Shown here in pieces: positions 1-53,864 of a DNA stretch of 53,864 nucleotides. A model generated the notes under the pieces. The model was given only the letters and a program-made list of their open reading frames with translations, was not told the DNA's origin and did no database searches. The stretch's first letter is position 1; the number at the start of each line of letters is the position of its first letter. The stretch spans positions 1 to 53,864 of the forward strand of contig PWZA01000132.1 in the NCBI GenBank assembly GCA_003567655.1. The letters are read 5' to 3'. This stretch comes from Dehalococcoidia bacterium (GTDB lineage: Bacteria > Chloroflexota > Dehalococcoidia > GIF9 > AB-539-J10). The position numbers were made by a program, and so were the translations under genes.

Positions 1-1470
1 AAGGATCTGGGGGTGAAGAAGGGGGACAGGGTAGCGGTGCAGATGTCCAACAACCCCTGGCTGGTGTCGGCCTTTGCCGCCATATACAAGATGGGTGCCA
101 TCATCGCTCCGCTGAGCCCGCTGTTGAGGCCCGACCAGGCCGCCCACATCTATCGTGATTCCGGCGCAAAGGCCGTGATCACAAGCTCGGACTTCGCGCC
201 CCGTGTACTTGATGCAGGGAGGCAATCTCCCGAGTTGCAGCACGTGATCCTGGTCGAGGGCGATGACGTACCCGGCACGATTCCACTCCATGATATTATG
301 TCAGGTAACTGCAGTGAGCTGAAGATCGAGGACACCGACAACGATGATATCGCAGCTTTGATCTATACCGCCGGGACGACCGGGCAACCCAAGGGTGTTA
401 TGCATACACACTATTCGCTCTACATGAATGCCCTGTCCTTCTACGAGTACGTCATGGTGCACCGCTCGACTACCCTCCAGGTTAGCAGCCGTGTCTTTGA
501 TCCCAGAACACTCAGGTTTCACGAAGCTGTACAGCAGGTCTCGGGGGTGAACCGCTTGATGGTTAGCCTGGCTGTCCTGCCCCTATCGCACTCATATGGC
601 ATTGCCTTCAGTAACACAGGTGACTTAGTGGGCGGAAGAACGATTATGCTCAGGTGGTGGAATGTGGAAGAGGCACTGAAGGCGATACACATGTTCAGGG
701 TAACCCAGATAGCAGCGGTTCCCACCATGTATGCTCAGATGCTGGAGTCGCCAGAGTTCAGTAAATATGACCTGAGTTCGCTCGAGGATTGCCAGTGTGG
801 TGCCGCACCACTGCCAGTTGAGATGGCGCTGAAGTGGAAGGAGAGGGCGGGAGTCGATATTCGTGAAGGTTGGGGCTTGACCGAGTCGGGAGCCATTACC
901 GCCGGGCAACCGGGTGACCTTCCACCCAGGTATGGCTCGATAGGCAAGTGTCTGCTCAAGTGTACAACTATGAGAGTGTTGGATGAGCAGGGTAATGAGC
1001 TTCCGCCAGAGCAGCAAGGGGAAATCGTAGTCAAAGGTCCCACAGTCATGAAAGGCTACTGGAACCTGCCTGAGCAGACAGCCAGTACGATTAGAAACGG
1101 GTGGCTGTACACTGGCGATATTGGCTACATGGACCGTGATGGTTACTTCTACATCACCGCACGGAAGAAGGACATCATCATCAGAGGAGGCGAGAATGTG
1201 TCCCCGGCCGAGATTGAGGAGATCCTGCTGCAGCACCCGGCCGTACAGGAGGCAGGCGTCGTAGGCATCCCCGATGCGATGTACGGCGAGGAGGTCAAGG
1301 CCTTCGTTGTGCTCAGCCCTGACACTGCGGTAAGCCAACACGAACTGATCTCGTTCTGCAAGGAGCGACTGCCGTCCTTCAAGCTGCCCAAGGCAGTGCA
1401 GATTGTTGAATCGTTGCCCAAGAATCTTCTGGGCAAGGTGCTGAGGGCCGAACTGCGCGGAATGGGGTAG
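1..1470 (+). CDS. AMP-dependent acyl-CoA synthetase (fatty-acid--CoA ligase); the 5' end lies outside the window
   Basis: The frame of ORF 13..1470 stays open back to base 1 (KDLGVKKGDRVAV...), so the N-terminus is missing. It carries the AMP-binding signature YTAGTTGQPKGVMHTH and the C-terminal GWLYTGDIGY / KDIIIRGGENV motifs of adenylate-forming enzymes. Confidence 0.9.
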   Translation, partial: KDLGVKKGDRVAVQMSNNPWLVSAFAAIYKMGAIIAPLSPLLRPDQAAHIYRDSGAKAVITSSDFAPRVLDAGRQSPELQHVILVEGDDVPGTIPLHDIMSGNCSELKIEDTDNDDIAALIYTAGTTGQPKGVMHTHYSLYMNALSFYEYVMVHRSTTLQVSSRVFDPRTLRFHEAVQQVSGVNRLMVSLAVLPLSHSYGIAFSNTGDLVGGRTIMLRWWNVEEALKAIHMFRVTQIAAVPTMYAQMLESPEFSKYDLSSLEDCQCGAAPLPVEMALKWKERAGVDIREGWGLTESGAITAGQPGDLPPRYGSIGKCLLKCTTMRVLDEQGNELPPEQQGEIVVKGPTVMKGYWNLPEQTASTIRNGWLYTGDIGYMDRDGYFYITARKKDIIIRGGENVSPAEIEEILLQHPAVQEAGVVGIPDAMYGEEVKAFVVLSPDTAVSQHELISFCKERLPSFKLPKAVQIVESLPKNLLGKVLRAELRGMG

Positions 1471-1663
1471 TCCACACCGGTATAGCGGATAACTCTGAAT
1501 GGCAGAGACACCTTGTCTGCAGGCAGTCTCTATCAGGGCGCGTACGTTGATGCAGCCGGCCCACATCCTATCCCGGTCTAGTCCCGCCGTCGTTGGGTCA
1601 CACCTCTGCTATGATCAGGTCGACGCGCGCCTATGGTCGAGGCGACAAGGCTTGTAATAGTCG

Positions 1664-1692
1664 TTGACTAAACACAATGGCGGTGATAGAGT
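1664..1692 (+). promoter_or_regulatory. Candidate sigma70-type promoter for the acyl-CoA dehydrogenase pair
   Basis: TTGACT (1664..1669), a 17-nt spacer, then TAGAGT (1687..1692). It is followed by a 7-bp inverted repeat, CTGGCAT (1706..1712) / ATGCCAG (1723..1729), before the GGAG ribosome-binding site and the ATG at 1746. Confidence 0.35.
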
Positions 1693-1745
1693 ACAGAGGT
1701 TTGACCTGGCATGATCTGGGCAATGCCAGTTGAAAGGAGCGCATC

Positions 1746-2840
1746 ATGATTTCTTTTAGCCCCACCGAAGAACAACAGATGATCATGAGCATGGTCAGGG
1801 AGTTTGCCAGCGATGAGATGCGAAAGGTTTATCGTGAATCTGACGAGAGCGGGGTGATACCGGAGGGTCTTGTGAATACTGCCTGGCAGATGGGTCTGGT
1901 GTCCGGCGCTATACCGGAGGAGTGTGGTGGTGGTGGAGGGGGCCGCTCACTGATTACAGGATCGTTAATAGCTGAGGAACTGGCCTGGGGTGACCTCTCC
2001 ATGGCGATGCATATCCTGTCTCCTGCTCTGTGTGCCTATCCGGTGTTGGAGATGGGTACCGAAGCTCAGAAGAGGGAGTTACTAGCTCTGTTCTGCGGCG
2101 ACACATTTAAGCCTGCCGGTGCGGCTCTTATTGAGCCGCGATTTAGCTTCAATCCTTACGCTTTGTCAACCACTGCTCGACTGGATGGCGAAGCTTATGT
2201 ACTGAACGGCAATAAGTGCTATGTGCCCCTTGCTGCTGATGCGGAACTGATCCTCGTATACGCACAGGAAGGCGACCGTGTGCAGGGCTTTATCGTTGAG
2301 AAAGGTGCCAGCGGGCTCGTGATTGGAGAGAGAGAGAAGAACATGGGCATAAAGGCTCTGTCAACGTACGAGGTCAGCCTGAAGGACTGCCCGGTTTCCA
2401 AAGACAGACGGTTAGGGGGGCAGGATGGGTGTGACTTCGGGCGTATCTTGAATTGCTCGCGGGTTGCTCTGTCAGCGATGGCTGTAGGCGTAGCAAAGGC
2501 TGCCTTTGAGTACGCGAGAGACTATGCCAGGGAGCGTGTTGCCTTCGGCGAGCCGATCGCCTCACGACAGGCGATCGCATTCATGCTTGCAGAGATGGCT
2601 ATTGAGATCGATGCTACTAGGCTGATGAACTGGGAAGCAGCCTGGAAGCTGGACCGGAATGAAGAGGCAACCAGGGAAGCTTCGCTGGTCAAGTCCTATG
2701 CCGATGATATGGCGCTGATGGTAACCGACCGTGCCGTTCAGATATTGGGCGGGCACGGGTACGTACGAGAGCATCCGGTCGAACTCTGGCTCAGGAACGG
2801 CCGCGGCTTCTACGCCTTTGAGGGCATGGCCATAGTATAG
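1746..2840 (+). CDS. Acyl-CoA dehydrogenase-family protein with a degenerate FAD/active-site region (possible partner subunit)
   Basis: 364 aa with ACAD-like sequence throughout (GGHGYVREHPVELWLRN, AFEG near the C-terminus). The usual TEPxAGSD motif reads IEPRFSFNPYAL, and the protein ends 5 residues after the AFEG glutamate. GGAG ribosome-binding site upstream. Confidence 0.8.
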   Translation: MISFSPTEEQQMIMSMVREFASDEMRKVYRESDESGVIPEGLVNTAWQMGLVSGAIPEECGGGGGGRSLITGSLIAEELAWGDLSMAMHILSPALCAYPVLEMGTEAQKRELLALFCGDTFKPAGAALIEPRFSFNPYALSTTARLDGEAYVLNGNKCYVPLAADAELILVYAQEGDRVQGFIVEKGASGLVIGEREKNMGIKALSTYEVSLKDCPVSKDRRLGGQDGCDFGRILNCSRVALSAMAVGVAKAAFEYARDYARERVAFGEPIASRQAIAFMLAEMAIEIDATRLMNWEAAWKLDRNEEATREASLVKSYADDMALMVTDRAVQILGGHGYVREHPVELWLRNGRGFYAFEGMAIV

Positions 2841-2856
2841 AAGGAGGTCTTGCTGG

Positions 2857-4053
2857 ATGATAGATTTCGCACTTGAACCGGAACTGGCAAAGGGGGTTGA
2901 AGCAGCTCGTAAGTTTGCAGAAGAGCAGCTCCGGCCGGTCAGTCAATACTACGATGAACACGAGCATGAAAGCCCGGATGAGCTTATCGAAAGGATGTGG
3001 GAGAGGAGAGCGGAGAACATATTTAGTCTGGGACTGGATCCAGCAGCGGGTCTGAGAACTGAGGCTCTGTGCTGGGGAGATGCAGGACTGTATCTGTGTA
3101 TACCCGGCCCGGCGCTAGGCGGCGCAGCCGTCTTCTCGTCCGGGACGAAAGAGCAGATAGGGCAGTTCCTCGGCAAATTCAACGAGGGAAGGCCAAAGTG
3201 GGGTGCCATGGCTATGACCGAGCCCCATGCTGGCTCCGATACTGCTGCTATCAGTACCACGGCTGTGCGCGATGGTGACGAGTGGGTGCTCAACGGCGAG
3301 AAGATCTTCGTTACGATGGGGAAGCGCGCCCTGGACGATTCTGACGGTTTTGTTGTTGTATGGGCTACCGTAGACAAGTCAGCGGGACGTGCCGGCATGA
3401 AGTCCTTCGTTGTACCCGCCGGTACACCGGGCATGAGAGTGGAGAAGCTGGAGAAGAAGCTTGGCATTAGGGCCAGTGATACCGTTACCATAGTGTTCGA
3501 TGATTGCCGCATTCCTTTTGATCATATTTTGGGAAGCCCCGAGGTCAAGAAGGTTGATAAGGGCGGTACCAAGGGTTTCAAAGGGGCAATGGCGACCTTT
3601 GATGCAACGCGTCCCATCGTGGCCGCACAGGCCATAGGCATTGGACGAGCGGCGCTTGACTTCGTCAAGGCGGCGCTGGAGAAGGAAGGGGTAGAGATAC
3701 GCTACGGCCTGCCAAGGCAGATGCTCACTACCATTGAGCGGGATGTTATGGAGATGGAGGCCAACTACAAGGCAGCCAAGCTGCTCACTCTGCGTGCGCT
3801 GTGGATGATGAGCCAGCTTCAGCCCAATAGCCTGGAGTCGTCGATGGCCAAGACAAAAGCTGGCCTTGCTGTTACCAAGATTACCCAGAAGGCAGTTGAG
3901 ATCATGGGGCCACTGGGTTACTCCCGGAAGTACCTACTCGAGAAGTGGATGCGTGACGGTAAGATCAACGATATCTTCGAGGGTACCGGGCAGATCAATA
4001 TGCTTGTTACCGCGCGAAGGGTGCTTAACTACTCAAGAGAACAACTGAAATAG
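2857..4053 (+). CDS. Acyl-CoA dehydrogenase (canonical)
   Basis: 398 aa. Canonical MTEPHAGSD motif and catalytic-base context NDIFEGTGQINMLV. AAGGAGG ribosome-binding site 7 nt upstream. Starts 16 nt after the preceding paralogue. Confidence 0.9.
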   Translation: MIDFALEPELAKGVEAARKFAEEQLRPVSQYYDEHEHESPDELIERMWERRAENIFSLGLDPAAGLRTEALCWGDAGLYLCIPGPALGGAAVFSSGTKEQIGQFLGKFNEGRPKWGAMAMTEPHAGSDTAAISTTAVRDGDEWVLNGEKIFVTMGKRALDDSDGFVVVWATVDKSAGRAGMKSFVVPAGTPGMRVEKLEKKLGIRASDTVTIVFDDCRIPFDHILGSPEVKKVDKGGTKGFKGAMATFDATRPIVAAQAIGIGRAALDFVKAALEKEGVEIRYGLPRQMLTTIERDVMEMEANYKAAKLLTLRALWMMSQLQPNSLESSMAKTKAGLAVTKITQKAVEIMGPLGYSRKYLLEKWMRDGKINDIFEGTGQINMLVTARRVLNYSREQLK

Positions 4054-4305
4054 ACTGTGATTGGAACATGTCTGGCAGTACTGTTCATCTCTCTGGGTCT
4101 GTTATCTGCTGTGGATGATACTGCAGCACATGCAGCAGGCAGGTCTGCTGATTCCTTTATAGCTGTATGGTCGTCTCTGTAACTGTAGTGCAGATGTTTG
4201 ACGCGTAGACAATCTGATCTGCCCTGCGATATAATTCCGTTACAATCAATGCCTGACCACAGTCGACATTCGCCGGCAACCGCCTTCACAGAGAGGAGAT
4301 CTGGG

Positions 4306-5115
4306 ATGTCCGTGGCGGAATTAGAAGATGTGGCACGTACGCTGCGCCGTCATGTGATCACCATGATCGCCACCGCAGGCAGTGGGCATCCAGGAGGCTC
4401 TCTATCAGCTGCTGATATCGTGGCTGCGCTGTATTTCAAGATAATGCGCCACAGTCCCCGGGATCCAGGCTGGCAGGATCGTGACAGGTTCATACTCAGT
4501 AAGGGGCATGCTGCTCCTATTCTGTATGCTGCCCTGGCTGAAGCTGGATACTTTGCGCTGGAAGAGCTGGCGACACTGAGAAAGCTTGATAGCCGTCTTC
4601 AGGGACATGCCGAGGCGGAGTTAACGCCTGGAGTAGAGATGTCCTCTGGCTCCTTGGGGATGGGTCTGTCGTTCGCTGTGGGTGCTGCCCTGGCTGCAAG
4701 ACTGGATTCAAAGGCGTATCACACATATGCTCTGCTCAGCGACGGAGAATGTGAGGAGGGACAAACATGGGAGGCGGCCCTCTCAGCAGCCCACTTCCGG
4801 CTGGACAATCTCACGGCCATCATCGATTGTAATGGAATGCAGCTCAGCGGATGGACTCGGGATATCATGAATCTCGAGCCTTTTGTACGTAAGTGGCGTG
4901 CTTTTGGCTGGCATGCCACAGAGATTGACGGACACGATCTCGATCAGATTCTGTCCAGCTGCCAAAGGGCGAAGAACTTGAGGGGCAAACCGAGCGTCAT
5001 CGTCGCCCGAACCGTTAAGGGTAAGGGAGTCAGCTTCATGGAGAACAATGTGACGTTTCACGGCAAGGCGCCTAATGCGGAGGAGACCAAGAGGGCACTT
5101 AAGGAGTTGGAGTAG
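4306..5115 (+). CDS. Transketolase, N-terminal (thiamine-diphosphate-binding) subunit
   Basis: GSGHPGGSLSAADI and GSLGMGLS..DGECEEGQ TPP-binding motifs. I place the start at ATG 4306 (MSVAELEDVAR) behind GAGAGGAGA, rather than at the ORF-track start 4198. Confidence 0.85.
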   Translation: MSVAELEDVARTLRRHVITMIATAGSGHPGGSLSAADIVAALYFKIMRHSPRDPGWQDRDRFILSKGHAAPILYAALAEAGYFALEELATLRKLDSRLQGHAEAELTPGVEMSSGSLGMGLSFAVGAALAARLDSKAYHTYALLSDGECEEGQTWEAALSAAHFRLDNLTAIIDCNGMQLSGWTRDIMNLEPFVRKWRAFGWHATEIDGHDLDQILSSCQRAKNLRGKPSVIVARTVKGKGVSFMENNVTFHGKAPNAEETKRALKELE

Positions 5116-5117
5116 CG

Positions 5118-6053
5118 ATGGCGGAAGCATCTACAAGAGAGGCTTTCGGCAAGACCCTTGTGGAGATGGGCAAACAGAACAAGCAAATAGTCGTTCTGGA
5201 TGCCGATTTATCCCCGTCCACGATGACGAGTTTGTTCGCAGACGAGTTCGCTGAACGCTTCTTCAACTGTGGTATACAGGAACAGAACATGATCGGAGTT
5301 TCCGCCGGACTTGCTGCTTCGGGAAAGATCGTCTTTGCCAGCACCTTCGCCATCTTCGCCTCATGCCGCTGCTTCGACCAACTGAGGCTCTGCCTATCGC
5401 AGCCCAGACAAAATGTCAAAGTTGTTGCCACTCATGGAGGCATCACCGTCGGTGAGGACGGCAGGTCCCATCATGCCATCGAGGATCTAGCACTATTCTG
5501 TGCCTTGCCGGGCTTCACCGTTATCGTCCCCGCTGACGCCATAGAGGCGGCTGAGGCTGTAAGGGCGGCTGCCGGTATTGACGGGCCTTTCTATATCAGA
5601 CTGAGTCGTCCTAAGACGCCGCTGCTGTATCCCGGCGATTACCGTTTCACCCTGGGAAGAGCGGTAGTCATGAGACAGGGAAATGATGTGTCTATACTGG
5701 CAACGGGCATAATGGTGGCCAAGGCCCTTGAAGCGGCCGATGGTCTGGCGAAGCAGGGCATTGACTGTCGGGTGGTAAACATACACACCCTTAAGCCTCT
5801 GGATAAGGAGGCGGTGGTGCGGGCGAGCTCTGAGACCGGTGCCGTGGTGGTGGCCGAGGAGCACCTGGCTCAGGGAGGCCTGGGTAGTCGAGTGGCTCAG
5901 GTTCTAGCCAGGGAGAATCCTGCACCCATGGAGTTTGTCAACCTCGGCGACCGGTATGCCTCGTCAGGTGAGGCTGAGGAGTTGCTTCAGAGGTACGGCT
6001 TGACTGCTGCCCGCGTTGAAGAAGCGGTGAAGTCAGCCGTTAGTAGGAAGTGA
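5118..6053 (+). CDS. Transketolase, C-terminal (pyrimidine-binding) subunit
   Basis: 311 aa with FFNCGIQEQNMIGVSAGLA and HGGITVGEDGRSHH motifs. Begins 2 nt after the stop of the N-terminal subunit gene. Confidence 0.9.
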   Translation: MAEASTREAFGKTLVEMGKQNKQIVVLDADLSPSTMTSLFADEFAERFFNCGIQEQNMIGVSAGLAASGKIVFASTFAIFASCRCFDQLRLCLSQPRQNVKVVATHGGITVGEDGRSHHAIEDLALFCALPGFTVIVPADAIEAAEAVRAAAGIDGPFYIRLSRPKTPLLYPGDYRFTLGRAVVMRQGNDVSILATGIMVAKALEAADGLAKQGIDCRVVNIHTLKPLDKEAVVRASSETGAVVVAEEHLAQGGLGSRVAQVLARENPAPMEFVNLGDRYASSGEAEELLQRYGLTAARVEEAVKSAVSRK

Positions 6054-6168
6054 TGTCTCCGATCTAAGCTTTATGCCTGCGTACCATCAGATTCAGCGCA
6101 TACATAGGTTCGCAGTAAAGCAACACTCCCAGATGTCAGGATAGACGAGCTTCACCGTATATACTATA

Positions 6169-6204
6169 TGTAACAACATGTAACAACCATACCACTGTTT
6201 CGTT
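6169..6204 (+). promoter_or_regulatory. ECF-type promoter candidate (TGTAAC-N16-CGTT) with a duplicated -35 element
   Basis: The 10-nt unit ATGTAACAAC occurs twice in tandem (6168..6177, 6178..6187). The second TGTAAC (6179..6184) lies 16 nt from CGTT (6201..6204). AAGAGGTGA and the GTG start at 6220 follow. This resembles the Bacillus SigX/SigW-class consensus. Confidence 0.5.
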
Positions 6205-6219
6205 ACAAGAGGTGAATGA

Positions 6220-6786
6220 GTGCAGCGAAGCGGTTCTGAAGGTCTGACATCTGAAGAGTCCACTCTGGTCCAGAAGGCTGTCGAGCGCGATGCCCATGCT
6301 TTCGGACAGCTTTATGACATGTATGTCGATAGGGTATACAGGCATGTGTACTATCGGGTGAGCAACGGTGCAGACGCCGAGGACTTAACACAGCAGGTCT
6401 TCATGAAGGCCTGGCAGGCGATCGGAGGATTCAGAATAACGGCCAGCCCGTTCGTGGCCTGGTTGCTCGCTATCAGCCATAATGTGGTGGTGAACTTCTA
6501 CAGGACCAAGACGGGCAGAGTGTATATCGAGGCTGATATTCTGGCTGCCGATTCACCGTCCAGTCCGGACTTCGCAGCTGAAATGAGCCTCGACCAACAG
6601 CGTCTGCGCAGAGCCATTCTGCAGTTAAGAGATGAAGAACAGCAGGTGCTCGTACTGCGGTTTATGGAGGGCTTTGCGTTCGCTGAGATAGCCTCGCTTC
6701 TTAAGAAGAAGGAAGGAACCATCAGGGTCATACTTCACCGGGCGCTGACGAAGCTGCGTGGTATCCTGGAGAAGGAAGCGGATTAG
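6220..6786 (+). CDS. ECF (group 4) sigma-70 family RNA polymerase sigma factor
   Basis: 188 aa. Region 2 (FGQLYDMYVDRVYRHVYYRV..AEDLTQQVFMKAW) and region 4 (LRDEEQQVLVLRFMEGFAFAEIASLLKKKEGTIRVILHRALTKLR). GTG start. Confidence 0.9.
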   Translation: MQRSGSEGLTSEESTLVQKAVERDAHAFGQLYDMYVDRVYRHVYYRVSNGADAEDLTQQVFMKAWQAIGGFRITASPFVAWLLAISHNVVVNFYRTKTGRVYIEADILAADSPSSPDFAAEMSLDQQRLRRAILQLRDEEQQVLVLRFMEGFAFAEIASLLKKKEGTIRVILHRALTKLRGILEKEAD

Positions 6787-6788
6787 AG

Positions 6789-8399
6789 TTGGACAAGTTC
6801 GAAGACATACTTACATGCTGCATTGATGATATCAAGGCAGGCAGGGCATCTATCGATGACTGTCTGGCAAGGTATCCGACTGTCCGTGACCGCTTGGAAC
6901 CTTTGCTCAGTTTTGCTCTTGAGATTCCTGAGACACCGGATGCCAGACCTTCTGATGAGTTCAGGATAAGGGCGAGGGCAGACTTGGTGGAGCATATCAA
7001 TGAGAGCAAGGCTAAATCGAAATGGCCATGGTGTCGTCTTAACAGGCAGAGAAGGCAAGTAATCGCCGGAAGAAGGTTCAGTATGGCCAGTGTCACCATC
7101 GTAATCGTGCTGGCTCTCTCCGCCGCGGGTGGGGGAACCGCCTATGCCTCACAGCGAAGTCTGCCAGGTGACACACTGTATTCGGTCAAACTGAGCACAG
7201 AGAAGGTGAGGATGATGCTGCCGGGCAATGACACTGCGAAAGTGGAACGGGCCGTTGGCTTGGCAGATAGGCGAGTAGCTGAGATAGTGTCTCTTGCTGA
7301 GGAAGGACGTACCGAGCATCTTGAGCTGGCTGCAGAGAGATACGATGATGCCCTCGATGATCTACGGATGAGACTGGAGCGCATGGCAAATGGGAGGTCT
7401 GTGGTAGGAAGCCTGATGACGCTGGTTGCTCAGGCTATGTCAGGGCATGTCGAGGCACTGGACGTGGTATGCGACATGGTGCCCGCTGAGGATAGGGCAG
7501 CCATCACACGGGCAAGAGACTCTTCACTGGCGAGACAGCAATATGCCCTGATGGGTCTTGTGCATGATAATCCGGCCGGTGCCGTACGGATTACTCTGGC
7601 TGCGATGGATGGCCGGCTGCTGAGGGCTGTGACAATGGCCGGGCAGGCTGACGGCTCGGGGGTGGAAGAGGTCCTCGAGCAATTTGAGGCGATGGGTGTG
7701 TTTGGTGACGAGTTGTTCCTGATTGTCCATGAGGCCGGAATAAGCACAGCAGAACTGGAGGAGAAGGTGCTCGAGGCAGCCTCAGTTCACCTCTCGGTCC
7801 TTGATGAGGTGAACTATATAGCTCCGGATGAGGCTGGGCCTGCTGTGGCGAGAGCCAGGCAGGCATGTTTGAATAGGTTCGGGAACTGGCTGATCTCGCT
7901 GGCCTGGGAGGATCCGATGAGGGCCGCGGAGATCAACCTCGCTGCGCAGGGTGACAGGTTGAACAGGATAGCAGATGCTGACGATGCTGAAGGCGCGGAG
8001 GACGGATTGCGGCAGTATGACGACATGGCCCAATTCGGTGAGGAAGTCTACTTAACGGCACGGGAGTGGTCTGCTGATCAAGACAGGGTGGGCAAGATGA
8101 TTGCCGAGGCAACCGTCATGCACCTTGAGTTACTCGCCGAGCTGGCTCTTAGAGTACCGGAACAGGCGAGGACGGCCGTACAGAGGGTGATGGCCAGGGA
8201 ACTGATACGGCAGGAGAGCAGAGTTGAAGTGCTCGAGCAGCGAGGTGTTGAGAGTCCTCGTTCTCCTGCCGTCCCGCCGATCGTATGGGAAGGAGTACAG
8301 GAACAGGTCCGTGTGCAGAGGATATGGGGCGTAAGGGAGGGGAAGCTGGTTAGCGGATTCTCGCCGGGAGTTCCCGGTGGCAGGGCATGTCCTTGCTGA
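6789..8399 (+). CDS. Putative membrane anti-sigma factor with helical DUF5667-like repeats
   Basis: Starts 2 nt after the sigma gene stop. One transmembrane segment (VTIVIVLALSAAGGGTAYA), followed by three roughly 95-aa helical repeats. No zf-HC2 motif was seen. Confidence 0.6.
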   Translation: MDKFEDILTCCIDDIKAGRASIDDCLARYPTVRDRLEPLLSFALEIPETPDARPSDEFRIRARADLVEHINESKAKSKWPWCRLNRQRRQVIAGRRFSMASVTIVIVLALSAAGGGTAYASQRSLPGDTLYSVKLSTEKVRMMLPGNDTAKVERAVGLADRRVAEIVSLAEEGRTEHLELAAERYDDALDDLRMRLERMANGRSVVGSLMTLVAQAMSGHVEALDVVCDMVPAEDRAAITRARDSSLARQQYALMGLVHDNPAGAVRITLAAMDGRLLRAVTMAGQADGSGVEEVLEQFEAMGVFGDELFLIVHEAGISTAELEEKVLEAASVHLSVLDEVNYIAPDEAGPAVARARQACLNRFGNWLISLAWEDPMRAAEINLAAQGDRLNRIADADDAEGAEDGLRQYDDMAQFGEEVYLTAREWSADQDRVGKMIAEATVMHLELLAELALRVPEQARTAVQRVMARELIRQESRVEVLEQRGVESPRSPAVPPIVWEGVQEQVRVQRIWGVREGKLVSGFSPGVPGGRACPC

Positions 8400-8565
8400 G
8401 GCTGATCTACCTGGCCGTGTCGCCAGGATGAGCCAGCCCGAAGCTACCTTGTGTGCCTTTGATGATACACCATAGGCAGCAGCGGGCCTCTCAAGTCGGT
8501 AGATCGGAGGCATTCCCCGGTTTTCAGAGCACCTGATTGCTGGTATAATGCCCGTGGGCCAGAGC

Positions 8566-9315
8566 ATGAAGAGTCGCCTTCCATCCGTCATTGCCTGGGT
8601 AGTAGCGTTATCTTTGCTCCTCTTGTCGGGCCCTAGTTGCGTAATTGATCAGCATAGTCTTACCCAGGGTCACGCTCGGCCCACGACAGCCTCTGAATCT
8701 AAGTCCTTCGTCACTCCTGAGTGCGAGTTCGTCAGGGAGTCTCTGCGGCAGATTCTGGGTGATCCGCCTTACGAGCCTACCAGACACGGCTTCGATGCCA
8801 TCCGGTATTGGATTGCTCACAACATTGAGTACATGTCTGATCAGGAACGAATTGGCGAGGAGGATGATTGGCAGACACCGAGGGAAACTCTAGCTGAGCC
8901 GCGAGTCGGTGATTGTGAGGACTTCTCTCTTCTTGTATGTGCTCTACTGAGAGCATACGGCATTCCCGAGGAGAGCGTATTCGTCGTTATCGGTGTTGAT
9001 GGCAAGGGTGGGGAACATGCCTTTCTCATTGAGAATTGGTATGAGGATGGAGAGTGGCGTGTTATAGAGCCACAGGCCCCTGCCAGCCTTCGCTACGGTT
9101 TCCCCTTCTTCCGTTCCGTGGACTCAGAACTGACCAGATATAGGATCATACTGGCCTTTAACGATGTTCACTACTATGATGAATCCTTTCCCTGGGATGA
9201 CGGTCAGGGCATCACAAGCTACATCGCGGAGACGCTAACAGCTGTGGACAATGCGGCGCGGCGAGTGTCACAAGTCGTGTCGTATCTGCTGGGGTTACTC
9301 CCCGATGATGGATAG
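8566..9315 (+). CDS. Secreted or lipid-anchored transglutaminase-like cysteine protease-fold protein
   Basis: N-terminal signal sequence (MKSRLPSVIAWVVALSLLLLSGPSC). Transglutaminase-core Cys context VGDCEDFSLLVCALLRAYGIP and His in GGEHAFL. The upstream ATG at 8548 lies inside a TGgTATAAT box, so I prefer the start at 8566. Confidence 0.7.
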   Translation: MKSRLPSVIAWVVALSLLLLSGPSCVIDQHSLTQGHARPTTASESKSFVTPECEFVRESLRQILGDPPYEPTRHGFDAIRYWIAHNIEYMSDQERIGEEDDWQTPRETLAEPRVGDCEDFSLLVCALLRAYGIPEESVFVVIGVDGKGGEHAFLIENWYEDGEWRVIEPQAPASLRYGFPFFRSVDSELTRYRIILAFNDVHYYDESFPWDDGQGITSYIAETLTAVDNAARRVSQVVSYLLGLLPDDG

Positions 9316-9393
9316 GGCGATACTTCCGTGCCGGTAGCAAACGTGCGGTCTTGAGATCTTCACCGACCGATCAGCCCGTACAGCTAGCGTATA

Positions 9394-10002
9394 TCATGGC
9401 GAGATCGAAGAGCCCGCAGGCGGGCTCCCCAGAAGGGTTCTATCTTTCAGTTGCGCCAGCTTCTCTCGCAGTGCCATCAGGTTGACGACATCTTCCCTGT
9501 TGTATTCAAGCAGAAGGTCCAATGCTTTCTTATCGTTGTGATTTCTATATCTCCACCATAGTGAGACCGCCTCTACTCCTCCAATGCCTTGTAGATGTCT
9601 ATCAATGCCCAGACGGCGCTCTACCGCCTTGAAACCTCCGTATAGACGGTTCATCCAGCAATCATGCATCAGGTCATGATGGCCAAAGGCCTCAGTCAGA
9701 TCCACTCCGAGGCGAGAGCTTATGAAGGGGAGATCGAAACGGCTGCCATTGTATGTATAGACGGTTGCCACCCGACACAGGCTCTCAAGCAGATTGGCCC
9801 TGTTTATGTCACTGCCGACGAGTTGGACCAGCCTGACGACCTTGTCCTGCACCAGGTAAATGCCGATTACGGTGATCTCGTGACGATAGAAGCAGAGACC
9901 GGTTGTCTCAATATCCAGATAGGCGTCAAGCGGTGACTGCAACCTAAGGTGTTCCTTTGAGCCAGCGTGGTTTTGTAATATAATAGCATATGAGGGATAC
10001 AT
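9394..10002 (-). CDS. RNase H-fold (DEDD / YprB-like) 3'-5' exonuclease domain protein
   Basis: DIETTGL, YNGSRFDLPFI and HHDLMHD motifs. I prefer the start at ATG 10002 (GGAG 9 nt upstream). The longer ORF-track N-terminus would overlap the divergent gene. Confidence 0.65.
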   Translation of the reverse strand: MYPSYAIILQNHAGSKEHLRLQSPLDAYLDIETTGLCFYRHEITVIGIYLVQDKVVRLVQLVGSDINRANLLESLCRVATVYTYNGSRFDLPFISSRLGVDLTEAFGHHDLMHDCWMNRLYGGFKAVERRLGIDRHLQGIGGVEAVSLWWRYRNHNDKKALDLLLEYNREDVVNLMALREKLAQLKDRTLLGSPPAGSSISP

Positions 10003-10065
10003 CACCTTCATCTCCGATTGTGACCGAGCAGGCGTGCTGCTATGCATGTGTGGAAGGAGGGCAGA

Positions 10066-10269
10066 ATGAGAGAATGCACCGTGGAGCAGAACCTGGCACA
10101 ATGCAATTGCACATACGAGCCATGCAGCAGAAAGGGGCTGTGCTGTCAGTGCCTGAGATATCATTGGCGATCAGGCGAACTGCCCGCCTGTATGTTTCCC
10201 AGGGATGTGGAAAAGACCTACGATCGCTCTATCGAGAGATTCATCAGAAACTATCAAGAAGGGAGATAG
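10066..10269 (+). CDS. Small cysteine-rich protein (resembles the DUF6485 family)
   Basis: 67 aa, [42 protein letters not shown]..., with 8 Cys in the first 42 residues. Strong GGAAGGAGGG ribosome-binding site 5 nt upstream of ATG 10066. Confidence 0.6.
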
Positions 10270-10332
10270 CTATAGAGAGCACCGCAGATCGAATCGGTAC
10301 AACGTCAGGCACTCTCCTATAGTATTCCGTAT

Positions 10333-11046
10333 ATGGCTAGAACAGATAATCGTGCAGAGGACAAGCTTCGCCCAGTACGTATGAGTCTGGGATACCAGAG
10401 CTTCGCCGAGGGTTCTGCCTTGATCGAGCTGGGGCAAACAAGGGTGCTCTGTTCCGTGAGTATGGAGGAGAGGGTGCCTTTGTTTCTGAAAAACAGCGGT
10501 CAGGGTTGGGTCACCGCGGAGTACGCGATGCTGCCTCGATCCACGATTACCCGCACTCCGCGCGATAAGCCGGAGGGAAGAAGCCAAGAGATCCAGCGCC
10601 TGATCGGTCGCAGCTTGAGGGCAGCAACTGACCTTGCTTCCCTAGGAGAAAGGACCCTTGTCGTGGACTGTGACGTGTTGCAGGCAGATGGCGGTACTAG
10701 AACGGCCGCTATTACCGGTGGATGCATTGCTCTTTACCACGCCTTCCATAACCTCCGGAAACAAGGTGTGTTGCCATTTATGCCGCTACGCAAGATGATA
10801 GCCGCTACCAGTGTAGGCATTGTCAATGGCAGGATGCTACTTGACCTCTGTTATGAGGAGGACCATAAGGCTGAGGTTGATTTCAATGTGGTGATGACCG
10901 ATAAGAACGAGTTTGTGGAGATTCAGGGAACCGCTGAAGGCAAGACGTTCTCGAGAGAAACCGCAGATAGCCTGCTCTCTTTGGCCCAGCACGGAATTGA
11001 CAGGCTGTTCAAGGTCCAGAAGGAAGCGCTCAGGGCTCTAGTCTAG
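10333..11046 (+). CDS. rph: Ribonuclease PH
   Basis: 237 aa. R-x-D-G-R-type N-terminus ([12 protein letters not shown]), [28 protein letters not shown] and [14 protein letters not shown] motifs. Confidence 0.93.
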
Positions 11047-11193
11047 TCTTCTACCTTGTTCGCTACGGCACCCTGTCCACTGTTCCGGGCCTGCCTGCAG
11101 TGTAGACTGCTCCGTCCGTGGTGTGATTTCTCAATTCGGGCAAAATGATTTATACTTTGTGTTCTCTGCCGTATGTGCGGGAATTGCGAGAAG

Positions 11194-12489
11194 ATGACAC
11201 AGCTAGAGTTGGCGCGTAAGGGAACCGTTTCACCCCAGATGAAACATGTCGCTGAGCGGGAAGGGGTGGAGGTTGATTTCATACTGGAAGGGGTGATCAA
11301 GGGCAAGATCGTGATCCCTGCCAACGTTAATCATTCCAACCTCGAGCTGTGCGGGATCGGCGCAGGGTTGAGGACGAAGGTCAACGCGAATATAGGCACA
11401 TCATCAGATTTCTGCGATCTGAATACTGAACTCACTAAGCTGCGGACGGCCGTTGATTTTGGCGCCGATGCTGTGATGGATCTGAGCACTGCAGGCGATA
11501 TTTCGGCCATAAGAAGGGCCATCCTCAGCGCAAGTTCGGTGCCGGTCGGTACAGTGCCTATCTATCAGGCAGGTATCGAAACCATCGAGAGTCGCGGCGC
11601 CATTGTCAATATGACTACTGATGATATATTCTCTGCCATTCGGGAACATGCGAAAGATGGGGTGGACTTCATGACTGTCCACTGTGGAGTAACCCAGGCG
11701 TCTGTGGCCAGACTGAAGGGCCATGGCAGGGTTACTGATATTGTATCCCGAGGGGGAGCCTTCCTCATCGGTTGGATGCTACACAACGAGAGGGAGAACC
11801 CCCTTTATGAATGCTATGATCGCCTGTTGGACTTGGCTCTCGAATACGATTTCACGCTAAGCCTCGGGGATGGGCTGCGCCCCGGATGCCTGGCCGATGC
11901 CACAGACGCTGCCCAGGTCGAGGAGTTGATTATCCTGGGTGAGTTGGCGGGGCGTGCTCGGGAGGCAGGCGTTCAGGCTATGATTGAGGGTCCAGGGCAC
12001 TTGCCTCTGGATCAGGTTGCCTCAAACGTGCAGTTGGAGAAGTGCCTTGCTCGAGGAGCGCCTTTCTATGTCCTTGGTCCTTTGGTCACCGACGTGGGTG
12101 CCGGTTACGATCATATTACCGCCGCCATCGGCGGGGCAATCGCAGCGTCCGCTGGAGCGGATTTCCTCTGCTATGTCACACCCAGTGAACACCTGTCTCT
12201 CCCTACAGTTGAGGACGTTAAGCACGGTGTAATCGCCTCACGTATAGCGGCTCACGCCGGAGATATCGTCAAGGGCGTCAAAGGGGCTAGGGAGTGGGAT
12301 GAGCAGATATCCAGGGCGCGTAAGGCTCTCGATTGGAAGAGCCAGGCCAGTTTGTCCATGGATCCGGAGTTGTCACAGCAGATCCATAGTAAGATACCGG
12401 TTGACGGTGCAACATGCAGCATGTGCGGTAGATACTGTGCTATGGCAATCGTTGAGAAATACCTTGGCATCTCAGCAAGCAAGTGTTGA
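11194..12489 (+). CDS. thiC: Phosphomethylpyrimidine synthase ThiC (radical SAM)
   Basis: [17 protein letters not shown]-terminus, [14 protein letters not shown], and the C-terminal CSMCGRYCA cluster motif (CX2CX4C). I chose the start at ATG 11194 rather than 11173. Confidence 0.93.
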
Positions 12490-12526
12490 AAGGACTCCTT
12501 TGCTGTGTCTGGCATGACTTCTCAAG

Positions 12527-13765
12527 ATGAAGACAGAGATAATACCTGTTGGCACGGAGATACTGCTTGGCAATATAGTCGACACCGACTCCTCTTTCCT
12601 GGCCAGTGAGTTGTCCTCGCTAGGCCTAGACCTATACTTTATCTCTACGGTTGGTGACAATCACGACAGGCTGTTTGACACGTTAAAACGGGCCTGGGAG
12701 AGAGCAGGCCTTATTATAGTTACAGGCGGATTGGGACCTACGCAGGATGATATCACCCGGGAGGCTATCGGTATGCTTGTGGATGAGGAACTCAGAGTCG
12801 ACGAGGCTTTATGGCAGGAACTGCGGAACCTGTTCAGTCGCTATCCCGGGAGGATACCGGAGGGGAACACGAAACAGGCAGCAGTGATCCCTTCGGCACA
12901 GGTGATTCATAATAGTATGGGGACGGCACCGGGCTGGTGGGTTGAGAAAGATGGCCATATAATAATAGCACTGCCCGGACCACCTGAGGAGATGAAGCTG
13001 ATGTGGCAGGAAAGTGTACGACCCAGACTGAAGCAGAAGACAGGCGAGGCAATCATATTGTCCCGAACGATTAAGACTTTTCAGGTTGCCGAGGCCCGGG
13101 TAGATGAACTGGTAGCTCCTATCTCCGGACTATCCAATCCTACCCTGGCCACGTACATCAACCCGGACGGCGTATATCTGCGCATCACTGCGAAAGCCCA
13201 GCGAAGGGAAGAGGCAGAGTCGCTGGTCAGGCGAACTGAAGAGCAAGTGCGAGCGATGCTCGCCTCTCATATCTGGGGCGTCGATGATGAAACGCTGGAG
13301 TCAGTTGTTGGCGACCTGCTCAGAAGCAGAGAGTTGAGGCTTGCCACCATGGAATCCTGCACCGCCGGTCTGCTATGCACCACGGTCGCCGGCGGTCGCG
13401 AGAGCTGTATCTTCTATCGGGGAGGATTGCTGGCCTGCTCTCATGAGGCGAAGACAGCCCTTGGCGTGGGGGTGCAACCAGGGGAGCCGCATGGTGAGGA
13501 GAATCTCAAGGTGGCCAAGGCAATGGCTGAGACTGCCCGCCAAAGCCTGAACGCTGATATCGGTTTGGGTGTTGGAGGCAGGCTGAGTTGCGATACTAAC
13601 TCCGGCGATGTCTTCACGGCCATAGTCTGGGATGAGTTTGATATGACCCATACTCACAGGGTTCGTGGCAATCACTTAAGAATGAAGCAAAGGGCAACAT
13701 ATGCCGCCCTTTTCGATCTGAGAAGGGTACTGCTGGAGAGGAGGATCAATGCACCTGATCATTGA
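12527..13765 (+). CDS. cinA: CinA-family competence/damage-inducible protein (NMN amidohydrolase type)
   Basis: MKTEIIPVGTEILLGNIVDTDSSFLA and IVTGGLGPTQDDITREA (MoCF-biosynthesis-like domain), plus a C-terminal CinA domain (ESCTAGLL). Confidence 0.9.
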   Translation: MKTEIIPVGTEILLGNIVDTDSSFLASELSSLGLDLYFISTVGDNHDRLFDTLKRAWERAGLIIVTGGLGPTQDDITREAIGMLVDEELRVDEALWQELRNLFSRYPGRIPEGNTKQAAVIPSAQVIHNSMGTAPGWWVEKDGHIIIALPGPPEEMKLMWQESVRPRLKQKTGEAIILSRTIKTFQVAEARVDELVAPISGLSNPTLATYINPDGVYLRITAKAQRREEAESLVRRTEEQVRAMLASHIWGVDDETLESVVGDLLRSRELRLATMESCTAGLLCTTVAGGRESCIFYRGGLLACSHEAKTALGVGVQPGEPHGEENLKVAKAMAETARQSLNADIGLGVGGRLSCDTNSGDVFTAIVWDEFDMTHTHRVRGNHLRMKQRATYAALFDLRRVLLERRINAPDH

Positions 13766-14144
13766 TGGCTATTCAAGCGACTCAGGAATTCTTCAGGATG
13801 AGCACTTCCTGCGAAGCTGGCTCGAGAGCTATCCTGCCAGGATAGGAATGAACAGGATATCTCCCCCCTATGTTGTCAAGTATCAGGGGCCGGTGCCGGA
13901 TGACTGGGGAATATCTGGATTGGTCTTTATCGCCGAGAGCCACATCGGAATTCATACCTTTGTTGAGCGCAGATACGTCAACATCGACGTCTTCTCCTGT
14001 AAGGACTTTGATGTCGAGAAGGCAATCAGTGACTTCAGAGACGCCTTCAGACTGGTGAAATTGAGAACTCGCCTGATTGATAGGGAATGGCCCAAAGCAG
14101 AGGCTATTGAGTCAGGTCCAGAAGGTTTCGTCTATCATGAGTGA
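13749..14144 (+). CDS. Pyruvoyl-dependent decarboxylase proenzyme of the AdoMetDC (SpeH) fold
   Basis: 131 aa. GISGLVFIAESHIGIHTF matches the self-cleavage E-S site of class 1 AdoMet decarboxylases. Overlaps the cinA stop by 17 nt and the agmatinase start by 8 nt. Confidence 0.75.
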   Translation: MHLIIDGYSSDSGILQDEHFLRSWLESYPARIGMNRISPPYVVKYQGPVPDDWGISGLVFIAESHIGIHTFVERRYVNIDVFSCKDFDVEKAISDFRDAFRLVKLRTRLIDREWPKAEAIESGPEGFVYHE

Positions 14145-15063
14145 CATTGATGCTCGGCCCGAGCCGCTCGATGGCTGGCATGAGGGTACGTTTCTGCCGC
14201 CTCGGGCTTTTGCCGGGCTGCCACCATTGTACTCCGATATGCAGCAATCAAGAGCTGTGATCGTGCCGGTTCCCTATGATAGCACCAGCGAGTGGAGGAG
14301 CGGTTCCCGTCATGGTCCTCAGGCCATCATTGACGCTTCCCAGTATCTTGAGCTCTATGATCTGGAGCAAGATAGGGAGGCGTATAGAGTAGGAATATGC
14401 ACCCTGCCAGAGGTGGAACCTGTACTGAGCGGTCCCGACGCTATGATAGAGCGTGTCTACGAAGTGATAAGGGGCCTGATCCAGCAGGAGAAACTGGTCG
14501 TGGTACTCGGCGGGGATCACTGCCTTTCCCTAGGAGCGGTACGAGCGTGCCGGGAATCATTCTCTAGGCTGTCGGTCCTCCAGATGGATGCACATGCTGA
14601 CCTGCGAGATCAGTATCTGGGAACCAGATATGGCCAGGCATGTGTCATGCGCCGCATACTTGAGCTGTGTCCTATTTGTCAGGTGGGGGTGCGTAGTTTG
14701 AGCCTGGAGGAGAAGCAGTTTCTGGTGGGCGAAAAGCTAACCCCATTCTATATGTCTGATATGGCACGCGGCACATCCCACATAGATGGTATCGTTGATT
14801 CGCTCAGTGAAAACGTCTACATAACCATCGATGTGGATGTCCTGGACCCTTCTATCATGCCGGCAGTAGGCACTCCTGAGCCCGGCGGCATGTCGTGGCG
14901 GCAGCTCCTGGATATAGTAGAATCCGTGGCGCTTCACAGGCGTGTAGTTGGTTTTGATCTGATGGAGTTCTGCCCCGCAGAGGGGCCGAATTCTTGTGCC
15001 TTCTTGCTGGCCAAGTTAGCCTATAGGATTATCGGGTGCACTGCGCCATTTGAGGAACGATGA
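14137..15063 (+). CDS. speB: Agmatinase / ureohydrolase family protein
   Basis: Arginase-fold metal motifs: [30 protein letters not shown] 14137 overlaps the upstream stop (ATGAGTGA). Confidence 0.85.
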
Positions 15064-16193
15064 GAGGCCAGATAAGCCTGGGGAGAGTTTTCGGCATCCC
15101 GCTCCGACTGCATTATACCTGGTTTATAATATTCGCTCTCGTTACCTTTTCGCTCGTGCGTTATGCCATGGAAGCGACGTACTCCTTAGAACAAGGGGTC
15201 ATCCTCGGTGTACTGACCAGCATGCTTTTCTTCGTATCAATCATCACCCATGAACTGGCTCACAGCATTGTGGCCATAAGAAACAGTATACCGGTCAGGG
15301 AGATCACGCTCTTTGTGTTTGGCGGCGTCTCACAAATAACCAGGGAAGCAACCAGTCCCAGGGCAGAGTTCTTGGTTGCGATTGTGGGACCCGTGACCAG
15401 CCTCGTCTTGGCCGGAGTCTTCTATGCATTGCATATCCTGCTTGCAGCAAGTCAACAAGCATTAGCCGCGGGCCTTATGCAGTGGCTGGCCTTGATAAAT
15501 GTCATCCTGGCGGTCTTCAACTTAATACCCGGCTTTCCGCTGGATGGAGGCCGGGTACTCCGAGCACTCGTGTGGGGACGAACCCGCGATTATCGCAAGG
15601 CAACACGCATCGCTGCCAGGGTAGGTCAGGTGATAGCCTATGCCTTTATGGCCGGAGGCTTCGTTCTTATCATATTTGTTCGGGAGTTCTGGTTCACGGG
15701 CTTGTGGTTTATACTGATCGGCTGGTTTCTTCATGATGCCGCCAGAGCGAGTTATCGCCACGTCATCCTCCGTGATGCTCTCAATGGCATCACTACGCGC
15801 CAGATCATGGACAGCGGCTGTCCTTCTGTATCTCCCGAAATGGCTGTCGGACAAGCTATTGAGCAGCACATATTGCCTACAGGGCGGAATTGCCTCCTCA
15901 TAACTCAAGGAGGTGAGCTTGTGGGCATGGTTACTTTGCAGCAGATCAAGCAGATCGGGCGCGGTCGCTGGGAAGCAGTACCCGTGCGCGATATCATGAT
16001 ACCGGGCCGGGATCTGAAGGCAGTTGATGCGGATGAGGATGTTATGGCAGTGCTCGATATGATGGATGGAGAGACCGCCAATCATCTACCGGTGACAGAG
16101 GCAGGGAGGGTTGTGGGGGGGATAAACCGCGAGGACTTGATTCGCCTTCTGCGGAACAGGGCCGAGTTCGGAATGGGGCCAACCACTGCATAG
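15060..16193 (+). CDS. Site-2 protease (peptidase M50) with C-terminal CBS pair
   Basis: HELAHS zinc motif and [14 protein letters not shown] second motif within multiple transmembrane segments. CBS-like C-terminus. ATGA start/stop overlap with the agmatinase gene. Confidence 0.88.
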
Positions 16194-16302
16194 TGGACGG
16201 ACGGCCCTATGATCCTTGTTCATACCATCACCATCTCTGTTTGCTTGTGTGCGTTTGAAGTGAAACAAGCGGATTGGGCTATCACATCCCACTGCGACCC
16301 GT

Positions 16303-17091
16303 CTACTCCCCTTCCACAAATCTCCGGGCGGCATCTCCCATCTCATTGCCACTGCCCGAACCGAGGCAGATATCGGTCTCCATACGTAGTCCTACATCAA
16401 GCGGAGTCGATAAGGTCAGATTGGCGGCTCTCTTGCCACCCTGAACAAGCCGAGGATCATGGCTCGCTAGTTCATCGGCCAGTCTTCGAGCTTCAAGCAT
16501 TAGCGTATCTGCGGGATAGACATGATCAACCAACCTGATCCTGAGTGCCTCAGCCGCGTCGATTCTGCGTCCGGTAAGGATCAACTCCTTGGCAAGGCTG
16601 AGCCCTACGATCCTGGGCAATCTCTGGGTGCTTCCCAGATCGGGAATAACTCCCAGTTGGATCTCAGGAAGCCCGAACACAGCTGTGCTAGATGCAAGGC
16701 GCATGTCGCAACACAGGGCAAACTCCAGAGCCGCTCCAAGACAGTGACCGTTGACGGCCGCGATAACAGGTACGGCAAGATCCTCATACATGGTGAATAT
16801 CGTCTTGAGACTATACAGCGAATCATAACCCTGCCTCAGACCATCAAAGATGTCCATGGGCGCACTTCCAGAAGCCACCATCTTCAAGTCAATTCCCGCA
16901 CTGAATGCCCTGCTGCCTGCACCAGTCACTATAACGACCCTGACATGCGGGCTTCTCTTTATGGTCTCCGCTGCCCGTTGCAGGCCTGTGAAGATATCGT
17001 TGTTAAAGGCGTTCAGCGCCTGCGGACGATTCAAGAGAACTGTGGCAATCGTGCCCTCATTATCCAGTTGAACAGCCGCTTCAGCTTCCAT
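16303..17091 (-). CDS. Enoyl-CoA hydratase/isomerase (crotonase) family protein
   Basis: [30 protein letters not shown] and [16 protein letters not shown] motifs. I prefer the start at ATG 17091 (MEAEAAVQL). Confidence 0.88.
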
Positions 17092-17344
17092 TTGTTTCGC
17101 TCGCTCTTTAAGTCTTGACAAACACCTGGCACATGACCTCATCTAATCAATTGGGGGTGAAGCTGTCACCATCTTTGCGGACAGTGCGGGTTGTAGAGTT
17201 GGTGATAGTAAGAGGGCGCAATGTACGCGGTGAACCTCCCATAGATAAGGGTAGTCTGTTTTCGATGCTGTCCATAAAACGCCCAGTCAGAGGCCTGCTG
17301 GAGCACTACCGCCACAGCCTGGAGCAGCCTCCTGCCCCGTTGTG

Positions 17345-17420
17345 TGGTGAGCCGCCTGGGACTCGAACCCAGAACCGGCTGATTAAGAGTCAGCTGCTCT
17401 ACCGATTGAGCTAGCGGCCC
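17345..17420 (-). tRNA. tRNA-Lys (anticodon CUU), CCA encoded
   Basis: The reverse complement GGGCCGCTAGCTCAATCGGTAGAGCAGCTGACTCTTAATCAGCCGGTTCTGGGTTCGAGTCCCAGGCGGCTCACCA folds by hand into a cloverleaf. It has a 7-bp acceptor stem, a CT-CTT-AA anticodon loop and a GGTTCGAGTCC T-arm. Confidence 0.92.
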
Positions 17421-17515
17421 AGCGGAATAATGTTAGCACCAACGCGTAACGCAATCAACCAGCGCCATAACGACTGAACCCGCTTGACAGTTTGTGCTAG
17501 AATAGGCCCGAGTCT

Positions 17516-18085
17516 ATGAATATCGTTCGTGAAGCCGGTATAGCTATAATCATCGCCATAGCAGTGTTCGTTCTTCTGCAGTTCAATGTGCAGAGCTATA
17601 CTGTTCGATATGGCAGTATGCTTCCCAATGTCAGGGAAGGAGACTGGGTGATGGTCAACAAGGCGAGTTACTTCTTCTCCGATCCTAAAGTAGGAGACGT
17701 CATAGTCTTTGACCCGCCTTTCGATTCTCCCCATCCCTATATCAAACGCGTGATAGGACTCCCGGGTGATCTTGTTGAGGTGAAGGATAGCAAGGTCTTT
17801 ATCAACAATATACCACTCGAGGAGGAACACATCATGGCCCCTCCCAGCTACACAATGTCAGCTAGGGAGATTCCTGCAGGCGAGTACTTTGTCTTGGGAG
17901 ACAATCGTAACAACAGCAACGACTCTCGTTATGACTGGACAGTTCCGCGGGAGAGCATCGTTGGCAAAGCATGGTTCACGTATTGGCCGCCGGATAGATG
18001 GATGGTGGTCAGGCACTATCCCTACCCTGAATTAGAGGGCACGGCTGATCAGGAGCTTGTGGTCAGTTATGCGATCGGGGGGTAG
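17516..18085 (+). CDS. lepB: Signal peptidase I
   Basis: N-terminal transmembrane segment, catalytic Ser context YGSMLPNV, YIKRVIGLPGD, and the GDNRNNSNDSR box. Confidence 0.92.
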   Translation: MNIVREAGIAIIIAIAVFVLLQFNVQSYTVRYGSMLPNVREGDWVMVNKASYFFSDPKVGDVIVFDPPFDSPHPYIKRVIGLPGDLVEVKDSKVFINNIPLEEEHIMAPPSYTMSAREIPAGEYFVLGDNRNNSNDSRYDWTVPRESIVGKAWFTYWPPDRWMVVRHYPYPELEGTADQELVVSYAIGG

Positions 18086-18087
18086 TC

Positions 18088-18654
18088 TTGAGCGATGAAG
18101 TACTCGATCTATTCAAAGCTGCCGGGGCGCTAAAGGAAGGTCACTTCCTCCTTAGCTCCGGATTGCATTCGCGTGTATACTGGGAAAAGTTTCGCGTCCT
18201 GCAATACCCGCATATTACGGAACGGCTATGCGGTTTGATCGCGGCACATTTCAAAGAGCAGAGAGTGGATCTGGTCGCGGGTCCGACGACAGGAGGCATT
18301 GTCCTTGCTTTCGAAACCGCCCGGCAGTTGGGAATCCGCAGCATCTTCGCCGAGAAGCAAGGGGCGACAAGGCTGTTCCGACGCGACTTTCAGATCGTGC
18401 CCGGCGAACGTATCCTTGTTGTTGATGATATCCTCACTACCGGTAGTTCGGTTAGAGAGACTGCTGCTGCAGTGGATAGTCTGGGGGGAGTTGTGATAGG
18501 AGTCGGTGTGCTCGTTGACAGGAATGAGAAGGGCCTGGGCTTGAGCATTCCTTTGTTTAGTTGCCTTCGGGCGCCAACGTCTGCCTATCCGGCTGAAGAA
18601 TGCCCTCTGTGCGCGGCTCATGTCCCCCTGACTAAGCCCGGATCCTCTTGCTAG
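18088..18654 (+). CDS. pyrE: Orotate phosphoribosyltransferase
   Basis: 188 aa, TTG start 2 nt after the lepB stop. GHFLLSSGLHS motif and PRPP-binding loop ILVVDDILTTGSS. Confidence 0.88.
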   Translation: MSDEVLDLFKAAGALKEGHFLLSSGLHSRVYWEKFRVLQYPHITERLCGLIAAHFKEQRVDLVAGPTTGGIVLAFETARQLGIRSIFAEKQGATRLFRRDFQIVPGERILVVDDILTTGSSVRETAAAVDSLGGVVIGVGVLVDRNEKGLGLSIPLFSCLRAPTSAYPAEECPLCAAHVPLTKPGSSC

Positions 18655-18863
18655 TGGGTTAGGTGCTGCCCTTGGTTGCTCTGTCCCAGCTTGAATGGAT
18701 GTGTCGTCATACTGGAGTTACCACAATGGCCATTACATGTTTATCTACTTAGGCGCATCCTTTGAACCAACTCATCCTGCGGTGCAGGTCCTAGGGATGG
18801 TCAATCATCCGGCTATAATACTCCCTTGACAGTAGAATGAGGAATACCTAAAATACCATTGCT

Positions 18864-18939
<76 letters not shown>

Positions 18940-19059
18940 TTCGGTTAGTCTTCTGACTGGGCCCGGGGAATGGCAAAGTCGATATTCGAGTTTGATCTCG
19001 GCGACGCCACGCTAGTAACCGGGTGAGCCTTCTCAGATCAGCGTGACTATACTCGTCCA

Positions 19060-19147
19060 GCCGAAGTGGCGGAATGGCAGACGCGACAGTCTCAAAAACT
19101 GTTGGGGGGCAACCCCCGTGTCGGTTCGAGTCCGACCTTCGGCACCA
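19060..19147 (+). tRNA. tRNA-Leu (anticodon CAA), long variable arm, CCA encoded
   Basis: GCCGAAGTGGCGGAATGGCAG...CAGTCTCAAAAACTG...TGGGGGGCAACCCCCGT...GGTTCGAGTCCGACCTTCGGCACCA. Acceptor stem GCCGAAG/CTTCGGC. The variable stem-loop is typical of class II tRNAs. Confidence 0.9.
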
Positions 19148-19250
19148 GAGTCACCTGTCTATGCGAATAACCGGGCGCCAGAATTGTGTGGGGTTTACCT
19201 GATGTCGACATTCCTGTTATTCTTGAGCTTGGGAGTCTGAAAGGCGAGAG

Positions 19251-19324
19251 TGCCGGGTTGTGTAGCGGTAGCACAGAGGACTTTGGATCCTTTAGCCCAG
19301 GTTCGAATCCTGGCCCGGCAGCCA
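19251..19324 (+). tRNA. tRNA-Gln (anticodon UUG), CCA encoded
   Basis: TGCCGGGTTGTGTAGCGGTAGCACAGAGGACTTTGGATCCTTTAGCCCAGGTTCGAATCCTGGCCCGGCAGCCA. It has the U1-A72 pair typical of bacterial tRNA-Gln and a CT-TTG-GA anticodon loop. Confidence 0.9.
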
Positions 19325-19424
19325 TATACCATGATCAGTGTCAGACACCTTGATGGCCTATACCGTAGAGAGAGACTGGCGGCTACTGTCAAGCATGAGC
19401 CCGCATGCGGCAAGGACGAGGTTG

Positions 19425-19937
19425 ATGCAGACACTTGAGGATGTGACTATATACACTGATGGCGCCTGCTTGGGAAATCCCGGCCCCGGTGGATATGGGA
19501 CAGTCGTGCTCTGTGAAGGCGGGCGAATGGAGCTATCGGGTGGGTATCGCTGGACTACGAACAACAGGATGGAGATGATGGCTGCCATTGTCGGATTGCA
19601 GGCGCTGAAGAGGAGATCCCGCGTTACGGTGTACAGTGATTCGGAGTACATGGTGAAGGCAATCACCAGAGGGTGGGCCCAAAGATGGCGGACAAACGGG
19701 TGGAGGCGAAATAGACGGGAGAGGGCTCTAAATCCTGACCTGTGGGAGATGCTCCTCGAGCTTTGTAAACACCATGAGGTCGATTTCAGATGGGTAAAGG
19801 GTCACTCTGATAGTACAGAGAACATTCGTTGTGATGAGTTAGCAACACAGGCTGCTCGACATGTGAGCCTGCTTGAGGATGTGGGCTATATATCTCAGAG
19901 CACTGATGATCATACAGCGCGGGTTGCAGATATGTAG
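19425..19937 (+). CDS. rnhA: Ribonuclease HI
   Basis: VTIYTDGACLGNPGPGGYG, NNRMEMMAAI, VYSDSEYMV and WVKGHSDSTENIRCDELA motifs. I prefer ATG 19425. The ORF-track start 19338 would lie only 13 nt downstream of the tRNA-Gln 3' end (19324). Confidence 0.88.
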   Translation: MQTLEDVTIYTDGACLGNPGPGGYGTVVLCEGGRMELSGGYRWTTNNRMEMMAAIVGLQALKRRSRVTVYSDSEYMVKAITRGWAQRWRTNGWRRNRRERALNPDLWEMLLELCKHHEVDFRWVKGHSDSTENIRCDELATQAARHVSLLEDVGYISQSTDDHTARVADM

Positions 19938-20066
19938 CCCGACGCAATATCGGATCACGCTGTGAATTTCGCCGTGGAAGTCTAGCTAGATGCGTCTTGA
20001 GTTAATTGGCAAAAGATGCCAAAATCAACATCAACGGCGCATTGGCTACTCCAGCAGGTCAGACGT

Positions 20067-20141
20067 TCCCCGGTAGCTCAATGGTAGAGTGGGCGGCTGT
20101 TAACCGCTTGGTTGCAGGTTCGAATCCTGCCCGGGGAGCCA
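20067..20141 (+). tRNA. tRNA-Asn (anticodon GUU), CCA encoded
   Basis: TCCCCGGTAGCTCAATGGTAGAGTGGGCGGCTGTTAACCGCTTGGTTGCAGGTTCGAATCCTGCCCGGGGAGCCA. CT-GTT-AA anticodon loop. Confidence 0.9.
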
Positions 20142-20175
20142 CTTCTACCTTGGCAAGTCGAATAGACTCACGGCA

Positions 20176-21180
20176 TCATTTGGCAAGCAGGTCCTTCAGC
20201 TTGTTGGTCAGCGCAGGCACCACCTCTTCGTATTTGCCAACCACGCCGAACTCAGCCTCCCTGAATATGTTTGCCTCAGGGTCCTTGTTGATGGCTATTA
20301 TATGCTTAGAGCTGGAGCATCCCGCCGTATGCTGACTGGCGCCTGATACAGCTATCGCAAAGTATAGGTCGGGCGCAACTATCTTTCCGGTAAGGCCAAT
20401 GTGAAGCGACTCTGGGACCCAACCATTGTCGGCGGGTGGACGCGAGGCACCCACCGCACCGTGAAGCAGATCAGCCAACTCCTTGAGAGTGGTGTGGAAG
20501 GGCTCGGCCCCCCCCAATCCCCTGCCTCCGCAGACAATCACGGGAGCATCCTCAAGCTTCATCCCCACGGCCTCTTCCTTGACAGTATCAAGTGTCTTTG
20601 TCCTCACCTTCGATATATCTATATCTACCTCGTAGGGTATAACTTCTCCCTTTCTCGAACTGTCAGGCTCAATCGGTGACATAGCTTTTGATCTGACAGT
20701 GACCATCTGAGGATATGTCTCACTGCTGAACACAGCTTGCGCATTACTGCCGTAGACGGGTTTCGTCTGCACTAGCATCTTTGTCTCAGAATCTATGCTT
20801 AGATCTATGCAGTCCGTTGATAGGCTACTACCCATTCTGAAAGCGAGGCGGGGAGCGAAGTCCCTGCCCATGAACGTCTGGCCCATCAGCACTGCGCGAG
20901 GCGAAATCTCATTAACCAGTTTCTCAGCCACCTGCATATATGAATCGGGTTCGTATTCCTTCAGTGAGGCGTGTTCTACTTTATAGACTCTGTCTGCTCC
21001 GTAGGTAACCGCCTCCTCTGCAGCCCCGCCGATCGCATCGCCAGTCAGCAGACAAGACAACTCTTGCTTAAGGTCATCGGCAAGTCCCCTGCCACATCCA
21101 AGCAACTCAGTCGTAATGGAAGCCAGCTTGCCGTTAGCCAGCTCACCGCAAACCAGTATACCTTTATGTTCAGCCATCAT
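20176..21180 (-). CDS. etfA: Electron transfer flavoprotein, alpha subunit
   Basis: 334 aa. The C-terminal FAD-binding region has VVCGGRGLG, GASRPPADNGW, QIGLTGKIVAPDLYFAIAVSGASQH and IIAINKDPEANIF. AAGGAGG ribosome-binding site. Confidence 0.92.
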   Translation of the reverse strand: MMAEHKGILVCGELANGKLASITTELLGCGRGLADDLKQELSCLLTGDAIGGAAEEAVTYGADRVYKVEHASLKEYEPDSYMQVAEKLVNEISPRAVLMGQTFMGRDFAPRLAFRMGSSLSTDCIDLSIDSETKMLVQTKPVYGSNAQAVFSSETYPQMVTVRSKAMSPIEPDSSRKGEVIPYEVDIDISKVRTKTLDTVKEEAVGMKLEDAPVIVCGGRGLGGAEPFHTTLKELADLLHGAVGASRPPADNGWVPESLHIGLTGKIVAPDLYFAIAVSGASQHTAGCSSSKHIIAINKDPEANIFREAEFGVVGKYEEVVPALTNKLKDLLAK

Positions 21181-21191
21181 TTCCTCCTTGC

Positions 21192-21992
21192 TTAAAGCAG
21201 TTTGGCTTCCCTGAGCCTAATAGCCAGATTGGCACCAGCCTCGGCGGGTGTTTCACCCTCAATGATCTCGCATTTCGCTTCTTTAACAGGCTGGAAGAGC
21301 TTGTCCAGCTGGGTCCGCCTGCCAGAACGGCCGACTTCAGATGGCTCAAGCCCTATGTCAGATGGCTTCCAGATGACAGGTTGCTTCTTTGCTGCCGCCA
21401 TTATGCCCTTCAGCGCGGCGTAACGAAGCGCTCCCAACTCGCTGGTGACAGTGATCAAGGCAGGTAGGTCTACCTCAACGGAACGATAGCCATCAGGTAT
21501 CACCTGCTCAACCTTGGCCTTCCCGTCGACCACCTCTATCTTGCGCGCCAGAGTTATAGCCGAAATCCCTAACAGTTCGGCAATGCCCAGGCCTGTCTGC
21601 CCGGCATCCCAGTCAGAGGATTGTCTGCCGCAGAGGATAATGTCGTACTCACCTATCTTCTTGATTGCGGTAGCCAAAGCGTGCGCCGTTGACCAGCTGT
21701 CGCCATCCTCAAAGGCCTCGTCCTCAAGCAAGACGAGTTCATCAGCTCCTACGGCCAATGACTTCTTGATCACATCTCGGACAAACTTGTCACCCAGACT
21801 GAGTGCAGTTATCTTGCCCCCTACAGCATCCTTGATCCTGAGGGCAGCTTCCAGGGCGAATTCCTCATACTGGCCAATCACAGGTTTTACCTCTGCAGGC
21901 CATGTCATCCTGTTGTCCGCCACCTTGAATACTGCCGGTGGAGCTTCGGGATCGGGCACCTGCTTACAGCAGACAATCATGTTCACTGGCAT
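21192..21992 (-). CDS. etfB: Electron transfer flavoprotein, beta subunit
   Basis: MIVCCKQVPDPE N-terminus and ILCGRQSSDWDAGQTG motif. Start at ATG 21992 behind GAGGAGG. Ends 11 nt before etfA. Confidence 0.9.
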   Translation of the reverse strand: MPVNMIVCCKQVPDPEAPPAVFKVADNRMTWPAEVKPVIGQYEEFALEAALRIKDAVGGKITALSLGDKFVRDVIKKSLAVGADELVLLEDEAFEDGDSWSTAHALATAIKKIGEYDIILCGRQSSDWDAGQTGLGIAELLGISAITLARKIEVVDGKAKVEQVIPDGYRSVEVDLPALITVTSELGALRYAALKGIMAAAKKQPVIWKPSDIGLEPSEVGRSGRRTQLDKLFQPVKEAKCEIIEGETPAEAGANLAIRLREAKLL

Positions 21993-22201
21993 TCCGTAAC
22001 CTCCTCGAAGATTCTTTGCAGCCAAAGAATATAATAAAACGCACCTCCAGTCAATAATCCTGACTGCCTAACTGGAGTACAGTCATAGTCTTTGCAGATC
22101 AACCAGACCCCTGTCAGGTCACTGGAGAGAGTAGCATCGATCATAGAGTAGTGATATACTCACTGCGAATTACGCAATGGCTACCAAGGGGTCGTAGAAT
22201 C

Positions 22202-22972
22202 ATGCTGCTGGCTGTGGACATCGGTAACACTAACATCAAGGCGGGTGTGTTCGACGGCGAGCAACTCAAGGCCACCTGGAATCTTGCCACCAACACTCAC
22301 TCCACTGCCGACGAGTATGGTGTAGTGCTTCTAAACCTGATGGAGCGAGAGCGAGTGCTGCCCGAGAAAATCAGCGGCGTTGTAATATGTGGCGTGGTGC
22401 CGCCGCTGCTGCACACTTTCATACTGCTATGCAAGAAATACCTGGATCTCAAACCTCTAATCGTCGAAGCGGGAATTAAGACAGGGATGCGCATCTGCCT
22501 GGATAACCCTCGCGAGGTTGGTCCCGATCGGGTTGTGGGCGCAGTGGCGGCACAGAATCTCTACGGCAGACCGCTTACAGTTATAGACCTCGGCACCGCT
22601 ACCACGTTTGATGTAGTTTCCGAGGATGGTGACTATCTTGGCGGCGCGATTGCGCCGGGCATCGCGATAGCAAGTGAGGCCCTATTTGCCCGTACCGCCG
22701 TGCTGCCCAGAATAGAGTTGACCCGCCCAAGACAGGTGATAGGCAGGAACACAATCGCTGCCATGCAATCAGGTATAATATTCGGGTACATCGATCTCAT
22801 CGAGGGTATGATTCGAAGAATAGAGCAGGAATTGGGGAGCAAGGTAACGGTGGTAGCGACCGGCGGCCAGGCCTACCCCTTTGCGGAGGAGATTGCGGCT
22901 ATAGACGTGGTGAATCCCAACTTGACCCTGATCGGATTGCGGCTCCTATATGAGATGAACAGGGAAAGATGA
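22202..22972 (+). CDS. coaX: Type III pantothenate kinase
   Basis: MLLAVDIGNTNIKAGVF N-terminus, VIDLGTATTFD and VVATGG motifs. ATG 22202 preferred. Confidence 0.9.
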   Translation: MLLAVDIGNTNIKAGVFDGEQLKATWNLATNTHSTADEYGVVLLNLMERERVLPEKISGVVICGVVPPLLHTFILLCKKYLDLKPLIVEAGIKTGMRICLDNPREVGPDRVVGAVAAQNLYGRPLTVIDLGTATTFDVVSEDGDYLGGAIAPGIAIASEALFARTAVLPRIELTRPRQVIGRNTIAAMQSGIIFGYIDLIEGMIRRIEQELGSKVTVVATGGQAYPFAEEIAAIDVVNPNLTLIGLRLLYEMNRER

Positions 22973-24171
22973 TGCTTAAAGATAAGACTGTAGTATTAGG
23001 GATAACGGGGAGCATCGCTGCCTACAAGGCTGCTGAGCTTGCCAGTCGCCTTACCCAGGCAGGTGCAAGAGTGCACACCGTTATGACCAAGGATGCAATC
23101 CAGTTCATATCACCGATCACATTTCGTGCGCTTACCGGCAGACCGGTGGTCACCGAGATGTTCGATCTGGCCTCTGAGTACAGCATTGAGCACGTCTCTC
23201 TGGCCAAGGCGGCCGACATAGTGGTCATTGCTCCTGCCACGGCTAACACTATCGCCAAGCTGGCGGCTGGTATCGCAGATGACATGCTGTGCTGCACCGT
23301 GCTGGCGACACGGGCGCCGGTTGTCATAGCTCCCGCCATGGAGACCGACATGTACAACAGTCCGGTTACTCAGGACAATCTGCTTGAGCTTAAAGCTCGT
23401 GATTTTGTGATTGTCGGTCCCGCTGCGGGTTGGCTGGCCTCCGGAAGGGACGGCCTAGGACGACTTTCGGATATCAAGGATGTACTGGGTAGCGTTCGCC
23501 TGATTTTGGGTAGAGATGGCGACCTGTGCTGCAAGCACATAGTTGTTACCGCAGGCGGTACGCAGGAGCCCATTGACCCTGTGCGCTACATCGCCAATCA
23601 GTCATCAGGGAAGATGGGTTTTGCCCTGGCTGAGGCAGCCCTTGACCGCGGTGCCAGGGTCTCCTTGATCGCCACCCCCACTATGTTGGATGAGCCATCG
23701 GGCATTGAGGTTACGAGGGTAGCTACTGCTGAGCAGATGCTCAAAGCAGTCGAGTCTGCGATGACCGGGGCAGATCCCCTTATTATTGCAGCTGCGGTAG
23801 CTGATTATCGTCCGAAAGGCACAAAGGCGGAGAAGATCAAGAGGAGAGGTGGGGGGTTGACTCTGGAACTGGAATGCACCAGGGATATTCTAGGCACCGT
23901 CAAAGGTAGCTTCGTCAGAGTAGGATTCGCAGCCGAGAGCAGCAACATAGTAGAGAATGCGAAGGAGAAGTTGGGACCTAAGGATCTCGACCTTATCGTA
24001 GCCAATGACATTACCGCCGAGGATAGTGGATTCGGCTGCGATACCAATCAGGTTACGATAATCAGCAGAGACGGAGGGATCGATGCATTACCTCTGTTAA
24101 CCAAGCGGGAAGTGGCCGATAAGATTCTTGATAAGGTTGTGCAGCTCTTTGTTCAGCCGGAACCCCGATGA
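22969..24171 (+). CDS. coaBC: Bifunctional phosphopantothenoylcysteine decarboxylase / phosphopantothenate-cysteine ligase
   Basis: 400 aa. Flavoprotein domain (VLGITGSIAAYKAAEL, PAMETDMY) plus DFP/CoaB domain (ITAGGTQEPIDPVRYIANQSSGKMG, AAAVADYRP). ATGA overlap with coaX. Confidence 0.92.
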   Translation: MMLKDKTVVLGITGSIAAYKAAELASRLTQAGARVHTVMTKDAIQFISPITFRALTGRPVVTEMFDLASEYSIEHVSLAKAADIVVIAPATANTIAKLAAGIADDMLCCTVLATRAPVVIAPAMETDMYNSPVTQDNLLELKARDFVIVGPAAGWLASGRDGLGRLSDIKDVLGSVRLILGRDGDLCCKHIVVTAGGTQEPIDPVRYIANQSSGKMGFALAEAALDRGARVSLIATPTMLDEPSGIEVTRVATAEQMLKAVESAMTGADPLIIAAAVADYRPKGTKAEKIKRRGGGLTLELECTRDILGTVKGSFVRVGFAAESSNIVENAKEKLGPKDLDLIVANDITAEDSGFGCDTNQVTIISRDGGIDALPLLTKREVADKILDKVVQLFVQPEPR

Positions 24172-24262
24172 TTTTCGCGGGCACCCGGTTCAGAGCTACG
24201 GGTGTTTCGGACGGAGGTGTCTTCCGGCGACCGGTCAATACATATGAGAGGTCTATAAGCTA

Positions 24263-26914
24263 ATGCCGGAGATTCCCAAAGCATATCAGCCAGGTAATAT
24301 AGAGAGGAAGTGGTATGACCTGTGGCTTGAACGTGGCTATTTCACTCCCGACCTAGATCCTGACAAGCAACCATTTGTCATCGTTATGCCGCTGCCTAAT
24401 GTCACAGGAGATCTCCACCTAGGCCATGCTCTATTCGTAACCCTGCAGGACATTATGGCCAGATGGCACCGGATGAGGGGAGAGCCTACCCTCTGGTTGC
24501 CTGGAACCGACCACGCCGGAATTGCTACTCACGTCGTGATCGAACGGCGACTGGCAAAGCAGGGCAAGACTAAGGAGGATATAGGTCGGGATGAGTTCAC
24601 AAGGATGATCTGGGAATGGGCCGAGAAGAACAGGGCTGATATAAGGGGCCAGCTTCAGTCCATTGGGGCCTCCTGTGACTGGTCACGAGATCAATTCACG
24701 CTTGATGAGAGGCCGAGCAGGGCGGTAAGAACGACCTTTGTGCAGTTGTATGACAAGGGATTGATCTACCGCGGAGAGAGGATGATAAACTGGTGTCCTC
24801 GCTGCCGTACTGCTCTGTCTGATCTCGAGGTTGAGCACGAGGAAACTGCCGGGCATCTCTACCATATTCGCTATGCCCTCGAAGAGCATGAGGCCTTCAT
24901 AGCTGTAGCCACTACACGCCCGGAGACCTTCCTCGGCGACACCGCTGTGGCTGTGAATCCTGAGGACGAGCGCTACAAAGACATCATAGGTAAGAAGGTC
25001 GTTCTTCCCATCATAGATAGAGTCATCCCCATAATCGCTGACCCTGCCGTTGATGCATCCTTCGGCACCGGGGCACTGAAGATCACTCCCTCACATGATC
25101 CGACAGACCTGGAGATAGCCCGCAGGCATGATCTTCCCCTGGTCAACGTCATGAATCTTGATGCTAGTATGAATGAGAACTCCGGTCCTTACCGAGGACT
25201 GGACCGGCTTGCCTGTCGGGATCGCATACTGGCCGACCTGAAGGCTATGAATCTCCTGGACAAGATCGATCCTTATTCCCATTCGGTGGGTCATTGTTGC
25301 CGTTGCCAGACGATGGTTGAACCCAACGTCAGTATGCAGTGGTTTGTCCGAACAAAGCCCTTGGCGGAGCCGGCCATTGAGGCCGTTAGAGATGGCAGAG
25401 TCAAGATAATACCGGGGCGGTTCACCAAGACGTATTACGACTGGATGGAGAACATCAGGGATTGGTGCATTAGCAGGCAACTGTGGTGGGGACATCGTAT
25501 TCCCGTCTGGTATTGCCAGGACTGTATGCAGGTTAGCGTGTCAGCAGACGACTTAAGAACGTGCTCCCATTGTGGTTCGCAACAGATAACCCAGGATCCG
25601 GATGTTCTTGACACATGGTTTAGCTCTGCACTGTGGACGCATTCTACGCTCGGTTGGCCCGATGATACGGATGACCTGCGTTACTTTTACCCTGGGTCGG
25701 TAATGGAAACTGGCTATGACATCCTCTTCCTGTGGGTCGCGCGGATGATCATGATGGGTCTGGAGAACATGGGCGACATACCGTTCCATACAGTGTACCT
25801 TCACGGACTGATCAGGAGTACTAGTGGAGAGAAGCTGAGCAGGAGCAAGCTGCAGGCTAACGCCATGAGCCCGTCCGAGCCTATAAGCGTCTATGGTGTC
25901 GATGCGCTTCGGTTTGCTCTAACTTCCGGGACTACGCCGGGTAATGATATGAGCCTGGGTGAGGACAGATTGGAGGCCGGCCGCAATTTCGTCAATAAAC
26001 TGTGGAACGCTTCCCGCTTCATCCTCCGAGCCATGAATGATGGAATACCCGAGCCTCTAGAGGAAAAGGCTCTGCCGCACACGATAGAGGACCGATGGAT
26101 TGTGAGCCAGCTCGCCAGACTGGCAAGGACCGTAAACCAGTTGATGGAAGATTTCCAGTTTGGCGAAGCGGAACAACAGATATACGAGTTTGTGTGGTCG
26201 ACGTTCTGTGACTGGTATATTGAGATGGCCAAGGTACGACTACGTAGCGAGTCAACCCCCTCGCCATTGCCGTTCCTGGCCAGCATACTGGAGGTATCCC
26301 TGCGTTTCCTGCATCCGTTTATGCCTTTCGTAACCGAGGAGCTGTGGCAGGGTTTGAAGGAGCGATTGCCCGCAAAGCATCAGATGCCCGACTCCATTAT
26401 GATAGCTCCTTTCCCCGTTCCTGATGATGCGGCCATTGCGTCCGAGGCGGAGCGTGTGATGGACTCGGTTATTGATATAGTCCGCTCCATCCGCAATGCA
26501 CGGGCACAATACAAGGTAGCGCCGGGTAAGTTGATCGAGGCACGGGTCTACACCGATGAACTACTGTCCAGCCTTATCGCCGAAGCAGATACCATTGAAG
26601 CCCTTGCCAGAGTTCGGCCTCTGAGTATACTCAGTCGTAGCGAAAGGGAACCCACAGAAGAGAAGGCGGTCGCTCTGGTGCTGAAAGAGGCCGAGGTTGT
26701 ATTGCCATTGGCAGGCATGGTCGACCAGGCAGTCGAGCGTCAGCGGATTCTGAAGGAAAGCGAGGATGTACGGTCAAGGATCGCTCATCTTGATGCCAGA
26801 CTGAAGGATCCCTCCTTCCTGAACAAAGCGCCTACAGAGGTCGTCAACAAGGAGAGGGAGAAGCTTGTCACCCTCAAGAGCAAGCTTGGCAGGCTGCTTC
26901 AGGAGTTGTCCTGA
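24263..26914 (+). CDS. valS: Valine--tRNA ligase
   Basis: 883 aa. PNVTGDLHLGHA (HIGH) motif, a KLSRS sequence at the KMSKS-loop position, an editing-domain insert and a C-terminal coiled coil. Confidence 0.95.
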   Translation: MPEIPKAYQPGNIERKWYDLWLERGYFTPDLDPDKQPFVIVMPLPNVTGDLHLGHALFVTLQDIMARWHRMRGEPTLWLPGTDHAGIATHVVIERRLAKQGKTKEDIGRDEFTRMIWEWAEKNRADIRGQLQSIGASCDWSRDQFTLDERPSRAVRTTFVQLYDKGLIYRGERMINWCPRCRTALSDLEVEHEETAGHLYHIRYALEEHEAFIAVATTRPETFLGDTAVAVNPEDERYKDIIGKKVVLPIIDRVIPIIADPAVDASFGTGALKITPSHDPTDLEIARRHDLPLVNVMNLDASMNENSGPYRGLDRLACRDRILADLKAMNLLDKIDPYSHSVGHCCRCQTMVEPNVSMQWFVRTKPLAEPAIEAVRDGRVKIIPGRFTKTYYDWMENIRDWCISRQLWWGHRIPVWYCQDCMQVSVSADDLRTCSHCGSQQITQDPDVLDTWFSSALWTHSTLGWPDDTDDLRYFYPGSVMETGYDILFLWVARMIMMGLENMGDIPFHTVYLHGLIRSTSGEKLSRSKLQANAMSPSEPISVYGVDALRFALTSGTTPGNDMSLGEDRLEAGRNFVNKLWNASRFILRAMNDGIPEPLEEKALPHTIEDRWIVSQLARLARTVNQLMEDFQFGEAEQQIYEFVWSTFCDWYIEMAKVRLRSESTPSPLPFLASILEVSLRFLHPFMPFVTEELWQGLKERLPAKHQMPDSIMIAPFPVPDDAAIASEAERVMDSVIDIVRSIRNARAQYKVAPGKLIEARVYTDELLSSLIAEADTIEALARVRPLSILSRSEREPTEEKAVALVLKEAEVVLPLAGMVDQAVERQRILKESEDVRSRIAHLDARLKDPSFLNKAPTEVVNKEREKLVTLKSKLGRLLQELS

Positions 26915-27055
26915 ATCGGGTCCCTGCTGCTCGTCTCCCATTGCCGGACGTCTAACGAGGCATATCCTTGCCAGCCCCGGCAGAAGACCAAACAGTTCTG
27001 ATGCGGAGGCCGTCTGTGTTTTGTGATGATAGTCTGCTGATTTACGCGAGTCTTC

Positions 27056-27778
27056 TCAGTGCCCGGGTTTGAGCTCCTGTGCTGCTAAACGTCCGTGAGT
27101 TTTACCTTTCACTCTCATCTCCTGCTGCAGCTTTCTAATCGCCTTCCCGGTGTCGCTGGCGAGACATGACTTCTCACTTCTTCTTACGCGCCTCTTGAAC
27201 AACCAGTAGGTGAACTCATCCAGGTGCGGAAGACTAATGGACCGAAGGTGCGGATAACGCCTCTCCTTTCTGAATTCCTTCAGAAGCGCAGCACGATCTG
27301 CACCGTAAACACGACTGTAGGCCTCGTCTACGACACCATCGTCGCTGCTCACGCCTGAAACTCTCCTCTCTTTGCGCACCTCCTCAGTGACGGCCAGGAG
27401 GAGAAACTGCTCCAGCAGTACGCCATAGAAGTAATTGAGGTGAGTTCGATACTTATGTGCGCCGATGAAATCCTTGAACTCGGTTGCGGGCACTTCTACA
27501 GGTGGCGTGTGGAAGAAGAGCAGTTCCATGCGCTCCTTATCCGGAATAAGCCCATCTAGCTCCTCACACAGTCTCTCGGCGAGGGTCAGCCAGTCGAAGG
27601 CTTCGTCGTCTATCAGGTACCGATAATGCCGCCCCTCATAGTACTCCTCAGAACTGCTCCATAGACCTATGGCCTCCAGGAGCGCAGCATACCAATGCTT
27701 GCCCTCCGCGACTGCGCTCTTCAGCATCCTGATCGCCTGAGTATCGCTACGAGACATCTCTGTATCATTCATAACCAT
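27056..27778 (-). CDS. Hypothetical protein (no recognisable family)
   Basis: The ORF has coding-like composition. I prefer the start at ATG 27778 (MVMNDTEMSR), because the ORF-track N-terminus overlaps the upstream HAD gene. It lies directly downstream of the HAD gene on the same strand. Confidence 0.5.
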   Translation of the reverse strand: MVMNDTEMSRSDTQAIRMLKSAVAEGKHWYAALLEAIGLWSSSEEYYEGRHYRYLIDDEAFDWLTLAERLCEELDGLIPDKERMELLFFHTPPVEVPATEFKDFIGAHKYRTHLNYFYGVLLEQFLLLAVTEEVRKERRVSGVSSDDGVVDEAYSRVYGADRAALLKEFRKERRYPHLRSISLPHLDEFTYWLFKRRVRRSEKSCLASDTGKAIRKLQQEMRVKGKTHGRLAAQELKPGH

Positions 27779-27872
27779 GTATAGGAGCCGACTCCATATT
27801 ATAGCCCTGGTGGATAGGAGTCTCAATGGTGGCCGATGGTGCTTAGATCTGTGTAATCGGCAACGGACAGGG

Positions 27873-28508
27873 CTAACGGGGAGATAACAGAAGGTCCGCA
27901 AGCTGTGTCAAACTCTCTAAGGACTGCTCCTCTCGGGTTGCTGACCTGTCAAGATGAAAGGCATTCATACCGGCCAGCCCGGAGTTGATGAAATCAAACT
28001 CCCAGTTATCACCGATATGTATTACCTGTTCCGGGCTGACTCCCATCTCCCGGCATATCCAGAGGTAGAAATCGGGGTTCTTCAACTGCTTGAAATGGGA
28101 CACGGCGGAGAAGACACGAACAAAATAGGGCTCAATATCCTGCAACAGGAAGTGAAGCATTTCCCTCGGTGTGCATGATGAGACTACGAGCCTGTACTCG
28201 GTAGCTAAGGCCGTAAGAACCTCGGTAACCTCAGGATAGTGGGCTATTGCGCCCAGACAACTCCGTATTACAGGTTCTGGATCTCCAAGGCCGAGGTAGT
28301 TGAACCAGTACTCTATGTCGTACCATTCAAGTCTGTGTTGGCCAACTCTGTCATACTCCTCATATACGAGTTGTCTGGCATCACTGAGGTCAAGTCCTCT
28401 GGTGGCGGCACACAGCTTCGGAATCGCCTCGTGCCATATTGCGTGGCTGAATTCCGTGGTCACCATTGTACCCTCGGCATCAAAGGACACGATCTTGACT
28501 CCCTTCAT
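27873..28508 (-). CDS. HAD-superfamily hydrolase
   Basis: Motif I is VSFDAEGTM (D-x-E variant of DxD). The C-terminal motif is IHIGDNWEFDF. Start at ATG 28508 (MKGVKIV). Confidence 0.7.
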   Translation of the reverse strand: MKGVKIVSFDAEGTMVTTEFSHAIWHEAIPKLCAATRGLDLSDARQLVYEEYDRVGQHRLEWYDIEYWFNYLGLGDPEPVIRSCLGAIAHYPEVTEVLTALATEYRLVVSSCTPREMLHFLLQDIEPYFVRVFSAVSHFKQLKNPDFYLWICREMGVSPEQVIHIGDNWEFDFINSGLAGMNAFHLDRSATREEQSLESLTQLADLLLSPR

Positions 28509-28586
28509 AGCGACTGTCGATACTAGCATGCCGGCCGGGGCAATGTCCATTTGCCCGGTACCCACGGCCGGGCTACAATAGGCAGA

Positions 28587-29750
28587 ATGGTGAGTCAACC
28601 GATTGCAGCCAAGCTGAAACGATCATTCGAGCTCGGCCCGATAAGACCTCCGAGTGAGGCTTACTCCCTGTTGATAAGAGCGACCCGAAACTGTCCCTGG
28701 AACAGATGTCGATTCTGCCCTGTGTACAGGGGCACAAGGTTCGAGCTGAGGTCCGTAGCGGACATCCTGAACGACATCGAGGCCGCTAGGGTCATCAGCG
28801 ATGGTATCAGGGAGATGGCCTGGACGATGGGCCATGGCGATAAGGTGAGAGAGGTAGCAGCGCAGCTCTATAATCAGCCCGCCTACGGGCAGTGTGTCAG
28901 TAACGTCGCTTTGTGGTTGCTGACTGGCGGAAGGTCCGCCTTTCTGCAGGATTCCAACACCCTCATCATGCGCACTCATGAACTTGCCCAGGTATTAGTT
29001 GCCCTGAGAGAGGCCTTTCCCGGGCTGCACAGGGTTACCACTTACGGCCGATCACATACAGCCAGGAGGAAGTCTCTTAGCGATTTGAAAGAACTCAAAG
29101 AAGCTGGATTGGACAGAGTTCATATCGGACTTGAGACCGGCTATGACCCCTTGTTGACCTATATGGAGAAGGGCTGTACAGCTCAAGATCACATTGAGGG
29201 TGGGCGCAGGGTGAAAGAGGCAGGCATTTCATTGTGCGAGTATGTCATGCCGGGGCTTGGCGGCAAGAAGATGTCTCAACAACACGCCCGCGAGACAGCA
29301 TCGGTTTTGAACCAGATCGACCCCGACTACATAAGGCTGCGCAGCCTGCACGTCTCTCCGACAATGGCCCTCTGGGAAGGGATGAAAGGGGGCGACTTTC
29401 AGCTTCAAACAGAGGACGAGGTAGTCGAAGAAATTGGTGTCCTGATCGAAAACCTCGAGGTCAACAGCTATCTTAAGAGTGACCATACGCTCAACCTGCT
29501 TATGGAGGTCAAGGGGAAACTGCCTGACGACAGGGAGAAGTGCCTCGACACAGTGCATCGTTATCTCTCTCTGCCCGACGAGGAGAGGCTTAACTTCCAA
29601 TTCGGCAGAAGGGCCGGCTACTACAGCAGTCTGGCCGACCTTGCTGATAGCTATAAGTATGGTGTTGTAGCTCAGGCTATGGAACGCCTCGGAGTAGAGG
29701 CAGCTAACGCTGAGGATGCGTTATTCCAGTTGAAGAACAGTTTCATATAA
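28587..29750 (+). CDS. Radical SAM domain protein (cluster motif spaced CX4CX2C)
   Basis: IRPPSEAYSLLIRATRNCPWNRCRFCPVY, followed by TIM-barrel-like GLDRVHIGLETG. Start at ATG 28587. Divergent from the HAD gene. Confidence 0.75.
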   Translation: MVSQPIAAKLKRSFELGPIRPPSEAYSLLIRATRNCPWNRCRFCPVYRGTRFELRSVADILNDIEAARVISDGIREMAWTMGHGDKVREVAAQLYNQPAYGQCVSNVALWLLTGGRSAFLQDSNTLIMRTHELAQVLVALREAFPGLHRVTTYGRSHTARRKSLSDLKELKEAGLDRVHIGLETGYDPLLTYMEKGCTAQDHIEGGRRVKEAGISLCEYVMPGLGGKKMSQQHARETASVLNQIDPDYIRLRSLHVSPTMALWEGMKGGDFQLQTEDEVVEEIGVLIENLEVNSYLKSDHTLNLLMEVKGKLPDDREKCLDTVHRYLSLPDEERLNFQFGRRAGYYSSLADLADSYKYGVVAQAMERLGVEAANAEDALFQLKNSFI

Positions 29751-29783
29751 CGAGCACACGTGCTCGGTCGCGGGGTGTGGAAG

Positions 29784-30062
29784 CTATTCCTGTCTCGTGT
29801 TCTGCTCTACATCTATAAGCAGGTGAAAGAGTTCCCTGGACGCAAGCAGGAACAACCAGACCAGGAATGAGCCTATGAACCCGGCGATCATAACCATTGC
29901 CCCTAGCAAGATATTGACAAAGGGAAAGTCCAGCATCTCACCCATCGTCATCCCTATAATGATACCGTTACCTATGGACCCGATGATGCCGAGTACCAGC
30001 GCTACCCAACCCAGCACCCTCAGAACACCTGCGGCGAACCTTAGAAAAGGATACCTTTGCAT
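29784..30062 (-). CDS. Small integral membrane protein
   Basis: 92 aa with two or three hydrophobic helices (VLGWVALVLGIIGSIGNGIIIG, ILLGAMVMIAGFIGSFLVWLFLL) and a polar C-terminal tail. Confidence 0.6.
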   Translation of the reverse strand: MQRYPFLRFAAGVLRVLGWVALVLGIIGSIGNGIIIGMTMGEMLDFPFVNILLGAMVMIAGFIGSFLVWLFLLASRELFHLLIDVEQNTRQE

Positions 30063-30080
30063 CTTGCCTCCTTTATCCGT

Positions 30081-30755
30081 CTAAACGCTCTCTAATGCCA
30101 TCCTGTACTCGCCTGATTGCTCAGGCACAATGATATTACAGGCACTCTGTATCTGTCCAATGCATATCGGATACATAACCAGAGCCGCCAGATTGGCACC
30201 GGGGATGACACTCACAATACACGTAGCCAGCATCAAGCGTCTCGATATCGTGGGTGGCAACCCCCTCAGTCTAATCTGAAAATTTACCCTGTCTACCAAC
30301 CTGAGCCAGAATCTGAATAGCCAGTAAAGATTGAAAAAGGGGATAAAGCTGAATCCTATAGCACGCCTCGCTCCGAAGTCATCATGTTTGATTATTGGTA
30401 GCCTAGAGTGCATCAACCCGAAGTAGATCAGCGTGAACACGCCCAGTGTCAGAATGTGAAGTATGATGACACCATCAGACGAAAACGCAGACATGAGGCT
30501 GTGCTGACTGAATTCACGTCGCTGCCGGTCGGACAGAGTACCCAGGTCAAAGGAGGCATCATAGATGAGTGGCGATGCCGCTTTGCGCCGGCTCTTCTTC
30601 TGTCGGGTGCCACACCTCAAGCATTCTCGTGCAAGCGGCATTATCACAGCATCACAGGTAGCGCAGTTGCCGGGGCTGGTGACGGGACGAGCTCCACAAG
30701 AGAAGCAATCATACAGGCCACCCGCCAGTTCTGTTCCGCACTCCCTGCAAAACAT
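30081..30755 (-). CDS. Double zinc-ribbon membrane protein with DUF4234-like C-terminal domain
   Basis: The N-terminus has CRECGT..CFSCGA and CATCD..CLRCGT (two CxxC...CxxC ribbons). Transmembrane helices follow (ILHILTLGVFTLIYFGLM...). Confidence 0.65.
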   Translation of the reverse strand: MFCRECGTELAGGLYDCFSCGARPVTSPGNCATCDAVIMPLARECLRCGTRQKKSRRKAASPLIYDASFDLGTLSDRQRREFSQHSLMSAFSSDGVIILHILTLGVFTLIYFGLMHSRLPIIKHDDFGARRAIGFSFIPFFNLYWLFRFWLRLVDRVNFQIRLRGLPPTISRRLMLATCIVSVIPGANLAALVMYPICIGQIQSACNIIVPEQSGEYRMALESV

Positions 30756-31018
30756 CGGCTACTTCTTTCCTGCCATCAAGAGTGTTCCCGCAAGGCCATC
30801 ACCTGTAACCAAAGCGACAGGCATATATCATGAGTACATCTCTGCGCTGCCGCTTATCTCGCTCTTGCAATCCCGACAAGCCATTGTACGCATCTGCCTA
30901 TCTATCAAACATATGCAGCACAAAAGCCACAGTGTCCATATCCCTAAAGCACAACCGTAGCACCGTCGAAAACACAGACATAGCTAGCCTGTGGAACGCC
31001 GGATGCTAATCCTGGATT

Positions 31019-31336
31019 CTACTCGAATTCGTTCTTACCCATAGCAACAAACACTATGGACAGGATTCCCAGAATCGCCCAGGGACCGACGAGTGCACAA
31101 ATGCCTCCCGCCAGAGCCAACCCCCAAACTCTTCTCTTCAGCGCATATATGCCGCCTACAATCGCAACTATTCCCAAGAGCACCAGAGGAACACCGAGGC
31201 CTCCTAACCACCCCATGCCAATATCTATCCCCACCAGGCTGCCTGCCACAGTGACAACAACACCCCCTATGGCCTGAATTGCTCCAGCAATAATAGCCAG
31301 TATTCCTGCTGTTGTCGGCTTCCAGGTTCGTTCCAT
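31019..31336 (-). CDS. Small Gly/Ala-rich polytopic membrane protein
   Basis: 105 aa with four predicted helices (GILAIIAGAIQAIGGVVV, LGGLGVPLVLLGIVAIVGGIY, VWGLALAGGICALV, ILGILSIVFVAM). AGGAGG ribosome-binding site upstream. Confidence 0.6.
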   Translation of the reverse strand: MERTWKPTTAGILAIIAGAIQAIGGVVVTVAGSLVGIDIGMGWLGGLGVPLVLLGIVAIVGGIYALKRRVWGLALAGGICALVGPWAILGILSIVFVAMGKNEFE

Positions 31337-31445
31337 TTCTTGATCCTCCTTCTGATTCGTTTGTGCGATGAAATCGCCAGATTCTCAAGACAGCTTCAGA
31401 CAAGGCTATCCGCCGGAAGCGCTTGCCTGTGTAACTCCTCAGGCA

Positions 31446-31592
31446 TTACCAAGGGATGAGTGACGGTATCAAGGCAATACCGATCAAGGACATGATCAAA
31501 CCGATGATCACCGATATCCCCAGGCTAATAAGGAACATACGCCACCACAGCCCCCAGGCCAGTTTCCAGGTTGGCTTAACCTCATTTTCCAT
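31446..31592 (-). CDS. 48-aa hydrophobic micro-protein (not in the ORF track)
   Basis: The reverse strand reads GGAAAGGAGGCTTCTACGG-ATG, then MENEVKPTWKLAWGLWWRMFLISLGISVIIGLIMSLIGIALIPSLIPW, then TAA. It has a strong Shine-Dalgarno site and one or two transmembrane helices. Confidence 0.45.
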   Translation of the reverse strand: MENEVKPTWKLAWGLWWRMFLISLGISVIIGLIMSLIGIALIPSLIPW

Positions 31593-31898
31593 CCGTAGAA
31601 GCCTCCTTTCCTTGTTCTATCTGGGTTCTCGTTAAACCGGACGTCTCTCGCTAATTGGCTCATTATAGGCACAGCCATTTCTTGATGTCAATACAGTCGG
31701 TTGCCACTGGATGATAATGCCCGAACAGGCCTTCGAGGTCTGGTGAGCAGTGAAGAACCGGCGACATGTTCTTCAGTGTCTGAGTATCTCGGAGGGTAGC
31801 TGACGCCGTTTTACTCACTGCAAGTGATGTCTGAGATGGGCTGATGCTGAGCAGATTCCCTGTGATGGGTCAGTCCGGAGGCATATCACCGGCTGCCT

Positions 31899-32231
31899 TC
31901 ACCGGCCCAGCCATTGCCTCAAATATGCTGCCTTCAGGTCGTATCGCTTGGCCGCTGCGGCAAACCCAACTCCCCAACATACGAGGGGTATCCCAAACAA
32001 ACCCGCTGCATCAGACAAGAATGCGAGGATAATACCCCCCACCACGCCAAGGGTTATAGAGACAGATGCCAGGGCAGTATAGGCATCTGCTTTGCGTGTC
32101 ACCCTGTGAATGCTATCGTATAGCTTGAACTCCTGCCATTCGGTATCGCTTCCCACCAGGCTTCGTCCGCATACGGGACAGAATACCTGGTGTTGATCGA
32201 TCTTCTTTCCGCAGTGATGACAGTATGGCAT
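31899..32231 (-). CDS. Zinc-ribbon membrane protein
   Basis: 110 aa. MPYCHHCGKKIDQHQVFCPVCG ribbon, then two transmembrane helices. Confidence 0.6.
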   Translation of the reverse strand: MPYCHHCGKKIDQHQVFCPVCGRSLVGSDTEWQEFKLYDSIHRVTRKADAYTALASVSITLGVVGGIILAFLSDAAGLFGIPLVCWGVGFAAAAKRYDLKAAYLRQWLGR

Positions 32232-32404
32232 GTCCGTGTCCCCCCGCCTTTATCCGGTAGAGAACATTTTACGAAAATACCGACCGGAATTCAATACCTT
32301 ATGCTACGGTCAGCACCGAGATGTTGCTGGGCTGCAAGTCACATTTCTTGGCGGCGAGAAAAAAGACAAACAGCATGTCAATCACCGGGTGAAGCCGGAT
32401 GACA

Positions 32405-33748
32405 CTAAAAGTCTTTGACCATATAGGCACCCGCCGGAGAAAAACCGAGCGAGCGGTAATATTCCCTGGCGCCTACGCCGCTAAGCACCGTCAGTTGATC
32501 AGCCGCGCACTCGTCTCTGGCGATCCTCTCCGCCTCACAGAGCAGCGTTTCGCCAAAGCCGTGATGCTGAGCCGCCCGCTCCTCCCTGCCGCCCAGGGGT
32601 ACCTCCGGACCGTACACGTGCAGTTCCCTTATCACAACCCTCTGCTCACCGATTCGTAGTCTGAGCAACCCGAAAAGCGTCTCCCGCTCATCCTCATAGG
32701 AGAGAAAGACCTCCCTGCCTTCAGAAGCATCATAGTCCAGTCGAGTCAGGCATGGCTCTTCAAAACTCCAGCCGTCCCTTAGACGATGTCCGTATTCACG
32801 ACATCTAATGCATCTGCACCCGAGACCCGACTGCTCCATCTTCATCCTGATAGTTTGCCTTAGCCCCAGATCCTTGTTCCCGGCTATGATGAACCTGGTG
32901 GGAATATCCCGCATCAACCTGGAAACCCTGACATACCCGGGAATCAAAGACTTGATGTTCACCAGCAGATTAACCATCTCCTCATCATCGTAGGGGCGAT
33001 AACGGTCATCCAGATACCACCTCTCCAGCTCGCTTCCGGCAACTACCAGAGTAGGATAGAGCTTAAGCCCATCCGGCCGAAAGCGCTCGTCATCGAATAG
33101 TCTCCGCGATAGCTCCAGATCGCGTTCAGGCGTCGACCCCGGCAGTCCGGGCATCCAGTGGTAGTGCACCTTGAAGCCGCAATCTCTCAACAGCCTGGTG
33201 GCCGACATGACCTCCTCTGTGCCGTGTCCCCTCTTCGTTATGCGGTGTACTTCATCATCGAGGGTCTGTACTCCGAGTTCTACCCTGGTCACGCCGAACT
33301 CGAGCATAGCCCTGATCTCATCTTCTCCGCAGAAGTCAGGCCTGGTCTCGATGCACAGTCCTACGCAGCGATGCGCCGCCTGCTCATTTGTTCTCTTCGC
33401 CTCGTCTAGAGTAGACGAGGTAGAGCCGTTCAGAGCATCGTAGCAATCTTTAACGAACCGGTGCTGATAGTCGGCGGGATATGCCAGAAAAGTGCCCCCC
33501 ATGATGATGAGTTCTATCTTGTCCCGGGCGTGCCCCATATCGCCCAGTGCCCTGAGCCTGATCTCCACCTGTTTTCGAGCATCAAAACCGCAACTCCGGG
33601 CACGCAAAACCGCCGGAGACTCCAGTGTATAGCTCTTAGGGGCGCCAGGAGACCCTGGGCAGTAGACACAATTTCCGGGACATGGGTACGGCTCGGCCAT
33701 AACGGCCACCGGCGTTACGCCTGATATAGTTCGGGACGCCTTCTTCAT
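32405..33748 (-). CDS. elp3: Elp3-family radical SAM / GNAT protein (tRNA U34 carboxymethylation-type enzyme)
   Basis: 447 aa. N-terminal AEPYPCPGNCVYCPG cluster motif, Elp3-like core (IELIIMGGTF, CIETRPDFC, RVELGVQTLDD, KVHYHWMPGLPG). C-terminal GNAT acetyl-CoA motif QHHGFGETLLCEAERIA. Confidence 0.85.
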   Translation of the reverse strand: MKKASRTISGVTPVAVMAEPYPCPGNCVYCPGSPGAPKSYTLESPAVLRARSCGFDARKQVEIRLRALGDMGHARDKIELIIMGGTFLAYPADYQHRFVKDCYDALNGSTSSTLDEAKRTNEQAAHRCVGLCIETRPDFCGEDEIRAMLEFGVTRVELGVQTLDDEVHRITKRGHGTEEVMSATRLLRDCGFKVHYHWMPGLPGSTPERDLELSRRLFDDERFRPDGLKLYPTLVVAGSELERWYLDDRYRPYDDEEMVNLLVNIKSLIPGYVRVSRLMRDIPTRFIIAGNKDLGLRQTIRMKMEQSGLGCRCIRCREYGHRLRDGWSFEEPCLTRLDYDASEGREVFLSYEDERETLFGLLRLRIGEQRVVIRELHVYGPEVPLGGREERAAQHHGFGETLLCEAERIARDECAADQLTVLSGVGAREYYRSLGFSPAGAYMVKDF

Positions 33749-33996
33749 ATACTGCCTTCAGATGAACTCAAACGCACTATTTGAACGGGTTGATTCGTGA
33801 GTTCTTCGCTGTCATGTCTGAAGAGAAGGAGCCTTCATCATAGCAGGCTCCAGGCCCCCACATCCCTACATCGGTTTGGTGAAGGAACGAGTCTATGATG
33901 GCGCTCATTTCATGCTACTGTGCGGGCACTGCCGTCTAGTGACCGCCAACCCTTCACTGCCAGCCATGATATGATAGAGTTTAACAAAGTCTAGCT

Positions 33997-34662
33997 ATGA
34001 CGACAAACCTTGATGCATTCGACCAGATCGCGGAGAGTTGGTATAGGGTCAGGCACTGGCCCCTGCTCCGGGCAGAGCTCGAGCAGGTGGCGGCAAAGTG
34101 GAACACCGGCAGGCTGATCAACGTCGGCTGCGCTCATGGAGCCGACTTCCTGCCCTTTCGGCAGGGGTTCCAGCTCTGGGGAGTGGACCGATCACCCGCT
34201 ATGCTGGCGCAAGGCGTGAGATACGCGGCCAAGCATCAGCTTTATGTCAACCTCACGGTTGCCGATGCCCTGTCCCTCCCCTTTCCCGATCGGACATTCG
34301 ACTGGGCTATATCCGTTGCCACCTACCACCATATTAGAGGTGATGAGCCAAGATTGAAGGCATTCCGTGAACTCAGGCGCGTGGTGAAGCCAGGGGGAGA
34401 GGCCTTTCTGACCGTATGGAACCATGGACAGCCGCGATTCTGGTTCAGGTCCAGGGAGCAGCAGGTGCCATGGAGAGTGGGACAGAAGACGGTCTACCGC
34501 TACTATCACCTGTTCTCATATAGAGAGATCAGAAAGCTCCTGCTGGAGTCCGGCTGGGAGATCATCAGTATGCTTCCGGAGGCATCGCATCATTCTCCCG
34601 TTAAGCGCTTCTCTCGTAACATATGCGTTCTGGTCAAAAACGAGGCCGTGTTCTCCTCGTAG
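33997..34662 (+). CDS. Class I SAM-dependent methyltransferase resembling Trm9/ALKBH8-type tRNA methyltransferases
   Basis: FDQIAESWYRVRHWP, INVGCAHGAD, ADALSLPFPDRTFDWAISVATYHHI, VKPGGEAFLTVWN and QQVPW...YRYYHLFSYREI. These parallel the yeast Trm9 blocks (EKIAPHFSQTRYKPWP, DVGCGNGKY, FDFAISIAVVHH, ALIYCWA, VPW, RYYHLY). Confidence 0.65.
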   Translation: MTTNLDAFDQIAESWYRVRHWPLLRAELEQVAAKWNTGRLINVGCAHGADFLPFRQGFQLWGVDRSPAMLAQGVRYAAKHQLYVNLTVADALSLPFPDRTFDWAISVATYHHIRGDEPRLKAFRELRRVVKPGGEAFLTVWNHGQPRFWFRSREQQVPWRVGQKTVYRYYHLFSYREIRKLLLESGWEIISMLPEASHHSPVKRFSRNICVLVKNEAVFSS

Positions 34663-34779
34663 AAGCTCCATGAACGTTACGTGGCGGTATCGGTGGGGTA
34701 GCACATAGTCGGGGCTGCCCGGGCTAGCCGGAGGGCTGAAACCTCCAACCCGGGAGAGGCGATCACCGCGGTTAACCTG

Positions 34780-37700
34780 TCATTGCGGCAGATTGTGTCC
34801 CGTCTCGACCTTCTGGGGAAGCCCGGCCTCTACAATGCCGATGAAGACCTGCACCAGCTTCGGATCGAACTGTGAGCCCGCACATCGCCGCAACTCGTCC
34901 ATCACCCTGTCGTGGGGCAGAGCAGGTCGATAGGGACGCGCGGATGTCATGGCCTCAAAAGCATCGGCTATGGCCAGGATGCGTGCCTCTATTGAGATCT
35001 CCTCGCCCTTCAGTCCTTCGGGATAACCTCCACCATCCCACCTCTCGTGGTGGTACAGTATGCTGCTTACACAGGGCACCAGGTGCGGCACATTGCTGAC
35101 TATGTTGGCACCCAGTCTGGGGTGAGACTTGATGGCATCCCAATCGTCATCGGTGAGTTTGCCCTTTTTGTTGAGCACCTTGTCCGGCACCCCGATCTTC
35201 CCTATATCATGAAGGAGAGCAGCCGTGCTCACCCTTGACACCTCGTCGGGCGTAAGCCCAAACGCTTCGGCCAGAGCCACGGCATAGGTGTTGACTCTCC
35301 TGGAATGCCCGTAAGTATATGGGTCTCTAGCCTCCACCGTTGATACCAGAGCATAGATGGCGCTCAGACCATTGCGCCTGGCATAGACACCGGCGTTGTC
35401 CAGCGGCTCGGACAGTATCTTGGAGGATAGATACACCCGATTGCCTCCCGTCCCCTTGGCGAAATAGAGTGCGGTGTCAACTACGGTAACAAGCTCTCCC
35501 GGTATTACCCCGTCTGAGGGATAGCTGGCCAGGCCTATACTGCATGTTACCGCGATCTCCCTCTTATGCATCTCTATGGCAATCGCCTCGCGAACCCGCT
35601 CGGCAACCACCTTGCCGTCGTGCATGTTCGTGCCGGGCAGTATCACGATGAACTCATCGCCTCCATATCGGAACACCAGATCGGCATTCCTGACCGAGTA
35701 TGTGATGATCTTTGCTATCTCACCGAGTAACGTATCCCCCGACGGATGCCCGTATATATCATTGTACGTCTTGAAGCCATCCAGGTCGATAAGGATTATG
35801 GAGAAGACATCACCCTGGCGAGCATGTCGCCCTAGCTCCTCCTTCAGCCGTTCCTCGAAGTGACGCCGGTTAAACAGGCCTGTAAGCTCATCGACACGGG
35901 CCCTCTGTTCGGCACGAGCATACAACTGGGAGTTCTCGATAGGAGTAGCAATCTGCAGAGCCACCTGCTCCAGAAGTCTAATCTGCTTGGCACTGAAGGC
36001 ATCGGGCTGCCGGCTGGCAACAACCAGACTGCCTATGCTCTGCTCCTTTATCATCAGAGGTAGATAGACGATGGAACGAACTCCGTGCCTGAGATGGTGA
36101 TCCCCGGTTGTGAATCGATGGTGTTTTGTGAGATCAGGCTCGTAAAGAGATCGTTTTTCGCGACACACCCACGCAGTCCCCGTTCCCTCCAGGGACAGTC
36201 TTTCATCGCTCTGCCATGGTGAACCGATATTGGTGGACAGAGCAAGAATCCGAGCTTCATCTCCATCGACAAGGGCGATAGTAGCCCAGTCGAAACTGAC
36301 CATGGTTCTCAACTCCTGAACGAAACCCTCGAATATCAAGTCCAGGCTCATGCTCGATGTCACGACTGAGGTCAACCTGTTAAGCAGGGTTATCTCCTTC
36401 TCCTGCTCCTGCAACTGTTCATGCACATACTCCTTTTCAAGGCTGGCTGCTATCTGGTTAGTTATAGACTCAAGAAGGTGGATGTCCTCAACTGTGTACA
36501 TCCTACCGTCCCGCCGCTCACTGATCACCAGTATGGCTGCCAGTTCATCCTGGTTGACCAGAGGGATGAATATGCTGGCCTCCGCAGTGCGTATACTCTC
36601 TTCCTCGTCACGCCATATCGATTGGAATTCCGGCGAGATGGCCAGAGTGCGGGCAGGCAGCAGCGCCTTCTCCCTCCGCAGCCAGATCGTTATAGGACTA
36701 TCATTATTCAGCTTCAACTCTTTCATGGGGTTGTCGTCGATAGGAGGATATACGAAACTGGCAACGAAAGCCTTCTCTGCAACTTCGGGTAGCAGCAGGC
36801 AGGCTCTGCGGCAGTCAACAGATTGAGCGAGGAGAGATGTGAAATCGTCTCCGAACTGTTTCATAGTAGGGACACTGTGGATAGTGGAGACAAACTGGTA
36901 TAGCTGTCGCCTGTAGGCATACTTCTCCCCGATGAAGGCCTCCTCCATCCTGGTACGCAGGCGGGCACCCACCGTATGTACTGCCGCGAGGATAAACGGG
37001 ATTCCCAGGCCTATGGCTGCTATCACAAAGCGCAACGCCTCTGCCTCGGATCGAATATCGATGCCCCTGAGATCATAGATCAGCCGGGATACCAGTACTA
37101 CTGCGCCGATGCCTGTACCGTAAAGCACAAGGTTGATGAACGCCTGACGGAAGATCACTCTTACGTCGAGAAGCCTGTATGCCACCACAGCATACGTTAG
37201 TGTGCAGGCCACGATGAGGTTGCCTGCGTGAGCCACAGGGTATTCTGCTGCTCCAGGGAGGATGTTCGCCACAAGAAAAGCAGCCAGAGCGGAGATGGCC
37301 ACAAGCAGGTACACGACCTGATTGCGCTCTGCCGGGTCCGCCGACAGGCTCCGTTTCCTGACCAGTGCCCGAATATCTCTTGCACCTACGGTAGAAAGGA
37401 AGGCCAGGGCTAATACAGTAATCCATGGACCGTAGACAAGCGGATCAACCTTCTCTGGAATCGCCTCCCGCACCGCGAGGATGATCGCGGCTATGACGAA
37501 CAGATAGGAGTAAGGCACCCTGACGCCCTTCTGGCGGTAGAAGGAGGAAACGAAGAGATGGAACTGGACAAGCATCCAGATGAAGATGCAGAGTACGATC
37601 CTGATCTCCAGTACCCTGTCCAAACCGAGCAGGCCCTCCCTGCTAAGAAAAGTACTCAGGCTCCAGAGGAGCGCCGAGATCAGGAACACAAAGAAGAGCC

Positions 37701-37797
37701 TGTGCCTTTGCTGCCATGGCCGGCTGGACAGCAGGATCACAAACAATGGCACGTACGCGACCGCCGCGATCAGAGGAACCAGTGCATCAGCACTCAT
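34780..37797 (-). CDS. Membrane sensor protein: polytopic N-terminal domain, GAF domains, GGDEF diguanylate cyclase and HD-GYP phosphodiesterase
   Basis: 1005 aa with about 7-9 N-terminal transmembrane helices. GGDEF domain (LTGLFNRRHF, RNADLVFRYGGDEFIVIL, with an RxxD I-site 5 residues upstream). HD-GYP domain (LLHDIGKIGVP, HHERWDGGGYPEGL). Confidence 0.9.
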   Translation of the reverse strand: MSADALVPLIAAVAYVPLFVILLSSRPWQQRHRLFFVFLISALLWSLSTFLSREGLLGLDRVLEIRIVLCIFIWMLVQFHLFVSSFYRQKGVRVPYSYLFVIAAIILAVREAIPEKVDPLVYGPWITVLALAFLSTVGARDIRALVRKRSLSADPAERNQVVYLLVAISALAAFLVANILPGAAEYPVAHAGNLIVACTLTYAVVAYRLLDVRVIFRQAFINLVLYGTGIGAVVLVSRLIYDLRGIDIRSEAEALRFVIAAIGLGIPFILAAVHTVGARLRTRMEEAFIGEKYAYRRQLYQFVSTIHSVPTMKQFGDDFTSLLAQSVDCRRACLLLPEVAEKAFVASFVYPPIDDNPMKELKLNNDSPITIWLRREKALLPARTLAISPEFQSIWRDEEESIRTAEASIFIPLVNQDELAAILVISERRDGRMYTVEDIHLLESITNQIAASLEKEYVHEQLQEQEKEITLLNRLTSVVTSSMSLDLIFEGFVQELRTMVSFDWATIALVDGDEARILALSTNIGSPWQSDERLSLEGTGTAWVCREKRSLYEPDLTKHHRFTTGDHHLRHGVRSIVYLPLMIKEQSIGSLVVASRQPDAFSAKQIRLLEQVALQIATPIENSQLYARAEQRARVDELTGLFNRRHFEERLKEELGRHARQGDVFSIILIDLDGFKTYNDIYGHPSGDTLLGEIAKIITYSVRNADLVFRYGGDEFIVILPGTNMHDGKVVAERVREAIAIEMHKREIAVTCSIGLASYPSDGVIPGELVTVVDTALYFAKGTGGNRVYLSSKILSEPLDNAGVYARRNGLSAIYALVSTVEARDPYTYGHSRRVNTYAVALAEAFGLTPDEVSRVSTAALLHDIGKIGVPDKVLNKKGKLTDDDWDAIKSHPRLGANIVSNVPHLVPCVSSILYHHERWDGGGYPEGLKGEEISIEARILAIADAFEAMTSARPYRPALPHDRVMDELRRCAGSQFDPKLVQVFIGIVEAGLPQKVETGHNLPQ

Positions 37798-38074
37798 ATT
37801 CTACTCCTGTAGCCCGAACCTATTATCAACTCAAATGTGGAAACTGTCAAGAAGGACTTTGGTAATCCCCCGGAAGTACTGGTCGGTCTTACCTACATGC
37901 ATAGCAATCGACTATGACACATAATCACCAATCTGAATTGTCCTGCCCATATGTGACTGTAATCGCCTGCAACATGTACTACATGAGTTCTGTAGATGCG
38001 AGAGAGGCGAGGTCTGCACCTCGCCTCTCTCGTTTTCGTGAGGTAGCGATAGGCATATGCGCGACGCGCAGAAG

Positions 38075-39748
38075 CTATTGAGCACTCACTCGTTCGCCGT
38101 CAACCATCGGAGTGGCCTCCACCGCCACACTTGGCGCTCTGAGCAGGGCAAGTGCTTCATCCGTAGGGTTGATATGCGATCGGTATGTCTGACCTGTCTC
38201 AAACCTGTCAGCACGATGCTGAGCGGCATAGCTGGCAAAAGCTCCCTGCGGAAGTAGACTGACCTCCACAGGCCTCAGGTCAAGCACACCCTCCATATCT
38301 CCCATCAGGTTGTAGAAGTTACAGCGATACCGCTTATCGAGCTTCCGAAATTGCTCACGCGTCGCAGCGGCCACGCTCTCCTCGCTTGCAATGTAGTCTC
38401 CTCTCAACTCAAGGTAGACATGTAGTACAGGCTTATTGTCCACGATCTCTTTGCGGGCCACCCAATCCACATATGGTATGCCTGTGTTCTCAATGGCCTC
38501 CCAGATGGTTCGCTGTGTAAGCCGCCCCAGGCTTGCCACATCCACCAGGTCATCAACCCGCTTGTGGAATACCATCTGTGGAATATCGATGTTCAGTTTA
38601 CTGTTTCGCAGCGAGCTTATCCTCACCATGTCACCCAGCCTGTACCGGGTCATTATCCCGCCGTGAAAGTTAGTGATCACTGGCTCGTATATGCCACCTT
38701 CTCTCAGCTCATCCATCAATACTGTACGGGGCTGGTACTCAGGATCCAGCTGGGACTTAAACCACTCTCTCTCTGTTATGAACTCAAAGAAGTTCAGATT
38801 AGGTATGAAAGTCAGGCCCTCATAGTCCCATGTCTGCGTGGCATACAATCCGCCCTCTGTTCCGCCGTATACCTCTAGAGGCGTCCTTCCCCACAGTTCC
38901 TCCACCTTATCCCGGAACAGTGCACTATCTACCCCTCCACCCACGATCACCTTGACCGACCACAGATCTCTGGGTAGCATCGAGCGGCGTGCCATCTTGC
39001 TCCTGACGAGCGCCCTGCTTATGCGGGCCAGTGCCTTAGGATGAGAGAGCAGGTAGCTCCTGTCTACCTTAATGTGCCCCTGCCTGAACATCTCGCCGAT
39101 ATAGACCAGGATAGATGGCAAACCACCGAGAGCATCGAGCCCCTGAGTCAAGGCCTCCCCGAACCCTGCCTCCATCTTCTCCTGAAATGTCATACCGCCC
39201 ATACTGAAGTTTGAAGGCAGGAAGTCTACCCCCAGCGCCTCCTGCATCAGATGTCCCACAACCCCTGAACCATAGTACCTGGAGCTCATGGTGGCCAGGG
39301 TCTTCAGATGTTCCTTGGCCGGAAAGCCACCCTGGGAGTCGCAGGAGGCGAGCAGTCCGACGCCACCGGCCACGCGTTCAAATTCATTGAGGAATCGCTG
39401 CGGCAGAGGTACCCACTTGAAGTTATACTCACCTGCTCTTCCCACGGTATGAACCCACATCGCAGGTTTGGCCGGCAACCAGTCTTCGCTTCTGTCGGTG
39501 AGTTCAGGCAGATAATCCTCGTAGCTTGTCAGAGGCACCTGCCTGCGAAACTCCTCCACAGATTCGGGCATGGCACCCCGCATCACCCTTCTCCCCAACT
39601 CGCAGTCCTTCAGCAGTTCGATCTGCTCAAGGAGCAGCCGCTTCTGGATGATCATAAACTCCTCAAGCCTGAGGTCCATGAAGCCGCAACACATCCTCCA
39701 TAGTTCCTCTTTCTTCCCCTCCCGCATCAGGTCTATCGGCCTCGTCAT
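38075..39748 (-). CDS. GH3-like (adenylate-forming, auxin-responsive-promoter family) protein
   Basis: The N-terminal region FMIIQKRLLLEQIELLKDCELGRRV..EEFRRQVPLTSYEDYLPEL resembles bacterial GH3/PF03321 proteins, and the size (557 aa) fits. Start at ATG 39748 behind GGAGG. Confidence 0.5.
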   Translation of the reverse strand: MTRPIDLMREGKKEELWRMCCGFMDLRLEEFMIIQKRLLLEQIELLKDCELGRRVMRGAMPESVEEFRRQVPLTSYEDYLPELTDRSEDWLPAKPAMWVHTVGRAGEYNFKWVPLPQRFLNEFERVAGGVGLLASCDSQGGFPAKEHLKTLATMSSRYYGSGVVGHLMQEALGVDFLPSNFSMGGMTFQEKMEAGFGEALTQGLDALGGLPSILVYIGEMFRQGHIKVDRSYLLSHPKALARISRALVRSKMARRSMLPRDLWSVKVIVGGGVDSALFRDKVEELWGRTPLEVYGGTEGGLYATQTWDYEGLTFIPNLNFFEFITEREWFKSQLDPEYQPRTVLMDELREGGIYEPVITNFHGGIMTRYRLGDMVRISSLRNSKLNIDIPQMVFHKRVDDLVDVASLGRLTQRTIWEAIENTGIPYVDWVARKEIVDNKPVLHVYLELRGDYIASEESVAAATREQFRKLDKRYRCNFYNLMGDMEGVLDLRPVEVSLLPQGAFASYAAQHRADRFETGQTYRSHINPTDEALALLRAPSVAVEATPMVDGERVSAQ

Positions 39749-39936
39749 AACTCTACCTCCTTCATCGGGCGTCACCGCCAGGAGCCGCAGGTCATGCGAT
39801 GACAGCGCAGGATGCAGTTGTATATACGAGACAGTATGACAAGCCGGTACAGGGTTGGGAAGAGATTATGTTCTAGAAGATAGTTCTATTTGAAGCTGTG
39901 AGGCAACGATTGAGGAGAGAATGCGGACAGGCGAAC

Positions 39937-40257
39937 TCAGGAGCCTTTGATCTTGACAGAGCCTCCAAGGCCCTGCAATTTTCGCGATAGCTGCTCGAAT
40001 TCGTTATCCCCGGGCTGCTTGCCCAGTTCGAGTCCATAGCTGATGAAGAACTCGAGGAAACTGCGCAGTAGCTCTTTGGTTCCTTCCTGAAACTGGTGAA
40101 ATTCCTCCCTGGTTACTGCGCCTTCCTTCTTGACTTCACCCTTCAACTGACTCTCGATCAGGAAGTTGATGAAGTCAGGCCGGCTCATATCACCCCGGTT
40201 CTCATCGATCCTCTTCACCAGTTCAGCATCTACGATAAGCATTCTCTTTTCAGACAT
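39937..40257 (-). CDS. Small protein with ribbon-helix-helix-like N-terminus
   Basis: 106 aa. KRMLIVDAELVKRIDENRGDMSRPDFINFLIE fits a beta-strand/helix/helix pattern of the CopG/Arc type. The remainder is helical. Confidence 0.45.
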   Translation of the reverse strand: MSEKRMLIVDAELVKRIDENRGDMSRPDFINFLIESQLKGEVKKEGAVTREEFHQFQEGTKELLRSFLEFFISYGLELGKQPGDNEFEQLSRKLQGLGGSVKIKGS

Positions 40258-40359
40258 GTAACTCTCCTATCATAGCACTCCTTTACTCATATTGTAGAAC
40301 GAGGGGTGACCTGCATCCGATCCTGGGCACCCCCGTTATGGCTACAAGGCATACGGAAC

Positions 40360-40635
40360 TCAAGCTCCGTTACCGTTCGGAAACTCGAGTATCTCCATTA
40401 TGCCGTCTATATGGTTAAGTAACTCTCCTCCCTTTTCCGTCACCCGATATGTGACCGCCGGATTACCAACGTGCACCTTGCTGATGAACCCGTGACTCAA
40501 AAGAAAGGCGAGGTACTTCTGGATCTGGGCATAGCTCATGTTGGCGCTGTACATTATCTCCGTCTTGCCGGCCCCGTTCTCGCCCACCCGGAGCATCTCA
40601 GCTATTATCTCGATATTGGATCTGCGCCGATTCAT
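40360..40635 (-). CDS. Winged-helix DNA-binding protein (archaeal-type small wHTH)
   Basis: RRSNIEIIAEMLRVGENGAGKTEIMYSANMSYAQIQKYLAFLLSHGFISKV..YRVTEKG. I prefer ATG 40635, because the TTG at 40674 sits inside a TATAAT box. Confidence 0.6.
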   Translation of the reverse strand: MNRRRSNIEIIAEMLRVGENGAGKTEIMYSANMSYAQIQKYLAFLLSHGFISKVHVGNPAVTYRVTEKGGELLNHIDGIMEILEFPNGNGA

Positions 40636-40894
40636 GTTGCCGCTCTGCGTGCTGCCGATTTTGGCCTGGTACAATTATACTACCCTAACTATAACTTTTG
40701 TCAATACCCTGTGCCAATTCCGCCCCCTGCTGATGCCAGTTTCCGGTCAGAGTCCGGCAGTAGCGCCCTGCATGGAAATCTGTTCAAGCACCGCTGCTTG
40801 ACAGCAGACAGTGGGTAATATAATATGAACCCTGATTCAGCAACTAACGACCAGGATATGATTCCGCAACAGATTCTTAACCCGGAGGTAGCCA

Positions 40895-41569
40895 GTGGAT
40901 AAGATTAAGGTAATGATCATCGATGAGCAGGCGTTCTTCAGAGCCGGAGTTCGCGATGCGTTGTCTTCACAAGCAGATATGGAGGTCATGGAATGCGACC
41001 CCACCGAGGATACTTTTTCGCTGATTGAGGATACTCTTCCCGATATCGTGCTGTTGGGCTCTGACCTGGCAAGTCTGAGCGGGATTGACCTGGGCAGAAG
41101 GATTGCACAGAATTACCCGAACACCAAGGTCATAGTGCTCAGTCCCGCTCCCGATGATATGGAGTTGTTTGAGGTTATCAAGACCGCGGCCGTTGCCTGC
41201 CTGAACAAGAAGACCAGCACGGAAGAGCTGGCCAATACTATAAGGAGGGCACGCGCCGGCGAGTACCCCATCAATGAGGCCGTTGTCACCCGGCCCATGG
41301 TCGCCAAGCAGGTGCTGAACCAGTTTCGTGGCATGCGGAGGACGATGGAAGGGTTGGCCGCGCCCCTCACCAACAGGGAGTCACAGATTCTGACCTATGT
41401 CGCCGAGGGTAACTCCAACAAGGAGATCGCCTATCTGCTGGAGATCAGCGAACAGACGATTAAGAACCATGTCAGCGCCATCCTCCGCAAGTTGAATGCC
41501 AACGACAGGGCCCACGCTGTTGCTCTTGCCCTCCGCAGTGGCTGGATTACGCCCGAAGAGAATTCCTGA
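40895..41569 (+). CDS. NarL/LuxR-family response regulator with atypical receiver domain (orphan)
   Basis: Receiver domain (VMIIDEQ..., KVIVLS, ACLNKK) plus LuxR HTH (LTNRESQILTYVAEGNSNKEIAYLLEISEQTIKNHVSAILRKL). GTG start behind GGAGGT. No histidine kinase gene is adjacent. Confidence 0.85.
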   Translation: MDKIKVMIIDEQAFFRAGVRDALSSQADMEVMECDPTEDTFSLIEDTLPDIVLLGSDLASLSGIDLGRRIAQNYPNTKVIVLSPAPDDMELFEVIKTAAVACLNKKTSTEELANTIRRARAGEYPINEAVVTRPMVAKQVLNQFRGMRRTMEGLAAPLTNRESQILTYVAEGNSNKEIAYLLEISEQTIKNHVSAILRKLNANDRAHAVALALRSGWITPEENS

Positions 41570-41765
41570 CGCTCCTCCTGAGTCAGATAGTAGCACATCA
41601 TATCTACCTGTGCACCCCGGCTGTTGATATCATCGCGGCACTGAAGTCACAGGTGCTCTGCCGTCTTGATCCAGCCACTATCGGCTTCTAAGTACCCGTC
41701 TTGCCCCCTGTTTGCAGACACGTCAACCACTCACCCGACCCCCACCTTCCAGTACTGACGGCCTA

Positions 41766-41794
41766 TTGACAGTATTATAGCTCGGCACTATAGA
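41766..41794 (+). promoter_or_regulatory. Near-consensus sigma70 promoter upstream of the pilus genes
   Basis: TTGACA (41766..41771), a 17-nt spacer, then TATAGA (41789..41794, overlapping TAGAAT). It lies about 360-440 nt upstream of the possible pilB starts, in a region with no convincing ORF. Confidence 0.5.
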
Positions 41795-42239
41795 ATGCAT
41801 AGGTGTGGAAACCCGGTTCGCCGGGTGGCCATGCATTGTTAACCTGGTGACTACTGGAATCGGGAGGTGCAAGGTCGAGCATAACTTGACGAAGAGCCAA
41901 ACACACAGGCCTGCACGCATGGTTCCTGGTGGCGGTTGCCTCGACCATCGCCGGCGCGCGCGGGGATATGTCGCCACAGGCAGGACACATGGTGCGTGCG
42001 GTCGGGGCATGTCTCGAACACATGGACTGTCGTTGAACTTTCACGGCACTTGCCGGCGGGGAGCGATGCGCATAATGCATGCGATCAACCGGCCGGGGTC
42101 GGCGCGGTGTTCAGGGGCATCCACTCTTCAGACAATATAATAATATGTAGGTGACCGGGTGAAAAACGACACTGTGAGCAGCCTCGACCTGAGCAAGATG
42201 AAGACCTACACTCTGCCTCAGTCGTCAGGAGCCGGCAGT

Positions 42240-44630
42240 ATGGCACAGCAGACAGAAGTAAGCCCCGAACTGAGGACCCGCATAAGGGAGTATCTTCAGG
42301 CAAAGGGCTATGAAGTGACCGACGACGCTGAAGTCATCGGAAAGTCGGATGTCGCGCATATATTCGATATGCTGGCTTATATAGACGATGGCTTCAACAG
42401 CTATGTGCTTGCCGTCTGCATCACGACCGGAGGTGACAGGAACGCCGAGGTGGAGACCATCTACCACTTCGCCAACAAGTGCTACGATTGCGGAGTCATC
42501 GACAGGGTCCTCATCGCGGCACCTGAGATAAGCGAAGAGGCCAGGCTGCTGGCGCGCAAGCAACGAATAAAGGTCATCGATGGAGAGCTCGTTGAGAAAC
42601 TGCTGAACTCGAGGCCTTCGGGGCCGATCAAACGCAAAGAACAGCTCAGGTTCGAGACCAGGGAGGAGTTGATACAGTCCCTGGTCGACCTTGGCTACAG
42701 CGTGCAGGAACAGGCCAGGATCCAGGGCCAGTCCGGCGTTGAGTATATCTTCGATGTACTGGCCCACACCAATACCGGCCAGGTCAGCCATACGCTGGGC
42801 CTCGACTTCCTGAACGGGAGCGACCAGGTGAACCTGGAACAGGTGACACTGTTCGATACCAAGGCTTACGACGCCGCCGTCGACGGCAAGGTCATCGTCG
42901 TATCTCCGGACATCACCCCGGAGGCCAGGAAGTTCGCCCAGCACCAGAGAATAAGGGTCATAGAACTCGAACCGAAGACCGATGAAGGGCCTGTGAACGA
43001 AGCCGAAGAGGCGGTGAAGGAACCGGAGGAGGCGGTGAAGGAACCGGAGGAGCCGGTCAGGGAACCCGAAGAATCGGTCAAGGAACCCGCAGAGACGCTT
43101 CCCAGGTCGAAGGCGAAATCAACCAAGCTGGAGAAGCCGCATGCCAGGCTCTCGAAGCAGCAGCCTGAGGCAGAGGCACTGCAACTGATCCCCGAGTTGG
43201 TGGCCAGGAGGTACAGTGCCATACCTCTGACCATATCCGGCAAGACGCTGGAAGTAGCTATGGCAGACCCGAGCGATATCTTCGCACTCGAGGCACTGTC
43301 GGCCCATAGCCGTATGAGGATCAGGCCTGTGGCAGCCAGCGCCAAGGACGTCCGCGATGCCATCGACCTTAACTATAAGGGCTATGGCGAAATCGAGAAG
43401 CACCTTTCGCGGATCAACATCCCGGAGGAAGCTACCGATGAGAAGATCGCGCTGACGGCTGCCACCGACACTCCGTTGGTGCAGGCCCTTAATCTTATTA
43501 TTGAAGAGGCGGTCAAGTCCCGTTCCTCCGATATCCATATCGAGCCGGAGGAGGACAGGATCAGGGTCCGCTACCGTATAGATGGCACTCTGCACGATAC
43601 GATGTCGCTGCCCCTGAGTGTACACCGCGCCCTGATCTCACGCATCAAGATACTCGGCGGCATGAACATCGCAGACCACTTCCGTCCCCAGGACGGCCAG
43701 TTCTCGGCCGACTCCACCGGGCGTGACATTGATATCAGGGTTGCCACCGCTCCTACCGTACAGGGTGAGACGGCAGTCATGCGAATCCTGGACAAGTCGC
43801 TGGCCACCCTGGGCCTCTCGGAGTTGGGACTGCGGCCCGACGGCCTGGCCAAGATCGAGGGCCTGCTGCGGATTCCATACGGCATGCTACTGGTCAGCGG
43901 TCCTACCGGAGCGGGGAAGACTACTACCCTCTATGCAGCTATCAACTCCTTCGACACGTTGTCCAATAACGTGATCACAATCGAGGACCCTGCCGAGTAC
44001 CGCTTCAAGTCCATCAACCAGATACAGGTCAACAACCAGGCAGGGATCACCTTCGCCAGCGGTTTGAGGTCCATACTACGCCTGGACCCGGATGTGGTGC
44101 TGGTCGGTGAGATACGTGATTCGGAGACGGCCAACATAGCCGTTCAGGCATCACTGACCGGTCATCTCCTGATGTCCTCCATCCATGCCAACGATGTTGG
44201 AGGTGTGCTCTCCCGGTTACACGACCTGAAGGTCGAGCCCTTCCTCATAGCTTCGGCCGTCATCGGTGTAATAGCTCAGCGGATGGCGCGCCGTGTCTGC
44301 CCCGATTGCAGTCATCTCATTGAGGCCCCGGCGATCGAGCAGATGGCCTACGAAAAAGAGATGGGTGAGAAGAAGACGAAATTCCACTACGGCACCGGCT
44401 GTAAGTCGTGTGCCTATTCCGGTTACCGCGGGAGGACGGGACTGTTCGAGATTCTGACCATGAGCGACGAGATAGGCACCATGATCTGCAACCGCGCCAG
44501 CAGTACCGCTATACGGGCGCAGGCGCTCAAAGAGGGCATGGTCTCTATGATGAGCGATGGCATGCACAAGGTAAAGGACGGCATTACCACCCCCTCCGAG
44601 GTATTGCGCAATGCATACACAGGAGGATAG
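42240..44630 (+). CDS. pilB: Type IV pilus assembly ATPase PilB/GspE with two N-terminal Mrr-like (PD-(D/E)xK fold) domains
   Basis: T2SSE_N domain (IPELVARRYSAIPL..EVAMADPSD), Walker A GPTGAGKTTT, Asp/His boxes, and the tetracysteine CPDC...CKSC. The N-terminal 290 aa hold two paralogous domains. I prefer ATG 42240 (AGGAG upstream); the alternative is GTG 42159. Confidence 0.9.
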   Translation: MAQQTEVSPELRTRIREYLQAKGYEVTDDAEVIGKSDVAHIFDMLAYIDDGFNSYVLAVCITTGGDRNAEVETIYHFANKCYDCGVIDRVLIAAPEISEEARLLARKQRIKVIDGELVEKLLNSRPSGPIKRKEQLRFETREELIQSLVDLGYSVQEQARIQGQSGVEYIFDVLAHTNTGQVSHTLGLDFLNGSDQVNLEQVTLFDTKAYDAAVDGKVIVVSPDITPEARKFAQHQRIRVIELEPKTDEGPVNEAEEAVKEPEEAVKEPEEPVREPEESVKEPAETLPRSKAKSTKLEKPHARLSKQQPEAEALQLIPELVARRYSAIPLTISGKTLEVAMADPSDIFALEALSAHSRMRIRPVAASAKDVRDAIDLNYKGYGEIEKHLSRINIPEEATDEKIALTAATDTPLVQALNLIIEEAVKSRSSDIHIEPEEDRIRVRYRIDGTLHDTMSLPLSVHRALISRIKILGGMNIADHFRPQDGQFSADSTGRDIDIRVATAPTVQGETAVMRILDKSLATLGLSELGLRPDGLAKIEGLLRIPYGMLLVSGPTGAGKTTTLYAAINSFDTLSNNVITIEDPAEYRFKSINQIQVNNQAGITFASGLRSILRLDPDVVLVGEIRDSETANIAVQASLTGHLLMSSIHANDVGGVLSRLHDLKVEPFLIASAVIGVIAQRMARRVCPDCSHLIEAPAIEQMAYEKEMGEKKTKFHYGTGCKSCAYSGYRGRTGLFEILTMSDEIGTMICNRASSTAIRAQALKEGMVSMMSDGMHKVKDGITTPSEVLRNAYTGG

Positions 44631-44647
44631 TAGACAGGAGGCATCAT

Positions 44648-45853
44648 ATGGATTTTGCATATACGGCTTATACGGAAGACAAGAAGCTGGTAAGGGGAAA
44701 GGTCTCCGCCAATGACGAAGAAGCCGCCGCCGAGCTTCTGAACTACGGCGGCTACCGCGTCGTGAGCCTTAAGTCGGTCGTTCCCTTGATCGACAAGGAG
44801 AAACTGATGGCGAGGTTCAACCGCATCAAATCAGCGGAGATAGTCATGTTTTCCCGCCAGCTGGCGCTGCTCCTGGAGTCAGGCACAGATATAGTCACGT
44901 CCCTGGACCTCCTGCAGGACCAGATATACAATCAAACCCTGAAGCGCATAGTCGCTGATGTGGCCTCAGATATACGCGGCGGCACCTCGCTATCGGCAGC
45001 GCTCAGCAAGCATCCACTCGCATTCAATGACATGTACCATCGCACGATAGCCGCCGGCGAGCAGGGCGGTAACCTGGAGGTGGTGCTCAGGCAGATGGCC
45101 GACCACATCGAAAAGGCGGTCACCATCGAGAAGAAGATCAAGGGGGCATTGACCTATCCCGTTATCGTCGTCATCGTGGCCGTGGTCGTGGTCGGGATCA
45201 TGGTCACCTTCGTACTGCCTACCTTTACCGATCTCTACAGCCAGTTCGCGGTTGAACTGCCGCTGCCCACGCGCATCCTCATCGGCGTCGCTGATTTCGC
45301 CAAGGCGTACGGAGTCTATGCCATGCTCTTGTTTGTCGTCGCCGTCGGCATTGCCTTCGCCTATATAAGGACGCCTGCCGGTAAACACCGCTGGGACAGG
45401 GCGATTCTTCGTTTTCCCGTCATCGGGCCCATTGTCCACCTCAGCGAGTTGTCCCGCTGCTGCCGTACCATGGCATTGCTTTTGAGGGTCGGTCTGCCTC
45501 TGCCCGAGGTTGTAGCCATGACCATTCACGGCAGCACCAACAAGAGCGTCACCGAGAACCTGACCGAGGTCCAGCAGGAGCTAATACGGGGTGAGGGACT
45601 GTCCCGGCCCATGGCCAAGAGGAGTCTCTTTCTGCCCCTGATGACGCAGATGGTCAAGGTCGGTGAGGAGACCGGAAGCCTGGACAACTCCCTGACCACC
45701 GTAGCGGATAGCTATGAGGTCGAGGCCGGTGACAAGACTAGCGCTGCTATAGCGCTCATCCAGCCCATGCTCACCATAGTGATGGGCGGGCTGATCGGCT
45801 TCATAATCATGGGCATGGTCTCGGCCATGTACTCTATCTACGGTTCACTGTAG
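44648..45853 (+). CDS. pilC: Type IV pilus platform protein PilC (GspF family)
   Basis: 401 aa from ATG 44648 (ACAGGAGG ribosome-binding site). Two T2SSF repeats (FSRQLALLLESGTDI / CCRTMALLLRVGLPL) and three or four transmembrane helices. The ORF-track upstream extension overlaps pilB and is rejected. Confidence 0.9.
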   Translation: MDFAYTAYTEDKKLVRGKVSANDEEAAAELLNYGGYRVVSLKSVVPLIDKEKLMARFNRIKSAEIVMFSRQLALLLESGTDIVTSLDLLQDQIYNQTLKRIVADVASDIRGGTSLSAALSKHPLAFNDMYHRTIAAGEQGGNLEVVLRQMADHIEKAVTIEKKIKGALTYPVIVVIVAVVVVGIMVTFVLPTFTDLYSQFAVELPLPTRILIGVADFAKAYGVYAMLLFVVAVGIAFAYIRTPAGKHRWDRAILRFPVIGPIVHLSELSRCCRTMALLLRVGLPLPEVVAMTIHGSTNKSVTENLTEVQQELIRGEGLSRPMAKRSLFLPLMTQMVKVGEETGSLDNSLTTVADSYEVEAGDKTSAAIALIQPMLTIVMGGLIGFIIMGMVSAMYSIYGSL

Positions 45854-45869
45854 GTGATTGGGGTTATCG

Positions 45870-46262
45870 ATGAAGTATTTGAGACTGCGCGGCAGAGTGA
45901 GAAGGGCTCTCCGGGGCCGCTCCAGCGGCCTGACACTGGTCGAGCTCGTGATAGCCATGGCCCTCATGAGCATAATCGTTGTCGCCTTCCTGGGAGGACT
46001 CTCCAACGCGATTGCGCACCTCCACTTTGCAGATGTGCGGACCACTGCGGAAAGCCTGGCCAGCAGCGAAATGGAGTATCTTAAGCAAAGCTATCAGTCT
46101 AACCCTGTGGATTACGAGAATGAGGATCCTACGGGCTATGAGGGATACACCGTTCAGGTCAGCTTTGCACCCCTGGAAGACGGTCTCCAGGAGATGGTAG
46201 TTAAGGTCAGCCACGGAGGCAAAGAAGTGGTCTCACTCACAGGCTACAGGGGGGACCGATGA
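45870..46262 (+). CDS. Prepilin-type N-terminal cleavage/methylation domain protein (candidate pilin)
   Basis: Arg-rich leader MKYLRLRGRVRRALRGRSSG, then LTLVELVIAMALMSIIV (Glu at +5 after the Gly cleavage site). Confidence 0.8.
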   Translation: MKYLRLRGRVRRALRGRSSGLTLVELVIAMALMSIIVVAFLGGLSNAIAHLHFADVRTTAESLASSEMEYLKQSYQSNPVDYENEDPTGYEGYTVQVSFAPLEDGLQEMVVKVSHGGKEVVSLTGYRGDR

Positions 46263-46774
46263 AGACTGAGAGATTGCGCCTAATACACAATAATCAGCGG
46301 GGGATTACCCTTGTCGAGCTTATGATAGCCATCGCCCTCTTCGGTCTGGTGGCCGGGGCCCTTACCATGACCTTTGCTCACGTGTTCACCGCCAGCACCC
46401 GCACCTCTGCACACATGACCGCCGTCAGGCAGGTGCAGAGCGCCGGTTACTGGGTAAGTCGAGATGCTCTGCAGGCTCAGCATGTGGTACCAGACGAAAC
46501 TGAAACTTCCGGGTTTCCCCTCACCCTTAGCTGGGAGTGGGATGATGTCGAGTACAAAGTTATCTACACCGTCACAGCAGATAATGAACTCCGCCGAACT
46601 CGCTCGGTCGATGAAGTGGTTACCGACACAGGCATCGTTGCCCAGTTCCTCGATTCGGTTCAGATAGAACCAATGCCATACTATCGCGGTAAGCTAACGT
46701 TTACGGTGGTTGCCACAGTGGGCGGGCAGACCGAGCAACGAGTCTATGAACTAATCCCCAGACCTGGTTCTTAA
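46259..46774 (+). CDS. Prepilin-type N-terminal cleavage/methylation domain protein (pilin or minor pilin)
   Basis: Leader MKTERLRLIHNNQRG, then ITLVELMIAIALFGLV (Glu +5). ATGA overlap with the preceding pilin gene. Confidence 0.8.
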   Translation: MKTERLRLIHNNQRGITLVELMIAIALFGLVAGALTMTFAHVFTASTRTSAHMTAVRQVQSAGYWVSRDALQAQHVVPDETETSGFPLTLSWEWDDVEYKVIYTVTADNELRRTRSVDEVVTDTGIVAQFLDSVQIEPMPYYRGKLTFTVVATVGGQTEQRVYELIPRPGS

Positions 46775-47012
46775 CCGAGATCGGGCTCCCGACCTTGCAC
46801 CATGCGCCTATCAGTCCACAGCAGACCATACCGAGGGCCCTGGCCACTAACTGCCAGTAGTCGATATCTCACCACGCACGAGAAACATCGAATGCACAGA
46901 CAGAGCGAGGAACTGTCCGATTTCGTGCCACAGTACGAATGACCTATTACATAAGAGGCATTGACCTTGAGAGGGAATCCCTTATACTTAATAATTGTAG
47001 GGAGGTGACGTC

Positions 47013-48248
47013 ATGAAGACCGGAATGAGACGGTTGATCAGAGAGGAAAAGGGGGCGGCGCTGGCTCTGACACTGGTTCTGCTTCTCATCGGAGGGCTCA
47101 TTATCACTCCCGTGATTCGCCACATGGGCACGGGCATTATAGCAGGAGGAGTCCACGAGAAGAGGATGGGCGAGCTCTATGCCGCCGATGCCGGTGTTGA
47201 AGATGCCATCTGGAAGATACAGAATCCTGATGACATAGCTGACTGGCCCGATCCTACCTGTGCTGACTCGCCATGGGAAGAGCCTTACGAATACGAGCTA
47301 TGGGTTGATGGACGAGACGTTACCCTCTCGATAGAATATCTGGGCAACGACAACTATAGAGTTATTTCGACAGCTACAGATGCCGACGGCTCTACCACTA
47401 TAGTAGAATCCCGTGTCTTCTGGGGTAGCCACTGGAAGGAAATCCTCAACTTCGGTGTTATTGCTCTTGATGGTGACATAACTATTACAGGTACTTCAGT
47501 ACTCGACTCATCTCCTGACCCGAACGCCATGCATATCTACGCTGATGGGAACATTAGCATTGGGGGTAACAGCCAGGTAAAGGGTTCTGCTACTGCATCA
47601 GGCGACATTTCAGACGCAAGCAGAGTCACCCCGGGCCCGGTGAACGATGACTACCACCCCCCGATAGAGTTCGGGTTGCCCGATCTATCAGTATACTGGA
47701 AGGAAGCAATGAGCGGCGAGTTTATCGACGTCTCTGAGGATCCTGACAACACGCTGGTGATAGACGTTTCGCGGAGTATAGGCCCGGCGTATATCAATGG
47801 CGATCTGCATGTTACTTCAGACGCTCTTCTAACGCTTACGGGCCCTGTATGGGTTGAAGGCGATATCAAAACCGATGGCAAGACCGAAGTCACGGGCAGG
47901 GCCCCGCTCGTGGCTGAAGGTATGATAACGATGGTGGGAGGCGCTGCCCTGGATACAGAGGAGATGCCCGTTGTCATATCGACCGTTGATCATGAGGACA
48001 TAGGTTCAGATTACTCGATCAGTTTTGAAGGGAGCGCAGACGCCTACATGGTTCTGTACGCTCCCGTCGGCCTTATCGATGTGTCCGGATCTGGTGCAGT
48101 AAACGGTGCCATAATCGGCAGAGCGGTGAACATAAGCATAGCGGCTAATGTTAATGCTGTCTATGACCTTGAGGTGGTCAACAGGGTCCGTGCAAAGCAG
48201 ATAACAATCGAGACCTGGGAAATGACTGCTGCAGGCCCGGCTTCATAA
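47013..48248 (+). CDS. PilX_N / TadG-like pilus-associated protein with beta-helix-like C-terminal region
   Basis: N-terminus EKGAALALTLVLLLIGGLIITP (pilin-like hydrophobic segment without Glu +5). The C-terminal half has repetitive G-D/N-I-x-I/V motifs. GGGAGGTGA ribosome-binding site. Candidate promoter TTGACC-N16-TATACT at 46961..46988. Confidence 0.55.
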   Translation: MKTGMRRLIREEKGAALALTLVLLLIGGLIITPVIRHMGTGIIAGGVHEKRMGELYAADAGVEDAIWKIQNPDDIADWPDPTCADSPWEEPYEYELWVDGRDVTLSIEYLGNDNYRVISTATDADGSTTIVESRVFWGSHWKEILNFGVIALDGDITITGTSVLDSSPDPNAMHIYADGNISIGGNSQVKGSATASGDISDASRVTPGPVNDDYHPPIEFGLPDLSVYWKEAMSGEFIDVSEDPDNTLVIDVSRSIGPAYINGDLHVTSDALLTLTGPVWVEGDIKTDGKTEVTGRAPLVAEGMITMVGGAALDTEEMPVVISTVDHEDIGSDYSISFEGSADAYMVLYAPVGLIDVSGSGAVNGAIIGRAVNISIAANVNAVYDLEVVNRVRAKQITIETWEMTAAGPAS

Positions 48249-48620
48249 GAAGATGATTGCATCACCTCCAGGATGCTGAGCGAGCCAGTATACCGCGAGG
48301 TATAACCATTCACCAGAACTGGCAAGGCATCGGAATCCGCCTGGTCTGTCTCTCTCCAGTCAGCCTGCCTGTTATCCGGAATGGACAGCAGGAAGGGTCA
48401 AAACGACCAATCTGATAGTCTTGCCGCCAATTGTGTAGAATAGCTCAGATTTGCGCCGTGTTACTCTCCGGAGACGCCATCCCGTGCTTGGCGAAAACAC
48501 TTCTATTTCAATCCCAGACAGGACCCTTGAGACTGCTCTACGGTAACCTGTCGTTCAGAAGCCGACCTCACGAGACAGAGCAGTTTCCAGACTTCTAATC
48601 AGAGATTGCCTGGATCAGAG

Positions 48621-48930
48621 TGTTCCGATACGATCGGAAGGACTGGCAGTGATGCACTGATGCTACGCTAGTCCCCACCCCTCTGAGATTGCCGCGCTGC
48701 GCTCGCAATGACACCGCCTTATTTGTAAGTGCGAGGAGCCTACATACCCTGTCTTTGCGAGGAGTCCCGATGCAATCGGGACGACGAAGCAATCTTTAGG
48801 CCACAAACAACAGACCGCCTCGTCCTGGTTGTCCCGATACGATCAAGAGGACTCGCGATCACAGGTACATAGTGAAAGGCTGAAAGCGTCGCACCATGTC
48901 CTCTTCCCCCGGAGGGAGAGAGTTAGAGTG
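48621..48930. repeat. Composite hairpin-module repeat, copy A (left flank of hicBA)
   Basis: Aligns base-for-base with 49540..49852 at an offset of 919/918 nt. About 230 nt are nearly identical, and the last ~90 nt are more diverged. Contains GATTGCCGCGCTGCGCTCGCAATGAC (48687..48712) and three short hairpins. Confidence 0.85.
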
Positions 48931-49041
48931 AGGGGGAAAGAGCCCCGGCACATCTGCGAGTCGTCGGACCTGCCAGGGAAGACAGAGTCCATTTTTTTAT
49001 GTAGAATATCCATGCAGCCAGAGCGGGCTGCGAGGTGTGCT

Positions 49042-49236
49042 ATGAGATACAAAGTCAACCTTGAAAAGACCGACGAGGGGTACGCTGTTTGGTGTCCCGG
49101 GTTGGCCGGCTGCTGGTCACAGGGAGAAACTGAGGAGGAGGCACTCGACAACATAAGAGATGCTATTCAGGCCTACCTGGAAACGGTTGAGGAGTTGACC
49201 CGAGACAATGAGTCCCGCTACGTCGAAGTAGGCTAG
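49042..49236 (+). CDS. hicB: HicB-family antitoxin (UPF0150-type)
   Basis: MRYKVNLEKTDEGYAVWCPGLAGCWSQGETEEEALDNIRDAIQAYLE is the typical HicB N-terminal domain. The ORF-track extension back to 48829 reads through repeat copy A and is not credible. Confidence 0.8.
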   Translation: MRYKVNLEKTDEGYAVWCPGLAGCWSQGETEEEALDNIRDAIQAYLETVEELTRDNESRYVEVG

Positions 49237-49239
49237 AGC

Positions 49240-49452
49240 ATGCCTCGAATACCGGGTGTAAATCACCAGCAAGCGGTCAAGGTCTTTGAGAGCCTGGGGT
49301 TCTGGATCGCACGTCAGGGTAAGCATATCACAATGACCGACGGCAAGCGGGTGATCACTATTCCGCGAGCCAATCCCATAAACGCCTTCACGATGGCCGG
49401 AATCGTAAGGGATGCCGGGCTTAGTATCGAGGAGTTCAGACAGCGCCTGTAG
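49240..49452 (+). CDS. hicA: HicA-family mRNA interferase toxin
   Basis: 70 aa. VNHQQAVKVFESLGFWIARQGKHITMTDGKRVITIPRANPINAFTMAGIVRDAGLSIEEF matches the YcfA/HicA dsRBD-like fold pattern. Starts 3 nt after the hicB stop. Confidence 0.85.
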   Translation: MPRIPGVNHQQAVKVFESLGFWIARQGKHITMTDGKRVITIPRANPINAFTMAGIVRDAGLSIEEFRQRL

Positions 49453-49539
49453 AGGTATCCCGGGCCTCAGGGCTGCTGCACAGTACTCACCATTACGCCT
49501 GGCACATCGTCTCAACATCGGCCCTCATGACATCCCGAT

Positions 49540-49852
49540 TGTCCCGATACGATCGGGAGGACTGGCAGTGACGCACTGATGCTACGCTAGTCCCCACCCC
49601 TCTGAGATTGCCGCGCTGCGCTCGCAATGACACCGCCTATTTGCAAGTGCGAGGAGCCTACATACCCTGTCTTTGCGAGGAGTCCCGATGCAATCGGGAC
49701 GACGAAGCAATCTTCTGGCCACAAACAACAGACCGCCTCGTCCTGATTGTCCCGACACGGTCGGGAGGCCTCGCAATGACAGGTGCGTAGTGAAGGGACG
49801 ACGGCGGCATACCCCGTCCCCTCTACCCCGGAGGAAGAGAGCCAGAGCGATG
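49540..49852. repeat. Composite hairpin-module repeat, copy B (right flank of hicBA)
   Basis: Direct repeat of 48621..48930. Contains GATTGCCGCGCTGCGCTCGCAATGAC (49606..49631) and the hairpins TCCCGAT-acg-ATCGGGA, GTCCCGAT-gca-ATCGGGAC and TCCCGAC-acg-GTCGGGA. Confidence 0.85.
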
Positions 49853-50045
49853 AGGTGTCCACGAATACCGGCTGCCGGTACTTACCTGCCATTACAGATG
49901 GGTGATTGACGTTAAATATAGTCATCCCTATACTGGTAACTTGCTGGATAAGAACAAACCCGCAGAGGCTGGTTGTAGCGTCAGTCACCATTGCGGTGCC
50001 CCGCGGGGATATCCAGACTCAGGAATAGGAAAGGCGAATCAGCCG

Positions 50046-50579
50046 GTGAGATTAGGTAAGAAAGCGTGGGTCATCATAGGAATTGTGGTTCTGGCCATAG
50101 CGCTCGGCTTCATGGTCTCGCTCTATTCTCAGACAAGTGCAGAGCACAGACAACTCACCGACAGACTGGACAGGGCTCAGACGGATCTTCCCCGGCTACG
50201 AGCGGAGAAGACAGACCTGGAGAGCCAACTAGCGCAGGCTACATCATCACTGGACAGGAGCCGGGCCAAGTTCCCTCAGGCCATAGAAAGCGTTGAATAC
50301 GGTGAGGACTTGTGCAGGACTGCGGTAGAGCACGGTCTAAGGATAGTCGACTTCGACACACGGAGGCCGACCGACAGGCCGGTGGGCGACATATCTTATA
50401 TAGTTGCCTCATTCGATATAGTTGTATCCGGTACCGTGAGCAATATACTTGACTTTCTGGACGCATTGAGAACGGGCACGGATTTTCAGGATCCGTGGAG
50501 TGCCCAACTAAGGGAGGTCAAGCTTGACTACCGTGAGTCGGAAGTAACCATAGCGCTGGATATCTACGGCTACAAGTGA
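50046..50579 (+). CDS. PilO-like pilus assembly protein (TM, coiled coil, alpha/beta domain)
   Basis: From GTG 50046: VRLGKKAWVIIGIVVLAIALGFMV transmembrane helix, a coiled-coil stretch (RQLTDRLDRAQTDLPRLRAEKTDLESQLAQA), and a small C-terminal domain. The ORF-track start 49902 would add a non-hydrophobic, Cys/His-rich leader. Confidence 0.45.
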   Translation: MRLGKKAWVIIGIVVLAIALGFMVSLYSQTSAEHRQLTDRLDRAQTDLPRLRAEKTDLESQLAQATSSLDRSRAKFPQAIESVEYGEDLCRTAVEHGLRIVDFDTRRPTDRPVGDISYIVASFDIVVSGTVSNILDFLDALRTGTDFQDPWSAQLREVKLDYRESEVTIALDIYGYK

Positions 50580-50588
50580 TAGGAAGAA

Positions 50589-52025
50589 ATGGCGAAGAAA
50601 GCTACGACATTGTTTATCAGGGACAACAGCATCAACCTGCTCGTGATGAAGGGCAGGCAGATAGACAAATGGGCCAGTACATCGCTCGAGCCGGGGCTGG
50701 TCAGCCAGGGGCTGATCGTGGACGAGGACGGGGTGGCGGAGCTGGTCAGGCAGTTGTTCCGGCAGGAGAAGGTCTCCACGGACAGGGTCATCACCGCGCT
50801 CAGCGGGCACGATTCTCTGTACCGGATCATCACCCTGCCCGATGTGCCCGACGCTGTGCTACCCGAGGCCGTGAGGCGCGAGGCCAAACGGACGATACCG
50901 ACGCCCTTAGATGAGGTCTACGTCTCCTACCAGAGTGTCCCCTCCATGAAAGGGGAGAGACGTGTCTTCCTGGCCACATACCCCCGCAACTCGGTCGATG
51001 CCATGATCAGGACCCTGCGCAAGGCAGGTATAAAGCCTTACGTCATGGACCTGGCGCCCCTGGCTCTATGCCGTATACCCGATCTGCCGCGCTCTATAAT
51101 CATAAACGCACGGCTGGATCACCTCGAGGTAATGGTCATAGCAGACAGGCTTCCGCAGGTCATCCGCAGGTTGTCACTGCCCGGCGAGACCGAATCTTTG
51201 GAGGAAAAGCTGCCCCTCATAGCCGAGGAGTTCACCAGGACCTTCACGTTCTATAACTCGAGCCACATGGAGAACCCTCTCGACTCCACCGTGCCCGTGT
51301 TCGTCTGTGGTGACCTGGCGGAGGCGCCGGACACCTGGGAATCGCTGGTTGCCGAACAGGGCAATTCCGTGGCGGCGCTGCCGCCCCCTATCGCAGAAGT
51401 TCCCGAGGGCTTCGATCCCGACCAGTTTATGGTCAATATCGGTCTCGCCCTCAAGGAGCTGCTGACGGACAAGGAGGGCGCCGAGTTCTCCGTCATCAAC
51501 TTCAACGCCCTGCCCGAGACCTACCTGCCCAAGCATTTCTCAGTCGCCAGGGTCGTCATCCCCGTCGGTATAGTCATCGGCATTGCCGCCGTCGTGTTCG
51601 GGGCCGTTCTCGTCCTGCATACCAGGGCCCAGATCGATGACTTGCGCCCCCGGGTTGAGACCGAGGAGGGGCACGTCGTTCAGTACCAGAGGGACATAGC
51701 CTCTCTGAGGGGAGAAATCGGACCGATGGACGACACCGCCAGGGCCCTCGATAGCAGGATCAGTGCCATGGAGATGAGGCGAGCCGAGATCGCCATTGAC
51801 CTGCGCGAAATCCACAGATTGGCGCATGCCATCACTCCATTGAGCTTGACCGAAGTTGTTCACAGGGTTGACAGGGTAATCGTTGAGGGTAGAGCCACAG
51901 ACTGTACTTACATCTATGACTATGCCCGGGAACTGAGGAACAGCGGGAGATTCTCAGCAATTCGCATTCACTCTTTCGACCGTGACAACCGTCAGTACGA
52001 CTTTGAGTTAGACCTGAGCAAGTAG
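50589..52025 (+). CDS. pilM: PilM (actin-like ATPase fold) fused to a PilN-like transmembrane/coiled-coil module
   Basis: The N-terminal ~330 aa are PilM-like (SINLLVMKG..., LPDVPDAVLPEAVRREAKRTIP, AGIKPYVMDLAPLAL). Then comes a transmembrane helix (VVIPVGIVIGIAAVVFGAVLVL) and a coiled-coil/fimbrial-assembly-like C-terminus. Confidence 0.75.
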   Translation: MAKKATTLFIRDNSINLLVMKGRQIDKWASTSLEPGLVSQGLIVDEDGVAELVRQLFRQEKVSTDRVITALSGHDSLYRIITLPDVPDAVLPEAVRREAKRTIPTPLDEVYVSYQSVPSMKGERRVFLATYPRNSVDAMIRTLRKAGIKPYVMDLAPLALCRIPDLPRSIIINARLDHLEVMVIADRLPQVIRRLSLPGETESLEEKLPLIAEEFTRTFTFYNSSHMENPLDSTVPVFVCGDLAEAPDTWESLVAEQGNSVAALPPPIAEVPEGFDPDQFMVNIGLALKELLTDKEGAEFSVINFNALPETYLPKHFSVARVVIPVGIVIGIAAVVFGAVLVLHTRAQIDDLRPRVETEEGHVVQYQRDIASLRGEIGPMDDTARALDSRISAMEMRRAEIAIDLREIHRLAHAITPLSLTEVVHRVDRVIVEGRATDCTYIYDYARELRNSGRFSAIRIHSFDRDNRQYDFELDLSK

Positions 52026-52037
52026 GAGGGGAAGGAA

Positions 52038-53117
52038 ATGGACGTTTTCAAGTTGCTTAAAGAGGCCAAGACAAGGCTTGCCAGCGATCTGCACATGGTC
52101 GTCGGCAGCCCGGCGTCGTACCGCATCAACGGCTCTCTGGAACCGGCCAACGGCGTTACTCCGCTTACGGCCGAGGATGTCAACGAGGCCTTTCTGCAGA
52201 TAACCACCCCTGAGGAGAGGGAGCACTTCCACCGTCACCTGGAGCTCGACTTCGGTTATACCATGCCCGATGTCGGCCGCCTGCGCTGTAACGCCGCGCA
52301 GCAACGCGGCTCCATCAGCCTGGCAGTGCGTTTGCTGCCCCCGAGAATACCGACCATCGATGAACTGGGGCTCCCCGAGATATGCAAACAGCTGGCGGTC
52401 AGGCCGAGGGGACTGCTGCTGGTCACCGGGCCTACAGGGAGCGGAAAGAGCACGACCCTGGCCGCCATGATTAACTACCTGAACAACAACGAGACCCGCC
52501 ATGTGGTCACCGTGGAAGACCCCATCGAATATGTCTACCCCAGCATCAAGTGTGCTATCACCCAGCGCCAGCTGGGCACCGATACCCTTTCCTTTGCCAA
52601 TGCCCTTAAGCACATTCTGAGGCAGGACCCGGACGCCATCCTGCTGGGCGAGATGCGCGACCCTGATACCGCCGACGCCGTTCTGACGCTGGCCGAGACC
52701 GGCCACTTCATAATGACCACAGGTCACGCTCCCAGTGCCACACAGGCCATGGAGAGGATCATCGACCTGTTCCCGCCCCATCAGCGGCACCTGGCCCAGA
52801 CAAGGCTCGCCTCTCTGCTGGTCGGTGTGCTCTGCCAGGTGCTTGTGCCCCGCGCAGACGGCTCGGGAAGGATAGCCGCCATCGAGATCATGCTCGCCAA
52901 TCCTCCGGTACGGGCATTAATCCGCGAGGGGAAGATCTACCAGTTGCCCAACGTCATACGCACCCACCGGGAGATAGGGATGATCTCTCTCGACGAAGCC
53001 CTGGTCGCGCTATACCTCAAGGGCACTATCAGCGGCGAGAGCGTACTCGACTACTGCAACGACCGCAAGGAAGTGGAGAAGCTCATTGGCAAGGTGGGCG
53101 TCAACGGCGGCACATAA
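52038..53117 (+). CDS. pilT: Type IV pilus retraction ATPase PilT
   Basis: 359 aa. ASDLHMVVGSPASYRINGSL, Walker A GPTGSGKSTT, TVEDPIEY, ILLGEMRD and GHFIMTTGHA motifs. GGAGGGGAAGG ribosome-binding site. Confidence 0.92.
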   Translation: MDVFKLLKEAKTRLASDLHMVVGSPASYRINGSLEPANGVTPLTAEDVNEAFLQITTPEEREHFHRHLELDFGYTMPDVGRLRCNAAQQRGSISLAVRLLPPRIPTIDELGLPEICKQLAVRPRGLLLVTGPTGSGKSTTLAAMINYLNNNETRHVVTVEDPIEYVYPSIKCAITQRQLGTDTLSFANALKHILRQDPDAILLGEMRDPDTADAVLTLAETGHFIMTTGHAPSATQAMERIIDLFPPHQRHLAQTRLASLLVGVLCQVLVPRADGSGRIAAIEIMLANPPVRALIREGKIYQLPNVIRTHREIGMISLDEALVALYLKGTISGESVLDYCNDRKEVEKLIGKVGVNGGT

Positions 53118-53190
53118 GGCCGGCGTCGCCCGCGCCCGATCATCGCCCTGTCATTCACCTGCCATTCACCTGTCATTGCGCACCCTCTGT

Positions 53191-53396
53191 GTCATTGCGA
53201 GCGCAGCGCGGCAATCCGGTTCCCCGCCCAAGAGATTGCTTCAGCTGACATGGTCAGCCTCGCAAAGACAAGAAGGGGGTGTCATTGCGAGCGCAGCGCG
53301 GCAATCCGGTTCCCCGCCCAAGAGATTGCTTCAGCTGACATGGTCAGCCTCGCAAACACAAGAAGGGGGTGTCATTGCGAGCGTAGCGCGGCAATC
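53191..53396. repeat. Tandem array of 90-bp repeat units (2 full units plus a 26-nt partial)
   Basis: Units start at 53191, 53281 and 53371, an exact 90-nt period, with one mismatch between the full units. Unit sequence: GTCATTGCGAGCGCAGCGCGGCAATC-CGGTTCCCCGCCCAAGA-GATTGCTTC-AGCTGACATGGTCAGC-CTCGCAAAGACA-AGAAGGGGGT. Confidence 0.9.
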
Positions 53397-53684
53397 TCAG
53401 AGTTCATCATACAGGTCGCGCCATTCTCTGTTCATACCGTTGATCAGTTCGATCTTCCTCTGTCTCGACCCGGCCTTTATCTGCTTCTCTCTTAGAATGG
53501 CACCTTCCACGTCCTGACAGACCTCATAGTACACGAGCTTGACGACGTTGTACTTCTTTGTAAACCCCTCGACAAGCTTCTCCTTGTGTTCGTAGACCCT
53601 CTTGATGAGATCCCCGGTCACTCCCGTGTAAAGCACGGTGTTCCTGTTGCTGGTCATTATGTACACATAGTATTGATTGGACAT
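53397..53684 (-). CDS. Small GIY-YIG nuclease-superfamily protein (UPF0213/COG2827-like)
   Basis: MSNQYYVYIMTSNRNTVLYTGVTGDLIKRVYEHK (GIY...YIG block) and REKQIKAGSRQRKIELI. I prefer ATG 53684, because the ORF-track N-terminal extension reads through repeat sequence. Confidence 0.85.
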   Translation of the reverse strand: MSNQYYVYIMTSNRNTVLYTGVTGDLIKRVYEHKEKLVEGFTKKYNVVKLVYYEVCQDVEGAILREKQIKAGSRQRKIELINGMNREWRDLYDEL

Positions 53685-53703
53685 GGCCGGCAGTATATCA
53701 CGG

Positions 53704-53864
53704 GATTGCTTCGTCGTCCCGACAGGTCGGGACTGCTCGCAAAGACAAGAAGGGGGTGTCATTGCGAGCGCAGCGCGGCAATCCGGTTCCCCACCCAAGA
53801 GATTGCTTCAGCTGACATGGTCAGCCTCGCAAAGACAAGAAGGGGGTGTCATTGCGAGCGCAGC
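53704..53864. repeat. Hairpin module plus a further 90-bp repeat array (continues past the window end)
   Basis: Variant module GATTGCTTC-GTCGTCCCGACAGGTCGGGACTG-CTCGCAAAGACA (53704..53747). Then 90-nt units start at 53758 and 53848, the latter truncated by the window. They have the same orientation as 53191..53396. Confidence 0.9.

Follow-up and report, generated by a model that had tools for sequence, protein, structure and literature searches.

What is the gene for a small GIY-YIG nuclease doing inside an array of exact-period repeats, and do gene and repeats belong together? The question is raised by one end of the window, as we call the whole 53,864-nt stretch of DNA that was analysed. 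A preliminary description had seen here a single nuclease gene embedded in its own hairpin repeats, comparable to REP/RAYT loci with a GIY-YIG fold, and had known of no described role for such a pairing. This last point has been overtaken, since Chenal et al. (2025, Nat Commun 16:2388, PMC11893778) described the Ssn family, which corresponds to CDD cd10448 (GIY-YIG_unchar_3). SsnA is a 94-aa GIY-YIG enzyme that cuts ssDNA beside the hairpin repeats (NTS/SRM) flanking its own gene; cleavage next to the repeat is site-specific, the Neisseria enzyme does not cut dsDNA at all, and what has been demonstrated for it is that it cuts ssDNA and modulates natural transformation in Neisseria (PMC11893778). 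At least one SRM accompanies 71% of ssnA homologues and 42% have SRMs on both sides, and the comparison with RAYT, REP and BIME systems was already drawn by the same authors (PMC11893778). The evidence set out below indicates that the window locus is very probably an ssn gene with cognate Ssn-related hairpin repeats (SRMs), its product being a single-domain Ssn-family GIY-YIG enzyme. The pairing of a GIY-YIG gene with hairpins is therefore real but already known; what is new is a class of repeat that the published motif misses.

The nuclease gene and its cassette

The 95-aa GIY-YIG ORF that had been placed between the repeats was recovered at the same position (Table 1). Its sole Pfam match is GIY-YIG (PF01541, E 1.6e-15, residues 4-77), its predicted fold is beta-beta-alpha-beta-alpha-alpha, and the nearest folds are, in order, UPF0213 (1zg2), Slx1 and the N-terminal domain of UvrC. 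Alignment with the 94-aa SsnA ORF of N. gonorrhoeae is gap-free over 92 aa with 50% identity (E 1e-34) and sets Y8, Y19 and E66 of the window protein against the catalytic residues Y6, Y17 and E64, which are those mutated in SsnA. All three are invariant in 26 homologues. NCBIfam and PADLOC searches with the window protein gave no match, and its exact sequence has no record elsewhere. The window shares with the Ssn systems of Chenal et al. a single-domain GIY-YIG protein of about 94 aa at 50% identity with a conserved Y/Y/E triad; oriented hairpin repeats on both sides of the gene, in which the (C/T)GTC tag is unpaired, the stem is AT-first and a C follows it; dispersal of these repeats as many gene-less copies and clusters; and repeat-gene-repeat layouts around other genes, in this case hicBA.

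Table 1. Coordinates of the ssn cassette, the surrounding array and the module clusters in the window.
Feature	Position	Strand	Details
ssn gene	53397..53684	-	95 aa; predicted single-domain GIY-YIG nuclease, Ssn family by sequence
Downstream cassette module	53371..53396	+	GTCATTGCGAGCGTAGCGCGGCAATC on + strand; directly abuts TGA stop codon
Upstream cassette module	53704..53746	-	gene strand reads GTCTTTGCGAGCAGTCCCGACCTGTCGGGACGACGAAGCAATC; repeat pairs I14, I15
Spacer, upstream module to ATG	53685..53703	-	19 nt; extended -10 box: TG 53700-53699, TATACT 53697-53692
Truncated module heads	53147..53190	+	GTCATTCACCT / GCCATTCACCT / GTCATTGCGC; outer edge of array; Tandem Repeats Finder period 11, 2.8 copies
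Gene-less doublet 1	53191..53269		core 53191-53216 (tag on + strand), 17-nt spacer, variant 53234-53269 (tag on - strand)
Gene-less doublet 2	53281..53359		modules 53281-53306 and 53324-53359; repeat family D1
Gene-less doublet, other side of ssn	53758..53836		modules 53758-53783 and 53801-53836; D1, 98% identity
Further doublet, start only	53848..53864	+	90 nt after 53758; cut by window end
11-nt linker AAGAAGGGGGT	53270..53280		sequence element; again 53360-53370, 53747-53757, 53837-53847
Composite module cluster, left of hicBA	48618..48917		48687-48712 (tag -), 48751-48794 (tag +), plus variants; families D2, D3
Composite cluster copy 2, right of hicBA	49537..49835		modules 49606-49631, 49669-49712, 49745-49780; 85-96% identical to first
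hicB 49042-49236, hicA 49240-49452	49042..49452	+	Pfam HicB_lk_antitox E 7e-10, HicA_toxin E 5e-6

Oriented modules border the gene at both ends (53371-53396 and 53704-53746), and more doublets lie beyond each. Gene and bordering modules form a cassette of 376 nt (53371-53746) with the same 11-nt linker, AAGAAGGGGGT, on either side, and the cassette is therefore in register with the array: the ssn gene and a short promoter spacer take the place of the 17-nt spacer in one doublet. Read on the gene strand, doublets and cassette alike run from variant module to core module. Among the 31 homologous cassettes with both flanks typed, this polarity is a trend only (14/31, by crude typing), so no polarity claim is made for the cassette.

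As had been noted before, the gene boundary coincides with a module boundary, the TGA abutting the downstream module and the string CTCTGAGATTGCC... at the stop recurring at 48681 and 49600 (repeat pairs I1 and I4). These two sites were considered as possible gene remnants and rejected, as they have only the 6 nt CTCTGA in common with the gene end and no similarity further upstream. The variant module reported ahead of the ATG was likewise found, ending 19 nt before it. The spacer in between carries an extended -10 box 7 nt ahead of the ATG, from which ssn would be expected to be transcribed as a leaderless mRNA; a generic promoter scan left this site unreported because there is no -35 box. 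A -10-like hexamer occupies the same position in 10/61 homologue loci, mostly from Dehalococcoidia (shuffled controls: mean 2.3, max 6). The leaderless -10 box was rejected as a feature of the family, being confined to this subset. Several traits distinguish the window from the Ssn loci of Chenal et al.: a stop codon fused to a module, a -10 box placed for a putative leaderless transcript, an exact 90-nt-period array with the gene in register, and a Dehalococcoidia-like host that is no symbiont or pathogen.

Array architecture and module folding

Tandem Repeats Finder delimited the array at 53189-53396, with a period of 90, 2.3 copies and 98% matches. The 26-nt core GTCATTGCGAGCGCAGCGCGGCAATC starts at 53191, 53281, 53371 (one mismatch) and 53758, a fifth plus-strand copy begins at 53848 and is cut by the window end, and two more copies of the core lie on the minus strand (48687 and 49606). 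Six matches in the window compare with none expected from 100 shuffles. The exact period, the unit starts and the three single-base differences between units quoted in the preliminary description all agree with this, and the array it described is real. Its picture of single repeats that run opposite to the ORF has to be revised: the opposite orientation is a reading convention only, and the 90-nt unit is not one repeat but a doublet of two inverted hairpin modules, GTCWTTGCGAG...GCAATC and GATTGC...CTCGCAATGAC. Each unit is composed of a 26-nt module, a 17-nt spacer and a 36-nt module, with the 11-nt linker at the end.

Throughout the array, core and variant modules alike are preceded by a TGTC tag. 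By eye, the window modules also show an AT-first stem and a tail of C plus YRG (AATC-CGG), the variant modules having T, not A, at the first stem position (start TT). Tandem end-fragments like those at the outer edge of the array (53147-53190) are also present in three other loci (L003, L012 and L213). Elsewhere in the window, two module clusters bracket a hicBA toxin-antitoxin pair, which gives a repeat-gene-repeat layout. A second metagenome contig (L212) is 99.9% identical to positions 51696-53277 of the window and ends inside the first unit, and the window itself also ends inside a 90-nt unit; the two breaks are in keeping with a multi-copy repeat at which assembly stops.

Doublets fold well overall (z -3.6 to -4.9), and the one at 53191..53269 is predicted to adopt a multi-branch hairpin fold (-21.9 to -22.5 kcal/mol, z -3.6 to -4.6). 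Taken singly, the modules are no more stable than shuffled sequence (core module -5.5 kcal/mol, z -0.05), by comparison with z -3.6 for the Neisseria NTS. Because single-module hairpins are thermodynamically non-significant, the case for the putative stem relies on compensatory variants only. This stem comprises 5 bp (ATTGC/GCAAT) around an interior of 12-30 nt, and its pairing is kept via TTA/TAA, TCG/CGA, TTC/GAA, TGG/CCA and CTG/CAG: 28 compensatory cases were counted among 350 changed on both sides, where about 5.5 are expected. The GTCWTTGCGAG...GCAATC class thus differs from Neisseria-type repeats, which have an 8-9-bp stem and a 4-5-nt loop, in its 5-bp basal stem and in its variable 12-30-nt interior, which often holds an inserted hairpin.

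Association of gene and repeat across genomes

Enrichment of the repeats beside small GIY-YIG genes in relatives, for which the preliminary description had proposed a test, was visible in 83 independent loci of close homologues from >15 phyla. A module core 8-mer lies within 150 nt of the gene (<=150 nt) in 80/83 loci and on both sides in 51/83, and core density falls from 9-11 per kb in the first 100 nt to 0.118 per kb beyond 1 kb, a difference of about 80-fold. Where the downstream module is of the window type, it starts at -1 or 0 from the end of the stop codon in 25 of 44 loci (TGA-GATTGC or TAG-ATTGC), and in most non-cyanobacterial homologues a module of the upstream type ends 0-25 nt before the start codon.

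This proximity (<=150 nt in 80/83 loci, about 80-fold enrichment) contradicts a chance neighbourhood of generic intergenic hairpins, such as terminators or mRNA stabilisers, with an unrelated GIY-YIG repair gene. The intergenic position of the repeats, most of which lie well away from any ssn gene, would suit such a reading, as would a possible role of some as RNA hairpins, but we find it hardly credible: in 25 loci gene and module join at the stop codon, repeat class varies together with protein clade, a search for T-run terminators at these sites came up empty, and direct binding and cutting of such repeats has been shown for the homologue SsnA (PMC11893778).

Seen from the side of the repeat, only 7/120 loci chosen by module carry the gene, 4/120 within 300 nt, and the modules of the proposed ssn-SRM system are therefore dispersed, REP-like repeats. 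Gene-less doublets of like design are scattered in intergenic DNA of the window genome and of many others. Adjacent modules mostly form tags-outward doublets (LR 78, RL 19, LL 9, RR 5); 56 of the 78 doublets are heterotypic by crude typing, and in nearly all doublets listed the base before GTC is a pyrimidine.

The published SRM search motif, HGTCWYN(0-2)YYVSBRHN(0-5)WNVSBRGN(0-2)RNCYNB (PMC11893778), has 0 matches in the window and matches 1/83 close-family loci. As a control, the same expression recovered the gene-adjacent repeats in Neisseria, Sinorhizobium, Azospirillum, Aeromonas and Shinella. Repeat class follows protein clade: a GTCATTGCGAG-class repeat is found near the gene in 80/83 close homologues vs 0/8 distant ones (Fisher p = 2e-9), and a classical SRM in 1/83 vs 5/8 (p = 7e-6). 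All eight distant homologues (from Neisseria, Sinorhizobium, Azospirillum, Aeromonas, Shinella and others) are flanked by GTC-tagged hairpins with an AT-first stem. The earlier view of a single nuclease gene embedded in its own hairpin repeats, REP/RAYT-like with a GIY-YIG fold, is upheld by the 80/83 loci, by this match of clade and class (p = 2e-9) and by the literature.

Homologues of ssn amount to at least 591 matching stretches in species-representative genomes, with clade members in Dehalococcoidia, cyanobacteria, Planctomycetota, Patescibacteria and many other phyla. A very large and highly conserved Ssn clade thus uses a repeat class undetected by the published SRM motif, and the published ssn-repeat frequencies are therefore probably underestimates. 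Rfam searches at gathering thresholds (whole window) and in E-value mode (48400-53864) returned nothing on the modules. Literature searches gave primers only for the repeat sequence, and nothing relevant for YhbQ/UPF0213/COG2827 or for GIY-YIG in combination with REP, RAYT or MITE.

Possible mechanism and relation to other repeat systems

By analogy with SsnA, Ssn would bind one strand of a module, and only in single-stranded DNA such as arises in replication, recombination or DNA uptake. It would recognise the module hairpin together with the unpaired TGTC tag on its 5' side and the C after the stem, and would cut the tagged strand a few nt 5' of the TGTC tag. If the biochemistry of Neisseria SsnA holds here, each strand of the window array would be cut once in every 90-nt unit, within the 11-nt linkers. 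Fragmentation of SRM-marked ssDNA may in turn limit or redirect recombination across SRM-flanked genes and, as a side effect, doublets and the ssn cassette may be duplicated and relocated between SRM clusters. Judged by sequence, the toolbox for cutting ssDNA may gain a new enzyme/site pair.

Within an orthologous ABC-transporter operon, the intergenic SRM cluster that holds the ssn cassette is not the same in the two loci L001 and L222. The anatomy at the window locus is unusually clean, with the gene in the spacer position of a doublet, an in-register array of exact period and a stop codon fused to a module. Given this anatomy and a cassette that, in a related genome, lies in another repeat cluster of that operon, whether Ssn spreads its own repeats becomes directly testable.

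A less likely alternative is that the module-ssn-module cassette is a tiny autonomous transposon-like element mobilised by Ssn, of which the gene-less doublets are non-autonomous (MITE/REPIN-like) derivatives. Cuts in the ssDNA of the linkers would free unit-length fragments, the inverted modules would pair their ends, and host enzymes would reinsert or copy them. The gene does sit exactly at the doublet spacer position, in register with the array; tags-outward doublets dominate (78/111 adjacent pairs); and module ends are conserved across >15 phyla while interiors vary. An amino-acid identity of 59-80% between phyla suggests horizontal spread, and the cassette occupies different SRM clusters of the orthologous operon. 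Tandem duplicate genes (in L076 and L091), repeat-restricted polymorphism between samples, and insertion of the gene into conserved operons (sufB/sufC, and between the DISARM genes MmeI and drmA) point the same way. However, the doublets are bordered by neither a target-site duplication nor a conserved target, apart from a pyrimidine ahead of them and a purine behind, and the spacers of gene-less doublets are without any remnant of gene or promoter. Identical 11-nt linkers fit tandem duplication as well as insertion, and the population alleles L002 and L003 differ by complex replacements, with no clean insertions or excisions. We also know of no GIY-YIG enzyme that joins DNA, which counts against mobilisation by Ssn.

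Many GIY-YIG enzymes are homing endonucleases, and ssn could be a homing-type selfish gene whose product cuts empty doublets, which a gene-bearing copy then repairs via the modules as homology arms, the modules themselves being of independent origin. The gene always lies between two modules and has been relocated between SRM clusters, as homing would have it. We nevertheless consider this very unlikely, for Neisseria SsnA does not cut dsDNA (PMC11893778). Homing would moreover be very inefficient with only about 3% of module loci carrying the gene, and the co-variation of module class with protein clade across phyla argues against independently pre-existing repeats.

As an ssn gene with cognate SRMs, the locus resembles REP/REPIN-RAYT systems (REPtrons, BIMEs) in that a single small nuclease gene lies between inverted hairpin copies that are dispersed as inverted doublets, in the conserved unpaired tag beside a variable palindrome and, as proposed here, in the recognition of ssDNA. 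RAYT is an HUH/Y1 transposase with a GTAG tag and a covalent tyrosine intermediate, whereas the window enzyme has a predicted GIY-YIG fold, a GTC tag and no known strand-joining chemistry. Judged by predicted fold and tag, the locus is analogous in layout to a REPtron but not a member of that group (GIY-YIG and GTC, with no HUH Y1 or GTAG). With the ends of IS200/IS605 'peel and paste' elements it would share subterminal hairpins recognised as ssDNA and cleavage offset from the hairpin, but the enzyme is of another class, there is no sign of excision or integration, and at 376 nt, gene included, the unit is a much smaller one.

The modules also resemble the CGTC-tagged REP superfamily, which includes Neisseria dRS3/NIME arrays and Rickettsia RPE-4/6 (Di Nocera et al. 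2013, PMC3733652). Both have an unpaired CGTC/TGTC tag at one end, AT at the first stem positions and a short tail, and both occur mostly as inverted dimers, often heterodimers, that are intergenic and clustered in some genomes. The tag of the window modules falls within the CGTC/TGTC/CCTC definition of these REPs; their stem and loop do not conform to it, since all four published families combine 8-9-bp stems with 4-5-nt loops, whereas the window modules have a 5-bp stem and a 12-30-nt interior. For the CGTC-tagged REPs no dedicated enzyme was identified by Di Nocera et al.: they 'lack a dedicated transposase' (PMC3733652). Repeats of the CGTC type host ssn genes according to the Ssn paper (PMC11893778) and in eight loci checked here. 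Chenal et al. do not cite the 2013 catalogue (PMC11893778; PMC3733652), and the two papers appear to describe one system.

It would go further, and is in our estimate rather unlikely, to regard the cassette as an autonomous ssDNA-mobilised element whose derivatives include the CGTC-tagged REPs, the Neisseria dRS3/NIMEs and the pan-bacterial GTCATTGCGAG class, with Ssn as their missing enzyme. Were this true, the second great REP superfamily would have its long-missing enzyme in Ssn, and Ssn would be the first case of DNA-only transposition driven by a GIY-YIG nuclease.

Searches of phages and plasmids returned distant homologues only, and these proved to be the key lead, to dRS3 and then to Ssn.

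The ssn gene forms a cassette in register with its repeat array

As the preliminary description had proposed, the ssn ORF encodes a 95-aa protein with a GIY-YIG domain (Pfam PF01541, E 1.6e-15). Region 52800-53864 holds a tandem array, for which Tandem Repeats Finder gave a period of 90 nt (2.3 copies, 98% matches) at 53189-53396; the array picks up again at 53736 and continues past the window end (repeat family D1). The unit starts, the exact period and three single-base differences between units noted in that description were all borne out. The 26-nt core GTCATTGCGAGCGCAGCGCGGCAATC occurs six times in the window, against none expected from 100 shuffles. The recurrence of the repeat head at 48681 and 49600 was likewise confirmed.

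In plus-strand order, each 90-nt unit is a composite of a 26-nt core module, a 17-nt spacer, a 36-nt inverse module and an 11-nt linker. This make-up defines the basic module as GTCWTTGCGAG, then a variable interior that is frequently a short hairpin, then GCAATC; every unit is thus a doublet in which two modules point their GTC ends outward. Doublets fold well beyond shuffled sequence (z -3.6 to -4.9); single modules fold no better than shuffled sequence (z about 0). The basal stem ATTGC/GCAAT is kept through compensatory variants in 28 cases of at least five variant classes, compared with ~5.5 by chance.

The gene is framed by modules as previously described, with a stop codon adjoining one module and a variant module ~20 nt ahead of the ATG. 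Together, gene and promoter spacer therefore stand in place of one doublet's 17-nt spacer and, because an identical 11-nt linker lies on either side, the 376-nt cassette is in register with the array. A 1582-nt soda-lake contig, L212 (JGI 3300000365, SL_9KL_010_SED), matches window 51696-53277 at 99.9% identity and ends within the first 90-nt unit, which points to a close relative of soda-lake sediment origin and to the repeat breaking assemblies.

Features of the window and of comparison loci (L numbers, from other genomes or metagenomes)
Locus	Feature	Coordinates	Details
Window	26-nt core copies	53191, 53281, 53371, 53758	+ strand; window search
Window	26-nt core copies	48687, 49606	- strand; window search
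Window	Core module, 26 nt		+ strand GTCATTGCGAG-CGCAGCG-CGGCAATC; first part of unit
Window	Inverse-orientation module, 36 nt		+ strand GATTGCTT-CAGCTGACATGGTCAGC-CTCGCAAAGAC; after 17-nt spacer
Window	Linker, 11 nt		+ strand AAGAAGGGGGT; last part of unit
Window	Cassette, variant module	53746..53704	Gene strand, first part
Window	Cassette, promoter spacer		19 nt with TG-n-TATACT ending 7 nt before ATG; then ORF
Window	ssn ORF	53397..53684	- strand
Window	Cassette, TGA fused to core module	53396..53371	Gene strand, last part
Window	Composite module clusters	48618-48917, 49537-49835	Direct copies, ~300 nt each, 85-96% identical to each other
Window	hicB/hicA toxin-antitoxin pair	49042-49452	
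Window	PilM-like gene	50589-52025	
Window	PilT-type ATPase gene	52038-53117	
Window	Imperfect tandem repeat	42984-43094	Period 21, ~4.6 copies, 82% matches, reading GAACCCGAAGAGGCGGTCAAG; equivalent to a 7-residue repeat if coding
Window	Five clustered tRNA genes	17345-20141	Lys, Phe, Leu, Gln, Asn
Window	Truncated-module-end run	53147-53190	
L003	Truncated-module-end run	10340-10450	
L012	Truncated-module-end run	Downstream of 6244	
L213	Truncated-module-end runs	18550-18620, 19190-19260	
L076	Tandem identical ssn copies, own modules each	9490-10873	~1 kb apart
L091	Tandem identical ssn copies, own modules each	9992-10717	~430 nt apart
L217	ssn homologue	15001-15294	Between sufB and sufC, Azospirillum lipoferum 4B
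L216	ssn homologue	14992-15276	Between gltA and lpxB, Sinorhizobium meliloti
L213	ssn homologue	18847-19131	Between MmeI and drmA of DISARM system, Planktothrix
L001	Four helix bundle / 23S rRNA intervening-sequence protein genes	13427-13831	
L213	23S rRNA intervening-sequence protein-type gene	13309-13668	Planktothrix plasmid

Gene and repeats are reciprocally associated across relatives

A protein search returned at least 8000 candidates, the best 120 being 74-84% identical and many of them on ~1-kb contigs. Species-representative genomes yielded at least 591 matching stretches, of which the best 80 (59-80% identity) come from Dehalococcoidia, cyanobacteria, Nitrospirota, Desulfobacterota, Planctomycetota, WOR-3, Omnitrophota, Patescibacteria, Ignavibacteria, Alphaproteobacteria and others. 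We examined 83 independent loci. In 80 of them the exact 8-mer core CATTGCGA/TCGCAATG is no more than 150 nt from the gene, and 51 have it on both sides; its density falls from 9-11 per kb within the first 100 nt to 0.118 per kb past 1 kb. The observation in the preliminary description is real, and its structural idea of a nuclease gene set in its own repeats, REP/RAYT-like, was right. A stop codon is fused to the downstream module (TGA|GATTGC or TAG|ATTGC) at 25 loci, most loci outside the cyanobacteria have an upstream module that ends 0-25 nt before the start codon, and 10 of 61 loci, mainly from Dehalococcoidia, have a -10 box exactly 7 nt before the start.

In the reverse direction, a metagenome scan with GATTGCN{4,34}CTCGCAATGAC picked 120 loci (663 kb in total). 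An ssn gene is present in only seven of these and within 300 nt in only four, which indicates that modules are mostly gene-less dispersed repeats. Adjacent modules in this set are mainly tags-outward doublets (LR 78, RL 19, LL 9, RR 5), and their spacers measure 1-65 nt.

Some homologues sit between genes of conserved clusters, and a 30-kb stretch of Azospirillum yielded three GTC-tagged hairpins, all of them within 110 nt of the ssn homologue. The window cassette lies immediately downstream of type IV pilus genes. Such pili import DNA during natural transformation, which SsnA modulates in Neisseria; since neighbours at other homologue loci are unrelated, this adjacency is probably coincidence.

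Homology to the Ssn family and a divergent repeat class

In a gap-free alignment of 92 residues (E 1e-34), the window protein is 50% identical to the 94-aa N. gonorrhoeae SsnA ORF, and its Y8, Y19 and E66 align with the catalytic Y6, Y17 and E64. The nearest folds to its AlphaFold model (pLDDT 76) are, in order, UPF0213 (1zg2), Slx1 and UvrC-N, and 1zg2 is its sole PDB match by sequence.

The preliminary description knew of no described role for such a pairing, but Ssn nucleases and their repeats had already been published (Chenal et al. 2025, PMC11893778). [quoted passage not shown] The three bases preceding the palindrome are critical for cutting and the C following it for binding, and ssnA deletion gives ~5-fold more transformation with NTS-bearing DNA (PMC11893778). 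At least one Ssn-related motif (SRM) lies near 71% of SsnA homologues, on both sides in 42%, and four homologues cut ssDNA near their own repeats; the authors likened NTS-ssnA-NTS to an insertion sequence and compared it with RAYT/REP/BIME (PMC11893778). The pairing is therefore not new; the literature searched held nothing on Ssn later than this paper.

Window repeats and SRMs share a TGTC tag, an AT-first stem and a C-YRG tail (AATC-CGG). The published SRM search motif, whose regular expression recovered the repeats by the gene in five positive controls, had no match in the window and matched at one of the 83 close-family loci. A GCAAT-class repeat is found near the gene in 80/83 close homologues versus 0/8 distant ones (p = 2e-9), and a classical SRM in 1/83 versus 5/8 (p = 7e-6); repeat class and protein clade go together. 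Given the homology, the shared repeat features and this split, we file the gene as a probable Ssn family member and predicted ssDNA nuclease, and the repeats as a putative divergent SRM class.

Hairpins of the form (C/T)GTC-AT[stem]...[stem]AT-C likewise flank distant homologues from complete genomes, in Neisseria gonorrhoeae (where they are dRS3 repeats), Aeromonas, Azospirillum lipoferum, Sinorhizobium meliloti, Shinella, Planktothrix, Spirosoma and Photobacterium. A 2013 catalogue (Di Nocera et al., PMC3733652) listed such repeats as the CGTC-tagged REP superfamily and emphasised that they 'lack a dedicated transposase', in contrast to GTAG REPs, which have RAYT; the Ssn paper leaves this catalogue uncited. 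New relative to the published account are a very widespread repeat class that escapes the SRM motif, an especially clean cassette-in-array anatomy, and the apparent link of this 'orphan' superfamily to Ssn.

Predicted cutting and possible turnover

By analogy with the Neisseria enzyme, the protein would bind the tagged strand of each module in single-stranded DNA and cut it a few nucleotides 5' of TGTC. As core modules are tagged on the plus strand and variant modules on the minus strand, cuts on both strands are predicted to fall within the 11-nt linkers, one for every 90 nt. On the sense strand, the piece with the gene would then have unit length (387 nt) and include the whole cassette. Such fragmentation may benefit the host if, as in Neisseria, it restricts or trims ssDNA that is incoming or recombining; alternatively, it may spread the repeats.

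Several observations hint at turnover and relocation. In an orthologous ABC-transporter operon (79-85% nucleotide identity) the cassette occupies different intergenic module clusters in L001 and L222; between L002 and L003, a single locus recovered from separate samples, the repeat tract is the sole difference; the gene is duplicated in tandem in L076 and L091; and several arrays are flanked by runs of truncated module ends. A simple transposon fits poorly, however: no target duplication was seen, the doublet spacers hold no gene remnant, and GIY-YIG enzymes are not known to have a joining chemistry.

In the short tandem runs that often edge arrays, truncated module ends recur together with a few adjoining bases, as in repeated GGGCTCGCAATGAC-AATAAAAAAA; such runs may have been left by slippage or by successive rounds of cutting and repair. 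Elsewhere in the window, the hicB/hicA pair has a composite cluster of the array's hairpin modules on either side (48618-49835), a repeat-gene-repeat layout like that described around Neisseria genes. The small four helix bundle / 23S rRNA intervening-sequence protein genes, found in intergenic gaps by the same modules in L001 and in the DISARM operon one gene from ssn in L213, look like a second small family behaving as an intergenic hitch-hiker.
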